From Nitrospirota bacterium (GTDB lineage: Bacteria; Nitrospirota; UBA9217), in the NCBI GenBank assembly GCA_035498715.1, contig DATJZV010000090.1, positions 3,173 to 67,172 of the forward strand: a stretch of 64,000 nucleotides of DNA, read 5' to 3'. The translations under genes and the position numbers were made by a program. Below, piece after piece: positions 1 through 64,000 of this stretch. Under the pieces are notes generated by a model. It had not been told where the DNA came from. It saw nothing but the letters and a program-made list of their open reading frames with translations, and ran no database searches. How positions within the stretch are numbered: the stretch's first letter is position 1; each line of letters opens with the position of its first letter.

Positions 1-424
1 GGAGCTTATCCTCATCATAGACCCCCACAAAAACCGTACCGAGCCCCAAGCCACGGGCAGCCAGCATCATGGTCTGGGCCGCGATCCCGGCATCCGTGAG
101 GTAGTAGTTCTGTCCCCAAATGACACCCGACTGAGCTGGATCGGCACAAAGAACAATAACCACGGGAGCTTCGGCAAGGGCCTTCATCGAGGGGTTCGAC
201 TTGTATCCCTTCGGTGCGAAGTAGGACTCCACGTAGGATAGCTCGCTGATCTTCTCCTTCCTGGCTTTGTCCTTCACCACCAGCAGTCGCCAGCACTGCA
301 TGTTCGCCCACGACGGAGCCATGCGAACCGCCTCGAGAATTGAGCGGAGATCCTCCTCCTCCACAGGTCTGTCCGAATATTTGCGGATGCTTCTACGCGT
401 TTTGATCGCTTCGAAAATATCCAT
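1..424 (-). CDS. Nitroreductase family protein (partial; C-terminus lies beyond the window edge)
   Basis: Absent from the ORF track because it has no stop in the window. Hand translation from ATG 424..422 gives [59 protein letters not shown]... The RRSIRKY and APS-x-N-x-Q-x-W signatures are typical of NfsB/FRase-type nitroreductases. AGGAGG lies 6 nt upstream of the ATG. Confidence 0.8.
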
Positions 425-661
425 AAGTGTCCTCCTAAAATTCGGGGTTATAGATCCGGGGTCAGGTAAAAACGGATACCTAACTCCTGATGTTAGAGGG
501 AGACTTACATCATTAAAGAAGAAAAACGCTCGATCTATTTATTTCCATGACGTTTTCTCCCCAAGGCATGACTTAGTATCGCGCAAAATCTCGAGGAGGT
601 AAAAAAGCGGCACAGAGAGACTTCTCCGTGCCGCGATTCAGAAGTGCGTCCTGGTCCAAGC

Positions 662-1099
662 TTATGTTGTCATCTTCACAAGCTTGGTCCGGAGCCTGAT
701 GTCGACGCCGGTCAGGGCCATGGATACGGGGCATCCTTTCTTGGCTGCCTCCGCCTTTTCTCCGAAGGTCCGCTCATCAATGCCCGGCACCCTTCCTTCA
801 GTCTCCAGTTCGATGGTCGTGATCTTGAACCCCGCGCCTACCTTATCGATATGCACCCTGGCGACAGTGTGGATCTGCTCGACCTTATACCCTGCCTGGT
901 CCAGGATCATCGAGAGTGCCATGCTGAAGCAGCCCGCGTGCGCCGCTCCGATTAGCTCTTCAGGGTTGGTACCCGGCGCGTTCTCGAAACGGGATCCGAA
1001 GGAATAGCTGCCTTCGAAAGCGCCACTGCCGAGCTTCATTTTTCCTTTGCCTTTTATTAAGTTCCCTTCCCACTTTGCTTCCGACGTTCGTATCGGCAT
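662..1099 (-). CDS. osmC: OsmC/Ohr family peroxiredoxin
   Basis: 145-aa ORF. The two conserved Cys contexts (AAHAGCFSMAL and KKGCPVS) and the overall length match the OsmC fold. Confidence 0.85.
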   Translation of the reverse strand: MPIRTSEAKWEGNLIKGKGKMKLGSGAFEGSYSFGSRFENAPGTNPEELIGAAHAGCFSMALSMILDQAGYKVEQIHTVARVHIDKVGAGFKITTIELETEGRVPGIDERTFGEKAEAAKKGCPVSMALTGVDIRLRTKLVKMTT

Positions 1100-1234
1100 A
1101 AAATACCTCCTTCAGGATAGGTTCCCGTTTACGTTCTTATCATTTGTTTATATTTTACCACTCACACACCATACAGACATCGGACAAAAGTACTCTTTTA
1201 CTTGCAGACCAAGGGGTATGACTGGGGAGCCTCG

Positions 1235-1250
1235 AGGCACCATAGCTGCT
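1235..1250 (+). promoter_or_regulatory. Candidate sigma-54 (-24/-12) promoter-like motif AGGCAC-N6-TGCT
   Basis: aGGCACcatagcTGCTt has correct GG-N10-GC spacing. It lies about 150 nt upstream of the ACT-domain gene. It is imperfect at the -26 position and the leader would be long. Confidence 0.25.
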
Positions 1251-1398
1251 TAGTATGCAAGTATAATCGATTATTAACGGAGTGTCTGTGATTACCCGAT
1301 GAAATGAGGAATCATGATTAACAGAAATGTGCAGCCTGTTTTTTCCCTGAACGGCGCATTTTTAGGCTGCTATAATATTTTAAAAGGAGGTGTTAAAT

Positions 1399-1812
1399 AT
1401 GATGGATATTGTCAGGAAGGTGGCGTATTTTGCGATGGAGGTGCCGAATAGGCCGGGTGAGGGTACTAGGGTTCTGAGTGCGTTGGCAGATGCGGGGGTG
1501 AACCTATTGGCATTCTCCGGGTTTCCAAGCGGCAGGAAGGCGCAACTAGATATTATCCCCGAGGATGTGGCATTGTTTAAAAATGCTGTCAAGGCGGCGA
1601 AGATCAAGACGCGCCCTCAGAAGTTCGGGTTCCTCGTCCAAGGTGATGATCGAAAGGGTGCCGTGGCGGATCTGCTTAAAACGCTCGCAGATAAGAAAAT
1701 TAACGTAACAGCCATTGACTCTGTATCGGCTGGCGCAGGCCGTTATGCTGCAATCCTCTGGGTAGAGCCCAGGAGCGTTAACAAGGCGGCAAAGGCGCTG
1801 GGTGCGAGCTAA
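1399..1812 (+). CDS. ACT domain-containing protein (small-molecule-binding regulatory domain, function unknown)
   Basis: ORF 1390..1812. The ATG at 1399 is preferred because AGGAGG lies at 1385-1390. Two beta-alpha-beta-beta-alpha-beta-like halves are seen (VAYFAMEVPNRPGEGTRVLSALADAGVNLLAF and FLVQGDDRKGAVADLLKTLADKKINVTAI). Confidence 0.6.
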   Translation: MMDIVRKVAYFAMEVPNRPGEGTRVLSALADAGVNLLAFSGFPSGRKAQLDIIPEDVALFKNAVKAAKIKTRPQKFGFLVQGDDRKGAVADLLKTLADKKINVTAIDSVSAGAGRYAAILWVEPRSVNKAAKALGAS

Positions 1813-1900
1813 ACATATTTATTATCAACAACTTGTTCATTGCCCCGAACAAAGCGAAGGGCATGCCGGTTGCGACATGCCCTTCTTCTATTACGAGTTT

Positions 1901-3034
1901 TCAACCATCCTCTTTTCGTGATTGCCTCGTCGCATCTCCCTCATATTGAGATAGCGCCTTACCCCTGGCCCCATAACCCTGGACCCTGATTTTACCCACA
2001 TCTCCTTCCTTTCCGTCCACCTGAATATTAATGTCCAGGAACTGTTTCACAGCCCAGATGTTCGTGAGCAGATGCTGCGTGACGCGACTCGTGGTAAATT
2101 CCGAGACGCCATTACCAAAAGCGGCATAAGGGATGATCTGGTCAGCAAGGTGCGGATCGAGGGCTCCGTCCGTGTCCTTATATTCAAATAACGCGCGACA
2201 TGCCTCGTCTGCCACCTCCTCAGCGCGCTTGCCGATCGCACCGAGAGCGTCGAATCCCGCGGAGATGTTCTCGAGCTCTAAAAGGATAAAGACAAGCGTG
2301 CCTTTGCCCGGCGAAGGTGCGCAAACGATATCTATATCCGCATCAATTCCTCGCTGTGAAAGCATCTTGAGCGCCCGGTCCCGCTGGCGGACGCCGATGT
2401 CTCGTGGGAGATTCGAGATCGCCGAGGTCCCGGTCACACGGACGGGTTTCCCTCTATCGCAAATCACAACCGGCTTGAACTCTTTCACTGGAGTGATGCG
2501 GGCGATGACCTTCCCGCCGCCGATGGGATACCAGCCCCACTTTTCGATGTCGAGGTCGGGCCTCACGCCGATAAAGGCAAGCATCGGTAAGAACACATTC
2601 TTAAGATAGTGGAACGACGGGCTCCAGGGCACATGCGTGCCGCCGATCACTGTAACGGTGGAAGGATGTCGTGCAAAACAAAGCGGAAGCAGAATCGTCT
2701 GAAGAACAAGAGAGGTGCTCCCTGCACTGCCCTTTTCCTCGGAGATGTCAAAAAAATAATCACCTCCTGCGATTATGCCAGGTGTGAACCGAAGAGCAGT
2801 GGACGACAGATCCGCCCCCTTTACGTGAGCCCGGCTGATCGTTGCCGCTGCCTTTACGGCGGTAAGGTGTTGCGGCTGGAGTCCCGGCTTTCTGCGCGCT
2901 CTGCGGATGTTGATAACCTCTATGGGCCTGCCGAGCATGCACGAGAGCGTGAGCGACGTCCGGAGGATTTGTCCTCCGCCTTCGCCGTAGGAGCCGTCTA
3001 TAAGTATGATGCTTTTCTCAAATGGTGACGACAT
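1901..3034 (-). CDS. rtcA: RNA 3'-terminal phosphate cyclase
   Basis: 377 aa. The N-terminal DGSYGEGGGQILRTSLTLS motif, the catalytic-His context (HLADQIIPYAA) and the length are typical of RtcA. No rtcB or rtcR lies adjacent. Confidence 0.9.
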   Translation of the reverse strand: MSSPFEKSIILIDGSYGEGGGQILRTSLTLSCMLGRPIEVINIRRARRKPGLQPQHLTAVKAAATISRAHVKGADLSSTALRFTPGIIAGGDYFFDISEEKGSAGSTSLVLQTILLPLCFARHPSTVTVIGGTHVPWSPSFHYLKNVFLPMLAFIGVRPDLDIEKWGWYPIGGGKVIARITPVKEFKPVVICDRGKPVRVTGTSAISNLPRDIGVRQRDRALKMLSQRGIDADIDIVCAPSPGKGTLVFILLELENISAGFDALGAIGKRAEEVADEACRALFEYKDTDGALDPHLADQIIPYAAFGNGVSEFTTSRVTQHLLTNIWAVKQFLDINIQVDGKEGDVGKIRVQGYGARGKALSQYEGDATRQSRKEDG

Positions 3035-3115
3035 ATTTCATTGTACACTGAAAAAGACTCAAATGCAGGCGCTGTCAATCCCGCAGGAGCATGATATAAT
3101 TAACAAAGAATATAT

Positions 3116-3565
3116 ATGTCGGACAGTTCGGTCATCATACGTTGTGGTTCATGCAAGACGCTCAACCGTGTCCCCTCGGAGAAATTAACGAGCCGCCCCG
3201 TCTGCGGACACTGCAAGACGCCGCTCGAGTTCCCTCGTGAGCCCGTCAACGTAACGGCGGCTGCATTCGAGCGCGAAATATTCGACTGGCCGGAATTCGT
3301 GCTACTGGAGTTCTGGGCTAAGTGGTGCGGCTTCTGCCGGATGGTCGAACCGGTCGTAAATGACCTCGCGTCCTGGAACGCCGGCCGCCTGAAAGTTGTC
3401 AGGGTCGACGTGGATGCGGAACCGGGGCTCGCAAGGCGCTTTATGGTGAAGGCCACGCCCACCTTTGTCGTCTACAAGAACGGAACGCAAATCGCTCGCA
3501 TGGACGGCGCTCCCAAGGAAAAAATTGAACTAGTACAGTGGGTTGACCAGATACTGAAGCGTTGA
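3116..3565 (+). CDS. trxC: Thioredoxin 2-type thioredoxin with N-terminal Zn-finger; atypical WCGFC active site
   Basis: 149 aa. N-terminal CGSC...CGHC double CxxC. The Trx fold has EFWAKWCGFCRMV and a cis-Pro context (KATPTF). Confidence 0.85.
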   Translation: MSDSSVIIRCGSCKTLNRVPSEKLTSRPVCGHCKTPLEFPREPVNVTAAAFEREIFDWPEFVLLEFWAKWCGFCRMVEPVVNDLASWNAGRLKVVRVDVDAEPGLARRFMVKATPTFVVYKNGTQIARMDGAPKEKIELVQWVDQILKR

Positions 3566-4125
3566 CCCACCTTCCTGCCGTCAACCTCTTTGCAACCCAG
3601 CTCCCCTCCAGGGGTTTAATGATATCCTTTTCATCACGGCCTGCATATATACAGCTTCTCGCGGATCTCTGGATCGTCGGCTGCATCCCCGCCGGCCTTC
3701 ACCCGGAAGTGAACTTGGCAGCCCGGATGGTACTTCTGTGGTCGTTGCTCATGTTGCTCTGGCTCCCCTGGTGCGATGATGGATCCGGCTACTGCCCGCT
3801 TTTCATTTCTCAAGGGAAAGTGGTCCCACGCAGCCTGGCGTCATCGTTTCCCAGCAAGTCGGCGAGTCCGAACGCGCCCTTCTCGAGCATTATGAAGGAA
3901 TAGGGAAGTGTCGCTTCGAACTCGTGAGAAATATGAAGGGTGGCTGACTTTTCTGATCGAATGCGGACGCGATACGAAGGATCAGCCCGCTGAAGCATTG
4001 TGGCGTTTGATGGGAAATGCAAGAAGCCGCGAAGACCGCCCGAAAAAAATGCGCAGGCTCTTTCACTTGGCAAGCGGAGTGCGAAAATGACAGGTCCCGG
4101 GAAGCATGTTTTGAGCCTAATCGCA

Positions 4126-4887
4126 TCAACCGTGAGCTGATATTTTCCTCATGCCGAGGGGATTCGGCGAGCGCCGCTGAAACCCTTTTGCCTGCACCAC
4201 GATATCAAGAGGAAGGCTCATAATGTCGGCTACATCGCAACCCGTACGGGAAAGCAGGCCTGCTTCAATGGTCTTTATGTAGGACTTACATGCATCGCAC
4301 GTATTGACCTTGAACTCCTCTTCCCCTTCGAACAAAAAAACATTCTGTTTCGACCCATCATTGTTCTGACAGATCACGCATCCCATTTGATCGTAATACC
4401 CCTCGGTAGCGCAGAACGAACAAGAGACCTGACGCCGGCCATCTTCACCGACCCATGACAGGGAGGGCTGTGCATTGCACACCGGACATCTCCCCACTTC
4501 CCAGATCCGGTTGCCCAAGCGGCACGCGTCCCGCAGGGCGAGAAAGTACGGCTTGCTGATGAGGAACAGGAGCATGGTCAGGTCGTCCTCTGGATAGGGG
4601 AGCGAGAAAGCCGGTGTCTCGCTCAAGGGAAGCCGCGTAAAGTCTATTTCGCCCAGCTCCATTGCCCGTTTCAAGGGAGATAGGTTCCCCTCCGGAAGCT
4701 CAAAGGTGAAAGAAAAGGTCTCGAATATCCTGTCGATGGATTCACGCGGATAGGAATTCATATCCGGACGCGTCGGGAGCTGGAGCTCTCTCACCGACTC
4801 CGTGAATTTCATCGCTCTCTCATAGAACCGGAATGGATCCGTGAGATGCGGTTTTCTCCTGATAATGTCTTCGATGGTCTCTTGCAC
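4126..4887 (-). CDS. fdhE: FdhE-like formate dehydrogenase accessory protein (rubredoxin-like CxxC clusters)
   Basis: 253 aa with a GTG start. Four CxxC pairs are present (CPVC, CSFC, CVIC, CDAC) with FdhE-like spacing. No fdh structural genes are in the window. Confidence 0.7.
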   Translation of the reverse strand: MQETIEDIIRRKPHLTDPFRFYERAMKFTESVRELQLPTRPDMNSYPRESIDRIFETFSFTFELPEGNLSPLKRAMELGEIDFTRLPLSETPAFSLPYPEDDLTMLLFLISKPYFLALRDACRLGNRIWEVGRCPVCNAQPSLSWVGEDGRRQVSCSFCATEGYYDQMGCVICQNNDGSKQNVFLFEGEEEFKVNTCDACKSYIKTIEAGLLSRTGCDVADIMSLPLDIVVQAKGFQRRSPNPLGMRKISAHG

Positions 4888-5028
4888 CTGATATTCCTCT
4901 CATCTCTTTTTGTACGGCATAGGCGGATAAAATATCCTTGTTCATTGTCAGATTACATCGCGGCATCATGCGGGAACCCTTATCAAAAAACTTCCCGCCC
5001 TGAATATCCCTGAGACACCATGTCCTCT

Positions 5029-6336
5029 TTACGGCAGTTTCGGATACTCTATGACGACCGGCTCGCCTGTCAGTGCCTCGACGAGGAACGTCTTCAAATA
5101 TTGCTTCTCCTTGGCGCTGAGCCCCAAAGGCTTAAGCACCGCATTCCCCTTCCCTCCCCCTTTGTCGAAAAACTCAATAACGTCATCAAGAGTCGGGAAA
5201 ATGCCGTTGTGCATGTATGGTGCGGTCCGGGATATGTCGAGTAGCGACGGGGTCCTGAACGCCTTCCAATCCTTCTTGTCCTTGGTGATCAGATATCTCC
5301 CGGGATCTTCCGTGAGCGTGCGATACTCATCAAAATGATAGATCTTGGCAACGAACCTTATTGTGGTGTCGATTCGTGGATCGCTCTGGTGTTCCGGATT
5401 CTCCGGCACGAGCAGCGCATAGAATTTGTCATCGGACAGACTGAAGCCATAATGACATTCTGCGCACTTTCCCTTTTCCCTGAACAGGGCCAGGCCTTTT
5501 TTCGCGTCATCCGAGAGCGCCTTCTTGTCGCCCTTAAGGTACCGGTCGAGCAGCGTGTTCCGGGAAACGAGCGTCCGTTCGAAGGCGGCGATCGCCATGG
5601 CCATGCGCTCACGTGTGACCTCGCCGCCGAAGACCCTCTGGAATGCATCCACGTATTCTGGCACCGATCTGATCACCTCCTCGACGAAGTCGAGGTTTCT
5701 GTTCATTTCAAACGCAGACATCATCGGGAAGAGCGCCTGGTCTTCAAGAGTCTTCGCCCGGCCATCGTGGAACAAGGACTTGCGGAACGCTACGTTCATG
5801 AGGGTGGGCGAGTTGCGCCAGTTCCTCGTCGTGGGATAGCTGAGCGATATATCGAGCCCGTCGCTGAACGCATGTTCGGGATCGTGACAGGTCGCACAAC
5901 TCATGGTCCCGTCTCCAGAGAGCCTCCGGTCGAAGAACAGTTTTTTCCCAAGTTCGACCTTCTCCGGGGTCTGGGGGTTCTGCTCCGGCACGGGAATATC
6001 TTTGAACGGCTCAAGGTCCCCAGCAAAGGCACCGAGCGGCGCCATCGAGAATATCAACGCGGAAAACACTACCGTCATCGCGAAGCGAAGGCGAAGCAAT
6101 GCTCGGTCTGACAAATCACTAAGCCCCGATCTCCACAAGCCAGAACGGGGAGCGGGACCATGGATATCACGAACCCTTTGGGCACTATGAGCGAGAGCTT
6201 CCCCATCTTTCTTATTCGTGGAATTCGTCATTCTCTCATCATTCGTGTCATGGATCATAAGGATTTTCTCGCTATGATGACAAGACCTCTGCACGCGGCA
6301 AGAGATGATGGTTTCTGATTCAGAATTTCTTCTCAT
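5029..6336 (-). CDS. Di-haem cytochrome c peroxidase (CCP/MauG family), membrane-anchored or secreted
   Basis: 435 aa. Two haem c sites are present (CATCHDP and CAECHYG), with a hydrophobic segment VVFSALIFSMAPLGAFA. The ATG at 6336 has GAGGAG 7 nt upstream and overlaps the upstream gene by 17 nt. Later starts at 6258 or 6231 are possible. Confidence 0.85.
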   Translation of the reverse strand: MRRNSESETIISCRVQRSCHHSEKILMIHDTNDERMTNSTNKKDGEALAHSAQRVRDIHGPAPRSGLWRSGLSDLSDRALLRLRFAMTVVFSALIFSMAPLGAFAGDLEPFKDIPVPEQNPQTPEKVELGKKLFFDRRLSGDGTMSCATCHDPEHAFSDGLDISLSYPTTRNWRNSPTLMNVAFRKSLFHDGRAKTLEDQALFPMMSAFEMNRNLDFVEEVIRSVPEYVDAFQRVFGGEVTRERMAMAIAAFERTLVSRNTLLDRYLKGDKKALSDDAKKGLALFREKGKCAECHYGFSLSDDKFYALLVPENPEHQSDPRIDTTIRFVAKIYHFDEYRTLTEDPGRYLITKDKKDWKAFRTPSLLDISRTAPYMHNGIFPTLDDVIEFFDKGGGKGNAVLKPLGLSAKEKQYLKTFLVEALTGEPVVIEYPKLP

Positions 6337-6913
6337 ATTTCAACTCCTCGTCGATGATTTTCTTGAAATATTCGAATGGCCGTTCACCCACGACCTTACG
6401 GCCGTTGATGAATATCGTGGGTGTGTTGTAGAGATCCATATCCGTTGCGAGCTTTTTGTCCCGCTCGATTTCCTGCTCATGCTTTTTGCTGTCGATCGAC
6501 GCGGCGAACTTCTTCGTGTCGAGCCCGAGCTCCTTTGCGTACCCGATGAGGCTCTCACGATCGAGTTTAGGTGACTTTTTCAGCAAGAGGTCGTGCATCT
6601 CCCAGTACTTGCCCTGGTCCCGGGCAGCAAGCGACGCCTCGGCCGCAATATGAGAGTAGTCGCGGTACTGATACGGGTAGTTCTTGATCACAAGCCGTAT
6701 TTTCCCCTTGTAGGTATCCATGATCTTCTTGACGGTCGGACCGGCCGCCACACAGTGAGGTCACTGGAAGTCGAGAAATTCTACTATGGTCACGGGTGCG
6801 TCCTGCGGTCCGAGGGTCGGCGAGTCTTTGATAGGCACCGGATACCTCTTCTCTTCGGCTGAGGCAGAGACGGTGAGAAGAAAAAACGCCATAACGAGCA
6901 TGGCCTTTTTCAT
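6320..6913 (-). CDS. DsbA-like thiol:disulfide oxidoreductase with in-frame UGA (predicted selenocysteine) at 6761..6763, giving a U-P-H-C active site
   Basis: ORF-track entries 6761..6991 and 6320..6751 are in the same frame and separated only by TGA-CCT-CAC-TGT. The joined reading is ...APVTIVEFLDFQ-U-PHC-VAAGPTVKKIMDTY... The start is placed at ATG 6913 (MKKAMLVMAFFLLTVSASA signal peptide, AAGGAGG 6 nt upstream). Confidence 0.75.
6730..6750 (-). promoter_or_regulatory. Candidate SECIS-like hairpin 11 nt downstream of the UGA
   Basis: The mRNA reads UGA-CCUCACUGUG-UGGCGG-CCGGUCCGA-CCGUCA. This forms a 6-bp stem (one G-U pair) with a 9-nt loop containing GGUC. The stem is short, so this is only a candidate. 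Confidence 0.3.
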
Positions 6914-6974
6914 GAGAACCTCCTTAGGAGTTCGGCATTCCACTCTGTTGTTTAAACAGCTGGATTTACAGCAG

Positions 6975-7019
6975 GAAAAGAAAAAGCCCATTTGCAGTCT
7001 ATGAAACTACAAATGGGCT
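6975..7019 (-). terminator. Rho-independent terminator downstream of acs
   Basis: AGCCCATTTG-N15-CAAATGGGCT forms a perfect 10-bp stem. On the minus strand it is followed by TTTTTCTTTTCC. It lies inside the N-terminal extension of ORF 6761..6991, which argues for the 6913 start. Confidence 0.75.
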
Positions 7020-7181
7020 TTTCAGGCTTTTTTCACCCTCCCAACGGCCACAATGCAAGCGCTGAAGACATGGTTCAGGATGACATACTGCATATATTAT
7101 ATTTTTACATCGCCATACTGTCAACCTGTAATTCCGGCTCGCCCCGAAATGACCGCAGAGATCGGCGTTAACACTATTATT

Positions 7182-9161
<1,980 letters not shown>

Positions 9162-9245
9162 GCCTCGGCCCTCCTTCTCGCTGCTGAAAATATGAATTCC
9201 GCTGCCAGAGCAACGGAAAAGTGCTGATGTCCTCTCTCCCTATAA

Positions 9246-9274
9246 ACTCTAAGGGAAATGGGTATATTTGTCAA
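9246..9274 (-). promoter_or_regulatory. Candidate sigma-70 promoter for acs (TTGACA-N17-TAGAGT)
   Basis: The minus strand reads cTTGACAaatatacccatttccctTAGAGT, about 85 nt upstream of the acs ATG in the actP-acs spacer. Confidence 0.35.
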
Positions 9275-9328
9275 GAGGCAGGGGTACACAAAATGCGGTG
9301 TCCCCCGCCTCCCGACGGATGGGATCAT

Positions 9329-11116
9329 CTACTCCGCGCCGATGCCGATATACTCCCTGACCTTCTCGGCGTTAAACTTCTCCTGCGCCTCCTTATCCGG
9401 AGTCATGAGGGAAACAAGAATGCCGATCAGGAACGCGGCACCCATAGAGAATATACCTGGGTTCTTCATGGGGAAGATGGCCTTCGGCATGGCTGCGCTC
9501 GCTTCCTTCTTCTTCGAAGCCAGCGCTTCCTTGTCGTGCATCTTTGCCGTCACCGATGCCTGGATATCCGTGTTCTTTTTCTCTGCAACGGCTTTTTCCT
9601 TCTTCTTGAGTTTTGCTATCACGTCGGCGCCAACCATCTGCTTCTGCAGATCGGCGATCTGCGTGTCGATGGCGGCTGCGGCTGTATCGATCTCCTTGAT
9701 CTGCGCGTTCACTTTTGCAACCTCGTCCTTTTTCACGATATCGACCCAAACCGTGGGACTTAATATGATGAGCACCGTCGCTATCACAAGGCCCGTATAT
9801 ATGCTCATCACGGCCCCTGCTGTCGTGAACTTTCTCCATATGATAGACATGAGAAGTGCAGGGAAATTTGCACTCGCGGCGATCGCGAAGGTCAGGCCAA
9901 CAAGGAAAGCGACGTTTTGCCCCTTGAACAGGATGCCAAGAAGGATTGCAACTGCACCGAGGCCCACGGTTGCGATCTTGGCAACCTTAACCTCTTCCTT
10001 CTCATTCGCAACGCCGCGACGGATCACGCCCACGTACAGGTCGTGGGAAAGGGCCGACGCACCGGCCAATGTGAGACCGGAAACCACAGCAAGGATAGTG
10101 GCAAAGGCCACCGCCGACAGGAATCCGAGGAAGATGTTCCCTCCCAGGGCTTCGGCTAAGAGCGGGCCGGCCATATTGCCGCCTTTGTCGATTCCCATGA
10201 TGATCTTCTGGCCCACGAGCACAGCCGCGCCGAAGCCTATGGTTACGGTTAGGATGTAGAAGTATCCTATGAACCCCGTGGCGTAGAACACGGACTTGCG
10301 GGCAGCTTTTGCATCAGGCACAGTGTAGAACCTCATCAGGATGTGCGGGAGACCGGCTGTGCCGAACATCAACGCAAGACCGAGGGAGAAGGCTTCCAGT
10401 GGGCTGGTAATAAGCCCGCCCGGAGACAGGAACTTTTGCCCCGCCGGTGTGGCTGTAGCCGCCTGGCGGAAAAGCTCACCATAACTAAACCCGAACTTGG
10501 CGAGCGTCATGATCACGAGGATCGTGGCGCCTCCCAACAGCAGACCGGCCTTAATGATCTGGACCCAGGTAGTCGCGATCATGCCGCCGAAGAGCACATA
10601 AGAGATCATGAGTGCTCCGGTTATCACGATGGCCAACTCGAAGGGCAGACCGAACATGAGCTTTATGAGAGTTCCGGCGCCCACCATCTGGGCGATCAGG
10701 TAGGTGAGAACAACAACGAGAGATCCCGCGGCTGCTGCCGCGCGGATTGGCCGCTGTTGCAGCCGGAAGGCGACGACATCGGCAAAGGTGTACTTGCCGA
10801 GGTTGCGGAGAGGCTCCGAGATCAGGAACATGATAATCGGCCATCCCACGAGCCAGCCCACGGAGTAGATGAGACCGTCATATCCCTTCGTGGACACGAG
10901 GCCAGCGATGCCTAAAAACGAGGCGGCACTCATGTAGTCTCCCGCGAGTGCAAGACCGTTCTGGAACCCGGTAATATTTCTGCCGGCTGCGTAAAAATCT
11001 TTTGTGGTCCTTGTCCGTTTTGCGGCCCACCAGGTTATCAAGAGGGTGGAAATAACGAACAAGACAAAGAACATGATTGCAACGGGATTAGCCTGTCCAA
11101 TGATTGTCTGGGGCAT
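9329..11116 (-). CDS. actP: Cation/acetate symporter, SSF family (ActP-like) with a Lys/Ala-rich insertion before the last TM
   Basis: 595 aa and multi-TM. It lies immediately downstream of a DUF485 gene (1-nt gap) and upstream of acs. The N-terminal part follows ActP/SSF topology. Confidence 0.85.
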
Positions 11117-11117
11117 G

Positions 11118-11429
11118 TTATCCTCCTACCTTTTCTATGACTCTTTTGACCATTTCATCATATTTCGCATTTGCCCACCAGATGTATATTCCGGTGAATA
11201 CCCATGACAGCACGATGGTCCCGACCGCGATTGGTATCCCAATCGTCGCCGCGCCGTTTTCACTCATCTTCTGCGAGATAAAGTCCTTGCCTTCCGCGAC
11301 GAGGTAGATGAACCCGAAATAGAGCACCAGCTCCAGAATCGTCAAAATAATCGAGATGGTGTTCTTCTGGCCGGTCAGCTTGATAAAATCCGGGTCATTC
11401 AAGATGTCTTCCTTTTTTAACTTACTCAT
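11118..11429 (-). CDS. DUF485 (YjcH-like) small inner-membrane protein
   Basis: 103 aa with two TM helices. It shows the conserved pairing directly upstream of actP. Confidence 0.8.
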
Positions 11430-11459
11430 GATCCATCCTCCTTTGTTTTGGGTTTGATT

Positions 11460-12173
11460 CTAAAAGTTGCCGAACTCTCCCGATAATCTGAAGCGATCAC
11501 CCCCTTTAAACGGTATTCCTATCTTGAGCAGATCCCCGATTTCCATCGTTCCCGCTTCGATAATCAGCGGGAGAAACCTCTGGAACAACTGGGCCGTGGT
11601 AAAAGCATCCATGAGCGCGTTATGCGCGCCGTTGACCGGGATGCCGAAACATTTTACGATATCATAAAGTCGGTAACCCATAAGCGGTGTGGTAAAGCAG
11701 TCGCGGCATTTCTGCCGTGCCCGAAGCCATTCGTACATGCTGAAAGTGTCGAGCGCGGAAGCCTTGATTTCCTGTCCATAAATCCTCTTCATCTCGCGGT
11801 TGATGAAGCCGAGGTCGATCGATATGAAATGACCGACAAGAACATCATTCCCGCAAAAATTGAGGAACTCTTTGAGGACCTCGTCAATAGCCGGTTTCTC
11901 GACGACTTCCGAAGGCATGATCTCGTGGATAACCACGCTCTGTGCCGAGAGCCGCGTTTTCGGGCTTGCGAGTTGGTAGAACGTTTCGCCCAGGTCGATC
12001 TTTCCGCCGTGCATGCGCACTGCGCCGACGGATATGATAGAATCTTTTTTTTCGTCGAGGCCGGTGAGTTCCGTGTCCAACACGACGTATGGGACATCCG
12101 TTATCGACGTCTTCGGGTCGATTCCGGGCGGCAGTTTGCGGATTCTCCTGAGCAGTCCGAACATCATCCTCAC
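11460..12173 (-). CDS. DEDDh 3'-5' exonuclease (DNA polymerase III epsilon-like domain protein)
   Basis: 237 aa. ExoI is VVLDTELTGL, ExoII is LVGHFISIDLGFI, and ExoIII is GAHNALMDA. It overlaps the upstream gene by 4 nt (ATGA). Confidence 0.85.
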   Translation of the reverse strand: MRMMFGLLRRIRKLPPGIDPKTSITDVPYVVLDTELTGLDEKKDSIISVGAVRMHGGKIDLGETFYQLASPKTRLSAQSVVIHEIMPSEVVEKPAIDEVLKEFLNFCGNDVLVGHFISIDLGFINREMKRIYGQEIKASALDTFSMYEWLRARQKCRDCFTTPLMGYRLYDIVKCFGIPVNGAHNALMDAFTTAQLFQRFLPLIIEAGTMEIGDLLKIGIPFKGGDRFRLSGEFGNF

Positions 12174-14107
12174 CAGATCAGCGATTTGTACCGCTCAATG
12201 ATCAAATCCTGGACCTTCGAAACCAGCTGAAACGCTTCCTTGATCGACCGCTTCTCGAGATGGCTCAACCGGTTCGGGTTGATAAAGTTGTCTGGCGTCT
12301 GGCCTGAGCTGATCTGCGCGTACTGGTGATGGATCCGCAGGAGCGTAATGAACTCGAAGGCCTGCTCGAAGTCATCTCCGTATTCCGTCACGATCGTATT
12401 TTTGTCGCGTAGCGTCTCTATCCGCTCGAGGGTCGAGGTCTCGCGGATCCCCTTCTCCAGCGCGAAAAGGCGCATGATATCTACGAGCGGCGCGATACCC
12501 TTGACCTTGAGGTTGAGTTCGTCCTTGTGCTCCCCGCTTTTTTCGACCACGAAGGACTTGAAAAAACCGATTGGCGGCGTGTTCCTGATCGCCATGTTCG
12601 CGAGGTAACCGAGAAACACCTTCTCGCCCTTGACGATCTCAAGCAGATGGTCTCGCAGCATGTCCGCGAGCCCGGAATCACCGCACATGGGCCTGAAATC
12701 GAAGAAAGTCACGGAGTTCATGACCGCGTCCGCGGTCGGCGTATTCACCCAGGAGGAGAAGTATTTCTTCCACGCCTTGAGCGGCTGGCACCACGTAGGG
12801 TTGCTCGCCATGTAATTTGCAGGGCATATCGGGAACCCGCACCGGATGAGGTCGTCCCGCACGTACTCGGCGAATATCTGAAAGTATTTTTTCGCCGCGT
12901 CTGCCTCCGCGTCCGTAGCCGGATCGGCATAGATAAGGGCGTTATCCTGGTCCGTCTTAAAGGTCTGCTCCTTGCGGCCTTCGCTTCCGAACACGATCCA
13001 GCAGTATGGCACCGGCGGCCGGCCGAACTTCCGCTCGGCGAATTCCATGATCTTCCGCACCAGCCGATCATTTACCTCGGTGATGACCTTGGTGATGTTG
13101 CTTGCTTTGGCTCCCTCCTTGAGGAGGAGCCCGACAATTCCGTTGATCTTTTTCGAGACGGGGACCAGCCCCTCGATCGTCTGCTGGCTTTCGATGTCCT
13201 TGGTGAGCGAAAGCGGCGACGTGCCCTGTAGCATCATGAGATCGTGGTTCGTGATAACGCCCGTAAGCTTGCCGTCCTTGATCACGAGGACATGGTGAAT
13301 GTTGTATTTGAGCATCCTGAGCACAGCTTCAAAGCAGTAGTCGCGGGCATCTACCCGTATGAGAGACGTGGTCATGATGTCCTTGACCGATTCCTGCACG
13401 TCCCTCCCCTTCGCGACCACTTTTTCACGCAAGTCCCGGTCCGTTACAATACCCGCCGGAAGGTTGTTCCTATTCATGATGATGAGCGAGCTGATCCGGT
13501 TCTCGGACATGATCTGCGCCGCCTCGCGAATCGTCGTCTCCTCCTGGACGGAGACGACCTCTTTGATGGCCATATCCTCCACGCGCGTCGTGAACAGGAG
13601 GCGGTCGCTCCCCCCGTAGAACATGCTCTTGTCCTGCATCTCGCGGTAGGTCCGGTCGATGTACTTGGTGATGTGCGACTTCAGGAAGTATTCGGTGAAA
13701 GAAAGGTTCGAGTCGAGGAGCTTAAGAAGCATCTCCTTCCCGAGGAGATAGCAGAGCGTGTCATCGACAGCCGTGATGTTCGACCGCACGCGGTCTTTGC
13801 CTACGATCGACAGGAAACCGAAGGTATCGCCTTCGCCGCGGTAGTCAATCACCACCTCGCCGCCGTCTTCGGATACCATCGAGACCTTCACCCCGCCCTT
13901 TTTGATGATCCTAAGGGCATCACTCGGGGGACCGTCCTGTTCCAGGATGACCATGTCCTTAGGATAGAATTCCATGGACAGATTCCTGGCAATGGCCTGC
14001 AAGTCATCATCTTCGAGGAACTGGAACGGGGGGACCTTTTTCAAAAAGGCCACTACGTCCTCGAGAATCATATTGCTTGCGCTGCCGGGCTTTATCGCAG
14101 ACATCAT
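12170..14107 (-). CDS. cNMP-binding + CBS pair + DUF294 nucleotidyltransferase + DUF294_C signal-transduction protein
   Basis: 645 aa. The cNMP-binding beta-barrel reads FYPKDMVILEQDGPPSDALRIIKKGGVKV...GEGDTFG. Two CBS repeats follow, then the NTase motif WIVFGSEGRKEQTFKTDQDNALIY and a helical C-terminal domain. Confidence 0.85.
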   Translation of the reverse strand: MMSAIKPGSASNMILEDVVAFLKKVPPFQFLEDDDLQAIARNLSMEFYPKDMVILEQDGPPSDALRIIKKGGVKVSMVSEDGGEVVIDYRGEGDTFGFLSIVGKDRVRSNITAVDDTLCYLLGKEMLLKLLDSNLSFTEYFLKSHITKYIDRTYREMQDKSMFYGGSDRLLFTTRVEDMAIKEVVSVQEETTIREAAQIMSENRISSLIIMNRNNLPAGIVTDRDLREKVVAKGRDVQESVKDIMTTSLIRVDARDYCFEAVLRMLKYNIHHVLVIKDGKLTGVITNHDLMMLQGTSPLSLTKDIESQQTIEGLVPVSKKINGIVGLLLKEGAKASNITKVITEVNDRLVRKIMEFAERKFGRPPVPYCWIVFGSEGRKEQTFKTDQDNALIYADPATDAEADAAKKYFQIFAEYVRDDLIRCGFPICPANYMASNPTWCQPLKAWKKYFSSWVNTPTADAVMNSVTFFDFRPMCGDSGLADMLRDHLLEIVKGEKVFLGYLANMAIRNTPPIGFFKSFVVEKSGEHKDELNLKVKGIAPLVDIMRLFALEKGIRETSTLERIETLRDKNTIVTEYGDDFEQAFEFITLLRIHHQYAQISSGQTPDNFINPNRLSHLEKRSIKEAFQLVSKVQDLIIERYKSLIW

Positions 14108-14410
14108 GCCTCAAAAATAAGCAAATTGAATACCACTTTTAGCCTGTACAGGAACATCAACCGCTCTTGGAATAGTATGAGATTATTATGTGTCCATACC
14201 CACAGGAGCAGTCTAATGCAAATAATTTAAACATCAGACGGAAGGCGACACGATCCCAGCAACAACCATAATGAAATCAATATGTTTTTGAAGTGCTGTG
14301 CTTGTTTGAATGCAGTGCGAACCGTAGAATGCAAGAGGTAATAAAATTGTGATTAACAGAAGATTACATATTATAAATAGGCAGTTACATTAAATTTTTC
14401 CATTTCATCT

Positions 14411-14498
14411 CATGCATCATGTTGCATGGGAATGACTTTTCCGACATGGATGTAACGAAAAGTAATTATTACACGGGACAAACGGGTACGAAAAGTAA
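14411..14498. repeat. Candidate operator sites in the AT-rich promoter region of the DUF294-acs operon
   Basis: A perfect palindrome CATGCA-N6-TGCATG lies at 14411..14428. An 11-nt direct repeat ACGAAAAGTAA occurs at 14455..14465 and 14488..14498, 33 bp apart. Confidence 0.3.
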
Positions 14499-14571
14499 CG
14501 ATATGTCGTATACATATATTTCAATAAACGTTGCAGAAAGAGGTTTTTAGCCTCTCAGACGAAACCGTAGT

Positions 14572-15771
14572 TCACGCGTACTGACCGGCCGCGTATCCTG
14601 ATGCCCAGGCCCAATGGAGGTTATATCCACCGAGTTCACCGGTCACATCAATAACTTCGCCGGTGAAATAGAGCCCCGACACTTTCCTCGCTTCCATGGT
14701 CTTTGACGAGAGCTCATCCGTATCCACACCACCTGCGGTCACCTCTGCGGTCCCGTACCCCCCGGTCCCTTTGGGAATGATCTCCCATGCATGAAGCGAT
14801 TTTGCGATCTGATTCAGTTCTCTGTCTGAAGTTTGATTGAGCGGATTTGTAGTCATCAGGGTATCGCACCAAATCTGCGCGAAGCGCCTCGGGAAATATC
14901 CGGCAAGCAGGTTGCGCATCTCCATTTTGCTTTGACGCTGGGAAAAGAACACGCCAAGGATGTCTGTTTCAGGGAGGAGGTCGATCTTAAGCGATGCTCC
15001 CGGCTTCCAGGAGAGCGATGTCTGGAGAGCAGCAGGTCCGCTCAGTCCCAAGTGCGTGAACAGAATGCTCCCACGAAACCTTTTCAAGCCGCTAGATACG
15101 GTCGCGTCAAGAGAAATACCTGCAAGTTTTCGAAAGACCGCCTGGTCCCGATTAGAGAAGATGAAGGGAACAAGTGCAGGCATTAGCTCCGTGACCTTGA
15201 GCCCGAACTGGCGAGCCATGTCATAGCCGAAGCCACTCGCACCAATGTTGGGGTACGATAGCCCCCCAGTGGCGATGACCAGAGAATCCGAATGAAAGGC
15301 CCCCTGGTTCGTCGTAACGGTGAATTTTTTTGCCTTCCGAACATCTGCCACTCTGCATTTGAGTCGAATCTCCACGCCCGCCTTCTCGCACTCCTTTTCT
15401 AGCATGCTGATGATATCGCGGGAGCTCCTGACGCAGAATATCTGGCCTGCCTCTTTTTCATAATATGCGATACGGTATTTCTCAACAAGATCAAGAATAG
15501 CACGGGGTGTGAAGCAGGCGAGGGCCGATTTGCAGAAATGGGGGTTTCGGGAAATGTAGTGGCCTGCCGTTACGTTCAGGTTCGTAAAATTACTTCGTCC
15601 GCCGCCGGACATGCGGATCTTCGAGCCGGTCCGCTCCCCGTGGTCCAAGACGAGCACCGAGCGGCCGCGCTTTCCGCATTCAACGGCGCACAAGAGACCT
15701 GACGCGCCTGCGCCGACGATTATGACGTCTTTTTTAGTATCGATTGTCATGCCGGGCCTTATCTCATTCAA
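14572..15771 (-). CDS. HI0933/YhiN-family FAD-dependent oxidoreductase (BaiN-like flavoprotein)
   Basis: 399 aa. The N-terminal dinucleotide-binding site reads VIIVGAGASGLLCAVECGKRGRSVLVLD...GGGRSNFTN. The C-terminal region reads FTGEVIDVTGELGGYNLHWAWASG. Confidence 0.85.
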   Translation of the reverse strand: MNEIRPGMTIDTKKDVIIVGAGASGLLCAVECGKRGRSVLVLDHGERTGSKIRMSGGGRSNFTNLNVTAGHYISRNPHFCKSALACFTPRAILDLVEKYRIAYYEKEAGQIFCVRSSRDIISMLEKECEKAGVEIRLKCRVADVRKAKKFTVTTNQGAFHSDSLVIATGGLSYPNIGASGFGYDMARQFGLKVTELMPALVPFIFSNRDQAVFRKLAGISLDATVSSGLKRFRGSILFTHLGLSGPAALQTSLSWKPGASLKIDLLPETDILGVFFSQRQSKMEMRNLLAGYFPRRFAQIWCDTLMTTNPLNQTSDRELNQIAKSLHAWEIIPKGTGGYGTAEVTAGGVDTDELSSKTMEARKVSGLYFTGEVIDVTGELGGYNLHWAWASGYAAGQYA

Positions 15772-15880
15772 TCCGAATCATTATCTCTTCAAAACAAGTA
15801 GTCCGCTACTGGGTGCCGCAGCGGCGCTTTAGACAAGCTGTCGCAGGGCATGGTCAGAAAGTCCTCCTGTCGCCGCATTT

Positions 15881-16111
15881 TCATGCCTGCTTTTGTGTAT
15901 GGCAGATCAGACATTGTTCCTTCGGCGGATGATTCTGCTTCAGGGGAGCCTGTTTTCCCGGAGCGTGGCACTCCGCGCAGGCGGCATTCATCGTCACATT
16001 CTTGTGCAGAGCATCAGAGGGGATCAACGGCGCTTTCTTGCTCGAAGAGAGAACGATGAGGACAAGAAGCACGGCCAGGACGAAGGCGATCAACGTCAAT
16101 GTATTTTTCAT
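15881..16111 (-). CDS. Small membrane-anchored di-haem c-type cytochrome
   Basis: ORF 15881..16132. The ATG at 16111 is preferred because GAGGAG lies 8 nt upstream. It has one N-terminal TM helix and two CxxCH sites (CAECH, CLICH). Confidence 0.6.
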   Translation of the reverse strand: MKNTLTLIAFVLAVLLVLIVLSSSKKAPLIPSDALHKNVTMNAACAECHAPGKQAPLKQNHPPKEQCLICHTQKQA

Positions 16112-16435
16112 ACCAATTTCTCCTCGCGTCAAAATTTAAGATTTAAAAATCAATGTTCATATTTTAATGATCAGGGCGTATTTCGCATATTGAACCATTT
16201 GACAATTATTTTCTGCTCTTCATGCATAATCCCTTAGAGCCCATAAAGATATCATCGATCTTTTCATCGATGACCGCGATTGGGCGTTCGTTGGCAGACG
16301 AATGGCCAGTCTTCTTTTTGCGTAGGCTGATTCGAAAACGCAGCCCTGTATGGTTACCCACTATTTGGGCGGATAGATAGGGCCGGATTTTCAGAAACTG
16401 CACTTAGGATATCACTGATTCTTTTTAAAGACAAG

Positions 16436-16460
16436 AGTGCATGAATAGAGTGCATGAATA
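16436..16460. repeat. Tandem direct repeat AGTGCATGAATA x2 (13-bp period)
   Basis: Read directly from the sequence: agtgcatgaata-g-agtgcatgaata, in the intergenic region downstream of the distal beta-lactamase-fold gene. Confidence 0.6.
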
Positions 16461-16569
16461 AGGGTGTTTGAATGAGGGCGCCCTGGTCGACTGGGACACG
16501 GATAAGAATGCTCACTGCGATGATCTGTGTGAAAACAAAAAGGAGACAATATTTTGGGATAGGTTCGTT

Positions 16570-17574
16570 CTAAAACTGCTGGCTGCCAATTTCTTGGTAA
16601 ATAAAGTGGGAAATCTCCGCGATGGTATTATCCAGATACTCAGGTACAGTACCTGAGGTCATCACACACAAAAGATAGGGATGATCGGGGAAATAAACGA
16701 TTCCGCAATCATGCAATTGTTTTATCTCATTGATCTTCCGCAAACCAAACTTGTGCGCGACTGTGATATTGGGAGGCACTCCAGCAACCAAACCTTTTTT
16801 GTAATCAGTTTTGACCAGATATTCTAAGGCCTTTTCGGACATTTCTCTACTTAGATATGAAGCATTATAAAGAATGCGGAAAAAAGATGAGTATAATCCT
16901 ACTGAGAGCATATAACCACTTTGGTCGTTTAGATAATAAGGGTCTGGAATACCCAAGTCATCATACGTTTTTCTGAGGTCTTTATTACTAATTGCTCCTT
17001 CAAGAAGTATAGAGGAAACATTATCAGAATAATCAATCGTTCTTTTCAGTAAGTCTTCAACTGTATAGGACCTGCCGAACAATAATTTATCAGCTACATC
17101 AGTATTTTGGTACGATTTAAGGTCAGGATTGTTATAGGCGACTTTCTGAGTCAGTAATTGGGGATACGTTTCTGCCTTTTTCAAGACAGAGATCATAAGC
17201 GGCACTTTCAGTAAGCTTGCCGGATAGAATTGCGAGTCTTTCCCTATGTCGAAAGTAAGTCCATCGTTTAGTTCACGAAAATATACCGAGACCTCGTCGC
17301 CCCATCTCCGGCTTAGGTTTTCTCTTATAAACTTTTCAAGATCATCTCTCATCGGTTTGAGCTCGGGATCCGACAGCACATGTTGGGCTTGCTCGCATTC
17401 CAACAAAGGATTTGTATAAGTCCAACCTCCCTGTCGTATCTCGATAAGTTGATGTTTTGATTTTTCCGGGATAAACCCTCTAAGCATAAACCCGACGGAT
17501 AACCCGGCAATAAGGGCCAGCGCCGGTATTAGAAATTTACGGAATGGACTTTTCGACTCAAGATTATTATTCAT
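16570..17574 (-). CDS. Membrane-anchored class A beta-lactamase-fold serine hydrolase, paralog 2 (AT-rich gene)
   Basis: ORF 16570..17685. The start at MNNNLESK (17574) is preferred because it sits just before the TM helix FLIPALALIAGLSVGFML. The motifs are SxxK = ASLLK and SDN = YSDNVS, with KFG in place of KTG. The start is uncertain. Confidence 0.65.
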   Translation of the reverse strand: MNNNLESKSPFRKFLIPALALIAGLSVGFMLRGFIPEKSKHQLIEIRQGGWTYTNPLLECEQAQHVLSDPELKPMRDDLEKFIRENLSRRWGDEVSVYFRELNDGLTFDIGKDSQFYPASLLKVPLMISVLKKAETYPQLLTQKVAYNNPDLKSYQNTDVADKLLFGRSYTVEDLLKRTIDYSDNVSSILLEGAISNKDLRKTYDDLGIPDPYYLNDQSGYMLSVGLYSSFFRILYNASYLSREMSEKALEYLVKTDYKKGLVAGVPPNITVAHKFGLRKINEIKQLHDCGIVYFPDHPYLLCVMTSGTVPEYLDNTIAEISHFIYQEIGSQQF

Positions 17575-17778
17575 AACATTATAAAGACTGCCGATCAACT
17601 TTCTGCATGCCATTAGGAGGAGTTTGGCCGGCCGGGAAATAAAACTTATGCTGTATTTCAAACATGTCCCAAACCATAATGTCACACTCGTTCATCCAGG
17701 CAAGGCTGATCTTCTCCGATTCTCCACTTTTTGAAAATCGCTTCTCGGTGCATTGGATAACGTTCTTCTTTCCGGCAT

Positions 17779-18834
17779 CTACCCTGGTAACCGTGTTTGC
17801 CGGTCTATTTCTTCATAAATGAGCATAGTGACATCACGAATTACGTTCGTTAACTTCCCAGAATCTTCCCCGCGGGCCATGACCCCCATGAGATACGGGC
17901 GGCCTGGGTAGTAAATGATCCCGAACTCATGGAGCTGTTTCATTTCCTTTTCGATGCCGCGGTCCGCATCGGCCTGCATCGACCTCTCTCCGGACTTGAT
18001 CGCACAGTCTACATTCGGTGGGATGCCTGCGACGATCCCGTCCCTGAAGGCAGACCGGGAAAGATAGCGGAGGGCCTTCTCGGACATCTCATTGCTCAAA
18101 TAGGAAGAGTTGTAAAGCACGCGAAAGAACGATGCATAGGCGCTGAACGTCACAGCATCGTCCTTCTTCGCCGGGTCATAGTTGGCATAGATGTCCTTAA
18201 AGACCCGGTCAAGGTAGCCAGGCGGGAGATTGGCCAATAGCAGTGCATGCGCATCGGTATCGTCGTATGCGATCATCCTGAGGATTAGATCGTCAACCGT
18301 ATAGGATCTGCCTTTCTCGAGAGGCCTAGCTGCTTTTGTGCTTTGCAGACTGCTTTCTTCCGTGCTGCCGGCAAAGGGTATTTTGCGGTTCAGAACGCGG
18401 GGGTATGACTCTGCCCATTTGAAGTAGGCGACCATGAGAGGCAGTTTCAAAAGGCTTTCGGGCGAGAACGGTTCCTGCTCCCGGATGCCGAACCGGTGCC
18501 CGCTTTTTAGATCCTGGAAAAAAACGGATACCGTTGATACCTCGCCCGTTTTCATTTTGCTCTGAATAAGCGCATCTACCTTATAGCGGAAAGGCTTCAG
18601 TTCGCTTTGTGTACGCGCTCTATCGGGCATCATGTTTCCGCGCGGGGGTCGTATGAACCTGAATGCGCCTCCCGTGTCAGCCGAACGTTCTTCGCTACTG
18701 TCCTCGTATATGCTGCCTAGCATCCCCGTTCCTCTGCCGATGAACGCCCCGAAGGAAAATGCCGCAAGCAGGAGGACCAGCAGAAAAGACCTTTTGATAG
18801 TTATACTTTTCTTATCGGTGTCTTTCTCAGACAT
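17779..18834 (-). CDS. Membrane-anchored class A beta-lactamase-fold protein, paralog 1 (degenerate SDN loop)
   Basis: ORF 17779..18870. The start at MSEKDTDKK (18834) has GGAGAGGG upstream. The TM helix is FLLVLLLAAFSFGAFI. The motifs are SxxK = ESLLK, YDDTDA in place of YSDN, and KSG present. Confidence 0.65.
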   Translation of the reverse strand: MSEKDTDKKSITIKRSFLLVLLLAAFSFGAFIGRGTGMLGSIYEDSSEERSADTGGAFRFIRPPRGNMMPDRARTQSELKPFRYKVDALIQSKMKTGEVSTVSVFFQDLKSGHRFGIREQEPFSPESLLKLPLMVAYFKWAESYPRVLNRKIPFAGSTEESSLQSTKAARPLEKGRSYTVDDLILRMIAYDDTDAHALLLANLPPGYLDRVFKDIYANYDPAKKDDAVTFSAYASFFRVLYNSSYLSNEMSEKALRYLSRSAFRDGIVAGIPPNVDCAIKSGERSMQADADRGIEKEMKQLHEFGIIYYPGRPYLMGVMARGEDSGKLTNVIRDVTMLIYEEIDRQTRLPG

Positions 18835-18873
18835 CGTCGTCCCTCTCCAGTGCAATAGACCGTGCTTCAACTT

Positions 18874-21459
18874 CTAGAACGTATACACTCCCGCTAAAAA
18901 ATTCTTCGCGTACCGATCAATGGCGGCATCATCGTGCAGCACGGCATCCAGCTGCCGGGCATAGGAGATCAGCCTCCCCGTCTTGTCGAGTACCGTCTCC
19001 ATCTCTTCCTGTTTGAGGCCCGCGAGGCGGGCAATGAGAAGGTCTCCCTTAATCTTGATGTTGAAGCCATATTCTCGTAAAATCTTCGCGATGAGTTCCA
19101 CCCTTCTTGAACGCTTTGCCATGTCCGTTGCGCCGCCCACGAAACGGAAGTAGATGTGGTTGTTCTTCGCATTCTCGCCGCAATAGCAGTCGATCATGTT
19201 GAAATGATACCCAAACCTGATGCTCAGGTTCACATATTCGCGGGATATAACCGCCACATTATATCCGGCGGGGTGCCCGCTGTCGGAGACGATGTCCGGC
19301 ATCCGCATCATGCTCGAAAGAAAATCATGGGCTTTCAAAGCGACCGGCTCGGAGTGCCAGGCGCCAGGATGAATCATGCCCCTGATGATAGCCCGGAACG
19401 GCACCGACGTAACCTGCTCAAACGTTGCCCGTCCGCCAACCCCGCTATTCAGGCCGCCTCCCATGTCCATGACCAGGATCCCCGCGGGCACGGGAAGTTC
19501 CAGCGGCACGAGCGCACCTTGTTTCCTGAACTTTGCGTTCCCCTCCCGCGCGCTGTCCACGAGCTCGGCAACCGATTTTTCATGCATGAACCGCAAGATA
19601 TCGTGCAGCGTCCTGCATCCTTCGGGCGTAAACTCGTCCATCAGCGGGTCAACAAGGTTGAGGAGGGAGATGTACCGCAGGATATACCGCTTCCTTCGAT
19701 ATTCATAAACATCCTCCATCCTCGCGGTCTCGTCACCGGCCTGTGAGATAATATCCCTGACTATCCCTTCATAGACGGCCGATGTGCCGTCGTCTCCGGC
19801 GACCAGGGTGACGTCCTGTCCCGGCTCCAGGATTTCCATGACACCAGCGACATTCACGATTGCCGGGATTTTCAATTCCCTGCAGAGCGCTGCCATATGG
19901 CTAGTCTGCGTTCCAGTTTCGGTAATGATCGCGGAAACGAACGGCATGACCCGGACGTACAGCGATGAATCGTGTTTCGCCACCAGCACGGCTCCCTTCG
20001 GGACATCGCTCAGATCGTCCTTTTTCCGTGTGATAAAGACCTTTCCTGCTCCTGTTCCTTTCTGGATCACACTGCCCCTGTTCCGGATTAAGACCAGATG
20101 CGCCGATTCGGGACCCGGGATCTGGCGCTCCGCGGAAACATCGCTTGAATTCTTGACAGCAATGTTCAACGGGCGCGCTTGGAGAATAAAAATCCTGCCG
20201 TCCTTGTCGATCGCCCATTCGACGTCGCGGGGGCTCCCGAAGTACTTTTCGATCTTCGCCGCCAAAGAGGCGAGTTCCGCTGCCTGCTCAGAAGTCAGAC
20301 ACGGTTTTCCCCGGAGAACATCCGGCGTTGCGACCTCGGTTACGCCTCCCTGGCTCTGGCCGGTGATCATGGACGACTTATTGCCGATCGCCGCGCCAAG
20401 CATTTCATGAGGTTGACCCTTCCTAACCGTATAGAGGTCCGTATCGGTCAGCCCCTCGACCACGGCCTCTCCCAGTCCCCATGCGGCGCTGATGACGAGG
20501 GTATCCCCCTTGCCGTCGGGCGCGGTAGTATACATGACACCGCTCGACACCGCATCCACCATGACCATGCACCCCACGGCCATCTTCAAGCGACCCGGTT
20601 CGTAGCCCATCTGCTGTTGATAGGCCACGGCCTTTTCCGAAAATAGGCTCGCGATCACCTCCCGATATGCCTGTTCAACACGCCCCGTCTCGGGGGGGAC
20701 GTTCAGGATGCTTTGAAACTGTCCTGCGAATGACCGGCCGCTGTCCTCCTCCTCTGCGCTGCTCCGTACGGCGAGAAAACATTCCCCGTTGCGACTCTGG
20801 ATTTTCTGTATCGCTTCTTGCATTGCCCCGTTGAGGGAAGAAGGAATGGTCCCGTGAATAATGAGTTCCTGCAGTTCCCGGAGCCCCGCGTCAGACGGAT
20901 GGGGATCCTCTGCGATCCGTGCCACCTGACCGCCGAGCCCGTTGGAGCTTATGAATTCGTCAAAAGCCGCGGTCGTGATGACGAAGGCGTCAGGAACGCG
21001 CAGGTTCAGGCGGTTCTTGACCTCCGAGAGATGGGCGTTCTTGCCACCGACTTCCCGCAGCGTGCCCCAGGGAATGTCCTCAAAGAACAGGACCGGCTTC
21101 TGCGGCACCGACGGCGCGCCGGAGATCATCTGCTGGATCAGAGAGTCAATTCGTCCGAACACATCGTGGAGAGGCAAATACCGGTTCCTCGTGAGCGTGT
21201 CGAAATTCCGCATGGAATACTCGAGATCTTTCCGGAGGCGGGAATAGGCCTTCTTGATATAATTTACATCGAACAGGTAGTCCCCACCCAGTTTCTCTCC
21301 CATGTCCGTAATCGTTTCGAGCGCCCGGTTATTGCTATCGAGTACTTTCTTAAACCGGTCGAAAACAGCCTTGAATTCCTCAGGGTCCGCGGGATATTTC
21401 CTGAAGGACGCATTGGCTACCGACGCGAGGAGTGATCTTAATAAACCACCGCTTTTCAT
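18874..21459 (-). CDS. PEP-utiliser-like phosphotransferase: PPDK_N ATP-grasp + phosphohistidine swivel domain + unassigned C-terminal domain
   Basis: ORF 18874..21546, with the start at M30 (21459) preferred. The ATP-grasp region reads REVGGKNAHLSEV...VRSSAEEEDSGRSFAGQFQSILNV. The swivel His context reads ETGTQTSHMAALCRELKIPAIVNV. No PEP/pyruvate TIM-barrel domain follows. Confidence 0.7.
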   Translation of the reverse strand: MKSGGLLRSLLASVANASFRKYPADPEEFKAVFDRFKKVLDSNNRALETITDMGEKLGGDYLFDVNYIKKAYSRLRKDLEYSMRNFDTLTRNRYLPLHDVFGRIDSLIQQMISGAPSVPQKPVLFFEDIPWGTLREVGGKNAHLSEVKNRLNLRVPDAFVITTAAFDEFISSNGLGGQVARIAEDPHPSDAGLRELQELIIHGTIPSSLNGAMQEAIQKIQSRNGECFLAVRSSAEEEDSGRSFAGQFQSILNVPPETGRVEQAYREVIASLFSEKAVAYQQQMGYEPGRLKMAVGCMVMVDAVSSGVMYTTAPDGKGDTLVISAAWGLGEAVVEGLTDTDLYTVRKGQPHEMLGAAIGNKSSMITGQSQGGVTEVATPDVLRGKPCLTSEQAAELASLAAKIEKYFGSPRDVEWAIDKDGRIFILQARPLNIAVKNSSDVSAERQIPGPESAHLVLIRNRGSVIQKGTGAGKVFITRKKDDLSDVPKGAVLVAKHDSSLYVRVMPFVSAIITETGTQTSHMAALCRELKIPAIVNVAGVMEILEPGQDVTLVAGDDGTSAVYEGIVRDIISQAGDETARMEDVYEYRRKRYILRYISLLNLVDPLMDEFTPEGCRTLHDILRFMHEKSVAELVDSAREGNAKFRKQGALVPLELPVPAGILVMDMGGGLNSGVGGRATFEQVTSVPFRAIIRGMIHPGAWHSEPVALKAHDFLSSMMRMPDIVSDSGHPAGYNVAVISREYVNLSIRFGYHFNMIDCYCGENAKNNHIYFRFVGGATDMAKRSRRVELIAKILREYGFNIKIKGDLLIARLAGLKQEEMETVLDKTGRLISYARQLDAVLHDDAAIDRYAKNFLAGVYTF

Positions 21460-21571
21460 GTTCTGCTCCCACCCATCATTGCAATCGAGACACACTGTGC
21501 CGCTGAGGCATTCTGTATACATCTGTACCGTACCGCTCAGCACCAATGTATCGCCGTGCGTATGCTGGGTA

Positions 21572-21940
21572 CTAAGGCCTGTTCAATGCACGCCGTATCG
21601 ATTCCTTGAGCTCCTTGATCTTTACGGGCTTGGGGAAGAAGTCGTGCACGTCTCCCCGCAGCGCTTCGATGGCCGCATCGAGGTTGGCGAAGGCCGTGAT
21701 CATGATGACCTTGGTCTCGGGATACAGCTTTTTCACCGTTCTAAGGACTTCCATCCCGTCGATGCCCTTCATCTTGTAGTCCGTAACAACGACGTGAAAT
21801 TTATCCTCTTTCAGCCGTGCCAGTGCCGGCTCGGCATTTAAAAATGTCTCGACCTGATAGCCCTCCTGCTCGAGCGAAAGCTTTGCCATGTCGCCCACGA
21901 TCTTTTCGTCGTCAATGACCATGATCTTGTGACTATTCAT
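21572..21940 (-). CDS. Stand-alone response-regulator receiver (CheY-like)
   Basis: 122 aa. The acidic pocket is DDE, the phospho-acceptor context is VVTDYKMKGIDG, and KP is conserved (FFPKPVK). It overlaps the upstream kinase gene by 4 nt. Confidence 0.9.
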   Translation of the reverse strand: MNSHKIMVIDDEKIVGDMAKLSLEQEGYQVETFLNAEPALARLKEDKFHVVVTDYKMKGIDGMEVLRTVKKLYPETKVIMITAFANLDAAIEALRGDVHDFFPKPVKIKELKESIRRALNRP

Positions 21941-23346
21941 CGATTTTTCTCCTCTTTTTTATACAGTGGCAGTTCTAAGGTGAAGGTCGTCCCGACTCCC
22001 ACCTTGCTATCCACTCTGATATCCCCTCTATGGTTCTTGATGATTCCGTAACTGACCGAGAGCCCGAGGCCGGTTCCCGCGTCGCCCTTGGTGCTGAAAA
22101 AGGGATCGAAGATATGCGGCAGGAACTCAGGCGGGATGCCTTTTCCAGTGTCCGCCACACCGATCTCCACAGAATTCCCGCTCTTTCCCAGCCTCGATGA
22201 AATGACGAGCCTGCCACCCGAGGACATGGCCTGGACCGCGTTGGTGATGAGGTTCACCAGGACCTGCTGTATTTGATGCTCATCGACATATACATGCGGC
22301 AGTGCATGGTCGAGATGAAGCGTCGTTTCGATATTCGACACATCGATCATGTTCTGCACAAGCGTAAGCGTCTTCTGTATCACGGAGTTGATGTCCGCCT
22401 CGTTCGGGTTCGAATCCTTTGGCTTGGAAAAATCGAGGAGGTTCTTAACGATCTTTCGTATCCGCTCCGTCTCCTCCTCCACCTTGCTCATGAGCTCGAC
22501 CCGGTCCCTACCGCTGAGCTTGTCGTATAGTTCCGCATAGGTCTGGGCGATCATGGAAATGTTATTCAGGGGATTCGTGAGCTCATGCGCCACCCCCGCC
22601 GTGAGAATACCCATGGAAGCAAGTTTCTTGGACTGGATGAGCTCCTCTTCGCGGTGGCCAAGTTCCTCGGACATGGAGTTGATGGCCGCAATGACGGAGC
22701 CAAGCTCATCATTGGATTGGAACACTTCTATCTTTTGGAAATTGCCTCCGGAGATGGATTTCGCCAGTTTCTCGATTTCCCGCAACGACCGGAGAATCTT
22801 CTGAGAAATAAAGTGTCCCAAGAAAAGGGCGGAAAACAGAATGGCCCAGAAGGAAAACATCAGTATCCGCTTGGAGCTCAGGATAATATCATTCACCCGC
22901 CTTCTTTCAAGGTGCGTGATGGAATCGGAAAATTCCTTCAGCTTTTTGCCCTCGGCCCTGAGCCGCAACTCGAGATGCTGGTCCATGGAGCTGCCTGTCC
23001 GCGCTTCTTCGATGACATCCGAATAAGCTTTGAGGTACGAGTCAAGCTTCTTGAGATCGGTCTCACCGATGGCCCTGATAATGTCATCCCGCACCTCTCC
23101 GATTGTCCTGACGGTATAATCTATTTTTCCCCGTATCTCGGCAAGCGCTTTCTTATCCTTGTAGAGAAAATAGTTCTTTTCCGAAAGCCTCATTTCGAGA
23201 AAGGACGCATTCAGATCATCGGCGATTTCCACGAATCTGAGCTTAGTAAGGACAAGATTCATATTCTGAAAGGCAAAAAAACCGATCAGAATAATGAATG
23301 CGCCGTACATGACGTTGGAGAGGATGAGCTTTTTTTCGATCTTCAT
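21937..23346 (-). CDS. Sensor histidine kinase (helical periplasmic sensor, HAMP, HisKA, HATPase_c)
   Basis: 469 aa. The H-box is AGVAHELTNPLN. N, G1 and G2 boxes are present (NLITNAVQA, DTGKGI, GTGLGLS). The sensor domain shares the motif R-x-SEKNYFLY with the kinase at 38070..39644. Confidence 0.9.
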   Translation of the reverse strand: MKIEKKLILSNVMYGAFIILIGFFAFQNMNLVLTKLRFVEIADDLNASFLEMRLSEKNYFLYKDKKALAEIRGKIDYTVRTIGEVRDDIIRAIGETDLKKLDSYLKAYSDVIEEARTGSSMDQHLELRLRAEGKKLKEFSDSITHLERRRVNDIILSSKRILMFSFWAILFSALFLGHFISQKILRSLREIEKLAKSISGGNFQKIEVFQSNDELGSVIAAINSMSEELGHREEELIQSKKLASMGILTAGVAHELTNPLNNISMIAQTYAELYDKLSGRDRVELMSKVEEETERIRKIVKNLLDFSKPKDSNPNEADINSVIQKTLTLVQNMIDVSNIETTLHLDHALPHVYVDEHQIQQVLVNLITNAVQAMSSGGRLVISSRLGKSGNSVEIGVADTGKGIPPEFLPHIFDPFFSTKGDAGTGLGLSVSYGIIKNHRGDIRVDSKVGVGTTFTLELPLYKKEEKNR

Positions 23347-23553
23347 ACTGAATTAGATATCGTTCATCATGCCCCTCATTCTGTTATTCCCGCAGCGTTT
23401 CTGAGCGGGAAGCTGGTTTTCATTGACGCGAAAACCATATCCCCGATAGGGTCATTCGTGGAAAACAAATAATGAGCAGGCGCTTAGCATATCGATTCTA
23501 TTTTTGGCGAACTGCATATACCCTAGCGGTATAGTAATGCTCGCCGATTCCCG

Positions 23554-24795
23554 TCACTCCGGATAGGCTATGCCCCTCGGAACTTCTGCCTGTTCCTTGC
23601 GGACAGGCCAGTACCAGAGCATCCCGTCCACGAGCATCAGAAGTGCCGCGGCAATGAGCAACATATTAAACGATGTGAGCAGACCGAACCCGAAATAGCT
23701 CAAAATACCGATGCCGATGCCGAGGAAAGAAATGCCTGTCCGGATGAATGCAAGCCCGGTCCTCGCCCGCGCATAGATGGTGCGATAGCAGGCAGCAATC
23801 GTCCGCTGGGCCGCCAGAACGTTCCGCTCCCGAGCGAACATGGTGCGCGTTTTGCTTGACGGCGTCGGATTAAGATAGGTACTGTGATCGGCAAGATAAT
23901 CTCCCATTCGTGCAAGCATCGTTCCCTGCGTTGCCTTCCTTGCTCCCGTATTCTCGATAAAATGGTAATCCTCGAGGAACTGGATCGTAGCTGCCGTGAC
24001 TTCGACCAGCGTCTGGTTCCCGGGAGGTGTGAGCCGAGATTTCCGGATGCTCAAATACTGGGGAAGGCCGTAACATGCGATGATGATACCAACAATGAGT
24101 ACCGAAAAATAGAGATAGGGGTTGCTGCTCGTGTTCCTCGACTGCAGCAAGGCGTTCGAGAGCGCTATTGTACCCATCCCCCACCGGATGAAAGAAAGAC
24201 CGGTCCTTGCCTTCGCAAGATCGGTCCGGTAGCAGGCCATTCTCGTGCGCCAGTGCGCCATCGTGTTTCTCCAGAACGCAAGTCCGGTCCGCTCCGTGCC
24301 GATCAAGAGCCCAACCTTTGCATGGAGAAAATCCTGGATGTACCATTGAATGTCCGAATCAAGAGAGACGCGGAATTCATACCGGTCTGCCTTGATGTGT
24401 TTTTTCACGTCCTCCCGCATGGCCTCGCTTTCCGGGTTTCTCGCCGCAATGACTACGGTGCCCGACTTGTCCTTCATGACCGGCATCCACTGGTACGTCG
24501 AGAGCGAGTCTGCGTTCAGGTTGATCAGAAGCTCCGGTGGGATCGGCAGGCGTTCGTCGTATTCGATCGCGCGACAATTATAGTACTTCGCAAGCGCCGC
24601 AAGCATGTCCTGCTTGGTTATTTTGTACTCGCTCAGAAGGACCTTTTCGATATCGATGCCCCTTGCTTGGGCCCTGCTTGCCGCTACTTCGAGATCGGCA
24701 GTGCCCAGAATCCTCCGTTCTACCAGAAGGGAGAACTCCAAGCCAGCCCCGACTGCATTATCGGCGAAATCGTCGTTCATCAGCTCATTTTTCAT
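23554..24795 (-). CDS. T2SSE_N (GspE/MshE N-terminal-like) domain fused to two DUF202-like membrane modules
   Basis: ORF 23554..24825 with a TTG start. ATG 24795 or 24780 is plausible, so the start is uncertain. The N-terminal 150 aa follow the GspE_N pattern. Two modules follow, each built from RTxxAxx heptads plus two TM helices. Confidence 0.65.
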   Translation of the reverse strand: MKNELMNDDFADNAVGAGLEFSLLVERRILGTADLEVAASRAQARGIDIEKVLLSEYKITKQDMLAALAKYYNCRAIEYDERLPIPPELLINLNADSLSTYQWMPVMKDKSGTVVIAARNPESEAMREDVKKHIKADRYEFRVSLDSDIQWYIQDFLHAKVGLLIGTERTGLAFWRNTMAHWRTRMACYRTDLAKARTGLSFIRWGMGTIALSNALLQSRNTSSNPYLYFSVLIVGIIIACYGLPQYLSIRKSRLTPPGNQTLVEVTAATIQFLEDYHFIENTGARKATQGTMLARMGDYLADHSTYLNPTPSSKTRTMFARERNVLAAQRTIAACYRTIYARARTGLAFIRTGISFLGIGIGILSYFGFGLLTSFNMLLIAAALLMLVDGMLWYWPVRKEQAEVPRGIAYPE

Positions 24796-26437
24796 GGTTA
24801 TTAAAAAATACCGTTCCCCATTCAAAATTTGGTCTTCCGTAATCAGGAATAGTTATCTCCATGTCCCCGTAGCAGTACGGGTACTCCTTCCTCATGCGTT
24901 CGGCGGGAAGCATCCAGCGGTATCCGTCCACGATCAGTGCAAGCCCACTTACAATCAGCAAGGCGTTGAAGATCGTCCAGCCAGGCGAGGCGATACCGAA
25001 ATAAGCCATCAATCCCGCGCCAACAGACGTAATGCTCATGCCTGTCCTGATGTACGCCATGCCCGTCCGCGACACCGCCATGACCGTTCGGAGCCGTGCC
25101 ATGACGACGCGACGGTCGGCAAGCACCGTCCGTTCCAGAGCGTGGCCTGTCGTGGCCCAGATGCCCGGCATCTGGTCCGCGGTAACCGGCGGACCCGGCC
25201 TGTCCTTTCCTGGTCCCGATCGTTTGTGGCCAAGCGGAAATACCATGTCCCAGATCGTTTCCTTGTTAAGCCCCGCCAGCACGGACCGCAACCCTTCGAT
25301 TCCGGACTTGCGCCCGCCGAAATACCAGTAAAAGCCCTCGGCGGACATGAGAATGCCCGCGGCAATCAGTGTGACATCGAAGATCGACCACGCCGACCAC
25401 CTGCTCGCTTCAAACTGCCTCATCAAACCTATGCCGAGTCCGGTAAAGGCAATGCCGGTCCTGGTAAAGGAGAGCCCCGTCCGCGCTCGGGCGAGCTTTG
25501 TCCGGTGGCCGGCAAGCGACGTCCGCTCCTCTGCCATGTCAGTCCGGTCGCTGGCCAGGAACCTTCGCCGCATTACGGGCGAGAGATTCTCCCAATCGGC
25601 TCTGTGCTCTCCCGCGCCCTTTATTTCTTCGGTCCGGGTGATGACAGGACGGCCGTCCCTCACATCTCCCTGAAGGACACAGGTTCCCCAGGTCGGCAAC
25701 GTGCAGCTAGTGTCAAGCGGTTTGCCTGCGATCTTCCGAGCGGGCAAATACCATTTTATCCCGTCATAAACCATGATGACACCGACGGTCAATAGCGGCG
25801 CTTCAAGGACCAGGTAAAAACCGGCCCCCAGGACACGCAAAAACAGAAGGGCGATGACGATAAAGGAAACGCCGGTCCGGATGAAGGCGAGACCCGTCCG
25901 CCCTTTCGCGAAGAGCGTACGGTAATGCGCATAGGTCGATCGCTGGTAGGCGAGGAACGTCCTCACGCGGGCGAGCGGCGTCCGGCCCCCGGAGATGCGG
26001 AAATTGCGGTTCACGTCGAAATTATGTTCAATGATGCGGATGAGGTCGGCCGGAAGCGACACGCGGAAATCGATATGCTCAACGCCTAGCGTTTTTTTAA
26101 TGTCTTCGATTACACGCTCGTCGTCGGGGCGGAAGGCAATGACCTCAGCCTGTTTCTCGCGCACGGAGAGCGGAAACCACAAGGCACTCTTCTGGTGCTC
26201 CAAGTCGAGCCGCAGGACCAGAAAGTAGGACGCGGCCACGCTCTCATCGAATTCAACGAACGGATAGCCGAAATATTCCGAAAGGCAGAAGAGGACCTCG
26301 TGTTTCGGGATCCCTTGCCGGATCATCAGCTCCTCGACCGCCGTCCCCGTGGCTATCGATTCCCGCTCCATCGAGTCCAGCTCTACCTCGGAGAGGACCC
26401 CCAGACGGAGCAGTCTATTGAATTTATCTCTGATCAT
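24785..26437 (-). CDS. T2SSE_N (GspE/MshE N-terminal-like) domain fused to three DUF202-like membrane modules
   Basis: 550 aa. The N-terminal region reads LRLGVLSEVELDSMERESIATGTAVEELMIRQGIPKHEVLFCLSEYFGYPFVEF. Three modules lie at about residues 152-235, 296-375 and 434-512. Confidence 0.7.
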   Translation of the reverse strand: MIRDKFNRLLRLGVLSEVELDSMERESIATGTAVEELMIRQGIPKHEVLFCLSEYFGYPFVEFDESVAASYFLVLRLDLEHQKSALWFPLSVREKQAEVIAFRPDDERVIEDIKKTLGVEHIDFRVSLPADLIRIIEHNFDVNRNFRISGGRTPLARVRTFLAYQRSTYAHYRTLFAKGRTGLAFIRTGVSFIVIALLFLRVLGAGFYLVLEAPLLTVGVIMVYDGIKWYLPARKIAGKPLDTSCTLPTWGTCVLQGDVRDGRPVITRTEEIKGAGEHRADWENLSPVMRRRFLASDRTDMAEERTSLAGHRTKLARARTGLSFTRTGIAFTGLGIGLMRQFEASRWSAWSIFDVTLIAAGILMSAEGFYWYFGGRKSGIEGLRSVLAGLNKETIWDMVFPLGHKRSGPGKDRPGPPVTADQMPGIWATTGHALERTVLADRRVVMARLRTVMAVSRTGMAYIRTGMSITSVGAGLMAYFGIASPGWTIFNALLIVSGLALIVDGYRWMLPAERMRKEYPYCYGDMEITIPDYGRPNFEWGTVFFNNHEK

Positions 26438-26465
26438 ATAAGTATCCCGTTGGACCTAAAATCGT

Positions 26466-26493
26466 ATAATACGGGAAAGAAATGTTTTTGTAA
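26466..26493 (-). promoter_or_regulatory. Candidate sigma-70 promoter (TTACAA-N16-TATTAT) for the T2SSE_N/DUF202 gene pair
   Basis: The minus strand reads TTACAAaaacatttctttcccgTATTAT, about 30 nt upstream of ATG 26437. Confidence 0.3.
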
Positions 26494-26685
26494 AGAATTC
26501 TGTCAGGCGTGTCAAGAAAAAAGGTGGATGCTGTTCGCGAGGTTAATTTCCGACGTGTGGCAGGTTGCCTGTCTGAAGCCATATTCAGTCGAGAGCAAAC
26601 GGCTTGGCTCCCGTAATCATTCGATGGTCCATGAAGACGTTATTTCTTTATCCGCTACTTCTCCGAACCGTTCCGCCCGTACGGC

Positions 26686-26874
26686 TTACGCTTTCTTTTC
26701 TTCTTTCTTTTCTATTGATGGGGCGTCCGGCCCCTCTTTCATCGCCTTCTTGAATGCCTTGATGCTCTTGCCGAGGCCCTCACCCAGCTCCGGGAGCTTC
26801 CCCGGGCCGAAGATGGTCAACACAATCAACAGGATCAGTATCAGATGCATTGGCTGTACCAAACCTTCGAACAT
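26686..26874 (-). CDS. tatA: Twin-arginine translocase subunit TatA/E
   Basis: ORF 26686..26916. The start at MFEGLVQPMH (26874) has AAGGAG upstream. The motif LTIFGPGKLPELGEGLGKSIKAFKKAM is canonical TatA. Confidence 0.9.
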   Translation of the reverse strand: MFEGLVQPMHLILILLIVLTIFGPGKLPELGEGLGKSIKAFKKAMKEGPDAPSIEKKEEKKA

Positions 26875-27020
26875 TATTACTCCTTTTTTAAGCACCCTTT
26901 CGAGCAAAGCACTCATGCCGCTTCACTATCTGATGCAACACGAGATTGCTTCGTAGGAAAAATCATTTCTCACAGCGGCGGCATAGAGCCATATTTACGT
27001 TATGCAGAACTCCTTCTTTC

Positions 27021-27443
27021 TTATAATCCGACAACATACACCGGGCACGGCGCACGGTCGATGACCTTCTCTACGATGTGATCACCAAAGAGCCGGCTAA
27101 TGATACTTTTTTTCTTTTTCGACCCCATGATGATAAGATCGCATTTTTCTTCTGCGGCGACTTCCACGATCCTGTCCGGCACGTCACCGGCCTCCAACCG
27201 CGTTTTTACCATTGCTCCCTCGGCCTCAGCAACCTCATTGATAACGGAAACTGCCTTGGCCGCCCCGTCGTCCAGGACATCGTGAAGGTTCTTGATGCCC
27301 GTCAGGTTGAGTTCGCCATCAAAAGGCCGGACAACTTTCACGACCGTGATCCAGGTCTTTTCGTCCTTGGCGAGTTTGATCCCCTGTTCCAGGACCTCTT
27401 TGGACCCGTTCAACGCGATAAGAACTTTTCTATAACCCTTCAT
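27021..27443 (-). CDS. Universal stress protein (single Usp domain)
   Basis: 140 aa. It starts KVLIALNGS... and ends DLIIMGSKKKKSIISRLFGDHIVEKVIDRAPCPVYVV. Confidence 0.85.
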   Translation of the reverse strand: MKGYRKVLIALNGSKEVLEQGIKLAKDEKTWITVVKVVRPFDGELNLTGIKNLHDVLDDGAAKAVSVINEVAEAEGAMVKTRLEAGDVPDRIVEVAAEEKCDLIIMGSKKKKSIISRLFGDHIVEKVIDRAPCPVYVVGL

Positions 27444-27545
27444 AATATATCACGCTCCCTTGCTTGCTATAGTGTTTACTTTGAATTCTGTTTTCATCAA
27501 CCTGACATCTCCACGTCATCTGCATTCCATTCGTTCTCAGGTCAT

Positions 27546-28409
27546 TTACCTCGCAATCAGTATTGGACAGGAGGCATATGCAATAATACGCTCCGCCGTG
27601 CTCCCGATGATAGCCTTGTTTACGCCCCTCCATCCGTGGGTTCCCATGACGATCAGATCATGTTTCAGCGTGTCTGCGATCTCCACGATCTTGTCACCGG
27701 CATGACCCTCCTGCACGACCGCCTTGATCTCTACTCCCAGCCCTGCGGCGTGCTTCTTTGCTCCCTCGACGATCTTCTCCGCCTCTCGAAAGAGGCTCTT
27801 CTTAATGGTCTCTGTCTTGAAGAAGTCCATCATCTCTTCGTAGCGGGGTATAACGTAAAGGACCGCTACCTCTGCTCCGTCAATTTTCGACAGTTCGCTG
27901 GCCCGCGTCAGCGCCTTTTTGCTGGCCTCGGAGCCGTCGAAGGGGACCAGCAAGGAATGATAACTTCCGCTGCACTTCGAACACGGTTTCTTGACCACAA
28001 GCACATCGCAGGGTGAGTTCAGGATGACCTGCGACGTTACGCTACCCATAAGCAGCCGCTTCAGTCCCTTTCGTCCATAGGTGCCGAGAGCAATGAGGTC
28101 GGCTTTCTTCCCTTGTGCAATGTCCACGATCACGTCGGGCGGCTCGCCTTCGCATATAATAGACTCGATGCTCCCGTTCAGTCCGTAATCATGATGGAGA
28201 CTCTTCTTCGCGTCCATGCAGACCTTCGTCCCTATTTCGAACCGCTTCTCCATCTGCGACGGCAGAATAGTGAACTCCTCTTGGTCAAAATAGACCGCAT
28301 GGACCAGGAAGAGATGCCCCCCGTGTTTTTTTATCCAGAGCGAAGTTTCTTGCAGTGCCGCCCTGCTCGACAATGACTCATCGTATCCGACAACAATAGT
28401 GCTGTACAT
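27546..28409 (-). CDS. Tandem universal stress protein (two Usp domains)
   Basis: 287 aa with two repeats. Each ends in a G-x2-G-x9-G(S/T) ATP-binding-like motif (LGTYGRKGLKRLLMGSVTSQV and MGTHGWRGVNKAIIGSTAERI). Confidence 0.85.
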   Translation of the reverse strand: MYSTIVVGYDESLSSRAALQETSLWIKKHGGHLFLVHAVYFDQEEFTILPSQMEKRFEIGTKVCMDAKKSLHHDYGLNGSIESIICEGEPPDVIVDIAQGKKADLIALGTYGRKGLKRLLMGSVTSQVILNSPCDVLVVKKPCSKCSGSYHSLLVPFDGSEASKKALTRASELSKIDGAEVAVLYVIPRYEEMMDFFKTETIKKSLFREAEKIVEGAKKHAAGLGVEIKAVVQEGHAGDKIVEIADTLKHDLIVMGTHGWRGVNKAIIGSTAERIIAYASCPILIAR

Positions 28410-29212
28410 TAATGAGAACCTCCGCCTTTCCTAAACACCAAGCCGACACCGAAACCCGCGCCGAGCGCGATACCGATCGAGAGAATACCGTAGAACGCCG
28501 CGTTGTTCTTTGCCATGGTCGCAAGCGTTTTGACGAGGCCGGCCTGTTCAACATTTACCTTCGCTTCGGCCTGCTCAACGACTTTTCCATTCTTCACGGC
28601 ATAGACCGACACTAGGTAATCTCCCGGTGCTGCCTGGTAGGGCCAGTCGGTCAGAATGTAATACTCCTGCCTACCGTCGGCCTTCGCCGTTGTCGATATC
28701 TTCCCGAAGGAGGATACATATACGTTGGACGCTTCCTTATACTTAACGAACTCATTGAACCACTTGGCCTTCTCCTCCTCATTTGCGGCCGGCGTTACCG
28801 TGACATGTTTTTCGAGCGATGGATATCCGATCACATACTTTTCCATCTCTTCCGTGCTGAGCATCTCATCGAGTTTCTTCGTGCTATAGACTGCGTAGAA
28901 ATTCGGGGTATGTTCGAATTTGAGCTGCCCCACATTCATCCACAAAAGGCCGCCGACCTTCCCCTTCTGTTTTAGGACCTGATGCTCTTCGGGAGCGGTT
29001 ATCTTGATGACCAGATCAACGTTGGGATCCGACTCCCCACGAACGCTCACCGTGCTGCCGTGATAGAAGAAGTCGATGGTGATATGGTCATGGTTCGCCT
29101 TGGCCGTCAGCATGGCGGAAGCATTGCCAGTGAAGACAAGGATGAAAATGAGGGCCAACGCGGCTATCATCGCGCTTCCCCGATCGGCAATTCGCAACCC
29201 GATTTTTTTCAT
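28409..29212 (-). CDS. TIGR02186 / Alph_Pro_TM-type membrane protein (function unknown)
   Basis: 267 aa with an N-terminal signal or anchor, a large beta-rich periplasmic part and a C-terminal TM helix (FYGILSIGIALGAGFGVGLVF). It shares start/stop overlaps with both neighbouring genes. The family call is from memory of the usual TauE pairing. Confidence 0.5.
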   Translation of the reverse strand: MKKIGLRIADRGSAMIAALALIFILVFTGNASAMLTAKANHDHITIDFFYHGSTVSVRGESDPNVDLVIKITAPEEHQVLKQKGKVGGLLWMNVGQLKFEHTPNFYAVYSTKKLDEMLSTEEMEKYVIGYPSLEKHVTVTPAANEEEKAKWFNEFVKYKEASNVYVSSFGKISTTAKADGRQEYYILTDWPYQAAPGDYLVSVYAVKNGKVVEQAEAKVNVEQAGLVKTLATMAKNNAAFYGILSIGIALGAGFGVGLVFRKGGGSH

Positions 29213-30138
29213 TAGTGTCCTCCTGCCTGTGAGATGAGTAATGACGGCGTAAGCGTCAGTTCGAAGATGATCTTTACAGTGACCGCGAGCACGATCCCGG
29301 CGAGCAATATTTTAAGCTGATCGGCCTTGAGCTTCCTTCCGAATACCGCGCCTACCTGCGCCCCGATCGTTGAGCCCAGGAGCAGCAGCACTGCAAGGAT
29401 GAAATCTACACTATGGTTCGTGTATGCCTGGAGAAACGTGACCTCGATGCAGGTAAACAGGATCTGGAACAGACTCGTCCCGACGACCACGTGCATCGGC
29501 ATCCTGAGCATATACACCATGATCGGAACCATCAGAAACCCGCCGCCCACGCCCATGATGGCGGCAAGAACACCGACAAAGGCACCGAGGACTATCGGCA
29601 CAAAGACGGAATGGGTTATCCCTGATTTCTCGAACCGGGTCTGGAGCGGAAGGGATTTCAGGAAACGCCCGACGGCCGATTCCTTCTCTTCGCCCGCCTC
29701 TTCATCAATGGACGTCTTCTTTTTCTTCATGCTCTGGAGGCTTTCGATGAACATATAGACGCCCACGATGCCGAGCATGAGCACATAGGTCATCTTGATC
29801 ACGAAATCTGCGTTGCCCATGGCATGGAGGAGTTTGATCGCCTGGACACCTATGATTCCTCCAACAAACCCACCGGCGAGGAGGTATAGGCCCATCTTGA
29901 AATCCACATTCCCGACCTTCCAGTGAGCATAGGTCCCGGAAGTGGATGCCGCTACGATCTGGTTGGAATCCGTTGCCGCGGCAACGGTCGACGGAATGCC
30001 GAACATGATCAGAAGCGGCGTCATGAGAAAGCCTCCGCCCACGCCGAAGAGGCCTGAGAGCAGCCCCACGGCCAGTCCTAGCCCGACGGGCACGAGGATA
30101 TTAATGCTGGTCAATGCTACCGGTAAGTACAGATACAT
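29212..30138 (-). CDS. TauE/SafE (TSUP, DUF81) family anion exporter
   Basis: 308 aa. It contains two 4-TM repeats with GVGGGFLMTPL and GVGGGFLMVPI motifs, separated by a charged loop. Confidence 0.85.
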   Translation of the reverse strand: MYLYLPVALTSINILVPVGLGLAVGLLSGLFGVGGGFLMTPLLIMFGIPSTVAAATDSNQIVAASTSGTYAHWKVGNVDFKMGLYLLAGGFVGGIIGVQAIKLLHAMGNADFVIKMTYVLMLGIVGVYMFIESLQSMKKKKTSIDEEAGEEKESAVGRFLKSLPLQTRFEKSGITHSVFVPIVLGAFVGVLAAIMGVGGGFLMVPIMVYMLRMPMHVVVGTSLFQILFTCIEVTFLQAYTNHSVDFILAVLLLLGSTIGAQVGAVFGRKLKADQLKILLAGIVLAVTVKIIFELTLTPSLLISQAGGH

Positions 30139-30285
30139 TACTCATCTCCTTTTCTTATTTTTTTTAATTTCTTAGATGACATTGCGAGGGGACACAGTCC
30201 CCGAAGCAATCTGGATATTCTTCAACACGATACACGCGACCTGGGATTGCTCCACTTTCGGCTTGCAATGACAGGCTGAGCGTGT

Positions 30286-30783
30286 TTACGCTACTGTGCA
30301 GGCCTGCCTGGTCATGGTCACGATGGGACGCGACGCCGTACGTACAAGTCGGTTCAAATCCTTTGCCGAGACATTGCCGTTCCCTGTCACCGCGGGGCTC
30401 AAAACGACCTTGTCGATGCCTGTGTGTCCCTTGAGAAATGTCCGTATGCCTGAAATTGCGTCCAAGTCCGTCGTGTAGACATTCACCTGGATGCCTTCCC
30501 GGTGACATTTTTTCACAACTTCCACGATCTTCTTCTCATGTCTCGTATGCTTATCTTGAGAGCCACCTTCCATGATCTGCCGAGCTGTATCATGTTCATC
30601 GACCTCGGCAAAGCTTACAGCGGTCATGAGGTTCTCAAGCTTTTCCATGAGGTTATTTTTTTTCTTGACCAGCAAAAGCGTGATGTCCTCATACATTGTC
30701 TTAGCGAGTTCAACAGCGTATGAAACTCCTTCTTCGATATTTTCATCAAGATATGTGACGAACAAAAGCTGCCTCTTCCCCAT
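30286..30783 (-). CDS. Usp-like / adenine-nucleotide alpha-hydrolase-like protein (divergent)
   Basis: 165 aa. An alpha/beta pattern resembling a Usp fold is seen (LLFVTYLDEN...VVLSPAVTG), but no clear ATP motif. AAGGAGG lies 6 nt upstream. Confidence 0.45.
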   Translation of the reverse strand: MGKRQLLFVTYLDENIEEGVSYAVELAKTMYEDITLLLVKKKNNLMEKLENLMTAVSFAEVDEHDTARQIMEGGSQDKHTRHEKKIVEVVKKCHREGIQVNVYTTDLDAISGIRTFLKGHTGIDKVVLSPAVTGNGNVSAKDLNRLVRTASRPIVTMTRQACTVA

Positions 30784-30823
30784 TGCTTACCTCCTTAGTA
30801 ATTTGCTTCTCTGCCATATATAT

Positions 30824-30839
30824 AGCAACAGGGGTGCCA
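30824..30839 (-). promoter_or_regulatory. Sigma-54 promoter, perfect consensus TGGCAC-N5-TTGCT
   Basis: The minus strand reads atattGGCACccctgTTGCTatat, with GG-N10-GC spacing exact. It lies about 40 nt upstream of ATG 30783, with AAGGAGG in between. Confidence 0.8.
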
Positions 30840-30903
30840 ATATATAACATATTGTTTTTATTAAAATAAATTAATATGAAGAGAAGCGCTACTGTTTCAA
30901 AAT

Positions 30904-30923
30904 TGAACGCATATGAACGCATA
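30904..30923. repeat. Perfect tandem 10-mer TGAACGCATA x2; candidate enhancer (UAS) for the sigma-54 promoter
   Basis: Read directly from the sequence. It lies 65-85 bp upstream of the -24 element, the typical distance for a bacterial enhancer-binding-protein site. Confidence 0.35.
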
Positions 30924-31242
30924 TAGAGGGAAAGAAACTTGGTAATGGGTTCAAATATTATAGAAACCCTTTATTAGCAGGCCTGTGATCATACATCATT
31001 GTTATTTCTGCAGAGATTTGCGCACGATAGAGGAGAAGTCCTGGTGTTTAAATCTGGAACACAATTTTACTTTTAAATACAGTAATAATCTGATACTATT
31101 TGGAGCGAGAACATTTTGATACGCATTCATCTTTTTTTTCGTTGTGATCGACGAGCGGGGCATGACGATCCTATTTTGGGACCTCGAGACTGCTCCTGGT
31201 TACGCGGCAATGATACTATCTGATTGCGTTTAAGAGGAAAGT

Positions 31243-31854
31243 ATGACGGAAGATAATAAGCCTGGAGAGGAGAAGGCATGGGATATCCTCGCGACGCTGG
31301 ACGTTGATGATGTCTGCAGGGCTGCGGCAGTGTCTTATGACCGTGCGATGAAACAGTACGTCGTGAAATCACTCGGCATGAACTTTCTTGTTGCGGTAAA
31401 AGACAGGACAATCTCGAGCTCTGCGCCAGGGAGCGATGTGCTGCTGAAAAGACTGGGGTATTTTTTCAATCTTTCGATCCTCTGGTACTTGGTGAGCGCT
31501 AAAGATATCGCCTGTACCGGACGGGTGGTGAAGCTCCAGAATGTAAGAGGCGGGGAAATCTTCACCATGGGGTCTCATATACTGCCGCTTGACAAAGTGG
31601 CTCAGAGATTCGGGAAAGATAAGAAGGGTTTTTTACTAAAAGGCACAGGCCTTGGAGGAGAGCTGGTAGAATATGGCGATGCATCCGTGAAGCTCTATCC
31701 CTTCCCGAGGATCCCGGCGATTTTGACGCTCTGGCTGGAGGACGAGGAATTTCCCGCTCGCGCTGACCTCATGTTCGATTCCACCTGCGACATGCATCTG
31801 GCCACGGACATTATTTGGTCCATCGCCATGATGTGCGTGCTCGCGATGCTGTGA
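31243..31854 (+). CDS. DUF3786 domain-containing protein (function unknown)
   Basis: 203 aa. The motif pattern LWLEDEEFPARADLMFDSTCDMHLATDIIWSI and the overall length recall DUF3786 of anaerobes. The assignment is from memory only. Confidence 0.45.
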   Translation: MTEDNKPGEEKAWDILATLDVDDVCRAAAVSYDRAMKQYVVKSLGMNFLVAVKDRTISSSAPGSDVLLKRLGYFFNLSILWYLVSAKDIACTGRVVKLQNVRGGEIFTMGSHILPLDKVAQRFGKDKKGFLLKGTGLGGELVEYGDASVKLYPFPRIPAILTLWLEDEEFPARADLMFDSTCDMHLATDIIWSIAMMCVLAML

Positions 31855-31855
31855 A

Positions 31856-32386
31856 TCAGCTTGAGTGCTTTCCTCCCTTATCGTCGAACGGCCGGTATCG
31901 CACATTCACGATAGTGATCACGGCATCGCCCTTTGGGCGATTGACCACGACCTCGTCCCCTTTGGACTTCTTCATCAAGGCCTTCGCCATGGGGGAGTCC
32001 ATGCTGATCAGGCCTTTGGTGTGGTCAGACTCATCGGGTCCCACGATGCGGTACTCGGAGATATCTCCTTCTTCATCCTCGAGCTTGACCCACGCACCGA
32101 AAAAGACCCGCGATTCATCGTCAGGGCTCCTGTCGACAACGACAATATGCTCCAGCCGTTCTTTCAGATGGTGGATGCGGGCATCGATCTCGCGGAGCTG
32201 TTTCTTGCGGTAGATGTACTCTGCATTCTCGGACCGGTCCCCCTCGGCTGCAGCGGCGGCAAGTGCGGCCGTCACTTCCGGACGTTTTACCCTCCAGAGG
32301 TGCTCGAACTCATCGCTCAGACGTTTCTTCCCTTCGGGCGTGATATATTTGGAACCCGGCTTTTGATGCTCTCGATACCTGCTCAT
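31856..32386 (-). CDS. greB: Transcript cleavage factor GreB
   Basis: ORF 31856..32422, with the start at MSRYREHQK (32386) preferred. The motifs HLWRVKRPEVT, GDRSENAEY, RVFFGAWVKLEDEEG, YRIVGPDESD and ISMDSPMAKALMKK closely track E. coli GreB. Confidence 0.85.
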   Translation of the reverse strand: MSRYREHQKPGSKYITPEGKKRLSDEFEHLWRVKRPEVTAALAAAAAEGDRSENAEYIYRKKQLREIDARIHHLKERLEHIVVVDRSPDDESRVFFGAWVKLEDEEGDISEYRIVGPDESDHTKGLISMDSPMAKALMKKSKGDEVVVNRPKGDAVITIVNVRYRPFDDKGGKHSS

Positions 32387-32415
32387 AACGGGAAATAATA
32401 ACGCATTATCAGGAA

Positions 32416-33522
32416 TTAGCAAGTATTTTTAGCGATCACTTCCGTATCTTTTCCCACTTTGTATCTCTTGCCCTCGTCCAGCAGTTTTTCAAAGCTTACG
32501 ATATTCCCCCTTTTCAAGGCTCCGAATGCTTCATTCGCTGGTGACTCGTCTTTATCAAGCTTCATGATCAATCGCCGTCCCCCCTTGCCGCACAGATAGA
32601 ACTCGATCTTGCCTTTTGAAATGATCGGCTCGCTTACGATCCTGAATGAATCGGGGCCATAGTAATCCATCAGGGAAAGATTGTCCTTTCTGAGAACCGC
32701 ATAGGAAAACTTGAGCGAATCCTTTCTCAAGCCGGCGAGCTTGTCTATTTCCTTGATTATAGCGGGCGGATCCCAAGGCACATCCTCGTGGCACCAGTCC
32801 TTTGGATTTACAAGAGCAGGACAGTTCTCATTCATGAGACAGGGGGAATAGACATGGAATCCTTGAGCCAGAAGTCCGTCCCTGACCAAGAGCATCTCAC
32901 GCGAGGTGTCATGGAGAGCCGGCTCGATAATGATGCAACTCCCGTCATACGCAAGAAAATGCTTAATGATCTCATTCAGGATGTCGATACGTCTGACGAT
33001 CCTCTCCTCGTCATTGCGGAACAATTCATTCAGCACGTTCGACAGGATGATCAGGTCGTAGTGGCCTTTCAAAAGCGGCGCCAATTTTTCTACGCTCGTT
33101 TTCACTGAATGCAAAGAAGCATTGATGCGACAGCGCTCTAGGTTGGATGCGAATAACGCAGCGGCGTCCTTCAGGTTTTCGGCCACATGGTCAGCGACCG
33201 TGAATTCGAGAACCGGCGTTTTCTCCAGTCGAGAAAAGAACTCCAGCACGCCGAGTGTGGCAGAGCCCGGTCCGGAGCCGACATCAAGAATTCGGAGATG
33301 TTCTTTTGAAAGTACGTTTTTCTGATGAAGGGAAAGCTCTTCGAGCGGAAGATGAATTTTTGAAAGGTTAGAGGGCAGATAGTATGACAGGTACGCCTTC
33401 CGCAGTCCCTTATCTTTCAGATACGCAACGGGAATGCTTGCCCGCTCTTTCGTGAGCAGCCTTGAAAGACGAACGACTTCTGCCGCCAGGGAAGTCAATT
33501 CTTTGTTCGGGGAACTCTTCAT
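32416..33522 (-). CDS. Rsm22-like SAM-dependent methyltransferase
   Basis: 368 aa. SAM motif I is ILDVGSGPGSATLG. The N-terminal YLSYYLP pattern and a C-terminal Cys-containing region (CPALVNPKDWCHED) match the Rsm22 family. Confidence 0.65.
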   Translation of the reverse strand: MKSSPNKELTSLAAEVVRLSRLLTKERASIPVAYLKDKGLRKAYLSYYLPSNLSKIHLPLEELSLHQKNVLSKEHLRILDVGSGPGSATLGVLEFFSRLEKTPVLEFTVADHVAENLKDAAALFASNLERCRINASLHSVKTSVEKLAPLLKGHYDLIILSNVLNELFRNDEERIVRRIDILNEIIKHFLAYDGSCIIIEPALHDTSREMLLVRDGLLAQGFHVYSPCLMNENCPALVNPKDWCHEDVPWDPPAIIKEIDKLAGLRKDSLKFSYAVLRKDNLSLMDYYGPDSFRIVSEPIISKGKIEFYLCGKGGRRLIMKLDKDESPANEAFGALKRGNIVSFEKLLDEGKRYKVGKDTEVIAKNTC

Positions 33523-33669
33523 GAGATTATTTTATTAGAAATAATGAGTCAATTTACGCGCAAGTTCTATCGAAACACATTGAGAACCTCACCGCTCCGC
33601 ACTTATTGGAAGTTTAAACAGGACCGGATTACCCGGAGGGAAGATCGCGGACGCTACAGGACATACTCC

Positions 33670-35544
33670 CTAGTTGTCAAAATACTTGTGCATGAGAATT
33701 TGGAAATCTACGAGTCCACGGATGCTATCGAGGGCAGCATCATTTGTGATATTTTGGTAGTCATTATATCCCATTTTTAAGGCGGCCTCAAGACGCTCTA
33801 AAGCCTCCCGCGGATGACCGCTCAAAGACTCAACGCACGCCAGGCCATATTCCAGATGCGGCCTGCTACCTCCCAGTTCGATCGCTTCTCTATAATACCT
33901 CCTGGACATATCAAGCTTTTTCATCTTGAGATAGACATCGCCCAAACGTGAGAGGGCATCGGGCGATTGGGGCCTCGACGCCAGTACTTTTTTAAAAGTC
34001 AGCTCGGCTTTCTGGAACTCATGGGACAGGAAATAATTGATTCCCAGGTTCATCAATCCATTAATATCATCCGGGAATAATTCTGTCAGCTTCTGCAAAA
34101 AAGGCCGTGCTTCCGATATCTTACCCTGGCTATTGTAAAGGGCTCCGATATTATTAAGAGCAAGCTTATAATCAGGATCTAGTGATAATGCCTTCATGAA
34201 GGCATCGGCTGCTTCATCAGATCGTCCCTCATCAATGTAAGCCATGCCAAGGCCATTCCAGGCGAGAGGGGAGCTTGGCGATTTGCGCGCTGTATCCATC
34301 CATAAAGACGAGTCGTTACTCCAGACAGAAGTTCTCTGCCATGAAAGCCAGGGAAGTGGCACTATCAGGAGACAAAGCATAAGAGACAGGCCTATTTTAC
34401 GAAAATCATAGGCCTTGTCGGCGGAAGGGAACGCTATAATACCGTAACATGCTGCTGCCCCTAATAAGGGGAAATACAGATAACGATCATTCATCAAAGT
34501 AACTATGGACACGATCTGGGAAACTGGCAGGAGCCCAACGAAAAAAAGTGCATACCAGAAGAAGAGCTCTTTTCTTTTTCGATAAAGATAAAATCCCATG
34601 AAGATTAATAGAACAACAAACACTGCGGACCACGCAACTGAGCCATCTATTCTTACTTTCATGGGTGGCATATACATGGCACTTAATTCCGTCGGCCAGA
34701 AAATGATCCTGAAATATCGGGCAAGAACGGTGAGCATGGTATAGAAAACGCCAAGAGGACCTTCAATGGCGTAAGAAATCCGCCCACCATCGTTTTCGGG
34801 CATCTGGCTTGTTAAGGCAAGTAATAGTGCGGCTCCTGCAGCAAATAAAAATGGTATCTTATTGGTTATCCAGGACTTTCGGTTGGACTTTTCATGATAG
34901 CAAAGGTCATAGAGAAAAAGAACAAGGGGGAGTATGACCGTTACTGATTTTGACAGAAGAGCGAGAACGAACGCCAGAATAGAAGAGATGTAAAAGAACT
35001 TGTTCTGGGGTTTTCCGGCAGTCCGATAGGATATGTAGAAGTGAAAAGATAACAGGAAAAAGAACATTGCTAGAAGATTTTTTCGTTGAGATATCCAAGC
35101 GACTGATTCAACCTGAACAGGATGGAACAAGAAAATGAAGGCTGCGAGAAAGCCGAGCGCACGCCGTCGACTCATGCGAAATAGTAGCAAATAGAATAAA
35201 ATGCCATTAACAGCATGAATGAGCACATTGGAAAAAATAAAACCACCGGGACGCATCCCCCATAGGGTATAGTCGATCATATAGGAGATGATATGAAGCG
35301 GCGCATAATTCCCTATGTAAAATCGAGTGAATGCGTCCTTCAAATGTTCCACTGTGATGCCTTGTATTGTTTCATTATCTACGACATACAATTTGTCATC
35401 CCAGTTCAACAGAAAATCATGGCTGAGTGTGTTAGCATATACCACAAAGGTTAGGCCGGACAGAACGATTACGGGGAGAAGGTGAGGTCTTATTTTTTCG
35501 AAAATGGTCTTTCCCATTCTTGTTAGCCCAAGCAGAAACGACAT
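33670..35544 (-). CDS. TMTC-like GT-C fold membrane glycosyltransferase (DUF1736-type) with C-terminal TPR repeats
   Basis: 624 aa. The N-terminal part has about 11 TM helices, with the first-loop acidic motif FLLNWDDKLYVVDN and YAPLHIISYMIDYTLWG. The C-terminal part carries about 6 TPR repeats. The gene is AT-rich. Confidence 0.7.
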   Translation of the reverse strand: MSFLLGLTRMGKTIFEKIRPHLLPVIVLSGLTFVVYANTLSHDFLLNWDDKLYVVDNETIQGITVEHLKDAFTRFYIGNYAPLHIISYMIDYTLWGMRPGGFIFSNVLIHAVNGILFYLLLFRMSRRRALGFLAAFIFLFHPVQVESVAWISQRKNLLAMFFFLLSFHFYISYRTAGKPQNKFFYISSILAFVLALLSKSVTVILPLVLFLYDLCYHEKSNRKSWITNKIPFLFAAGAALLLALTSQMPENDGGRISYAIEGPLGVFYTMLTVLARYFRIIFWPTELSAMYMPPMKVRIDGSVAWSAVFVVLLIFMGFYLYRKRKELFFWYALFFVGLLPVSQIVSIVTLMNDRYLYFPLLGAAACYGIIAFPSADKAYDFRKIGLSLMLCLLIVPLPWLSWQRTSVWSNDSSLWMDTARKSPSSPLAWNGLGMAYIDEGRSDEAADAFMKALSLDPDYKLALNNIGALYNSQGKISEARPFLQKLTELFPDDINGLMNLGINYFLSHEFQKAELTFKKVLASRPQSPDALSRLGDVYLKMKKLDMSRRYYREAIELGGSRPHLEYGLACVESLSGHPREALERLEAALKMGYNDYQNITNDAALDSIRGLVDFQILMHKYFDN

Positions 35545-35680
35545 AACATAGTGCTAATGAGGCAAAGAATACTCTGCAGTGATTTATGGCACACATGTTT
35601 TTTATACATTTTATTTACCCTATCAGGAGCTCGTCCCAAACCTTAATTTCAGATTTTTTACCTCTTTCATAAGTCGTAAA

Positions 35681-36439
35681 TCAATACAGTTTTCCCCCCT
35701 CTCTCTCGAATAGAGGTGATTGCCGGAGGCCTGTCTTCTGCAAGACGAAGCGCACCGCTGTAGCAAGTACGCCAAATCCATACTTCATGCTCCTGACAAA
35801 ATTAATTGAGGAGGCGTCCTCGAAATATTTTGTCGGGCAACTTATTTCCCCGATTTTAAACCCGAAATAAACAGTCTGGGCCAGCATTTCGTTGTCAAAA
35901 ACAAAATCATCGGAATTTCGCTCCAGCGGCAGCGTTTCCAAAACCTGCCTGCTGAACGCACGGTAACCGGTATGGTATTCAGACAGCTTCACGCCGAATA
36001 CGAGATTTTCAAGAAAAGTAAGAATCCTGTTTGCAATATATTTATAGAAGGGCATCCCTCCTTTGAGAGCTTCACCTCCGAGAATCCGTGATCCGAGAAC
36101 GACATCGTAATGGCCTGACGTGATCATGGAGGACATGGCAGTTACCAGCTTCGGCGAGTATTGATAGTCAGGGTGGACCATAACGACAATATCCGCTCCG
36201 AGATGCAGCGCCTCGCGATAGCAGGTTTTCTGGTTGCCTCCGTAACCCTTATTTTCTGCATGGATGATTGTCCGAATGCCCAGCTCTTGTGCCAGTGTTG
36301 CGGTACGGTCCCGCGAAGCATCGTCAACAAGGATCACTTCGTCGACGTATTCGTGGGGCAATTCCCGGTATGTCTGAATAAGCGTCTTTTCCGCATTATA
36401 CGCGGGCATCACCACGATTAGTTTTTTCCCGAGGATCAT
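35681..36439 (-). CDS. Family 2 glycosyltransferase (polyprenyl-phosphate sugar synthase, DPM1/ArnC-like)
   Basis: 252 aa. The N-terminal region reads [12 protein letters not shown]...[12 protein letters not shown], and a DxD-like MVHPDYQY is present. Confidence 0.8.
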
Positions 36440-36500
36440 TTCATTTCCTTCCCGAACTCAACCTCGCGGCACATAAAATGAGGAAGCGGCTCAAGGGGCT

Positions 36501-36519
36501 TTTAAAACGACCGGTGATC
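36501..36519 (-). terminator. Candidate terminator hairpin downstream of the response-regulator gene
   Basis: CCGGTG-ATCATTA-CACCGG forms the stem-loop. On the minus strand it is followed by TCGTTTTAAAAG, a weak U-tract. Confidence 0.3.
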
Positions 36520-36596
36520 ATTACACCGGATAATCATCATTTCAAGCATACTTAAATAGCTGTATAGGCAGCAGAAAAAACCGCATCACAAATTCA

Positions 36597-37928
36597 TCAC
36601 TCTTCTTTCAATATCCTCCACAAACTCGTTCTCGAAATGCCGAGCACTTCAGCCGCTTTGGACTTATTACCGCCGAACATATCGAGCACTTTTTCGGCAT
36701 ACTCCTTGTTCAATTGCTCAATGGTTTTGACCTCGTCCGGCTCAAGAGTCTCGATCTGGAACATCTTGATTGTCTGCGGCAGGCTATCGGGCGTGATGAG
36801 ATGACCCTTCTCAAGGATGATCGCTCGCTCGACGATGTTCTCGAGTTCGCGCACGTTCCCCGGATAGCTATAGTGCATAAGCACATCCATCGACTCTTTG
36901 GCGAAGCCTGTGATCTTCTTGCGGGAACTCGGGAGATGTTTCTCCAGAAAATATGCGCAGAGCGGCGGGATGTCTTCCCTGCGGTCGCGGAGCGGCGGGA
37001 TGAAGATCTCCATGATGTTCAACCGGTAGTACAGGTCTTCGCGGAATCTCCCCTCGGCAATGACGGATCGTACGTTCTGGTTCGTCGCAGCAATAAATCG
37101 AACATCGACCTTGATGGGCTTGGTCCCACCCACGCGGTAGAACTCCCCTTCCTCGATCACTTTCAGGAGCTTGGCCTGAAGGCTCGGGGCCATCTCGGCA
37201 ATCTCGTCAAGGAACAGTGTGCCTGTGTCCGCGATCTCCACGAGTCCCTGTTTGGTCTTGACGGCTCCAGTGAAAGCGCCTTTTTCGTGGCCGAAGAGCT
37301 CGCTTGCGAGAAGTTCTTCGGTGAGCGTGGCGCAGTTGATTGACAGGAACGGCATGGTCAGCCGCCTGCTTGTGAAGTGTATTATCTTAGCCAGGAGACT
37401 TTTGCCCACGCCTGTCTCTCCGGTCAGAAGCACATTGCAGTCTGTATCTTTCATCCCCTCGATGACGCCGAGGATGTTGTTCATGCTCTCACTTTTGGCG
37501 ATGATCGAAACCTTCCGGTCCAGACCCGCGAAAGCTTTGAGTGCGATGTTTTCCTTTTTCAGGCTCCTCTGCTCCCGGATCTTTCGCACCTTGAGGACGA
37601 GCTCATCGAGGTTAAAGGGTTTGGTGACGTAGTCGTAGGCCCCTTTCTTCATGGCATCCACGACCGAGTCGATGCTGCCGAAGCCGGTTATGATGATCAC
37701 CTCGGTCTCAATCTGCCTCACTTTTATCTTTTCGAGAAGTTCGATGCCTGTGAGACCCGGCATTTTAATGTCCGCGATCAAGAGATCAAAGTGATCGTTT
37801 TCGATCAGCTGGAGGGCGTCCTGTCCGTTCTGCGTTCCGATGGTCAGGTAACCTTCCTTCTGGAGAGCGTTGCTGAGGTGTTTTAGGGTTATTTCCTCGT
37901 CTTCAGCTATCAGTATTTTAAATGCCAT
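36597..37928 (-). CDS. Sigma-54-dependent response regulator (NtrC family: REC + AAA+ + Fis-type HTH)
   Basis: ORF 36597..38027, with the start at MAFKILIAEDE (37928) preferred. Walker A is GETGVGKS, the sigma-54 contact loop is GAFTGA, and the C-terminal HTH is AAEVLGISRTSLWRILK. Confidence 0.9.
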   Translation of the reverse strand: MAFKILIAEDEEITLKHLSNALQKEGYLTIGTQNGQDALQLIENDHFDLLIADIKMPGLTGIELLEKIKVRQIETEVIIITGFGSIDSVVDAMKKGAYDYVTKPFNLDELVLKVRKIREQRSLKKENIALKAFAGLDRKVSIIAKSESMNNILGVIEGMKDTDCNVLLTGETGVGKSLLAKIIHFTSRRLTMPFLSINCATLTEELLASELFGHEKGAFTGAVKTKQGLVEIADTGTLFLDEIAEMAPSLQAKLLKVIEEGEFYRVGGTKPIKVDVRFIAATNQNVRSVIAEGRFREDLYYRLNIMEIFIPPLRDRREDIPPLCAYFLEKHLPSSRKKITGFAKESMDVLMHYSYPGNVRELENIVERAIILEKGHLITPDSLPQTIKMFQIETLEPDEVKTIEQLNKEYAEKVLDMFGGNKSKAAEVLGISRTSLWRILKEE

Positions 37929-38069
37929 GCGTATCTTTCCTTTAATCGGACTATCTAGGATCGAAAATAATCGAGACCAGAGAGGCGCATAGTGCGCGAA
38001 GGGTTTAATCTCCGGACCGTATTCCATTGCGCTCTTCGCGACTTCACGTTAAATTACTGATTCAGGCTC

Positions 38070-39644
38070 TTATCTTCCAGTCGGCAGCGTCAGGGTAAAT
38101 GTCGTTCCTTTCCCCACTTCGCTTTCGACAGTGATATCGCCTTTGTGTTTCTTGATGATATTATACACGATTGCCAGCCCGAGGCCCGTTCCCTTGTCCT
38201 TGGTTGTGAAGAACGGCTCAAAGATCTTCTCTATCGATTCCTGCTGGATTCCTCTGCCCGAATCCGATACGGTGATGATGACCGATTGTTCACTGCTCCT
38301 TATCTTCACGAACAACTCGCCGATGCCCCCCATGGCGTCAACCGCGTTCGCGAACAGGTTGGCAAAGACCTGTTCTACCTGGCCTTGGTCCGCACGCACG
38401 GTGGCCTGCGAAGAGTCGATATTGAGTGAGAACCGGATTTTCTCAAGGTTCCTTGAACTGCCGAGATGTCGGTAAGAATCCATGATCAGGTCTTTCAGCT
38501 CTACCGCTCGAAACTGAGGCTCCCTCCCGCGGGCGAAATCCAGGAGATCGCTCACGATCCGCTTGACCCTCTCAGTCTGGCCGACGATGTCGTTTACTGC
38601 CTCTTTTACTTCGCGGGAACAGCCTTCGCCGGCCTCTTTGGTAAGCACCTGCGCAGAGAGATAGATGTTGTTTAACGGATTATTCAGCTCATGGGCAACA
38701 CCCGAAGCCAGGGTACCAATGGCAGCCAGCTTCTTGGTCTGCATCAGCTCCTTGTTCTTCCGCTCGATTTCCTCTTCATGAAGGGCAAGCTGGTCCTCCA
38801 TCTGATTGAACTTGTCGATCAGTACCCCAACTTCGTCATGAGCACTTCCTTGTGAGAGTGGAACGGGCAGATGGGGATATGAGCCCTTTCCTGTTTTTTC
38901 AACCACGTTGATAAGGAGCATCAGTCTCCTCACCACGTTCGTGCTGATAAAGAAAAGCATCCCGATGCCGACTATGAAGAACAGCGGGAAGAAGATCAGA
39001 ATGGCCGCCTGCGAAACACGGATCACAGTCTCGGCGTTTTCCCGTGCGACCTTGTCAAGGTCCTTGGATATGACCATGATATCCTCGCCGGTCTTCCTAA
39101 GTGCGGTAATATCGGCATCAAGCTCCCGGAGCCCGGTAATAAGCGAGTGCCCTCGAGCAAGGAAGAACGCTTTTTCGAGAAAATCTGCGGATTGCGCCGG
39201 CCGCTCAAGAAAGGTCGCTTCCACGAGAGAGAAGAACTTTTCGTTTTTCCCGAAGGATGCCTTGGTCTTTTCGAAAATGCCAAGAAGTCGCTGTGCCGAT
39301 GATTCAATGGTGTTAAATCGTCGCTCGTATTCAGCGATGCTGCTGCGGAGCGCCAGTTTGTCCGCCTTATCAATGTCGGGGTTCTGCATCAGGAGGGTTT
39401 TAAGCTCGCCAAGATAGGCACGAACCGCAGCCGCCTCTACGTTCGCCTTCTGGTGGCTGTAGAGAAAATAATTTTTTTCATGTCTCCGGAGCTGGAGCGA
39501 CTTGCGGTTGATCGTGTCGGTTACCTCCAGATAGCGCACCTCTTTTTTGAGTTCGATAAAATTGATATATTCGAACGCTGCGAGGACAGCAATAATGACA
39601 GCGCTGATCAAGAAGCTAATAGCGATTTTTTTCTTTAGAGACAT
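38070..39644 (-). CDS. Sensor histidine kinase (helical sensor, HAMP, HisKA, HATPase_c)
   Basis: ORF 38070..39680, with the start at MSLKKK (39644) preferred. The H-box is [12 protein letters not shown], the HATPase motifs are DSGRGI and GTGLGLA, and the sensor domain carries [10 protein letters not shown]. Confidence 0.9.
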
Positions 39645-39747
39645 GATCAATGATGACCTGCCGTAGAGACTCGGAAACACTGCGGATGAATATGTTTAAA
39701 CAACGCCTAACTTACTCTTTTCGATCTCCCGTTTATAATTCCTCGAT

Positions 39748-41097
39748 CTACCTCTCCTTCGCAATCCCCCACTTCTTTCGTTTCTCCCAGAGGGACTTGC
39801 GCGTAATCCCGAGCATATCCGCAAGATGCTGCTCGTTGCACTCGTTCTGATATCGTTGAATGAACGCCTTGGTGTAGTCCTCGATTGAGAGCCTTTTGTC
39901 AAATACCTGATGCTGGAACGGCTCTTCCGCCTTCATCCCCACGGGCAGGTGTTCTGGTTTAATGAGATCACTGTCGGAGATGAGAATAGCTCTTTCGATC
40001 ACGTTCTGGAGCTCGCGAACATTCCCCGCCCATCCGTAATTCATCATGATATCCATGGCCTCCGGAGAAACATCCTTGACCGGCTTGCCCATCTCATGTG
40101 AGTATTTCCCAAAATAGTGTCGCACGAGTGCCCCGATGTCTTCTTTACGCTCCCGGAGCGGCGGAATCTGCAAAGATATCACGTTAATGCGGTAATAGAG
40201 GTCTTCGCGGAACGTACTTTCTCTCACTGCCGCCCTCAGGTCCTTGTTAGTCGCGGTGATGAAGCGGATGTCGACCTTCGTACCCTTGGTGCTTCCCACA
40301 GGCCGGATCACCTGGTCCTCGATGACCCTGAGCAATTTTGCCTGGAGCGAGAGGCTCATGTCCCCGATTTCGTCAAGGAACACGGTGCCGCCCTCGGCTT
40401 CTTCGAGAATGCCCTTCTTTGTCGCAATAGCCCCGGTAAAGGCGCCTCGTACGTGGCCGAACAGCTCGGTCTCGAGCAGGTTCTCGGGGATCGCCGAGCA
40501 GTTGATCGGCACGAATGGCATCGCCCGGCGCGAACTGTTGTGATGGATGACGCGGGCAAAGAGCTCCTTCCCTGTCCCGGTTTCTCCGAGAAGAAGTACA
40601 TTGCTCTTGGTGTCCGCTATCTTTCTGACCTCATCGAGGATGCTCTTGAGCGACGCGCTTTCGCCGATGATGCTGCTGAAATCATAGTTCCTTCCAACCT
40701 CCCGTTTGAGGAGTATGTTCTCCGCCTGAAGGCTCTTCTGCAGAAGGGCATTCCTCACGATCTGCTTGATCTCCTCATGAATAATAGGCTTCATGATGTA
40801 ATCATAGGCCCCGGCCCTGAGCGCCTTCACCGAGGTATCGAGCGATGCGTAGGCCGTGACGATGATAAATATCTGGTCTGGGATCTGCTCGCGCACCCTG
40901 ACGAGCATCTCGATCCCGTCCATCCCCGGCAGGATGATGTCTGAGATAATCACATCATAAATGTTCGTTTCAAGCAGATTGAGGCCTTTTTCGGCGCAGT
41001 CCGCAGCATCGACAGCGAATCCCTCTTTCGTGAAGATCCGCTTGATGGATTCCCGCAGTGTCTCCTCGTCCTCAACAATCAAGATGGTCTTTGACAT
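39748..41097 (-). CDS. Sigma-54-dependent response regulator (NtrC family, CbrB-like)
   Basis: 449 aa. The REC domain starts ILIVEDEETL, with phospho-acceptor context VIISDIILPGMDG. Walker A is GETGTGKE, the sigma-54 loop is GAFTGA, and the HTH is LADMLGITRKSLWEKRKK. Confidence 0.9.
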   Translation of the reverse strand: MSKTILIVEDEETLRESIKRIFTKEGFAVDAADCAEKGLNLLETNIYDVIISDIILPGMDGIEMLVRVREQIPDQIFIIVTAYASLDTSVKALRAGAYDYIMKPIIHEEIKQIVRNALLQKSLQAENILLKREVGRNYDFSSIIGESASLKSILDEVRKIADTKSNVLLLGETGTGKELFARVIHHNSSRRAMPFVPINCSAIPENLLETELFGHVRGAFTGAIATKKGILEEAEGGTVFLDEIGDMSLSLQAKLLRVIEDQVIRPVGSTKGTKVDIRFITATNKDLRAAVRESTFREDLYYRINVISLQIPPLRERKEDIGALVRHYFGKYSHEMGKPVKDVSPEAMDIMMNYGWAGNVRELQNVIERAILISDSDLIKPEHLPVGMKAEEPFQHQVFDKRLSIEDYTKAFIQRYQNECNEQHLADMLGITRKSLWEKRKKWGIAKER

Positions 41098-41144
41098 AAT
41101 ATCTCGTTCAGTTCAGCGACATGTATCGCCGAGCAGCATGGTAA

Positions 41145-41224
41145 ATTGGAAATTGCAAAATACAAATCTAACATGTGATCCCGGCACAGCAGTGCCACGA
41201 CAATTAAAATTCAAAATTTCCAAT
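41145..41224. repeat. Inverted repeat ATTGGAAATT ... AATTTCCAAT enclosing a GGCAC-N4-GTGCC hairpin, in the kinase/regulator spacer
   Basis: The perfect 10-bp arms lie at 41145..41154 and 41215..41224. The internal palindrome lies at 41183..41196. Confidence 0.6.
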
Positions 41225-41243
41225 CCGCATTATGCGATCAGTC

Positions 41244-44189
41244 CTACGCATCTACAGGTATCTTAATAATGAACCGCGTTCCTTTTTCCTTTTCGGATTC
41301 AATCTCGATCGTGCCGCCGTGGTCCTTGATGATGCTGTAGCAGATGGAGAGACCCAGACCCGTGCCCTTCGTCGGCCCCTTGGTGCTGAAGAAGGGATCG
41401 AAGACCTTGTCCTTGACCTCCGCATCGATGCCCTGTCCCGTGTCCGCGAAGAGCATCTCCACATGGCCATTCGCTTGCTTGACCGATATTTCAAGTTTTC
41501 CGCCGTCCGGCATGGCGTCCCTGGCGTTCAGGATGAGATTGAGGAACACCTGCTGGATCTGGTCGGGATCGATTTTGAGCCGCGGCGTATCGTGTACATC
41601 CGTATGTACGTCGATCTTCTTGAAGTTCTTATCATACCGGACGAGGTTGAGCGTGCTCTCGAGGATGTCACGCAGGTTCGTCGGCATCTTCTGCCGGGGA
41701 TAGAGCCGGGCGAAATCGCCGAGACTCCGTACGATCCGTGCGATCCGGTGTACGTGCTCGTTGATGGTGGACAGGGACCCCTTCACGAACGGGGACATGT
41801 CTTCAGTGAGCAGCTCCTGCACGAGCGACGAGATCGAGGCGAGCGGGTTTCCAATCTCATGCGACACGCCCGCGGCAAGCCTGCCGACGCTCGCGTGCTT
41901 GGTAGCCCGGAAGAGCTCCTCCTCGATCTTTGTCTTTTCGGTTATGTCCTCGAGTACGAGCACAAATCCCTTCTGTGCGCCGGTGAGCCTGCTCAAGTGT
42001 CCCTTCAGCATGATCTGCGGCTCAAAGTTCCGCTTGCACGTGATCTCGCCCTCGCGCATGTCCGGCGTAAAGAGACGCGGCTCCAGACACGTAAGCAGGC
42101 CTGCGGCTTCGCCGTTGAGGGCATCCGATTTTTCAACGCCAGTGATCATCTCCATACCGCTATTCCAGTAGGTCACCCGCAAGGATTCGTCCAGCGTGGC
42201 CACACCGAGCGGCAGGCTCTCAATGATGTTCTCGCTGAATTCCTTGAGCATGGCGAGCTGGCGGTTCGCCTCGGCGAGCTCCTGTCGGGACAGCCGCAGG
42301 CTGCGCGAAATCTGTTGAATAGAGTTCGAAACGCGGACTGCTTCGTCGTGCGTCAGGACCGTTCGTTCCTGAAAGATGAGAGTGCTTATGGAAGGCCCGA
42401 GAGCGCCCGAAAGTATCCGCTCCGCCTCTTCCCGGAGCTTATGAAGCCACTCTTCTGACAGCGATTCCCGTTTCAATCCGTTGCTTTTCAGAAAATTCAC
42501 GATCTCCTCCCGGGCTTCGTTCAGACCGATGTACTGCGCGAGGATCGCCTCGATCTCGGAAACGTTCGCCAGCCGGTGGGTAGTCGAAAAATGAACCGGT
42601 GAGTATGAATCCACGAAGATGATGGCTTGTCGTGTCTCTTCATCCGACTGCTTCGTGAATAGCGAGATCCCCACGTAGAAGAGCAGGTTCAGGAACAAGC
42701 CCCAGAAGAGCGAGTGGCTCCAGCGATCAAGCCCCTGAAGGCCGAAGAGCGCCGTGGGGTTCAGGAGCGTCGAGTTGAAGATGGCCCCCATGAGTCCGCC
42801 GGTTTCGATAATGCCGGCACGCATGAGCGCGGGGATAAGCAGAGTGTAGATCCAGACGCTGAATCCCGCAATGATGCCCGCGATCGCACCTTTTTTGTTC
42901 CCGCCCTTCCAGTAGAGCCCAAGCAGGATGGACGGGGCGAAGACCGTGACCGCCTCAAACGATTTGAGGCCGATGTCCACGAGGCTGTAAAACTCTCCGA
43001 TGTAGATTGCGAAGATGTACCCGAGGAACACGCAGCCAAGTATGACAAAACGCTTGATGTTCAGCATCACCGCGTGAAAATTCTTGATCGCGGTCAGGTC
43101 CCAGAGCGTCGGCACGACGAAGCTGTTCATCACCATGGTGCTGAGGGCAAGTGATTCCACTATTATCATTGCGGTAGCCGCGGAAAACCCTCCGATGAAA
43201 ACTATGATCGTGAGTAGCGGGTGCCCGGAGTGCATCGGGATACTAAGGACAAAATAATCTGCCGCTGATTGCATGTCGTTACGTAGCAGACCGCCGTACG
43301 CGATGGGGAGAACGAAGATGTTGATCAGGAACAGATAGAGCGGGAACAGCCACATGGCCTTTTTGATGTGATCGGCCGAATAATTTTCGACCACCGCCAC
43401 GTGGAACTGGCGGGGCAGGAACATAATGGCCATCATGGAGAGGAATGTGAGCGACGTCCACTCCAGGAAGCTGACGCTGGAACCCGTCCCGATCTTCATG
43501 AGCGAAGCATGGGGCCCCTGCTGTATCCTGCTGAAGATGTCGTCGAAGCCGTTGAACAGCCCGTAGGTCACGAAGATCCCGACCGCGAGGAAGGCCACAA
43601 GCTTGATCGCCGACTCAAAGGCCACGGCGAAGACCAGGCCACCGTGCCTTTCCGACGCATCGAGCCGGCGCGCACCAAACATAATGGCGAAGACGCCGAG
43701 AAGAAGTGAGATAAACCAGCCTGCGAAATGGCTTTCTTCGGGCCTGCCCGAGAGCATGGAGAAAGCCGTCATGATAGCCTTTAACTGGAGCCCGAGATAC
43801 GGAGTAATGCCGATCACCGCTACAAGCGTCACCAGCACAGAAAGCGAGACTGATTTGCCATACCGTGACGCGACGAAGTCCGATATCGTGGTAATCCTGT
43901 TCTCCTTCGAGATATAGACGATCTTTCTGAGAACGATCCACCAGAGTGCGGCCATGAGCGTGGGGCCCACATAGATCGTCAGGAAGCTCAGGCCGGCGTT
44001 CGCGGCCTTCCCTACGCTGCCGTAGAACGTCCATGAAGTGCAGTATACTGCCAGGGACAGCGAATAGACATACGGGTTCGATACGAGGCTCCTCCCCTGC
44101 AGTTCTTTCCGCTCAGCGAAATAAGCCACGGAGAAAAGGAGGAGAAGATAGGAGAGTATGATGAGAAGTAATATCCAGGGAGAAAACAA
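41244..44189 (-). CDS. SSF(SLC5)-transporter-domain sensor histidine kinase (CbrA-like: SLC5 + PAS + HisKA + HATPase_c)
   Basis: 981 aa with a TTG start. About 13 N-terminal TM helices show sodium:solute-symporter character. A PAS region follows, then the H-box AGVSHEIGNPLA and HATPase motifs DTGQGI and GTGLGLS. Confidence 0.85.
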   Translation of the reverse strand: MFSPWILLLIILSYLLLLFSVAYFAERKELQGRSLVSNPYVYSLSLAVYCTSWTFYGSVGKAANAGLSFLTIYVGPTLMAALWWIVLRKIVYISKENRITTISDFVASRYGKSVSLSVLVTLVAVIGITPYLGLQLKAIMTAFSMLSGRPEESHFAGWFISLLLGVFAIMFGARRLDASERHGGLVFAVAFESAIKLVAFLAVGIFVTYGLFNGFDDIFSRIQQGPHASLMKIGTGSSVSFLEWTSLTFLSMMAIMFLPRQFHVAVVENYSADHIKKAMWLFPLYLFLINIFVLPIAYGGLLRNDMQSAADYFVLSIPMHSGHPLLTIIVFIGGFSAATAMIIVESLALSTMVMNSFVVPTLWDLTAIKNFHAVMLNIKRFVILGCVFLGYIFAIYIGEFYSLVDIGLKSFEAVTVFAPSILLGLYWKGGNKKGAIAGIIAGFSVWIYTLLIPALMRAGIIETGGLMGAIFNSTLLNPTALFGLQGLDRWSHSLFWGLFLNLLFYVGISLFTKQSDEETRQAIIFVDSYSPVHFSTTHRLANVSEIEAILAQYIGLNEAREEIVNFLKSNGLKRESLSEEWLHKLREEAERILSGALGPSISTLIFQERTVLTHDEAVRVSNSIQQISRSLRLSRQELAEANRQLAMLKEFSENIIESLPLGVATLDESLRVTYWNSGMEMITGVEKSDALNGEAAGLLTCLEPRLFTPDMREGEITCKRNFEPQIMLKGHLSRLTGAQKGFVLVLEDITEKTKIEEELFRATKHASVGRLAAGVSHEIGNPLASISSLVQELLTEDMSPFVKGSLSTINEHVHRIARIVRSLGDFARLYPRQKMPTNLRDILESTLNLVRYDKNFKKIDVHTDVHDTPRLKIDPDQIQQVFLNLILNARDAMPDGGKLEISVKQANGHVEMLFADTGQGIDAEVKDKVFDPFFSTKGPTKGTGLGLSICYSIIKDHGGTIEIESEKEKGTRFIIKIPVDA

Positions 44190-44366
44190 TTAGCCTCCGC
44201 CGTCCTCTTTCTCTGAAATGATCGAGGTTACAAAAATGAGGATGATGAAGACAAGCCATATGATGAACAGGGAGATTGCCAGACTGTCCCTGAATATGCT
44301 CATGAGCGGCCAGCTGAAAAACAAAAAGCCGAGGAGGAACAGAAATAACCAAATCTCTCTTTTCAT
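44190..44366 (-). CDS. 58-aa two-TM small membrane protein translationally coupled to the SSF-kinase gene (CbrX / SSF small-subunit-like)
   Basis: Below the ORF-track length cutoff. Hand translation gives MKREIWLFLFLLGFLFFSWPLMSIFRDSLAISLFIIWLVFIILIFVTSIISEKEDGGG. Its last codons GGC-GGA-GGC-TAA abut the TTG start of the kinase, so they also supply the kinase SD sequence. Confidence 0.6.
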   Translation of the reverse strand: MKREIWLFLFLLGFLFFSWPLMSIFRDSLAISLFIIWLVFIILIFVTSIISEKEDGGG

Positions 44367-44836
44367 ATTGCCGACCCGCCCTCCAGAATCGTAAACTTCC
44401 TGTCTGGGACATTTATAGTGCTGCTACCGAGGGTTACACCATGATGTGTAATTTCGTATCATATCACATTTCCCGTTCAAATTCCATATGAGAACATCGT
44501 TATCGTAACCAAGGGTAAGCAAGGGACTTTGCCGGTTGCACGACAAAACTCGCCATGAACAAATATTTTTTGCAACTTCATGTAGATGTGAGAAAATCAT
44601 AGCAAAGCCTATGCCTCGCGATGGACAAATAGTATGCAAAAAAGTATGTAGAAATTATGTTCATCAACCGAGCAAGCCTGCCACCCATATCTCCATCTCA
44701 AATTTCTCGAAGGTAGGCGATTCAACATGCAATGCATAAGCGCGCCACCTGAGGCTGGACACGTCATATAATATCGGCTATACTTTGTGAACAGCAGAAG
44801 GCTTATTCATATCGCGACAGATGGGAGCTGTTAAGC

Positions 44837-45433
44837 ATGGACATGACAGATTTACTAAAACAATTTCTGCTGAGCTTTATCCCGATCATGGTGGCGTTGG
44901 ACGCTCCGGGGACGCTCCCCCTCTACGTGGGCATGACCGAGGGCATGGAAAATCAGGAGCGGAAGAGGATCGTACGCCAGTCCATCATCACTGCCTTTCT
45001 GGTGACGGTGGGTTTTATCCTTGTGGGTCAGGCAATCTTCAATGCCCTCGGCATTCTGGTCGAGGATTTCATGATCGCCGGCGGTGTCGTGCTTTTGATC
45101 ATCGCCATTGCCGATGTGGTCCGAGCAGGGGAAAAAAAGCTGGAGCGAAGTCCGGAATTCGGCGTGGTGCCGCTCGGCACTCCACTCATCGCCGGGCCGG
45201 GAACGCTCACGACCGCTCTAGTCTTGGTCGGGACGAGCGGCTACCTTCCCGTCATCCTTTCCCTTGTCGCCAACCTGCTCATCACCTGGATCATATTCGC
45301 ACAGGCAGACCGGATTATCAAGTTTATCGGGCTGAGCGGCTCCCGCGCATTTGCCAAGGTCGCATCACTGATCCTGGCCGCCTTTGCGGTGAAAATGATC
45401 AGGAGCGGAATATTCAAGTTCATAGCAGGGTAA
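44837..45433 (+). CDS. MarC family (UPF0056) integral membrane protein
   Basis: 198 aa with six TM helices. The N-terminal FIPIMVALDAPGTLPLY pattern and GTPLIAGPGTLTT are typical of MarC/NAAT. Confidence 0.85.
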   Translation: MDMTDLLKQFLLSFIPIMVALDAPGTLPLYVGMTEGMENQERKRIVRQSIITAFLVTVGFILVGQAIFNALGILVEDFMIAGGVVLLIIAIADVVRAGEKKLERSPEFGVVPLGTPLIAGPGTLTTALVLVGTSGYLPVILSLVANLLITWIIFAQADRIIKFIGLSGSRAFAKVASLILAAFAVKMIRSGIFKFIAG

Positions 45434-45455
45434 CGGATACGGGCAGGAGGAGCAC

Positions 45456-45857
45456 ATGGTTTCGGAAATGCCGGAAGATAAAGGACCAACGCGCGGCCAC
45501 AACCGCCGGGTCCATATGGCGAACGAACGGACGTTCCTCGCCTGGATCAGAACCAGCGTCGCCGTTATGGCATTCGGTTTCGTGGTCGAGAAGTTCTCGC
45601 TCTTCGTGAAGCAGATGGCATATTATATAGGAAAAGAGGTCGCCCCGCCCGCCCCGGGATATTCTGCCGTAATAGGGATCCTTCTGGTCGGGCTCGGCAT
45701 GCTCATGGGGGTGCTCGCTTTTATCAGATATAAAAAGGTCGAGCGCCAGATCGATGAAGATACGTATACCCCTTCACCCATTTTGAGCGTGCTTCTCGCC
45801 ATATCGGTCATTGTGATCGGCATGTTCCTGCTCCTGTATCTTATCCACAGCATGTAG
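45456..45857 (+). CDS. DUF202 (YidH-like) inner-membrane protein
   Basis: 133 aa. The hallmark MANERTFLAWIRTSVA is followed by three hydrophobic helices. AGGAGGAG lies upstream. Confidence 0.85.
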   Translation: MVSEMPEDKGPTRGHNRRVHMANERTFLAWIRTSVAVMAFGFVVEKFSLFVKQMAYYIGKEVAPPAPGYSAVIGILLVGLGMLMGVLAFIRYKKVERQIDEDTYTPSPILSVLLAISVIVIGMFLLLYLIHSM

Positions 45858-46366
45858 AAAGATCGTGCAATGCGATGAGAAACTTTCTGCCGCCAGTACG
45901 CATCTGCCGTCCATCGGCCTTTTTCTTCCTCCTGCTCTTGGTTGCGACCTGTCATATGATGATCACCTTTGAAGATGACCGGGGGAGTATCAGCCCCCGA
46001 ATGTCCTCCGGAACAGGACGCTCGCGCCTCCTTTACCTTCTGGCAACTATCTGTTGGAGCCATTAGATATCTCAAGAGACCGCATTAAACAGCGGCTGTT
46101 GAACAAACTGACCTACCCCATGGCTAAAGCCAGGGGCTTTCTGCGGTGGCTTTGGTAATTGCTGATAACCTCGGGGAATGGGATATGGTTCCCCTCTCCT
46201 ACTTCCAGGACATCATGGTATCCAGACCATCCCTGGGCATCAACATGTTTGTTCTGACGACAAATCCCAACTCGAGTTTTAGCTCCTGATGACACTGCAA
46301 CAGGGGGAAAGAAGTTGTCTGCTTAAAACTTCTGGTCGGAGAAAAGATCCCGCGCAATAAGAAAGG

Positions 46367-47056
46367 TCAAGCGGCTGTCCACATCAACTCATTAAAATCC
46401 AGGATCGCGGGGAACTCTGTGGAGATGCCGGGCTTCATCTTGGAATTGCCCAAAGCCTTGTAGACCACGTACTTGATGCCGTATGCCTTCGCTGTTTTCA
46501 GGACAGACGGAGTATCGTCCACGAACAAGGTGTGTTCCCTTCGGAATCCGAGCTGCCGCTCGGCCTGCTGCCAGAACCCTATCTTCTCCTTTGGTGACCC
46601 CATTGCATCCGATGTGATCGAGCCGGTCAGGTATTTCCCGAGATCGGTTTTTTTGAGCTTCATGTCCAGAACTTTGTAGTGGGCATTGGTAGCAATATAG
46701 GTCTTCTTACCATGCTTATTCATCAGCTGGAGAAAGTCCTCCACGTGGGGATGGACGTCGATGAGGTGCCGTATCTGTTCCTTCAGCGCCAAGATATCTA
46801 GCCCCAGCTCCTGTGACCAGAAATCGATGTCCGTCCAGTTCAGCGTCTCCTCGTGGGATTTGTATTTCTTCAGAAGTTCTTCCTTCGCCTTTCCAAAGGT
46901 CATGCCGTACCTGTCAGCGTACTTCTCCGGAACGAGGTGCTCCCAGAAATAATCGTCGAAATACTTGTCCAGCAGGGTCCCGTCCATGTCGAGAAGGACG
47001 AAGGATATGCCAGGACCTTTGAGCGCTTCTTTTATATCATGAACGGAAAAGGACAT
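46367..47056 (-). CDS. HAD-superfamily hydrolase
   Basis: 229 aa. Motif I is LLDMDGTLLD, motif II is ATNA, and motif IV is FVDDTPSV. Confidence 0.8.
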   Translation of the reverse strand: MSFSVHDIKEALKGPGISFVLLDMDGTLLDKYFDDYFWEHLVPEKYADRYGMTFGKAKEELLKKYKSHEETLNWTDIDFWSQELGLDILALKEQIRHLIDVHPHVEDFLQLMNKHGKKTYIATNAHYKVLDMKLKKTDLGKYLTGSITSDAMGSPKEKIGFWQQAERQLGFRREHTLFVDDTPSVLKTAKAYGIKYVVYKALGNSKMKPGISTEFPAILDFNELMWTAA

Positions 47057-47218
47057 CGGACCTGTTTCTTGCCTTATAAGTTGTCATTGCTATCGACCAA
47101 AGGGGAGCGCGGTCTCCCATTGGAACCGAGATCCGCCTCGTCGCTCCGCTCCTCTCGATGCTCAGGAGCGTTCTTTGCACCACAGAGAGAGTGCACTGAA
47201 GGGACAAAGGACATTTCA

Positions 47219-48316
47219 CTACCGAACATACGCCTCAATCATCAGATCCTGGCCTACGAAACGCGAGGTGACGTTATGAAGCTTGATAGCGTGTCCGAGC
47301 TTCTTTGGTGATATACCGCCGATCGAGCAGAGCGAATCCTTGCCTGTCATAATTGTGGGCGCGATAAACATCACGATCTTATCGACAATGCTGGATTTCA
47401 AGGCAGATGCGTTCACCTCTGCACCGCCCTCGATTAACACGCTCATGATGTCCTTCTGTCCGAGCTTCTTCATAATATCTTGTAAATCCACACGGCCAAG
47501 AACGCTCTTTGTCGTGAGCACTTCTGCTCCGATATCCTGAAGTTTCTTGATTTTGCTTTCCGGTACGTTCGATAACGTTGCAACCATTGTCTTCGCCTGG
47601 GATTTTTGAATCAAGACCTTCGCGTTGAGCGGCATGCGTAACGTGCTGTCAACAATCACGCGGATCGGATCGCGACCTCCAGGAATCCGTGTGGTAAGCG
47701 AGGGATCGTCTCTAAGGATCGTGTTTACACCGACGAGGATTGCATCATTGATATCCCGCAGTCTGCGGCCCTCTTCACGCGCCTCTTCGCTGGTGATCCA
47801 CTTTGACTCACCGGATGCTGTCGCGATCTTCCCGTCCAGGGTCTGTGCGATCTTGAGCGTGACAAAAGGTGTCCTTGTTGTAACGTGTTTAATAAAGGCC
47901 TCATTCAACTTTCTGGCCTCGGCCTCCAGCACACCGGTAACAAGCTTGATGCCGGACTTCCGGATGGTACTGATCCCGCCCCCGGAAACATGGGGATTGG
48001 GATCGATCATGGCTATAACGACCCTTTTCACCCCGCTCTGGACCACGAGAGGCGTGCAGGGAGGCGTGCGTTTGTTCGTGTGAGAGCATGGCTCAAGCGT
48101 CACATAGAGCGTTCCACTTTTGGCAGCCGGTCCGGCCTTTTTGAGAGCAATGGCCTCAGCATGCGGCTCACCCGCCTTCCGATGATATCCCCGGCCTACG
48201 ACGTGCCCGTTCTTCACTACCACGGCGCCAACCATGGGATTCGGGCTTGTGCGGCCTCTGGCCTTCTCAGCCAAGCGGAGAGCCATGCCCATGTATTTTT
48301 CGTCAAGAGATTTCAT
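47219..48316 (-). CDS. ribD: Bifunctional riboflavin biosynthesis protein RibD (pyrimidine deaminase / uracil reductase)
   Basis: 365 aa. The CDA zinc motifs are HAEAIAL and PCSHTNKRTPPC. The C-terminal RibD_C region carries GGAEVNASAL. Confidence 0.92.
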   Translation of the reverse strand: MKSLDEKYMGMALRLAEKARGRTSPNPMVGAVVVKNGHVVGRGYHRKAGEPHAEAIALKKAGPAAKSGTLYVTLEPCSHTNKRTPPCTPLVVQSGVKRVVIAMIDPNPHVSGGGISTIRKSGIKLVTGVLEAEARKLNEAFIKHVTTRTPFVTLKIAQTLDGKIATASGESKWITSEEAREEGRRLRDINDAILVGVNTILRDDPSLTTRIPGGRDPIRVIVDSTLRMPLNAKVLIQKSQAKTMVATLSNVPESKIKKLQDIGAEVLTTKSVLGRVDLQDIMKKLGQKDIMSVLIEGGAEVNASALKSSIVDKIVMFIAPTIMTGKDSLCSIGGISPKKLGHAIKLHNVTSRFVGQDLMIEAYVR

Positions 48317-48440
48317 AATAAACTAATGCTGCAGAAATGCAGAAGATAAAAGGTGAAGGCCCATCATGTTTTTATCTCGTTATACTGACTCATAATTCTT
48401 CGTGGCCTCTGTGCCCTAGTGGGAGAACCAACCTATCAGA

Positions 48441-48468
48441 AACAATAAGGGCGGCTTCCGCCGCCCTT
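48441..48468 (-). terminator. Rho-independent terminator downstream of ppdK
   Basis: The minus strand reads AAGGGCGGC-GGAA-GCCGCCCTT followed by ATTGTTTCT. The stem is 9 bp and GC-rich. Confidence 0.7.
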
Positions 48469-48486
48469 CGAAAAAACGTATCAATT

Positions 48487-51168
48487 TTACTTAGATACCG
48501 AGCCGCCAAAGCCCCTTTCCTTGAGCTTGGCCTGCGCTGCCGCAAGCCGCGCAATCGGCACACGGAAAGGAGAGCAGCTCACGTAGTTGAGTCCGGTCCT
48601 ATAACAGAACTCAACGCTTGCCGGGTCGCCACCGTGCTCGCCACAAATGCCGACCTTAAGGTCCGGCCGAGTGCTACGTCCCTTGGCCACACCCATCTTC
48701 ACGAGCTGGCCCACTCCCTCCTGATCCATCGTCTGGAAGGGGTCCTTTTCGAGGATATTGTTTTCGGTGTAGTAACCGATGAACTTGCCCGCATCGTCAC
48801 GGCTGAAGCCGAAGGTGGTCTGCGTGAGGTCGTTCGTGCCGAAAGAGAAAAACTCCGCCTCTTTGGCGATCTCATCAGCAATGAGCGCAGCGCGCGGCAA
48901 CTCGATCATGGTGCCAATCATGTAATCGACCTTCACGCCCTTTTTCTTCATGACCTCTTCGGCTGTTTTCTTGATGAGGTCTTTCTGGTTCTGCAACTCT
49001 TTTTTCAGGCCCACGAGCGGCACCATGATCTCAGGCACGATCTTCTTGCCCTTTTTCGCAAGGTCGCAGGCGGCTTCAATGATGGCCTTGGTCTGCATGC
49101 GCGTGATCTCGGGGTAGACGATGCCAAGACGGCAACCACGGTGGCCAAGCATGGGGTTCAGCTCATGAAGATCTTCCACGCGGTTGAGAAGTTTTAGCTT
49201 CTTCGTGATTGACGCCTTGGGTGCCTTCTTCGCTTGCATCACCGCGACTTCACACATGAGCTCCTCACGTTTGGGCAGGAACTCATGGAGCGGGGGGTCC
49301 AAAAGACGAACAGTGACGGGGTAGCCTTCCATGGTTTCGAAGAGGCCTTTGAAGTCCGAGCGCTGCATCGGAAGAAGCTTGGAGAGCGCCTTCTCGCGCG
49401 CTTCGGTATTGTCGGCGAGAATCATCTGCTGCACGATCGGCAGCCGGTCTTCGGCGAAAAACATATGCTCGGTGCGGCAGAGACCGATGCCCTCGGCGCC
49501 AAACTTGCGAGCCATTTTTGCATCGCGCGGGATGTCGGCATTGGCGCGCACGCCCATGGTGCGCACCTCATCGACCCAATTCATGAGCGTGCCGAAATCA
49601 CCGCTCACTTCCGGGTCCTTTGTTGGAACTTTGCCGAGGATGACGCGGCCTGTACCGCCGTCGATCGTGATGTAATCACCCATTTTTACGGTATATTTCC
49701 CAACCGTGAACTTCTCTGCCTTGAGGTCAACTTTGATGGATTCGCAGCCAGCCACGCAGGGTTTGCCCATACCACGCGCCACAACAGCCGCGTGGGACGT
49801 CATGCCACCGCGCGCCGTGAGAATTCCTTTTGCAGCATCCATGCCGTGAATATCGTCTGGTGTGGTCTCCGGTCTGACGAGGATGACCTTTTCTTTCTTC
49901 GCGTGCTTCACAGCTTCGTCGGCGGTAAAGACCACTTTCCCCGAGGCCGCGCCCGGCGATGCCGGAAGGCCCTTAGCGATCACCTCGATCTTCGCCTTGG
50001 GATCGATGATGGGATGGAGAAACTGGTCAAGAGAAGCAGGCTCAACGCGAAGGATGGCCTCTTCCTTGGAGATCAGCCCTTCAGCGACCATATCAACGGC
50101 GATCTTGACCGCGGCATGGGCCGTGCGCTTACCCGTACGGGTCTGAAGCATAAAGAGCGTGCCTTCCTGCACGGTGAACTCGAAATCCTGGACGTCACGA
50201 TAATGCTTCTCAAGCCTGTTCGTGATGTCGCGAAGCTGGCGGTACACCGGCGGCATCTCTTTCGCAAGATCGACGATCGGATGAGGTGTCCGAATACCAG
50301 CCACTACGTCCTCGCCCTGTGCATTTGTCAGGTACTCGCCGTAAAACTCGTTGGCGCCCGTGGAAGGGTTCCTCGTAAAACCTACGCCAGTGGCAGAGGT
50401 ATCGCCCATATTGCCGAACACCATTGCTTGGACGTTCACAGCCGTGCCGAGGTTGCCCGGAATATCGTTCAATCTACGGTAGGTAATGGCGCGCGGATTG
50501 TTCCAGGAGTTAAAGACCGCATCCCGTGCCATCATGACCTGTTCCCAAGGGTCCTGGGGAAACTCGCGTTTCTTGATCTGCTTAACCTTGGCCTTGAAGC
50601 TGTCAACGAGCCCCTTCAGGTCCGCTGCCGATAGATCGATGTCGAGGTGAACTTTTTTCTTCTTTTTCGCCTCATGGATGATGTTCTCGAACACTTCCTT
50701 CTCGATGCCCATCACAACATTGCCGAACATTTGGATGAACCGGCGGTAAGCGTCCCAGGCAAAGCGCTCATTGCCGGACAGGCGGATGAGGCCCTGGATC
50801 GTCTGGTCGTTCAGACCAAGGTTCAGAACCGTGTCCATCATGCCGGGCATCGAGAACTTCGATCCTGATCGAACAGACACGAGGAGAGGCTTGTTCACAT
50901 CGCCGAAATGGTAGCTGCCGACCGCAGCCTCGACCCTTTTCATGTAATCACGCATTTCGTCGTCGAGACCGTCAGGGACACGCTTGCCGAGTTCATAGAA
51001 CAGATTGCAGACCTCGGTTGTGATGGTGAACCCCGGCGGGACCGGTACGCCGGCGTTCGTCATCTCGGCAAGGCCAGCGCCCTTGCCGCCGAGCAGGTCT
51101 TTCATCGTTCCTGTCCCGTCGGCCTTTCCGCTGCCAAAAAAGTAAATATATTTTTTCCCCGTCGCCAT
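48487..51168 (-). CDS. ppdK: Pyruvate, phosphate dikinase
   Basis: 893 aa. The N-terminal region reads LLGGKGAGLAEM, the catalytic His is in GGMTSHAAVVARGMGKPCV, and the C-terminal TIM-barrel region reads FFSFGTNDLTQ...CGEHGGDP. Confidence 0.95.
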   Translation of the reverse strand: MATGKKYIYFFGSGKADGTGTMKDLLGGKGAGLAEMTNAGVPVPPGFTITTEVCNLFYELGKRVPDGLDDEMRDYMKRVEAAVGSYHFGDVNKPLLVSVRSGSKFSMPGMMDTVLNLGLNDQTIQGLIRLSGNERFAWDAYRRFIQMFGNVVMGIEKEVFENIIHEAKKKKKVHLDIDLSAADLKGLVDSFKAKVKQIKKREFPQDPWEQVMMARDAVFNSWNNPRAITYRRLNDIPGNLGTAVNVQAMVFGNMGDTSATGVGFTRNPSTGANEFYGEYLTNAQGEDVVAGIRTPHPIVDLAKEMPPVYRQLRDITNRLEKHYRDVQDFEFTVQEGTLFMLQTRTGKRTAHAAVKIAVDMVAEGLISKEEAILRVEPASLDQFLHPIIDPKAKIEVIAKGLPASPGAASGKVVFTADEAVKHAKKEKVILVRPETTPDDIHGMDAAKGILTARGGMTSHAAVVARGMGKPCVAGCESIKVDLKAEKFTVGKYTVKMGDYITIDGGTGRVILGKVPTKDPEVSGDFGTLMNWVDEVRTMGVRANADIPRDAKMARKFGAEGIGLCRTEHMFFAEDRLPIVQQMILADNTEAREKALSKLLPMQRSDFKGLFETMEGYPVTVRLLDPPLHEFLPKREELMCEVAVMQAKKAPKASITKKLKLLNRVEDLHELNPMLGHRGCRLGIVYPEITRMQTKAIIEAACDLAKKGKKIVPEIMVPLVGLKKELQNQKDLIKKTAEEVMKKKGVKVDYMIGTMIELPRAALIADEIAKEAEFFSFGTNDLTQTTFGFSRDDAGKFIGYYTENNILEKDPFQTMDQEGVGQLVKMGVAKGRSTRPDLKVGICGEHGGDPASVEFCYRTGLNYVSCSPFRVPIARLAAAQAKLKERGFGGSVSK

Positions 51169-51296
51169 GTGACTATCCTCCCTGGAAAAGTTTTAGGACT
51201 TAATTTTAGCTTATATATGTGCAGGCATCAGATTTGAGGCGAGCTATATTGATCCTTCTCCTTCGATACATCTGATCTCTGTCTTCTAAACTTTTA

Positions 51297-53381
51297 TTAC
51301 TTTGCCTCTTCTGTGCTCAACACCAGTCGCGAGAAATCCGCGATTCCGGAAAAGAGCCCGGTGATGCCCGCGAGAAGCGCCAAACGGTTATTTTTCACTT
51401 CGGTGTCCTTGTCCATGACCATGACCGTATCGAAAAAAGCGTCAACGTTCTTCCTGAGAGAAGCGATGTCTGTAAGTGCGCCCCGGAAATCGAGCTTTGC
51501 AACCTTTTCCATCACCCGGTCCTTGATCTCCATATACGCGGTACAGAGATTCTGCTCAGCATCCTGTTTCAGGAGGCTCATGTTCACTGTGCCCGCGAAA
51601 TCTTTCGGAAGTATATTGCCTGCCCGCTTGAGGGCTGTTACCAACGGCTGATAATCTTCCGATGTCCGCAAGGCATCGAGCGCCCGCACCTTTTCCCTTC
51701 CAATGAGCGGATCGTCGAACCCGACGGACAGGGCGGCATCCACGACATCGGAGCGGAACCCATCGGACGCAAGCATGCCAGCCAATCGCTGGCGGAAAAA
51801 GTCGAGCGTTTCGGATCCGACCTTCATCGTGTCCTTGTCTTTGAGCCTGTACTGCCTACATGCCTCGGAAATCAAGTCCACGAGCGATAACCGAAGACCC
51901 CGTTCGATCAGCATGTTCAGGATGGCCACGGACTGCCGACGCAGACCATAGGGGTCCTCGGAACCGCTCGGAATGAGCCCCACAGAGAAACAACCCGTGA
52001 TGCTGTCGATCCTGTCCGCGATCCCGACGCAAACGCCTTCGGCTGATGCGGGAAGCTTGTCTCCGGCAAAGCGCGGCAGGTAGTGCTCAAGAATGGCGTC
52101 CGCGACACGTTGGTCCTCGCCCGAGATAAGCGCGTACTGCCTGCCCATCACGCCCTGGAGCTTGGGAAACTCGCCTACCACGCCGGTAAGCAGGTCTGCC
52201 TTGCACAGATAGGCTGCCCTCGCGGACGCGTTTTTGTCCGCCTTTATGATCCCGGCAAGGTAGATCGCCAGCGCCTTCACCCGCTCGGTCTTATCGTAAA
52301 TCGTGCCGAGCTTTTCCTGGTAGGTGACCTTCTTGAGCCCCTCGACCCGGTCGGCAAGCGGCTGTTTTACGTCGTGATCGAAAAAATAGGCAGCATCCGA
52401 GAGCCTCGCCGAAAGGACCCTTTCGTTGCCAGCACGCACCACTTCCATATCCTCGGCGCGTGTGTTGCTGATCGTGATGAAACAGGGAAGGAGATTCCCG
52501 TCGGAAGCCACCACACTGAAATAGCGCTGGTGTTCGCGCATTGCCGTGATCAGGATCTCTTTCGGCACTCTGAGGTAATCCTTGCTGAACGAGCCCATGA
52601 CAGCCACGGGGTATTCCACGAGGTTCGCAACCTCTTCCACGAGCCCGGGGTCATCGAGCACTGTACCGCCCTTCGCCTGCGCCAGTTCCCGAGTCTGCTG
52701 GACGATCCGCTGCTTCCGGACCTCGGGATCGATCACGACAGCGTTCGGTTCCGTCTGCAGGCTATAGGACTTGAAGTCCTTAACCATGAATGCCCCAGGG
52801 CTCATGAACCTGTGGCCGCGCGAAAGGTTGCCGCTCTTGATGCCGTTCAATTCAAAATTTACCACAGAACCACCCCAGAGGGCAAGTATCCAGTGAATTG
52901 GCCGGGCAAAGCGGATGTCCTTGTCCATCCAACGCATGGTCTTCTGGAACGGGATGGAAAGGATGAACTCCGGCAGTACCTGCTCGAGCCAGACTGCGGT
53001 ATCGCCGCCTTTTTCATCAATACGGGCGACAACATACTCGCCCTTGTCTGTTGTCTTGAACGCAAGCGCATTTACGGGAATACCGTTCTTCTCGGCAAAG
53101 ACCATCGCTGCCTTCGTGGGCTTGCCGTCAGCGTCGAAGGCAACCTTCTTCGGCGGGCCGACGACCTCTTTTGAAATGTCTTGCTGCCGCTCGGCGAGCC
53201 GCGGCGCTAAGAGCACGAGCCGTCGAGGCGTACCATAAGTCTGGATCGTGCCGTTCTCGAGCGCAACGCGGCCCGAGGCCAGGAGCTCGGTGAAAAGGTC
53301 CTTCATCTTTCCCAGTGCCGGATTAATGAACCGGGACGGGATTTCTTCGGTCCCAATCTCTAATAAGAATTCTTTGGACAA
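51297..53381 (-). CDS. glyS: Glycine--tRNA ligase beta subunit
   Basis: 694 aa with a TTG start and AGGAGAG upstream. The N-terminal LLEIGTEEIP, YGTPRRL and the overall length fit GlyS. Confidence 0.93.
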   Translation of the reverse strand: MSKEFLLEIGTEEIPSRFINPALGKMKDLFTELLASGRVALENGTIQTYGTPRRLVLLAPRLAERQQDISKEVVGPPKKVAFDADGKPTKAAMVFAEKNGIPVNALAFKTTDKGEYVVARIDEKGGDTAVWLEQVLPEFILSIPFQKTMRWMDKDIRFARPIHWILALWGGSVVNFELNGIKSGNLSRGHRFMSPGAFMVKDFKSYSLQTEPNAVVIDPEVRKQRIVQQTRELAQAKGGTVLDDPGLVEEVANLVEYPVAVMGSFSKDYLRVPKEILITAMREHQRYFSVVASDGNLLPCFITISNTRAEDMEVVRAGNERVLSARLSDAAYFFDHDVKQPLADRVEGLKKVTYQEKLGTIYDKTERVKALAIYLAGIIKADKNASARAAYLCKADLLTGVVGEFPKLQGVMGRQYALISGEDQRVADAILEHYLPRFAGDKLPASAEGVCVGIADRIDSITGCFSVGLIPSGSEDPYGLRRQSVAILNMLIERGLRLSLVDLISEACRQYRLKDKDTMKVGSETLDFFRQRLAGMLASDGFRSDVVDAALSVGFDDPLIGREKVRALDALRTSEDYQPLVTALKRAGNILPKDFAGTVNMSLLKQDAEQNLCTAYMEIKDRVMEKVAKLDFRGALTDIASLRKNVDAFFDTVMVMDKDTEVKNNRLALLAGITGLFSGIADFSRLVLSTEEAK

Positions 53382-53405
53382 TCAATCTCTCCTGACATCA
53401 AATGT

Positions 53406-53482
53406 AATTGAAAAATGAAAATTGGGAATTTTATCATGAGATTCCATTTCCCCACACCCATTTCCATTTCCATTTTTCAATT
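53406..53482. repeat. 17-nt inverted repeat (AATTGAAAAATGAAAAT / ATTTCCATTTTTCAATT) enclosing GGAAAT-type tandem units, in the glyQ-glyS spacer
   Basis: The arms lie at 53406..53422 and 53466..53482. They match at 16 of 17 positions, and all 17 can pair in RNA with one G-U. The interior contains ATTCCATTTCC..CCATTTCCATTTCCATTT. Confidence 0.65.
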
Positions 53483-53514
53483 TACAGCTTCCACTTCGGG
53501 GCCAAGCTGCGCCA

Positions 53515-54384
53515 TCACTTTTTCAGCATCGGAAACCCCTTCGCTTCCCGCTCGGCCAGGTATGCGTGGGCGCAGGCGCGGGCAAGTTTCCTTACTCGGG
53601 CGATATAGCCCGTGCGCTCGGTCACGCTGATCGCACCAGCCGCATCGAGCAGGTTGAACGAGTGGGAACACTTGAGGCAGTAGTCATAGGCGGGTAGTAC
53701 GACACCAGCCTTAATGAGCTTTTCGCACTCCCGTTCGTAGGACTCGAAATGTCGGAAGAGCATCTCCCGGTCCGAAAGTTCAAAATTATATTTCGAGAAT
53801 TGAATTTCAGTGTCGTGGTGGATATCGCCGTACTTCACGCCTTTGGTCCACTCAAGATCAAAGACATTGTTCACGCCCTGAAGGTACATGGCGAGCCGCT
53901 CAATGCCGTAAGTGAGTTCGGCAGAAATTGGTTTGAGGTCGATGCCACCCACCTGCTGAAAGTAGGTGAATTGGGTGACCTCCATGCCGTTGAGCCAGAC
54001 CTCCCATCCGAGCCCCCATGCGCCAAGCGTCGGTGACTCCCAGTCATCCTCGACAAAACGGATATCGTGCTTCAGGGGATTGATTCCCAGCTTAACAAGA
54101 CTTTCAAGATATACGTCCTGGACATTTTCCGGATGAGGTTTCAGGACCACCTGGAATTGATAGTAGTGCTGCATGCGGTTGGGGTTCTCTCCGTAGCGGC
54201 CGTCCGTTGGCCTGCGTGAAGGCTGAACATAGGCTGTCTTCCACGGTTCAGGGCCGAGGACGCGGAGGAACGTAGCCGGATGAAAAGTCCCCGCCCCTAC
54301 CTCAGTGTCATAGGGCTGGTGAATGACGCAGCCCTTCGAGGCCCAGAACTGTTGTAAGGTAAGTATAAGTTCCTGAAATGTCAA
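53515..54384 (-). CDS. glyQ: Glycine--tRNA ligase alpha subunit
   Basis: 289 aa with a TTG start. The regions [33 protein letters not shown] and [18 protein letters not shown] are highly conserved in GlyQ. Confidence 0.95.
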
Positions 54385-54436
54385 TGATTACCCCTGCCCG
54401 GAAAAATCGAAAAGAAGGATGGAAAAACAGACTGTT

Positions 54437-54464
54437 ATTATACAAAAAACCCTTATCTTGTCAA
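54437..54464 (-). promoter_or_regulatory. Near-consensus sigma-70 promoter for glyQS (TTGACA-N16-TATAAT)
   Basis: The minus strand reads cTTGACAagataagggttttttgTATAATaac, about 50 nt upstream of the glyQ start. Confidence 0.65.
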
Positions 54465-54591
54465 GAAAATATCCGGCAGATTTTAACCCAAAAAAGAAAA
54501 ATTCTCCCTGTATTTGTATGCATATGATTGGAAATGTACAACCGGGAGGTGCCGTCGAAAGAGCGGTTAATCGTTCCGGATGGTTTGTCGA

Positions 54592-56046
54592 CTAAAAAGT
54601 TACTGTCAGTATAGCGGTATTAGAGGTTATGCCTGAGAGGGCCGCCGTAATAATGGTCGAAGCAGGAAGCGGAGCAATAAGAGAAACCGTAGCCAGCCCC
54701 TGAAAACCCAATGCGTTGCTGATGGTTGCAACATTGGCATCCGAAGAATTCCAGGCTACTGATGTTGTCACGTCTTGCTTGCTCCCGTCTGTAAACGTTC
54801 CAGTGGCCGTAAACTGTTTAGTTGTCGTGGAAGCGATGCTAATATCGGCTGAAGCCGGTGACACCGTGATTAATACCAACTTAGCCGGCGTTACCGTCAG
54901 CGTGGCTGCGTTAGAGGCAATGCCGGAAAAGCTTGCTGTGATTGTGGTTGTACCTTCGGAAAAGGACGTAGCAAGCCCCTTCGTCCCTGATGTATTGCTG
55001 ATCGTGGCAATTCCGGTAACCGAAGAGTTCCATATTACTGATGTAGTGATATCCAGAGTCGTGTTGTCCGAAAAAGTCCCTATGGCAGTGAACAGCTGGG
55101 TCTGCCCGAGGGCAATGCTCTGGTTCGCCGGCGTCACGGTAATCGATTGTAAAACAGGCTGAGTTACCGTGATCGTGGCTGTCGATGAGGTGACCAAGTC
55201 AAACGTCGCTGAAATGTCCGTGGAGCCGACGTTGACAGCAGTGGCGAGCCCTTTATTGCTGATGGCAGCAACGGTTGTACTCGATGAACTCCATAATGCC
55301 GTTGTCGTCAAGTCCTGCGTGTTGGCGCAGCCACCTGACAACGTTCCGGTGGCCGTGAACTGTTGTGTTATCCCCTTGGGGATACTAGTGCTCGCTGGCG
55401 CTACCGCAATAGACGACACGTGGGACGAGGTGAGCGTGGCGGTACCGGTGACGCCGTCATAGATCGCTTCAATAGTGGCTGTTCCGATGGTCGCACCGGC
55501 AGTAGCTAGGCCTTTTGAACCCAATGCATCATTGACGTCGGCTATCCCCATATCCGATGAAGTCCATGTCGCGAATGACGTCAAGTTCTGTACCGTGCTG
55601 TCCACAAGAGTCCCCGTTGCTGCAAACTGCTGAGTCGTCCCCGGAGCGATGCATGGCGGGCTTGTTGGTGTAACCATGATCAAATTAACATGAGATGTGG
55701 AAAGTGTTGTCGTTCCCGTTATACCATCGGAAATAGCACTAATAACGGTGGAACCGGTGGTCGTGGCCGCCGTAGCCAGCCCCGTATTACTGATGGTGGC
55801 AATTCCCGAATCCGATGAATCCCAGGTTACCGATGCTGTCACGTTTCGCTTGCTGTTATCCGAGAACGTTCCCGTGGCTGTGAACTGCACAGTTGTCCCG
55901 GGGGCAATGCTCGAGTTGACCGGCGCTACCGAGAGAGATACCAGCGCAGCCGGGGTGGGAGGCTCCACGGTTTTTGTGCTGCAACTTGCGATCAGGAGCA
56001 GTGCAACACATACTACAACGATCCATGGCCGAGGTCCGTTTTGCAT
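54592..56046 (-). CDS. Lipoprotein with about six bacterial Ig-like group 2 (Big_2) domains
   Basis: 484 aa with lipobox LLIASC. Repeats of about 78 aa carry G(T/Q)T(V/Q)QFTATGT(F/L)SD...(V/A)TW(S/N)SS...(I/V)ATIS..GLAT. Confidence 0.85.
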   Translation of the reverse strand: MQNGPRPWIVVVCVALLLIASCSTKTVEPPTPAALVSLSVAPVNSSIAPGTTVQFTATGTFSDNSKRNVTASVTWDSSDSGIATISNTGLATAATTTGSTVISAISDGITGTTTLSTSHVNLIMVTPTSPPCIAPGTTQQFAATGTLVDSTVQNLTSFATWTSSDMGIADVNDALGSKGLATAGATIGTATIEAIYDGVTGTATLTSSHVSSIAVAPASTSIPKGITQQFTATGTLSGGCANTQDLTTTALWSSSSTTVAAISNKGLATAVNVGSTDISATFDLVTSSTATITVTQPVLQSITVTPANQSIALGQTQLFTAIGTFSDNTTLDITTSVIWNSSVTGIATISNTSGTKGLATSFSEGTTTITASFSGIASNAATLTVTPAKLVLITVSPASADISIASTTTKQFTATGTFTDGSKQDVTTSVAWNSSDANVATISNALGFQGLATVSLIAPLPASTIITAALSGITSNTAILTVTF

Positions 56047-56144
56047 GTCATCAGTCCTTTAATAATAAATAAATCATAAAACGAACTGCATTCCCCTGGC
56101 GAATTCTATTGTAGCACGATTTTATGCAAAGGAAGAGGACAAAG

Positions 56145-58349
56145 TCACACCTGCCACATCATCGCCTCAAAATCGTCTGTCGGGACCTTGAACTGAATAT
56201 ACCCGCGGAACGGCCATTTCTCGATCTCGGAACCTGACCGCTCCACGGTCACAAATACCTGTATATCGTCGTTCGGCTTTACGCCGAGCAGGTCAAAGGG
56301 CATTGCAAGCTCAATGATATCGTTCACGGCCACGGTATGAATCACGGCGGCCTGCGTTCTTGAACTGCGTTCCCCGCGGAAAAGCACCGCGCTCACGCGC
56401 CGTTCCTGCGGCACGACCCGTATTTCTACGTCCATTCCTCTGGGGCTCAAAAAATTGATGAAGAAGGCGAGGTCTGACACTTTTTCGTCCTTGAGGCTTT
56501 GGCTCGGATCGAGCCTGATGAACATATTCTTGAGGTCGAAGCCGTAATAGATGTGTGCGATGATCGATGCGCCCCGGTGCATGGCCCCGCCGCCCTGGCT
56601 CACATCATAGAACCCTGCGGGCAACCATTCGAAATAATTCGTCACCTGCCCGTCGATCGTAGGGGTGATGAACGCGGTTAACTCCACCGTCGGCAGCGCC
56701 TGACGGTCCTCGCGCAGGATGGGGATCTGGAGTTCGTCCGGCACGTCCTGGCCGATGATGCGGTAGACGTTCATCAGGTGCGTCCTGAACAGCAGGTCGA
56801 ACTCCTCGTCGTTCTCCGAAAAATGGTCGTCCCCATACCACCAGCACCAGTCACTTCCCTCAGCGATATAGATCTCATTCCACGCCTTAGTGACCTTTTC
56901 CTGATCGCCGTCCCGCGATGCGTAGTCCATAAGCGCGTCGCGCGTCTGCGAGAGCAGGTCCCATGCCCGATTGTCCTCTTCGTGGCCGATCCAGATCCGA
57001 AAATTCGAGTTTATCCATGAGCCCGCATGGAGACGTTCGATCCTTGCCCGCGCCGGATGCTCCTTGAGATACTCTCCGACGGTAACACATCGGAGTCCTG
57101 GCTCCCCGCTGAGTCTTTCGTAGAGATACAGGAAAAAATCCCTGCCGTCATTCTGGTAGTACTCCCAAGCGTTCTCTCCGTCGAGAATGATCGAGACCAG
57201 GTTGGGCCCGTCGTTAAGGCTCTTCCGCACGCGGTGGAACCGGTCAATGAGGTCGTGAACTGCGTTTTTGTAATCCCATTTGGAGTAGACGAACCCAATG
57301 AGGTCCGATAGTGTGTGGTCGCGGAACACGACAGACACACGATTGTCTCCCCGGCCCGCCAAGTACGGCTTATAAAGGACCTCGGGGTTTTTCATCACCC
57401 CGGCGAAGTCCCGTTCGATGTGAATGCCGAGTGAGCGGGCGAGGACTCCCTCGTCCGTACCGATCCATTTAATGCCCGCATCGGTAAGAAGCGGAAGGAT
57501 ATCTTCGGCCACCGACCCTTCCGCGGGCCACATACCTGCGGGACGGGAACCGAAAAGCTTCTCATGGTACTGAAGCGCCCGATCGATCTGGGCCCTCGCG
57601 TCCTCGGGATGAGCGAAGCGGCTGCCGGGGAGGTGGATGTCCGGCGAGGCCTCCTTTGCGAGGTCTGTATCGTACAGAAGCGGGAGGATGGGATGATAGA
57701 ACGGCGTAGTAGTGAGTTCTATCCTTCCCGTCTCCGATAACTGCCGGTACTCCGGTATGATGAGGGCCATGACATCGCGCTGCTTCTGGACCAGAATCAA
57801 CTTCTCGTTTTCGGTGAATCCCGAGCCCTTCTGGATGAGCCCCTTGAGGAATGGGTCGGTCTGCTTGAAGATAGGGTCAAACCAGGTGAGGTTGAACCAG
57901 ACTTGAAGATCGAGATAGTCCTGAGACGAGAAATACCGCGTAGCGTTCTGAAGATCGCTGGGTGACACGCTGGTGCCCCGCCGATCAAGCAGCCTCCAGT
58001 ATCCAGGGTAAGGCTTAATCATGGTGTCCCAGTTGGCCAAGAAGGAATTTCGCAGCAAGAATATCTTATCGTCGTAGGTGAGGTCAGCTGCACGTTTGAG
58101 CGTGAGATCGAGAAACTTGTCCGTCGCGTTGTTCTCTACATAATCCTGTATTTGCTTTAATAGGGACGGAACAAGATTGAAGGTCTGGTGGATATCGGGG
58201 AAATCGGTCAGGAGCGCGGGCATGTCGTAGTAGTCCTTGATCCCGTGCATGCGCACCCAGGGGAGGATATAAGAGCCGGTGATATCATCCTTATAGTACG
58301 GCTGATGCATGTGCCAGACAAAAGCTATGAAGAGGGGATGGTCCGACAT
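56145..58349 (-). CDS. Glycoside hydrolase family 57 protein (alpha-glucan-active, with DUF1925/DUF1926-type C-terminal region)
   Basis: 734 aa. The N-terminal region reads FVWHMHQPYY...WVRMHGIKDYYDM. The catalytic-region motifs are LDGENAWEYY and WINSNFRIWIGHEED. Confidence 0.85.
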   Translation of the reverse strand: MSDHPLFIAFVWHMHQPYYKDDITGSYILPWVRMHGIKDYYDMPALLTDFPDIHQTFNLVPSLLKQIQDYVENNATDKFLDLTLKRAADLTYDDKIFLLRNSFLANWDTMIKPYPGYWRLLDRRGTSVSPSDLQNATRYFSSQDYLDLQVWFNLTWFDPIFKQTDPFLKGLIQKGSGFTENEKLILVQKQRDVMALIIPEYRQLSETGRIELTTTPFYHPILPLLYDTDLAKEASPDIHLPGSRFAHPEDARAQIDRALQYHEKLFGSRPAGMWPAEGSVAEDILPLLTDAGIKWIGTDEGVLARSLGIHIERDFAGVMKNPEVLYKPYLAGRGDNRVSVVFRDHTLSDLIGFVYSKWDYKNAVHDLIDRFHRVRKSLNDGPNLVSIILDGENAWEYYQNDGRDFFLYLYERLSGEPGLRCVTVGEYLKEHPARARIERLHAGSWINSNFRIWIGHEEDNRAWDLLSQTRDALMDYASRDGDQEKVTKAWNEIYIAEGSDWCWWYGDDHFSENDEEFDLLFRTHLMNVYRIIGQDVPDELQIPILREDRQALPTVELTAFITPTIDGQVTNYFEWLPAGFYDVSQGGGAMHRGASIIAHIYYGFDLKNMFIRLDPSQSLKDEKVSDLAFFINFLSPRGMDVEIRVVPQERRVSAVLFRGERSSRTQAAVIHTVAVNDIIELAMPFDLLGVKPNDDIQVFVTVERSGSEIEKWPFRGYIQFKVPTDDFEAMMWQV

Positions 58350-58509
58350 GGGATTTAGGACAATCGTGAAATCCGAAGTACTGCCATCGAATTACACAAG
58401 AACCGTCAAGACACAAAGAAAGCCTCGCGTATGCTCTCTATTCGATGTTTTGCTTAGATTCCCTTGACATTGTCTCGTATCGAGGATTTCGAAATAGGAT
58501 CCGCTTCTC

Positions 58510-58836
58510 TCAGGGCTCACTATAATAGTACACTATCTCCCCCTGCCGTGCAAGCCCCAGTTTATCCCGTGCGATCCTCTCTATGCAGGCAGGGTCGGTC
58601 CTCAGTGCGCGGACATCCCGCACAAGTCTGGCGTTATCCTGCTTGAGCGTTGATATCTCTTCGGTAAGGGTGTTATACTGAGCCTTCATCCGGTAATACT
58701 TCACCAGCCCCATCTCACCCAGGATGGATGATGCAAGAAGATAGAGGGCCAAAAGGACGCTCGCGGCGATAAGCATCCTTTTCTTGCGCACCGTCCAAAC
58801 ACTGCGGTCAGCCTTCATATAGTTTCTTTTACGCAT
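58510..58836 (-). CDS. ftsB: Septum formation initiator family protein (FtsB/DivIC-like)
   Basis: 108 aa. It has one TM helix, a coiled coil (YNTLTEEISTLKQDNARLVRDVRAL), and the C-terminal IERIARDKLGLARQGEIVY. Confidence 0.8.
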   Translation of the reverse strand: MRKRNYMKADRSVWTVRKKRMLIAASVLLALYLLASSILGEMGLVKYYRMKAQYNTLTEEISTLKQDNARLVRDVRALRTDPACIERIARDKLGLARQGEIVYYYSEP

Positions 58837-58906
58837 GATACTGTCTTCTTCCGCCGCCTCCCCTCCTGCATGGGTAAATACATCAGGTCTCGAATATCTC
58901 CTTCTT

Positions 58907-58939
58907 GAAAAACAAAACCACGAAAATCTTCTTCGTGGT
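58907..58939 (-). terminator. Rho-independent terminator after poly-Lys mini-ORF 2
   Basis: The minus strand reads ACCACGAA-GAAGATT-TTCGTGGT followed by TTTGTTTTTC. Confidence 0.75.
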
Positions 58940-58987
58940 ATAGATTCAATTCTTAATGTATGGATTTATATCCATCATATCACATAA

Positions 58988-59044
58988 TTATTTCTTTTTG
59001 GTGGTCTTTTTCGCTTTTTTTGCCGGGGCCTTCTTCGTCGCCAT
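58988..59044 (-). CDS. Mini-ORF 2: 18-aa Lys/Ala/Thr-rich basic peptide MATKKAPAKKAKKTTKKK
   Basis: Below the ORF-track cutoff and hand translated. AAAGGGGGTG lies 8 nt upstream of the ATG. It has its own terminator 50 nt downstream and shares an upstream box with mini-ORF 1. Confidence 0.45.
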   Translation of the reverse strand: MATKKAPAKKAKKTTKKK

Positions 59045-59146
59045 GTATTCTTCACCCCCTTTCATCAATGGAATAAGAGCTAGTAAGAGATATTTTATGA
59101 AGCCCGTAATCGTAATGAGGAAATAACAATTTTCATTCTTAAATAC

Positions 59147-59170
59147 GCCGGGGGCTTTCACGCCCCCGGC
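59147..59170 (-). terminator. Strong GC hairpin (candidate terminator or attenuator) after poly-Lys mini-ORF 1
   Basis: GCCGGGGGC-GTGAAA-GCCCCCGGC forms a perfect 9-bp stem. The U-tract (GTATTTAAG) is weak. It is preceded by a second hairpin, GTCCC-TGATGT-GGGAC. Confidence 0.5.
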
Positions 59171-59199
59171 GGTCCCACATCAGGGACATCAAATAAAAA

Positions 59200-59262
59200 C
59201 TACTTCTTTTTGGTGGCTTTCTTCTTGGTCGCCTTCTTCTTGGCCTTCTTCTTGGCTGCCAT
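59200..59262 (-). CDS. Mini-ORF 1: 20-aa Lys/Ala/Thr-rich basic peptide MAAKKKAKKKATKKKATKKK
   Basis: Below the ORF-track cutoff and hand translated. AAAGGGGGTG lies 9 nt upstream of the ATG. It starts 49 nt downstream of the HEPN gene stop. Confidence 0.45.
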   Translation of the reverse strand: MAAKKKAKKKATKKKATKKK

Positions 59263-59310
59263 TATTTGTCCACCCCCTTTCGGCATACCGCGATTCTTAC
59301 TTAAGCGGCC

Positions 59311-59796
59311 TTATCTTGAAACAAGCTGAGGTACATCATTCAGCAATGACATCTGCGAGTACTTTTCCTTGATCCTGCCAATCACCAGGGCGACAAACTC
59401 TTCTGCGTCTTTTATCGCCTGTCCAGCCTCATACTTTGATATGATGCGCCCAGCCTCTTCCATGAAGCTTTGATATTTTCTGCGCATCCGGTCAAATTTG
59501 TTGATCATGCTCTTGTACTGGCCCCCCAGGATAACTCCTGACGCCGTCACGACGGTCTTGTGCGTATCTCTGCTCCTGACCCCCTTGGGTCTGAACCCCT
59601 CGGACAGGATGAGAGCCCTCGCTGAGCGGGCCATGGCCTGATACGCTGCCGCAAACGCCCACTCATCATCTTTATCCTGCAGGAGCTTGCTCGTTGCCAA
59701 GTCCCGTTCCGCCCGGCTCACCAGCTCGATGATCTCCGCGATTTCGGCGGTCCGTTCCTCAACGATTCCCATTTCTTTTAGCGCGTTATAATTCAT
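59311..59796 (-). CDS. HEPN domain protein (putative toxin partner of the upstream MNT gene)
   Basis: 161 aa and all-helical, with an R-x4-H motif (RSRDTH) mid-protein. It overlaps the upstream nucleotidyltransferase gene by 11 nt. Confidence 0.6.
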   Translation of the reverse strand: MNYNALKEMGIVEERTAEIAEIIELVSRAERDLATSKLLQDKDDEWAFAAAYQAMARSARALILSEGFRPKGVRSRDTHKTVVTASGVILGGQYKSMINKFDRMRRKYQSFMEEAGRIISKYEAGQAIKDAEEFVALVIGRIKEKYSQMSLLNDVPQLVSR

Positions 59797-60352
59797 CTTC
59801 CTTGCCTACCAGGAATATCTTTTTGCCTTTCAGTAACTCCCGGATGAACGGGTCTTTCGAATCCTTGCGTTTGCGGTACTCTTGCTCGTCAAAAACCAGA
59901 TAATCTATCTCTCTCTTCAACTTTTCTTCCAAGCCCATCACCATGTCATTCAGTTCCGTGATGTTCGCCTGACCAATCACCATGAGGTTGATGTTGCTAT
60001 CCTCTTTTTCTGACCCTTTAGCATATGAGCCATATATGAATGCCGTCTTAACCCCTTTCAAACGGGACAGAGATGCCTTCATTGCACCTTGTATCCCCGT
60101 GGTCTTGAAGATGAGGCCTTTCATTTCTGAGAAGATGGGAGAGCTTTTGTTAGCGAAGTAGTATTTCTGCACACCCCGCTTCTCTCTTGCCAGAAGCCCT
60201 ATCTTGACCAGATTGTCCAGTTCCCGCTTGATCCCGGCCGCATCCTTACCGATGTGGCGCGCGATTTCTCTCAGATAGAACTTGTCATCCGGATTGTTAA
60301 AGAACAGGCCCAAAAGCTCCGCTCTTGTGGAAGAGAAGAGTTTTGTTAGCAC
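59786..60352 (-). CDS. Winged-HTH + minimal nucleotidyltransferase (MNT) domain protein, with N-x-N in place of the catalytic D-x-D
   Basis: ORF 59786..60406. The GTG at 60352 is preferred (GAGGTG 8 nt upstream, and a promoter lies inside the longer ORF). The wHTH reads YLREIARHIGKDAAGIKRELDNLVKIGLL. The NTase motif is IYGSYAKGSEKEDSNINLMVIG. Confidence 0.65.
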   Translation of the reverse strand: MLTKLFSSTRAELLGLFFNNPDDKFYLREIARHIGKDAAGIKRELDNLVKIGLLAREKRGVQKYYFANKSSPIFSEMKGLIFKTTGIQGAMKASLSRLKGVKTAFIYGSYAKGSEKEDSNINLMVIGQANITELNDMVMGLEEKLKREIDYLVFDEQEYRKRKDSKDPFIRELLKGKKIFLVGKEDEL

Positions 60353-60373
60353 GTTTTGTTCACCTCGTAGACA

Positions 60374-60403
60374 AATATACAACAAGAGTGTATGTTTTGT
60401 CAA
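60374..60403 (-). promoter_or_regulatory. Candidate sigma-70 promoter (TTGACA-N18-TATATT) with CTTGTTG direct repeats, for the MNT-HEPN pair
   Basis: The minus strand reads tcTTGTTGACAaaacatacactCTTGTTGTATATTtg. The 7-mer CTTGTTG overlaps both the -35 and -10 regions and may be an autoregulatory operator. Confidence 0.45.
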
Positions 60404-60804
60404 CAAGAAAAATTAAAAAATTACTTTTCCGTATGTTAGACAATTTATCAACAGCGAATTCAAAACATATAATATTGGTACAAAATTTAATTGTTTTATA
60501 GCAATTAATGCAACTTTTATTGGTTATCGTTTCTGGACCAAGAGGAGACAAAAGAGCCGCAGAAAAAAGTTCGCTAATTTTATTGGTAATGTCAAAATAG
60601 ATTATTTTAGAGAATTCCCCTGCAAACAGAAGGCATATAATTCTTTTCGCCCCTCTCGCCCTTCTACCCGCTGTGCCGGTGTTGCCACCAGAATACTGCG
60701 TTGATCTCTAGAAGCTCCGCGATTTTCTGCGCAAGCATGCATCTAAAAAGTCAACCCTCGAAAAGCTTCGCCGCGATAACTTGGCAGCAGCATGTAATTT
60801 CTCT

Positions 60805-60833
60805 TTGTCTCGTCGCGCCGCTTATGGTATACT
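60805..60833 (+). promoter_or_regulatory. Candidate extended -10 sigma-70 promoter for the DEAD-box helicase (TTGTCT-N17-TGgTATACT)
   Basis: Read directly from the sequence, about 50 nt upstream of ATG 60883. Confidence 0.45.
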
Positions 60834-60882
60834 ACGCAAAACAGTTCGTTGACATAATGTCTTCAACAACGATCGGAGATGT

Positions 60883-62127
60883 ATGAGATTCAGTGAATTG
60901 GATCTTCCCTACGAAGTGCGACAAGGCATCGGGCACGCGGGATTCAGTATTTGCACACCGGTTCAGGAAGCGGTGATCCCCCGCGCCGTACGCGGTGAAG
61001 ATATCGCAGCGCAGGCGCAGACCGGCACAGGCAAGACCGCGGCCTTTCTCATCTCGCTCTTCGCGAAGATGATCAGGAACCCGGTTCAAGATTGCGGAAA
61101 CTCCCCTCAGGCCCTCATCATCGCACCAACCCGCGAGCTCGCGGACCAGATCTACCACGAGACAGAACGACTCGGCAAATTCACAGGCTTCCGTTTCCTC
61201 GCCGTTTACGGCGGTATCGATTATCAGAAGCAGATGGACACGCTCCAAAAGGGAGTTGACATTCTGATCGGGACGCCGGGCAGACTGATCGACTACTACA
61301 AGCAACGTGTCTACAGCCTCAAGAAGACCCGCTATCTGATCATCGATGAGGCGGACCGCATGTTCGACATGGGGTTCATCGACGACCTGCGGTACCTCAT
61401 CAAGAAGATGCCACCCTATACCAAGCGCCAGTCCATGCTTTTCTCCGCTACGCTCTCGTACCGCGTAATGGAACTCGCCTATGAGCACATGAATCTCCCG
61501 GAAAAAATTTCGATCACTCCCGAGAAGGTCACCGTTGAGCAGGTGGAACAGGTCCTCTACCATGTGGGAAAGCATGAAAAGATCTCCCTTCTGCTCGGCC
61601 TCCTCAAACACGAGGCTCCGGATCGAGCCCTCGTCTTCGTGAACACACGCCGCGCTGCCGATATGGTGGTCGAACGTCTGAACCGCAACGGCTGGAAAGT
61701 AGAGGCAATCACCGGCGATATCGTCCAAAAAAAGCGGCTCCGGATACTTGCGGACTTCAAAGAAGGAAAGCTCCCGGTCCTCGTAGCTACCGACGTTGCG
61801 AGCCGCGGCATCCATGTTGAAGGAGTGACCCATGTGATCAACTACGACCTCCCCCAGGACGCAGAGGATTATGTGCACCGCATCGGCCGCACCGGTCGCG
61901 CCGGCGCGACCGGTAAGGCCATAAGCCTAGCCGACGAGGAGTATGTCTATTCCCTGGAAGATATAGAAAAATATATCGGCCAAAAGATCCCTGTCGAATG
62001 GGCCGATGAGGGGATGTATGTCCGGGAGATACGGAGAACATTAGAAGAGAAACAAAAAAGGAACAGCGAGTATCAAACACGCCAATCCTCCGGCAGCCGC
62101 CGTCCACGATCCGGAACAAGACGGTAG
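60883..62127 (+). CDS. DEAD-box ATP-dependent RNA helicase
   Basis: 414 aa. The Q motif is GFSICTPVQ, motif I is AQTGTGKT, motif II is DEAD, motif III is SAT, motif VI is HRIGRTGRAG, and the C-terminus is an Arg/Ser-rich tail. Confidence 0.93.
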   Translation: MRFSELDLPYEVRQGIGHAGFSICTPVQEAVIPRAVRGEDIAAQAQTGTGKTAAFLISLFAKMIRNPVQDCGNSPQALIIAPTRELADQIYHETERLGKFTGFRFLAVYGGIDYQKQMDTLQKGVDILIGTPGRLIDYYKQRVYSLKKTRYLIIDEADRMFDMGFIDDLRYLIKKMPPYTKRQSMLFSATLSYRVMELAYEHMNLPEKISITPEKVTVEQVEQVLYHVGKHEKISLLLGLLKHEAPDRALVFVNTRRAADMVVERLNRNGWKVEAITGDIVQKKRLRILADFKEGKLPVLVATDVASRGIHVEGVTHVINYDLPQDAEDYVHRIGRTGRAGATGKAISLADEEYVYSLEDIEKYIGQKIPVEWADEGMYVREIRRTLEEKQKRNSEYQTRQSSGSRRPRSGTRR

Positions 62128-62147
62128 AGGACCTTCTGCTCACGGCA

Positions 62148-62156
62148 TGGTATAAT
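62148..62156 (+). promoter_or_regulatory. Candidate extended -10 element TGgTATAAT upstream of fadD
   Basis: Read directly from the sequence, about 95 nt upstream of the fadD start. No good -35 element was found. Confidence 0.3.
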
Positions 62157-62168
62157 AGAAATAGGAAG

Positions 62169-62195
62169 TATTTCGGATAATAAAAGTCCGAAATA
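62169..62195 (+). other. Perfect 9-bp hairpin TATTTCGGA-N9-TCCGAAATA in the helicase/fadD spacer
   Basis: Read directly from the sequence. It lies between the candidate -10 and the fadD start and lacks a U-tract. It could be a 5'-UTR structure or a weak helicase terminator. Confidence 0.45.
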
Positions 62196-62249
62196 ATTCG
62201 CAGACTGCTGCAGCACAGCGAGAAAAACCATCGTCGTGCGCCGGAGTTC

Positions 62250-63953
62250 ATGATGGCTGCCGTAATGACCAATACCGAGCATCCCTGGCTCAGATTCTAT
62301 GAGGCTGGCGTACCGCCAACCATCAAGTATCCCGACATCACGCTGGGAGCGGTGCTGCACGAAACAGCACTGAAATTCCCCGACCACACGTCACTCCTTT
62401 TCTACGGTAAGAAGACGACTTATGCTGAGCTCGATGCCCTCGCGAACCGGTTTGCGCATGCCCTCTCCGGCCTAGGGGTCAAGAAGGGCGACCGGGTAGC
62501 GCTCATGCTGCCGAACATCCCGCAAATGGTCATCGCCTACTATGGGACGCTCCGCCTCGGCGCCGTTGCCGTTCCGACAAACCCCCTCTATCATGAACAC
62601 GAGCTTGAGATTCAGCTTAAGGACAGCGGTGCGGAGACGCTCGTGGCAGTCGATATGTTCTATCCCGTCATTTCCCGCATCCTGACCAGGACGAGCGTTA
62701 GACACGTGGTTCTCTGCGGCATCAAGGATTTTCTGCCATTTCCGTTGAACGCTCTGTACCCCATAAAGGCGAGATTCGACAAACTGTGGGTCAGCGTAAG
62801 GCGGGTGCCTCCGATATACGATTTCATGGTCCTCATCAGGGATGAACCGGCGATCTCCGCGGGCCCGGCCGTGTCCCCGGGTGATACCGCGCTCCTGCAG
62901 TATACCGGCGGGACCACGGGAATACCGAAGGGAGCCATTCTCACCCACCGGAACTTGGTCGTGAACGCAGTGCAGAGCAGGGTCTGGCTCACGCTCCACA
63001 ATGAAGGAGAAACGGTCATCCTCGGCGTTATTCCCTTCTTCCATGTCTACGGCATGACCACCGCTATGAACCTCGGCATTCTTATCGGGGCGCAGCTGAT
63101 CCTCCTCCCGAAATTCCATCCTAAGGAGGTGCTCCACTTCATCGACAAGTACCGGGCGGAGATATTCCCCGGAATTCAGGCCATGTACCTTGCAATCGGT
63201 AACTATCCAAAGATCCGTAAGTATGACCTGACGTCACTGAAGGTTGCCATCAGCGGCGCAGGCCCGCTCATGCACGAAGTGCAGGAGCGGTTCGAGCACG
63301 TGACCCAAGCCAGGATCGTGGAGGGCTATGGACTATCCGAGGCGTCGCCCGTGACCCATGCTAACCCGATCTTCGGCAAGCGGAAGATCGGCAGCATTGG
63401 CCTCCCTTGGCCTGACACCGAAGCCCGAATCGTCGACATCGAGACCGGCGAAAAAACCCTCCCCGTGGGCGAAATCGGAGAGCTCGTGCTAAGGGGACCG
63501 CAGGTCATGAAGGGCTATTGGAACAAACCTGAAGAGACAGCACATGCGTTGCGTAGCGGATGGCTCCACACCGGCGATATCGCCAAGATGGACGAAGACG
63601 GCTACTTCACCATCGTGGACCGCATCAAGGACATGATAAAGACCGTAGGCGAGAACGTGTACCCAAGGGAAGTCGAGGAGGTGCTGTTCATGCACCCCAA
63701 GGTAAAGGAAGCTGTCGTTGTTGGGATCCCTCAGGAGTTCTTGGGTGAAGAGATCAAGGCCTATATCGTACTCAAAGAGGGCGAGACCGCGACAGACGAG
63801 GAGATCATCCAATTTTGCCGGGAGCAACTTTCGAAGTTCAAGGTCCCAAAAGCGGTTGAGTTCCGCGAACATCTCCCGAAAACGCTCGTTGGCAAGGTAA
63901 TGAGACGGGTCCTCAGGGATGAAGAACTGAAGAAGATGCAGGCAAAACAGTAA
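62250..63953 (+). CDS. fadD: Long-chain-fatty-acid--CoA ligase (AMP-binding enzyme)
   Basis: 567 aa. The motifs are AMP-binding YTGGTTGIPKGA, GYGLSEASP, WLHTGDIA, and the C-terminal PKTLVGKVMRRVLR. Confidence 0.85.
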   Translation: MMAAVMTNTEHPWLRFYEAGVPPTIKYPDITLGAVLHETALKFPDHTSLLFYGKKTTYAELDALANRFAHALSGLGVKKGDRVALMLPNIPQMVIAYYGTLRLGAVAVPTNPLYHEHELEIQLKDSGAETLVAVDMFYPVISRILTRTSVRHVVLCGIKDFLPFPLNALYPIKARFDKLWVSVRRVPPIYDFMVLIRDEPAISAGPAVSPGDTALLQYTGGTTGIPKGAILTHRNLVVNAVQSRVWLTLHNEGETVILGVIPFFHVYGMTTAMNLGILIGAQLILLPKFHPKEVLHFIDKYRAEIFPGIQAMYLAIGNYPKIRKYDLTSLKVAISGAGPLMHEVQERFEHVTQARIVEGYGLSEASPVTHANPIFGKRKIGSIGLPWPDTEARIVDIETGEKTLPVGEIGELVLRGPQVMKGYWNKPEETAHALRSGWLHTGDIAKMDEDGYFTIVDRIKDMIKTVGENVYPREVEEVLFMHPKVKEAVVVGIPQEFLGEEIKAYIVLKEGETATDEEIIQFCREQLSKFKVPKAVEFREHLPKTLVGKVMRRVLRDEELKKMQAKQ

Positions 63954-64000
63954 CTATTGCCACGGATGTTCACGTACTGCCGTTGATGTAATATCTTCAG

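Follow-up and report, generated by a model that had tools for sequence, protein, structure and literature searches.

The central gene of the minus-strand gene row described here encodes a dikinase-type phosphotransferase of PEP-synthase build, in which a widespread C-terminal domain takes the place of the PEP/pyruvate barrel. This domain is new and uncharacterised, and the phosphotransferase forms a genuine, strongly conserved unit with a histidine kinase (HK) and a stand-alone receiver (REC). The three proteins are members of a larger, conserved, membrane-associated cluster of nine genes that occurs in sulfate-reducer-type bacteria. The reading that we favour, with moderate confidence, is that the receiver gates the enzyme, an ATP dikinase whose acceptor domain is new, and that the enzyme works with a membrane anion-handling module.

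Phosphotransferase and its C-terminal domain

The window, i.e., the whole stretch of 64,000 nt that was analysed, comes from the genome of a wetland Nitrospirota bacterium. The five open reading frames described in an initial annotation of this DNA as co-directional, which encode HK, REC, the phosphotransferase and two proteins of beta-lactamase fold (bla1 and bla2), are all present on the minus strand at the positions claimed for them. The row of same-strand genes extends further upstream of the HK gene, which that annotation missed.

The phosphotransferase gene (18874..21459, minus strand) has its best start at the ATG at 21459, which is preceded by GGGAG and gives a protein of 861 aa, in agreement with the earlier estimate of about 860 aa; its homologues align with it from residue 1. 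The protein comprises a helical N-terminus, a PPDK_N ATP-grasp nucleotide domain (residues about 136-439; 20143..21054, minus strand; Pfam E 7.9e-79), a swivel phosphohistidine domain (PEP-utilizers mobile domain; 19792..20001, minus strand; E 1.7e-16) and a C-terminal domain of unknown fold (residues 558-861; 18877..19788, minus strand). Pfam gave no match to PEP-utilizers_C in this protein, and the domain search thus agrees with the composition proposed before. The swivel domain contains the motif GTQTSHMAALCRELKIPAI, the catalytic His521 of which (codon 19897-19899) is invariant across the family, as seen in 55 diverse members. The family, as defined by the C-terminal domain, consists of at least 1,159 representative clusters at 50% identity, in nearly all of which the protein is about 860 aa long and ends with this domain.

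As in PpsA (pyruvate, water dikinase, EC 2.7.9.2), the ATP-grasp PPDK_N domain is followed by a central swivel domain, and the alignment to the PpsA structure 2ols (E 5e-59) covers residues 123-568 of the enzyme, with the catalytic His conserved. However, the C-terminal PEP/pyruvate TIM barrel of PpsA gives way in the enzyme to about 300 aa that form a domain unrelated to it. Two further differences from PpsA are an additional helical stretch of about 120 aa, also conserved, at the N-terminus, and the constant pairing with a stand-alone receiver. The ATP-grasp domain is homologous to those of Rph (EC 2.7.9.6), YvkC, PigC, and RedH, which combine ATP-grasp with a swivel His and act on a target other than pyruvate. 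The Rph/YvkC domain logic that was originally ascribed to the enzyme does not apply to it: those proteins have the substrate domain in the middle and the swivel domain at the C-terminus, whereas this enzyme has its swivel in the middle, like PpsA, and the domain of unknown fold at the C-terminus. Rph structures align only with residues 121-432, and the NCBIfam scores of the enzyme are 198 bits for the Rph model (cut-off 999) and 217 for that of PigC (cut-off 1300).

The residues of the C-terminal domain that are invariant or nearly so are C615, H619, D620, H626, E627, H752, G775, G776, R786, and D838. A search for relatives of this domain gave no match in Pfam and no match among PDB sequences, either with a single sequence or with a profile, and its comparison with the barrel of PpdK encoded in the window gave an hhalign probability of 0.14%. 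The latter protein (ORF 48487..51168) has three domains and is, as annotated, a genuine PpdK. The AlphaFold model of the C-terminal domain (pLDDT 80.2, pTM 0.76) consists of antiparallel sheets packed on helices, and Foldseek found no relative of this model in PDB (best match E 0.012, TM <=0.22). These results bear out the claim that the region lacks the barrel. They also answer the question, raised with that claim, of whether it could be a divergent PEP/pyruvate barrel; it is not, and therefore the enzyme is not an ordinary PEP synthase.

Histidine kinase, receiver and the upstream membrane module

The HK gene (21937..23346, minus strand) encodes a membrane sensor kinase with HAMP, HisKA, and HATPase_c domains, in the N-terminal part of which a loop of about 120 aa lies between two hydrophobic segments. 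It overlaps, by the 4 nt reported earlier, with the gene of the CheY-like receiver (21572..21940, minus strand), which consists of the Response_reg domain and was correctly described as devoid of an output domain. With the start at 21459, the gap between the receiver and phosphotransferase genes is 112 nt, within the limit of 115 nt that had been given.

The linkage of these three genes, proposed from the window, is conserved. The REC gene is directly upstream of the enzyme gene in 73 of 74 species loci and remains adjacent to it despite changed gene order (L079-L086), and the HK gene is present in 62 of 66 species loci. The receiver is also the most conserved product of the row (72-98% identity). 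In three family members (P0176, P0137, and P0185) REC is fused C-terminally to the enzyme, and because of these fusions we regard the receiver as functionally tied to the enzyme, in line with the earlier suggestion that it may act on it. The residues of the receiver, as read from the translation, are canonical (DD, D54, T82, and K104), so that its complete set of phospho-acceptor residues and the lack of an output domain resemble those of CheY-like single-domain response regulators. It is encoded with its cognate HK beside a likely target, as are stand-alone receivers that bind a partner. Unlike in the case of other stand-alone receivers, its putative target is a dikinase-type enzyme, and no such case is described in the literature searched.

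The genes upstream of the HK gene are all on the minus strand. The nearest two encode MshEN membrane proteins, with two DUF202 repeats (23554..24825) and, in the protein with a T2SSE_N-like MshEN domain at its N-terminus, with three (24785..26437); these genes overlap by 41 nt and are found upstream of HK in 52 of 64 loci and 50 of 60 species loci, respectively. They are preceded by the genes of a single-domain (27021..27443) and a tandem-domain (27546..28409; PF00582 in two stretches) universal stress protein (Usp), both assigned by domain match and synteny, an Alph_Pro_TM (TIGR02186) membrane protein (28409..29212; PF09608, E 5e-51), and a TauE/SafE (TSUP) family anion permease (29212..30138; PF01925, E 5e-52), the last two of which overlap by 1 nt. 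TauE, Alph_Pro_TM, and Usp genes are collinear in Nitrospirota and Desulfovibrionales, with TauE identity of 60-98% in related loci. In Desulfovibrionales, TauE adjoins the enzyme gene cluster, and one locus (L081) contains the same gene set in another order. Immediately upstream of TauE, a 165-aa ORF (30286..30783) has no family match; a 184-aa, similarly family-less ORF occupies the matching position in L086.

A putative sigma-54-type -24/-12 promoter element (30824..30839, minus strand; TGGCAC-N5-TTGC), assigned by consensus match and with a perfect core, precedes the first ORF of the row by about 40 nt. An equivalent site is present in L085 (position 5772), just upstream of the Usp-TauE-Alph_Pro_TM-enzyme-REC row. 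In the window, 207 nt lie between HK and the upstream group of genes from TauE to those of the MshEN proteins, and the gaps within this group reach 583 nt; the co-transcription of the whole row is therefore putative.

Proposed mechanism and alternative explanations

In the receiver-gated dikinase that we propose, the membrane HK would phosphorylate the stand-alone receiver, and the phospho-receiver would bind and gate the enzyme. If the enzyme works like its homologues PpsA and PPDK, its ATP-grasp domain would pyrophosphorylate His521, the gamma-phosphate would then be shed, and the swivel domain would deliver the phosphoryl group that is left to the C-terminal domain. The invariant Cys, His, Asp, and Arg of that domain, together with its glycine-rich strand-loop-helix (FRFxGG..D..RRxRR), may form the acceptor pocket. 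The enzyme would be the cytosolic component of the conserved row, which is probably sigma-54 driven, as judged from the consensus match. Since the other products of the row (TauE anion permease, Alph_Pro_TM, Usp proteins, and two MshEN-DUF202 proteins) are predicted membrane and stress proteins, the acceptor within this reading is most likely a small anionic compound that the membrane module handles, although we make this assignment only tentatively; the main alternative would be a partner protein. The C-terminal domain may also have a docking or regulatory role instead of a catalytic one.

A non-canonical phosphorelay, which we consider unlikely, would explain some of the same observations. 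The enzyme would then be an ATP-driven phosphodonor that passes the phosphoryl group from the swivel His to Asp54 of the receiver, its substrate, and the C-terminal domain would dock the receiver. The transfer from phosphohistidine to Asp is chemically routine, as in the case of HPt domains. The nearly universal adjacency of REC, which extends to loci with no dedicated HK nearby (L079, L080, L082, L084-L086), its fusion right after the C-terminal domain in some members and its unusual conservation are consistent with such a relay. However, in the window and in the majority of Nitrospirota loci the genes of REC and a canonical HK overlap or adjoin each other, as is usual for a cognate pair, and the invariant Cys, His, Asp, and Arg residues and the Gly-rich loop of the 300-aa domain suggest catalysis rather than a docking surface. 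Additionally, the literature searched contains no precedent for this relay.

The initial annotation proposed a two-component-regulated phosphorylation of a xenobiotic or a cell-wall fragment, with the anchored beta-lactamase-fold proteins as ligand sensors or processing enzymes, and this we regard as improbable. It is in accord with the likeliest start of bla1 (18834), which is 39 nt past the stop codon of the enzyme gene (a gap of under 40 nt had been claimed), with the location of a bla1 orthologue after the enzyme gene in L004, L005, L006, L075, and L087, and with the degenerate or variant catalytic motifs of both proteins. However, a bla gene is downstream of the enzyme gene in only 4 of 66 species loci (additionally in L087, which was found separately), and PF13354 matches only 5 of 132 downstream genes. 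Elsewhere in the genome, orthologues of bla1 directly follow a MarR gene in three of the five other contexts examined, and in one genome with such a pair the enzyme cluster is on a different contig. The likeliest start of bla2 (17574) follows a gap of 204 nt, and the GC3 of this gene (41% vs. 62-73% in its neighbours) indicates a foreign composition, which the first analysis did not see. The conserved partners of the enzyme are transport and stress proteins and give no pointer to xenobiotic or muropeptide modification, and its domain order and model scores are unlike those of Rph or YvkC. For the family as a whole, the proposal is already largely refuted by synteny: in the supposed five-gene operon, the coupling of HK, receiver and enzyme holds across genomes, whereas that of the bla genes does not, and bla1 and bla2 are local additions that are not part of the enzyme system.

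It is highly improbable that the enzyme is an ordinary, though divergent, paralogue of PEP synthase or PPDK with a role in gluconeogenesis, even though the best NCBIfam and PDB matches (residues 123-568) are to PEP synthase and homologues are labelled 'pyruvate, water dikinase' in source databases, given that the scores are far under the equivalog cut-offs (313 vs. 598 and 296 vs. 740), PEP-utilizers_C was detected neither by Pfam nor by profile-profile comparison or fold search, and the genome already encodes a complete PpdK.

Beta-lactamase-fold proteins

The products of bla1 (17779..18834, minus strand; PF13354, E 1e-28) and bla2 (16570..17574, minus strand; PF13354, E 9e-31) are class-A-fold proteins of 36% identity, each with one N-terminal hydrophobic segment. 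Their alignment to class A enzymes indicates that both contain SLLK, and that YDDTDA and KSG of bla1 correspond to YSDN and KFG of bla2; the fold, anchors and motifs had been read in the same way from the translations. bla1, a lineage-specific neighbour of the enzyme gene, is a member of a family found across Nitrospirota, the proteins of which are membrane-anchored, have the class A fold and show degenerate active sites; the location of bla1 downstream of the row in this clade appears incidental. The 39-nt gap and the arrangement in five related genomes make a clade-specific functional tie of bla1 to the enzyme conceivable. Unlike in PBP-A (Tll2115), Ser130 is lost throughout bla1 and its orthologues, some of which lack also the nucleophilic Ser. 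bla2 appears to be a horizontally acquired PBP-A-like paralogue. It matches Tll2115 across the whole catalytic domain (E 6.6e-7) and retains SxxK and SDN, but differs from it in two respects: KTG is replaced by KFG, and the N-terminus carries a hydrophobic anchor. Tll2115 itself is described as a relative of class A enzymes that has poor penicillinase activity (PMC4331424).

Domain architecture of the enzyme

On the evidence of its sequence and gene context, the 861 aa phosphotransferase encoded at 18874..21459 of the minus strand is classed by us as a dikinase that has a putative new acceptor domain, is partnered by a receiver, and is set in a conserved context of membrane genes. Its PPDK_N ATP-grasp domain (PF01326, E 7.9e-79), which aligns to the PpsA structure 2ols, is followed by a central swivel PEP-utilizers domain (PF00391, E 1.7e-16; residues 487-556 of 861), with a catalytic histidine, His521, that is invariant in the family, and by about 300 residues in which, as in the rest of the protein beyond these two domains, no further Pfam domain was detected. 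The ATP-grasp domain and the central swivel with its catalytic histidine are shared with PpsA, but the enzyme lacks the C-terminal PEP/pyruvate TIM barrel (PF02896) of the latter and scores below the NCBIfam equivalog cut-offs for PEP synthase (312.9 vs. 598 for PRK06464 and 295.9 vs. 739.75 for TIGR01418). It appears to work like a PpsA-type dikinase and yet, as judged by the barrel and the score, to fall outside the PpsA family. The label "pyruvate, water dikinase" carried by proteins of this family is wrong, which is a lesson for annotation.

The initial annotation ascribed to the enzyme the domain logic of small-molecule dikinases such as rifampin phosphotransferase (Rph) and YvkC, with which it shares the ATP-grasp and swivel domains. 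In published structures of Rph, the ATP-grasp domain is followed by a substrate-binding domain and the swivel histidine domain is C-terminal, whereas in the enzyme the swivel is central, with 300 aa behind it. Rph structures align to the enzyme over residues 121-432 only, and the Rph model NF041857 gives 198.1 bits against a cut-off of 999. Domain order and scores are thus both contrary to this assignment and rule it out. A known anti-phage defence system can be dismissed as well, as a comparison of PADLOC-DB protein models with seven proteins of the row gave no matches. The genes DVU0145-0150 of D. vulgaris, considered as a PEP-synthase-like cluster, encode lipoproteins and membrane proteins. 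Our literature searches for the dikinase family (MshEN-DUF202 proteins, PEP-synthase-related Desulfovibrio genes, and dikinase-receiver pairing) found no paper, and a search on the TauE context returned irrelevant papers only.

The C-terminal domain

A divergent PEP/pyruvate barrel in residues 558-861, which according to the initial annotation would make the protein an ordinary PEP synthase, is ruled out by Pfam, hhalign, and fold prediction combined with Foldseek, none of which revealed a barrel. The domain had no Pfam match at E-values up to 1, and nothing in the PDB matched either its single sequence or, at E-values up to 10, a 17-sequence profile. The window encodes a separate genuine PpdK at 48487..51168, as noted in the initial annotation, and this protein is complete, with all three domains; the C-terminal domain of the enzyme did not match its barrel in BLASTP, and hhalign gave the pair a probability of 0.14%. 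While the domain was of low confidence in a first AlphaFold run with the full-length enzyme and 15 sequences, its prediction alone with a 129-sequence alignment reached a pLDDT of 80.2 and a pTM of 0.76. The model begins with a helical part, which is followed by antiparallel strands that pack onto long helices; it lacks the beta/alpha alternation of a TIM barrel. A Foldseek search of the PDB with this model yielded nothing significant (best E 0.012, TM of at most 0.22), and PEP-utilising enzymes were absent from the best 50 matches listed.

Among 55 members of 27-50% identity, residues D620, H752, F773, G775, G776, R786, G828, and D838 of the domain are invariant, and C615, H619, H626, E627, and R783 are nearly so. 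In the model, the stretch FRFxGG..D..RRxRR begins where a strand ends, passes through a loop rich in glycine, and enters a helix at its start; it is plausible that this stretch forms a phosphate or anion site. In an exhaustive search, at least 1,159 clusters at 50% identity contained the domain, nearly always as the C-terminal part of a protein of about 860 aa that is built in the same way. The family extends to cultured Desulfovibrionales, where its members are labelled only as "PEP/pyruvate-binding domain-containing protein"; cultured carriers of the cluster include Fundidesulfovibrio terrae and Humidesulfovibrio idahonensis. Certain homologs of about 1,050 aa (P0220, P0224, P0234, and others) have some 200 additional C-terminal residues without a Pfam match, and one (P0268) has a lectin/LamG-like C-terminal extension.

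To our knowledge, the acceptors of dikinases that combine ATP-grasp and swivel histidine domains are few, namely, pyruvate, glucans, rifamycins, flavonoids, and prodigiosin precursors. The family described here appears to keep the ATP-driven machinery together with a conserved acceptor-side domain for which neither Pfam nor the PDB offers a relative. The number of clusters shows the family to be large, and a stand-alone receiver almost always accompanies it. Once its acceptor is identified, the dikinase class would gain a new reaction, and Alph_Pro_TM proteins, DUF202 proteins, and TauE paralogues would gain a role as well.

Organization of the gene row

The open reading frames of the window confirm the five genes, all of which run in the same direction on the minus strand. 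The first encodes a sensor histidine kinase (HK; 23346..21937) with HAMP, HisKA, and HATPase_c domains, and overlaps by 4 nt the gene of a bare receiver domain (21940..21572). Two-component features are present in this pair, since the HisKA H-box AHELTNP and HATPase_c of the kinase are accompanied by the adjoining receiver gene, and the phospho-acceptor residues D10/D11, D54, T82, and K104 can all be read from the translation of the receiver. The best start of the enzyme gene is the ATG at 21459, which is preceded by GGGAG and gives a product of 861 aa that fits the homologs, as these align from residue 1. Two genes of membrane-anchored beta-lactamase-fold proteins follow, bla1 (18834..17779) 39 nt after the enzyme gene and bla2 (17574..16570) 204 nt after bla1.

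Upstream of the kinase gene, on the same strand, two overlapping genes (26437..24785 and 24825..23554) encode membrane proteins in which an MshEN (T2SSE_N-like) domain at the N-terminus is combined with three and two DUF202 repeats, respectively, five in total. They are preceded by genes of TauE, Alph_Pro_TM, tandem Usp, and single Usp proteins, in that order (30138..27021, minus strand). Gaps of 583, 207, 112, and 204 nt in this row leave room for internal promoters. A search for transcript runs covering the region found none among RNA runs and DNA runs only; the DNA of the region was found in wetland and peat metagenome runs. The nearest relatives of the window proteins are encoded in metagenome-assembled genomes of Nitrospirota and Thermodesulfovibrionales.

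A perfect sigma-54 -24/-12 core, TGGCAC-N5-TTGC, is located at 30839..30824 of the minus strand, about 40 nt 5' of a small ORF that precedes the TauE gene. An equivalent site in a distantly related locus (L085, position 5772) lies just 5' of the Usp-TauE row and just 3' of genes of an HK and a sigma-54 activator. As matches at two mismatches are overall at chance level, only the perfect core of the window and its L085 counterpart are worth noting. Generic sigma-70 promoter and terminator scans of the region performed no better than on shuffled sequence. The window also encodes an NtrC-type sigma-54-dependent response regulator (38027..36597), and sigma-54-dependent regulators flank the enzyme cluster in many loci.

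Conservation of the gene neighbourhood

The neighbourhood was surveyed by tblastn with the window proteins in 80 species-level GTDB loci with 8-kb flanks, and the counts given here refer only to loci with enough flanking sequence. The receiver gene is directly upstream of the enzyme gene in 73 of 74 loci and the kinase gene is upstream of it in 62 of 66, as are the first and the second MshEN-DUF202 genes in 50 of 60 and 52 of 64 loci, respectively. Wherever the 8-kb flank suffices, the genes of TauE, Alph_Pro_TM, tandem Usp, and single Usp extend the row upstream, as they do in the window. In a few of the closer relatives, such as L001 (5530-6033), a 167 aa ORF without a family separates the second MshEN-DUF202 gene from the kinase gene; elsewhere, the gap between the two is about 30 nt.

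In Fundidesulfovibrio and its relatives, whose homologs are 37-39% identical to the enzyme, the gene order is Usp-TauE-Alph_Pro_TM-enzyme-receiver, often followed by a second enzyme paralogue. The family's conserved row of membrane and stress genes occurs in both Nitrospirota (Thermodesulfovibrionia-type) and Desulfobacterota. One locus (L081) has the same gene set in an altered order, and this retention of the genes through rearrangement argues for their functional linkage. The receiver is the most conserved gene product of the row (72-98% identity vs. 43-92% for the enzyme in the same species) and is fused to the C-terminus of the enzyme in three family members. The commonest downstream neighbour of the enzyme gene is another HK gene with a sigma-54 activator. 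One or two tandem enzyme paralogues of 29-35% identity occur in several loci (L067, L073, L080-L082, L084, and L086); in that of L084 (11119-13578), the swivel domain is present and PPDK_N is undetectable.

Predicted mechanism and role of the receiver

By homology to PpsA and PPDK, the ATP-grasp domain would pass pyrophosphate to His521, the gamma-phosphate would then be released, and the phosphoryl group would reach the third domain by way of the swivel; in this family, that domain would be the new C-terminal one. The receiver would be either a regulator or a substrate of the enzyme, given that it is almost universally adjacent, is fused to the enzyme in certain family members, and is exceptionally conserved (72-98% identity). 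We favour regulation, because a canonical histidine kinase is encoded together with the receiver and because the C-terminal domain looks catalytic.

As a guess, prompted by the conserved membrane partners, the acceptor or product may be an anionic small molecule. TauE-family permeases are known exporters of sulfite and sulfonates. The VTC channel of eukaryotes is a pentamer of DUF202-type units. In the subunits of VTC, a polyphosphate synthase, DUF202 is the membrane domain and has three transmembrane segments (PMC7283521). A bolder reading, to which we give little credence, is that the enzyme is the engine of an undescribed membrane-coupled phosphoryl transfer, whose new-fold acceptor domain would make a phosphorylated inorganic or organic anion or a phosphate-containing polymer and pass it to the TauE and MshEN-DUF202 proteins. 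If true, it would represent new, receiver-controlled dikinase chemistry in bacteria of the sulfate-reducer type.

The beta-lactamase-fold genes

The proposal that the enzyme belongs to a xenobiotic or muropeptide modification module with beta-lactamase-fold sensors, put forward in the initial annotation, is not supported. A beta-lactamase-fold gene is downstream of the enzyme gene in 4 of 66 loci, and a Pfam scan of the genes just 3' of it detected PF13354 in 5 of 132.

Products of both genes have the class A fold (PF13354; E 1.1e-28 for bla1 and 8.7e-31 for bla2) and one N-terminal hydrophobic segment each, and are 36% identical to each other. Their motifs, as read initially, hold in an alignment to class A enzymes. 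The Ser70-x-x-Lys73 motif is SLLK in both; the SDN position is D-D-T in bla1, and bla2 keeps SDN and has KFG at the position of Lys234-Thr/Ser-Gly. Unlike in class A beta-lactamases, the motif pair Ser130-Asp-Asn and Lys234-Thr/Ser-Gly is thus complete in neither protein. The omega-loop region of Glu166 aligns poorly to class A enzymes, and scores against NCBIfam bla_class_A are 40.6 (bla1) and 71 bits (bla2), with a cut-off of 200 bits.

The bla1 family of about 345 aa proteins is widespread in Nitrospirota. Ser130 is replaced in all bla1 orthologs and the nucleophilic serine in two of them (Asn in P0410 and Thr in P0414), while the lysine of SxxK and K-x-G are kept, which suggests a binding or non-canonical role. 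Five orthologs were examined on long contigs. One comes after the enzyme gene (L087), one is alone, and three follow, elsewhere in the genome, a MarR gene that abuts or overlaps them by 1-4 nt (L088, 6453-8038; L089, 6456-8035; L090, 3456-5041), an arrangement suggestive of a unit of its own under MarR control. The assembly of L089 and L090 is also that of L003, and the enzyme cluster of L003 is without a bla gene.

Among the best solved relatives of bla2 is PBP-A Tll2115 (E 6.6e-7), a penicillin-binding protein of poor penicillinase activity (PMC4331424). The low GC (40.6%) and GC3 (40.9% vs. 62-73% in every neighbour) of bla2 and its presence, among the loci read, only in the closest relative, L005, point to a recent insertion by horizontal acquisition. 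Given these distinct histories, the "complementary degeneracy" seen initially in the pair would reflect two distant paralogues placed side by side rather than a diverged tandem duplicate. Downstream of bla2, the minus strand encodes an 83 aa membrane-anchored protein with two CxxCH haem motifs (15881..16132), an HI0933/BaiN-like flavoprotein (14572..15771), and a putative nucleotidyltransferase with cNMP-binding, CBS, and DUF294 domains (12170..14107); the first two of these genes are syntenic in L005.

Follow-up and report, generated by a model that had tools for sequence, protein, structure and literature searches.

To our knowledge, and in agreement with the literature that we searched, the eukaryotic VTC complex is the one setting in which DUF202 proteins have an established role; YidH and other bacterial members have been assigned no function. 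The membrane part of VTC is a 3:1:1 pentamer of DUF202 domains, in which five TM1 helices form a pore that is lined by Vtc1 residues K24 and R31, seven residues apart, and constricted by a ring of R31, the arginine of the ERT motif (PMC9911596). The other family that concerns us here is the MshEN/GSPII fold (PF05157), which occurs in MshE, PilB, PilF, GspE/XpsE and NfrB. GSPII domains dock with GspL or PilZ. The c-di-GMP-receptor motif of MshEN is a tandem 24-residue sequence, RLGxx(L/V/I)(L/V/I)xxG(L/V/I)(L/V/I)xxxxLxxxLxxQ, of which a relaxed form has also been given (Wang et al., 2016, PMC5013675).

Within the window, that is, the whole 64,000-nucleotide stretch of Nitrospirota DNA analysed here, two overlapping genes, A and B, bring these two families together:

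24785..26437, minus strand: gene A (550 aa), an open reading frame encoding an N-domain of GSPII/MshEN fold, three arginine-heptad DUF202 hairpin modules and a short C-terminal beta element
26003..26437, minus strand: A N-domain (aa 1-145; Pfam PF05157, Foldseek), GSPII/MshEN fold without the c-di-GMP motif
25727..25984, minus strand: A module 1 (aa 152-237), Arg at 152, 159, 166, 173, 180 and 187, then the hairpin
25268..25567, minus strand: A module 2 (aa 291-390), Arg at 291, 298, 305, 312, 319 and 326, then the hairpin
24884..25153, minus strand: A module 3 (aa 429-518), T429 and Arg at 436, 443, 450, 457 and 464, then the hairpin
23554..24795, minus strand: gene B (413 aa from ATG), an N-domain of GSPII/MshEN fold and two arginine-heptad DUF202 hairpin modules
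24325..24795, minus strand: B N-domain (aa 1-157; Pfam, Foldseek), GSPII/MshEN fold without the c-di-GMP motif
24040..24291, minus strand: B module 1 (aa 169-252), Arg at 169, 176, 183, 190, 197 and 204
23584..23847, minus strand: B module 2 (aa 317-404), Arg at 317, 324, 331, 338, 345 and 352
24785..24795, minus strand: 11-nt overlap of A and B (ATGAAAAATGA), from the A stop codon to the B start codon
26466..26494, minus strand: promoter-like site TTTACA-17-TATTAT immediately 5' of A, a consensus match only

The B frame is open from a TTG at 24825, but its start is most likely the ATG at 24795 (MKNEL...), which produces the overlap with the A stop codon. A promoter and terminator scan gave site counts no higher than the shuffled expectation, and the one promoter-like site lies upstream of A.

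The first-pass annotation had read both minus-strand frames as a T2SSE_N-type N-terminal domain, with no ATPase domain, followed by DUF202-like modules, three in A and two in B, and this reading was borne out. Both Pfam families score above GA (23.1 for MshEN, 23.4 for DUF202, PF02656) in both proteins: A matches MshEN with E 4.3e-7 (30.3 bits) and DUF202 with E 1.2e-17 (64.6 bits) in three stretches, the best of which (aa 450-507) lies in module 3, and B matches MshEN with E 1.6e-11 (44.5 bits) and DUF202 with E 2.1e-7 (31.7 bits) in two stretches. No family in Pfam or NCBIfam matched a T2SSE ATPase domain (Walker A/B, Asp and His boxes) in A or B, and the NCBIfam TIGR02538 match spans just the N-terminal 138 of 564 profile positions. 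The two proteins are paralogues (32% identity, E 1e-42). More than 990 homologues of A were found, and the homologues carry only such database names as ‘DUF202 domain-containing’, ‘YidH’, ‘type II secretion protein’ and ‘GspE N-terminal domain-containing’. Literature searches on DUF202, YidH, MshEN, Vtc1 and polyphosphate channel returned nothing that combines MshEN with DUF202. With generic names and no such combination in the papers found, the A/B family is uncharacterised. One apparent literature match concerned DUF2029.

The five modules align without gaps across six heptads each, where four to five had initially been counted. Position 1 is arginine in 29 of the 30 heptads (the sole exception being T429 in A module 3), and this arginine ladder is invariant in all 102 aligned homologues (69 A-family and 33 B-family). 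Position 2 is Thr in 24 of 30, position 4 hydrophobic in 28 and position 5 Ala in 24 and Ser in five more, while positions 3, 6 and 7 show no dominant residue, a per-position pattern that would suit a face lining a pore or forming an interface. Basic residues (37 Arg, 3 Lys) outnumber acidic ones (8 Asp or Glu) in the heptad regions, and since 37 of 210 heptad residues are Arg, in a strict seven-residue register, chance is excluded.

The AF2 models of A (pLDDT 79.3, pTM 0.68) and B (pLDDT 71.7), which are of monomers and not of a complex, render each module as a long helix (50-57 aa) and a second helix (27-42 aa). The module had been described as heptads followed by two TM helices; in these models it is a two-helix hairpin, the final one to two heptads lying within the first membrane helix. 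Hydropathy likewise gives two helices per module, not the three TM helices of DUF202 proteins such as YidH and Vtc1, and this even count implies that all five modules share one membrane orientation. In the Pfam-alignment register, the ERTxLAWxRT-type motif at the start of the first TM helix falls on heptads 5-6 of every module, the canonical ‘ERT’ sitting on heptad 5. Individual modules also bear signatures of their own (RRR in A module 2, TTG in A module 3 and RWG in B module 1) that are kept from Nitrospirota to Acidithiobacillia. The D/E-G-x-x-W-Y-x-P-x-R-K-type motif said to close each module does so in four of the five; B module 1 has YGLPQYLSIRK there instead.

Yeast VTC (Vtc1, Vtc2 or Vtc3, and Vtc4; PDB 7YTJ, 8I6V) resembles the A/B pair in being built from five DUF202 units with basic residues seven apart on the first helix, as in the A/B ladder, whose ERT arginine stands at heptad 5. 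In contrast, its units are separate polypeptides of three TM helices each, with two to four arginines per helix and with fused SPX and TTM polymerase domains, whereas A and B concatenate two-helix hairpins with six arginines per helix in two chains, have neither of those domains and carry GSPII-fold N-domains. YidH-type single-domain proteins belong to the same Pfam family and likewise open their first TM helix with the ERTxLAWxRT motif; they are of ~115-135 aa and consist of a single module that has three TM helices and 2-3 heptads. A and B, by contrast, have three and two modules respectively, each with two helices and six heptads, behind an N-terminal GSPII domain. As in NfrB, the MshEN domain is here joined to something other than a secretion ATPase, and A and B differ from the MshEN/GSPII proteins in having no ATPase, glycosyltransferase or tandem 24-residue c-di-GMP motif. 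Finally, heptad-array DUF202 proteins (P0310, P0317, P0320, P0335) and receiver fusions (P0298, P0303) share with A and B the RTxLAxx heptad, the two-helix hairpin, the WY..P.RK-type end and the genomic partners (receiver, PPDK_N dikinase and USPs). They differ in having one hairpin per chain, arrays of 3 to roughly 20 heptads and no GSPII domain, and are equally uncharacterised.

The window also holds, as had been pointed out for comparison, a canonical single-module DUF202 gene (45456..45857, plus strand; Pfam E 1e-22, three hydrophobic segments), whose R18 and R25 align to Vtc1 K24 and R31 at a sub-significant E of 0.24-0.31. Through the Pfam register and this sub-significant alignment, heptads 4 and 5 of the modules correspond to K24 and R31. 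Foldseek searches of the A and B models against the PDB matched the N-domains alone and did not retrieve VTC for the membrane part, and a module profile (A4) found no match among PDB sequences at E <= 10. Homology to VTC rests on shared Pfam membership, since Foldseek, the module profile and the Vtc1 alignment gave nothing significant. The DUF202/VTC link drawn in the first-pass annotation is itself real. The helical part drew non-significant Foldseek matches to ABC-exporter TMDs (E > 0.03) and to ExbB and PomA (E ~1.2); a 5:2 motor of the ExbB/PomA kind was rejected, as its matches were not significant and an arginine-filled core could not hold the partner TM helices.

Across genomes the two genes travel together. 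Among 80 related loci, taken from 227 matching species representatives, A adjoins B in 78, and in the remaining two (L056, L076) the contig stops inside A and the B match lands on A. Acidithiobacillus thiooxidans ATCC 19377, a member of another phylum, has the same pair, TQN52077.1 and the gene after it, split 3 + 2 in the same way, with an identical arginine pattern (6+6+5 and 6+6) and again an overlap of 11 nt, amid unrelated neighbours. The overlap implies translational coupling, and together with the adjacency and the recurrence in A. thiooxidans it argues that A and B act together. Neither a single-chain five-module protein nor a module split other than 3 + 2 occurred among the best 150 of 970 matches in 1.84 billion representatives. 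Four loci hold two A-type genes together with B, so that 3 + 2 may not be the stoichiometry everywhere.

In Nitrospirota, the A/B pair sits within a conserved cluster that includes a histidine kinase, a lone receiver and a PEP-synthase-like dikinase:

21937..23346, minus strand: HAMP histidine kinase (Pfam), conserved downstream neighbour, detected in 64 of 80 loci if some weak matches outside the syntenic position are counted
21572..21940, minus strand: stand-alone receiver; it shares 44% identity with the receiver part of the heptad-DUF202 fusion P0298
18874..21546, minus strand: PEP-synthase-like dikinase, a conserved neighbour, with PPDK_N, a swivel-His domain and a ~300-aa C-terminal domain of no recognised type
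27021..30783, minus strand: conserved upstream block (Pfam), each gene of which is present in 46-52 of 80 loci
27021-27443, minus strand: USP (upstream block, Pfam)
27546-28409, minus strand: tandem USP (upstream block, Pfam)
28409-29212, minus strand: Alph_Pro_TM (upstream block, Pfam)
29212-30138, minus strand: TauE (upstream block, Pfam)
30286-30783, minus strand: 165-aa open reading frame with no Pfam match (upstream block)

In a separate genome, the gene directly after a heptad-DUF202-receiver fusion encodes a dikinase homologue that is full-length (32% identity over 850 aa, E 1e-147), and USP genes lie close by; this independent fusion, along with the conserved synteny, links the pair to the receiver and the dikinase. 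Several lineages, among them Acidithiobacillus and loci labelled Desulfocapsaceae, have A-B with no kinase, receiver or dikinase. Neither the last 300 aa of the dikinase nor its first 159 matched anything in Pfam or the PDB. CYTH/TTM or SPX domains were matched in none of A, B and the ten neighbouring genes scanned, and the same set showed no polyphosphate enzyme (TTM, PPK).

Together A and B carry five hairpins and 29 invariant arginines. Since five is also the number of subunits in the yeast polyphosphate channel, the two proteins may be a bacterial channel for a negatively charged polymer, and we tentatively favour a VTC-like, arginine-lined conduit for a polyanion made of five hairpins. 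Co-produced from their overlapping genes, A and B would join in one inner-membrane complex, where the five two-helix DUF202 hairpins (three from A, two from B) would pack like the five DUF202 subunits of yeast VTC. The first helix of each hairpin, ~50 aa long, would run from the cytoplasm into the membrane with Arg at each seventh residue and Thr, hydrophobic residues and Ala on the same face. Placed around one axis, we infer, the five first helices would stack six arginine rings, 29 arginines in total, into a long conduit or binding track whose strong positive charge would suit a polyanion, polyphosphate being the precedent. The N-domains, having no c-di-GMP motif, are probably cytoplasmic docking or regulatory domains, and in Nitrospirota the complex would be functionally tied to the adjoining histidine kinase, lone receiver and PEP-synthase-like dikinase. 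As regards the conduit itself, six rings of five arginines would need counter-charges while free of substrate, and the modules are without the third TM helix of canonical DUF202 and VTC. A fuller version, in which A-B would correspond in bacteria to the VTC channel and work as a pseudo-pentameric arginine-ladder translocon, built of 3 + 2 concatenated hairpins, for polyphosphate or another linear polyanion, and in which a new PEP-synthase-like dikinase under two-component control would feed or control this translocon in Nitrospirota, strikes us as improbable.

The first-pass annotation had instead seen in the N-domains a nucleotide-second-messenger-type sensor, such that A and B would be a DUF202 channel gated by c-di-GMP (or another cyclic nucleotide) through MshEN-type receptors; we regard this as very unlikely. 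In its favour are the above-threshold Pfam MshEN match and the fold, for Foldseek aligned both N-domains with probability 1.0 and TM-scores of 0.6-0.73 to 5HTL, 8PDK and 9G1W (for A, 0.73 to 5HTL, with 2D28 and 7LKO also retrieved), c-di-GMP-bound MshEN and PilF GSPII-B among them, and A keeps the scaffold hydrophobic residues and the two turn glycines. However, the best fold matches include c-di-GMP non-binders as well (PilF GSPII-A, XpsE-N and the PilB-N/PilZ complex), and GSPII-A, which reportedly has no native c-di-GMP binding, ranks next to the structures with bound c-di-GMP. The strict and relaxed motifs, searched as regular expressions run with no positive control, were found in 0 of 120 A-family and 0 of 120 B-family N-termini, a result backed by residue-level alignment of A to PilF GSPII-B: the ligand-contacting ‘RLG’ is D-K-F and A-V-E in A, and where RLG has its Gly, at the third position, the A and B families both conserve a Phe. 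The NCBIfam model c-di-GMP_motif (NF053729) scores 15.7 bits in B against a cutoff of 38 and has no match in A. Moreover, the first 40 residues are the least conserved stretch of A, and in divergent A-types, Acidithiobacillus included, the family-profile match begins only at position 42-81, which, with start codons uncertain, suggests that some lack the helical half that binds c-di-GMP in MshE; the N-domain appears partly dispensable in some of these relatives, unlike in the MshEN/GSPII proteins. These observations do not support the sensor reading. A channel or scaffold role, which had been proposed along with it, is plausible, and any gating is more likely to come from protein partners or two-component signalling than from c-di-GMP.

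Such a scaffold would be anchored in the membrane and serve signalling, not passage: the Arg/Thr heptad helices would form a cytoplasmic coiled-coil stalk or membrane-surface element that recruits or senses phosphorylated partners (receiver, dikinase, USPs) or anionic lipids, with the hairpins acting just as anchors. Heptad numbers that vary as widely as they do among the single-hairpin relatives are expected of a stalk or spacer, and the receiver-domain fusion, the conserved linkage to kinase, receiver, dikinase and USPs, and the use of GSPII domains as protein-docking modules (PilB-N/PilZ complex, XpsE-N) point the same way. We nevertheless think a pure scaffold somewhat unlikely, given that the canonical ERT arginine lines the pore in the only solved DUF202 assembly (PMC9911596), that a strict 29/30 arginine ladder running into the first membrane helix, kept as 3 + 2 across phyla, exceeds what an anchor or spacer needs, and that the pair persists without signalling neighbours in Acidithiobacillus and the loci labelled Desulfocapsaceae. 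Alternatively, there may be no single five-hairpin unit, each protein forming homo-oligomers of its own or both entering a larger mixed complex such as A2B2, which would have ten hairpins, so that the sum of five is coincidental. The four loci encoding A, A' and B would suit this, the single-hairpin heptad-DUF202 proteins must homo-oligomerise if they form pores at all, and the AF2 monomer of A is already a compact fold (pTM 0.68). Yet the 3 + 2 split, the RRR/TTG/RWG signatures and the 11-nt overlap are all conserved from Nitrospirota to Acidithiobacillia, which speaks for a hetero-complex of fixed composition whose positions differ from one another, like those of VTC, and makes a coincidental five unlikely.

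For annotation, the lesson is that a Pfam ‘MshEN’ match does not amount to a c-di-GMP receptor unless the motif is checked. For the DUF202 family, A and B offer a handle on its bacterial members: the constant 3 + 2 arrangement, which resembles the VTC pentamer, an invariant ladder of 29 arginines as a mutable target, a set of conserved partners (receiver, dikinase and USPs) and a cultured host of the pair in Acidithiobacillus thiooxidans ATCC 19377. If the arginine-lined pore is real, it would provide a route for a polyanion across the bacterial inner membrane and a close bacterial counterpart of the VTC channel design; and if the translocon reading is true, it would give bacterial DUF202 proteins their first function, and bacteria a polymer-export route unrelated to PPK.

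Two overlapping minus-strand genes, A and B, encode DUF202 modules behind a common N-terminal domain.

24785..26437, minus strand: gene A, a long ORF of 550 aa
23554..24825, minus strand: gene B, a long ORF (full extent given)

As the first-pass annotation had proposed, both proteins begin with an MshEN/T2SSE_N domain (PF05157; A: E = 4.3e-7, 30.3 bits against a threshold of 23.1; B: E = 1.6e-11) and continue into DUF202 (PF02656), which Pfam matched in three stretches of A (E = 1.2e-17, 64.6 bits, threshold 23.4) and two of B (E = 2.1e-7). Domain-family scans, including Pfam, found no ATPase domain in either, again as described, and the gene offered for comparison (45456..45857) is a single canonical DUF202 (Pfam, E = 1e-22). 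The two genes are paralogous, their products being 32% identical over 395 aligned aa (E = 1e-42). Judging from family alignments, the start codon of B is the ATG at 24795, which gives an 11-nt overlap between the A stop codon and the B start codon.

The five modules align without gaps, each with six consecutive heptads. Arg fills position 1 of the heptad 29 times out of 30 (T429 is the sole exception), and all 29 are invariant across 69 A-family and 33 B-family sequences that are 59–97% identical to the window proteins. Thr occupies position 2 in 24/30, position 4 is hydrophobic in 28/30 and position 5 holds Ala in 24/30 and Ser in 5/30, while no residue dominates positions 3, 6 or 7 in the 30 heptads; overall, the 210 heptad positions hold 37 Arg and 3 Lys versus 8 acidic residues. 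It follows from helix geometry that positions 1, 5, 2 and 4 share one alpha-helix face, with Arg central, as would be expected of a helix that lines a pore or forms an interface. AlphaFold2 models (A: pLDDT 79.3, pTM 0.68; B: pLDDT 71.7, pTM 0.48) fold each module into a hairpin made up of a 50–57-residue and a 27–42-residue helix, of which hydropathy assigns to the membrane the second helix and only the C-terminal portion of the first. Each module therefore has two membrane helices, compared with three in the window's single DUF202 protein, and because two is an even number, concatenated modules can all share the same orientation. Pfam's register puts the canonical ERT motif at heptad 5 and the next RT at heptad 6; register and hydropathy together make heptads 1–3 an N-terminal extension into the cytoplasm.

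The N-domains had been read as a nucleotide-second-messenger sensor. Residues 1–140 of both models match MshEN 5HTL (Foldseek; TM 0.73 and 0.67) and also PilF GSPII-B, and matches to PilF GSPII-A, XpsE-N and the PilB-N/PilZ complex are equally good. PilF GSPII-A reportedly does not bind c-di-GMP natively. The c-di-GMP site was described as two 24-residue RLG...Q motifs, together with a relaxed search pattern (Wang et al., 2016; PMC5013675); neither the motif nor the relaxed pattern occurs among 240 homologues of A and B (0/240). When aligned to PilF GSPII-B with HMMER, A retains the hydrophobic residues of the scaffold and the turn glycines and has D-K-F and A-V-E at the RLG sites, the third (Gly) position being a conserved Phe in both families. 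The first 40 residues of A are its least conserved part and, since the family-profile match of divergent A-types begins only at position 42–81, these sequences suggest that such proteins, whose start codons are uncertain, lack most of the helical half of the domain. Given the fold matches and the absence of the motif, the fold is GSPII and canonical c-di-GMP sensing is not supported; a c-di-GMP-gated channel, for which the MshEN-like fold speaks, is unlikely.

A profile scan over one genome per species found relatives in 227 species, and only 970 of 1.84 billion representative proteins matched at E < 1e-3. Among the best 150 of these 970, the long architectures are solely A-type (~490–570 aa) and B-type (~400–410 aa), with no five-module single chain. 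Nearly all of the best 80 loci come from Nitrospirota, Thermodesulfovibrionales, Ca. Sulfobium or Dissulfurispiraceae; a few are MAGs labelled Desulfocapsaceae or Deltaproteobacteria. A and B are adjacent in 78/80; the remaining two, L056 and L076, have contigs that stop within A, and the reported B match lands on A. One locus labelled Betaproteobacteria (L005, JBLMWN010000002.1), with an A-B-USP block 77–86% identical to the window's, is probably a wrongly binned or labelled Nitrospirota contig. Four Nitrospirota loci (L043, L049, L051, L064; about 8240..12900) carry tandem A-type genes (~547 and ~569 aa) before B.

Conserved neighbours of A-B. Counts are tblastn detections in 80 loci (domains from Pfam), include a few weak matches outside the syntenic position, and many absences are contig ends.
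27021..30783, minus strand: upstream block of USP, tandem USP, Alph_Pro_TM (TIGR02186), TauE/SafE and a 165-aa ORF with no Pfam match, each in ~46–52/80
21937..23346, minus strand: HAMP histidine kinase, downstream, 64/80
21572..21940, minus strand: lone receiver, downstream, 63/80
18874..21546, minus strand: PEP-synthase-like PPDK_N + swivel-His protein (ATP-grasp and swivel-His domains), 890 aa, downstream, 54/80

The 580-nt gap between USP1 and A holds a 62-aa tatA/tatE gene (26686..26874, minus strand; TIGR01411, 68 bits, cutoff 53.9), and such a gene lies directly upstream of A in ~17 of the closest loci. Downstream of the dikinase-like gene, tandem Beta-lactamase2-family paralogues (16570..17685 and 17779..18870, minus strand) recur in only 4/80 loci; GC at 16–18 kb is 0.43, low against ~0.53.

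The 18874..21546 protein may be a dikinase. Its matches to PEP synthase, rifampicin phosphotransferase and PigC are confined to the ATP-grasp and swivel domains, and each scores below the cutoff of its family. For the last 300 aa neither Pfam nor the PDB sequences gave a match, and the sole Pfam match to the 150-aa extension at the N-terminus is not significant (E = 0.19). Heptad-array relatives carry up to ~20 RTxLAxx heptads ahead of one DUF202 hairpin (roughly 10–20 each in P0310, P0317, P0320, P0335, P0298 and P0303; L084, 8001..11688, also belongs here). Some are fused to a receiver, and their genes adjoin the same dikinase family and USPs. P0298 has a receiver domain that shares 44% identity with the lone receiver of the window, and directly after its gene comes a full-length homologue of the dikinase-like protein (850 aa at 32% identity, E = 1e-147), aligned through the N- and C-terminal regions that lack a family assignment; close by are also two USPs, a further lone receiver and a second dikinase of this kind. 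This fusion and the adjacent homologue lend independent support to a functional connection between heptad-DUF202 modules, receiver and dikinase family.

Acidithiobacillus thiooxidans ATCC 19377 (L081) has the A-B pair with the 3 + 2 split, the window's arginine pattern (6+6+5 and 6+6), its module signatures and the 11-nt overlap, and none of the other cluster genes beside it. As Desulfocapsaceae-labelled loci likewise lack the cluster, the minimal unit is the A-B pair. Carriers outside Nitrospirota include other sulfur-cycling lineages, a pattern that may reflect either function or sampling: one sulfur oxidiser (L081) and sulfur-disproportionating or sulfate-reducing relatives (Desulfocapsaceae MAGs L038, L042 and L069; Desulfobulbus sp., P0408).

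The yeast VTC polyphosphate channel consists of five DUF202 domains (three Vtc1, one Vtc3, one Vtc4) and is lined by their five first helices; its basic pore residues include Vtc1 K24 and R31, 7 residues apart, and R31 and its equivalents form the constriction (PMC9911596). The DUF202-VTC link drawn in the first-pass annotation holds, VTC subunits being annotated DUF202 and A and B being DUF202 by Pfam. Because the VTC channel has five DUF202 domains with basic residues 7 apart, we infer by analogy that A-B may form a VTC-like, five-hairpin, arginine-lined polyanion conduit. Made in coupled fashion, the three hairpins of A and two of B would join in one five-fold bundle, whose lumen would carry six arginine rings from the cytoplasm into the inner leaflet and could serve a polyanion as conduit or track.

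The chief alternative is a signalling scaffold that does not conduct. VTC subunits have three membrane helices each (PMC9911596), whereas A/B modules have two. For the window's canonical DUF202 the top PDB match is Vtc1, at an E of only 0.24–0.31, with R18/R25 opposite K24/R31; neither Foldseek with the A and B models nor the module profile retrieved VTC. The four loci with an extra A-type gene also count against the five-hairpin model, and the seven-residue spacing of the VTC basic residues favours the conduit.

Database names for A/B family members are generic, and full-text literature searches found no paper that deals with the A-B architecture or with tandem DUF202 proteins in bacteria. 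The constituent domains are already known; the novelty lies in the paired 3 + 2 architecture, the arginine ladder of six rings, the module of two helices and the genomic partnership, and the A-B pair is open to testing in a cultured organism.
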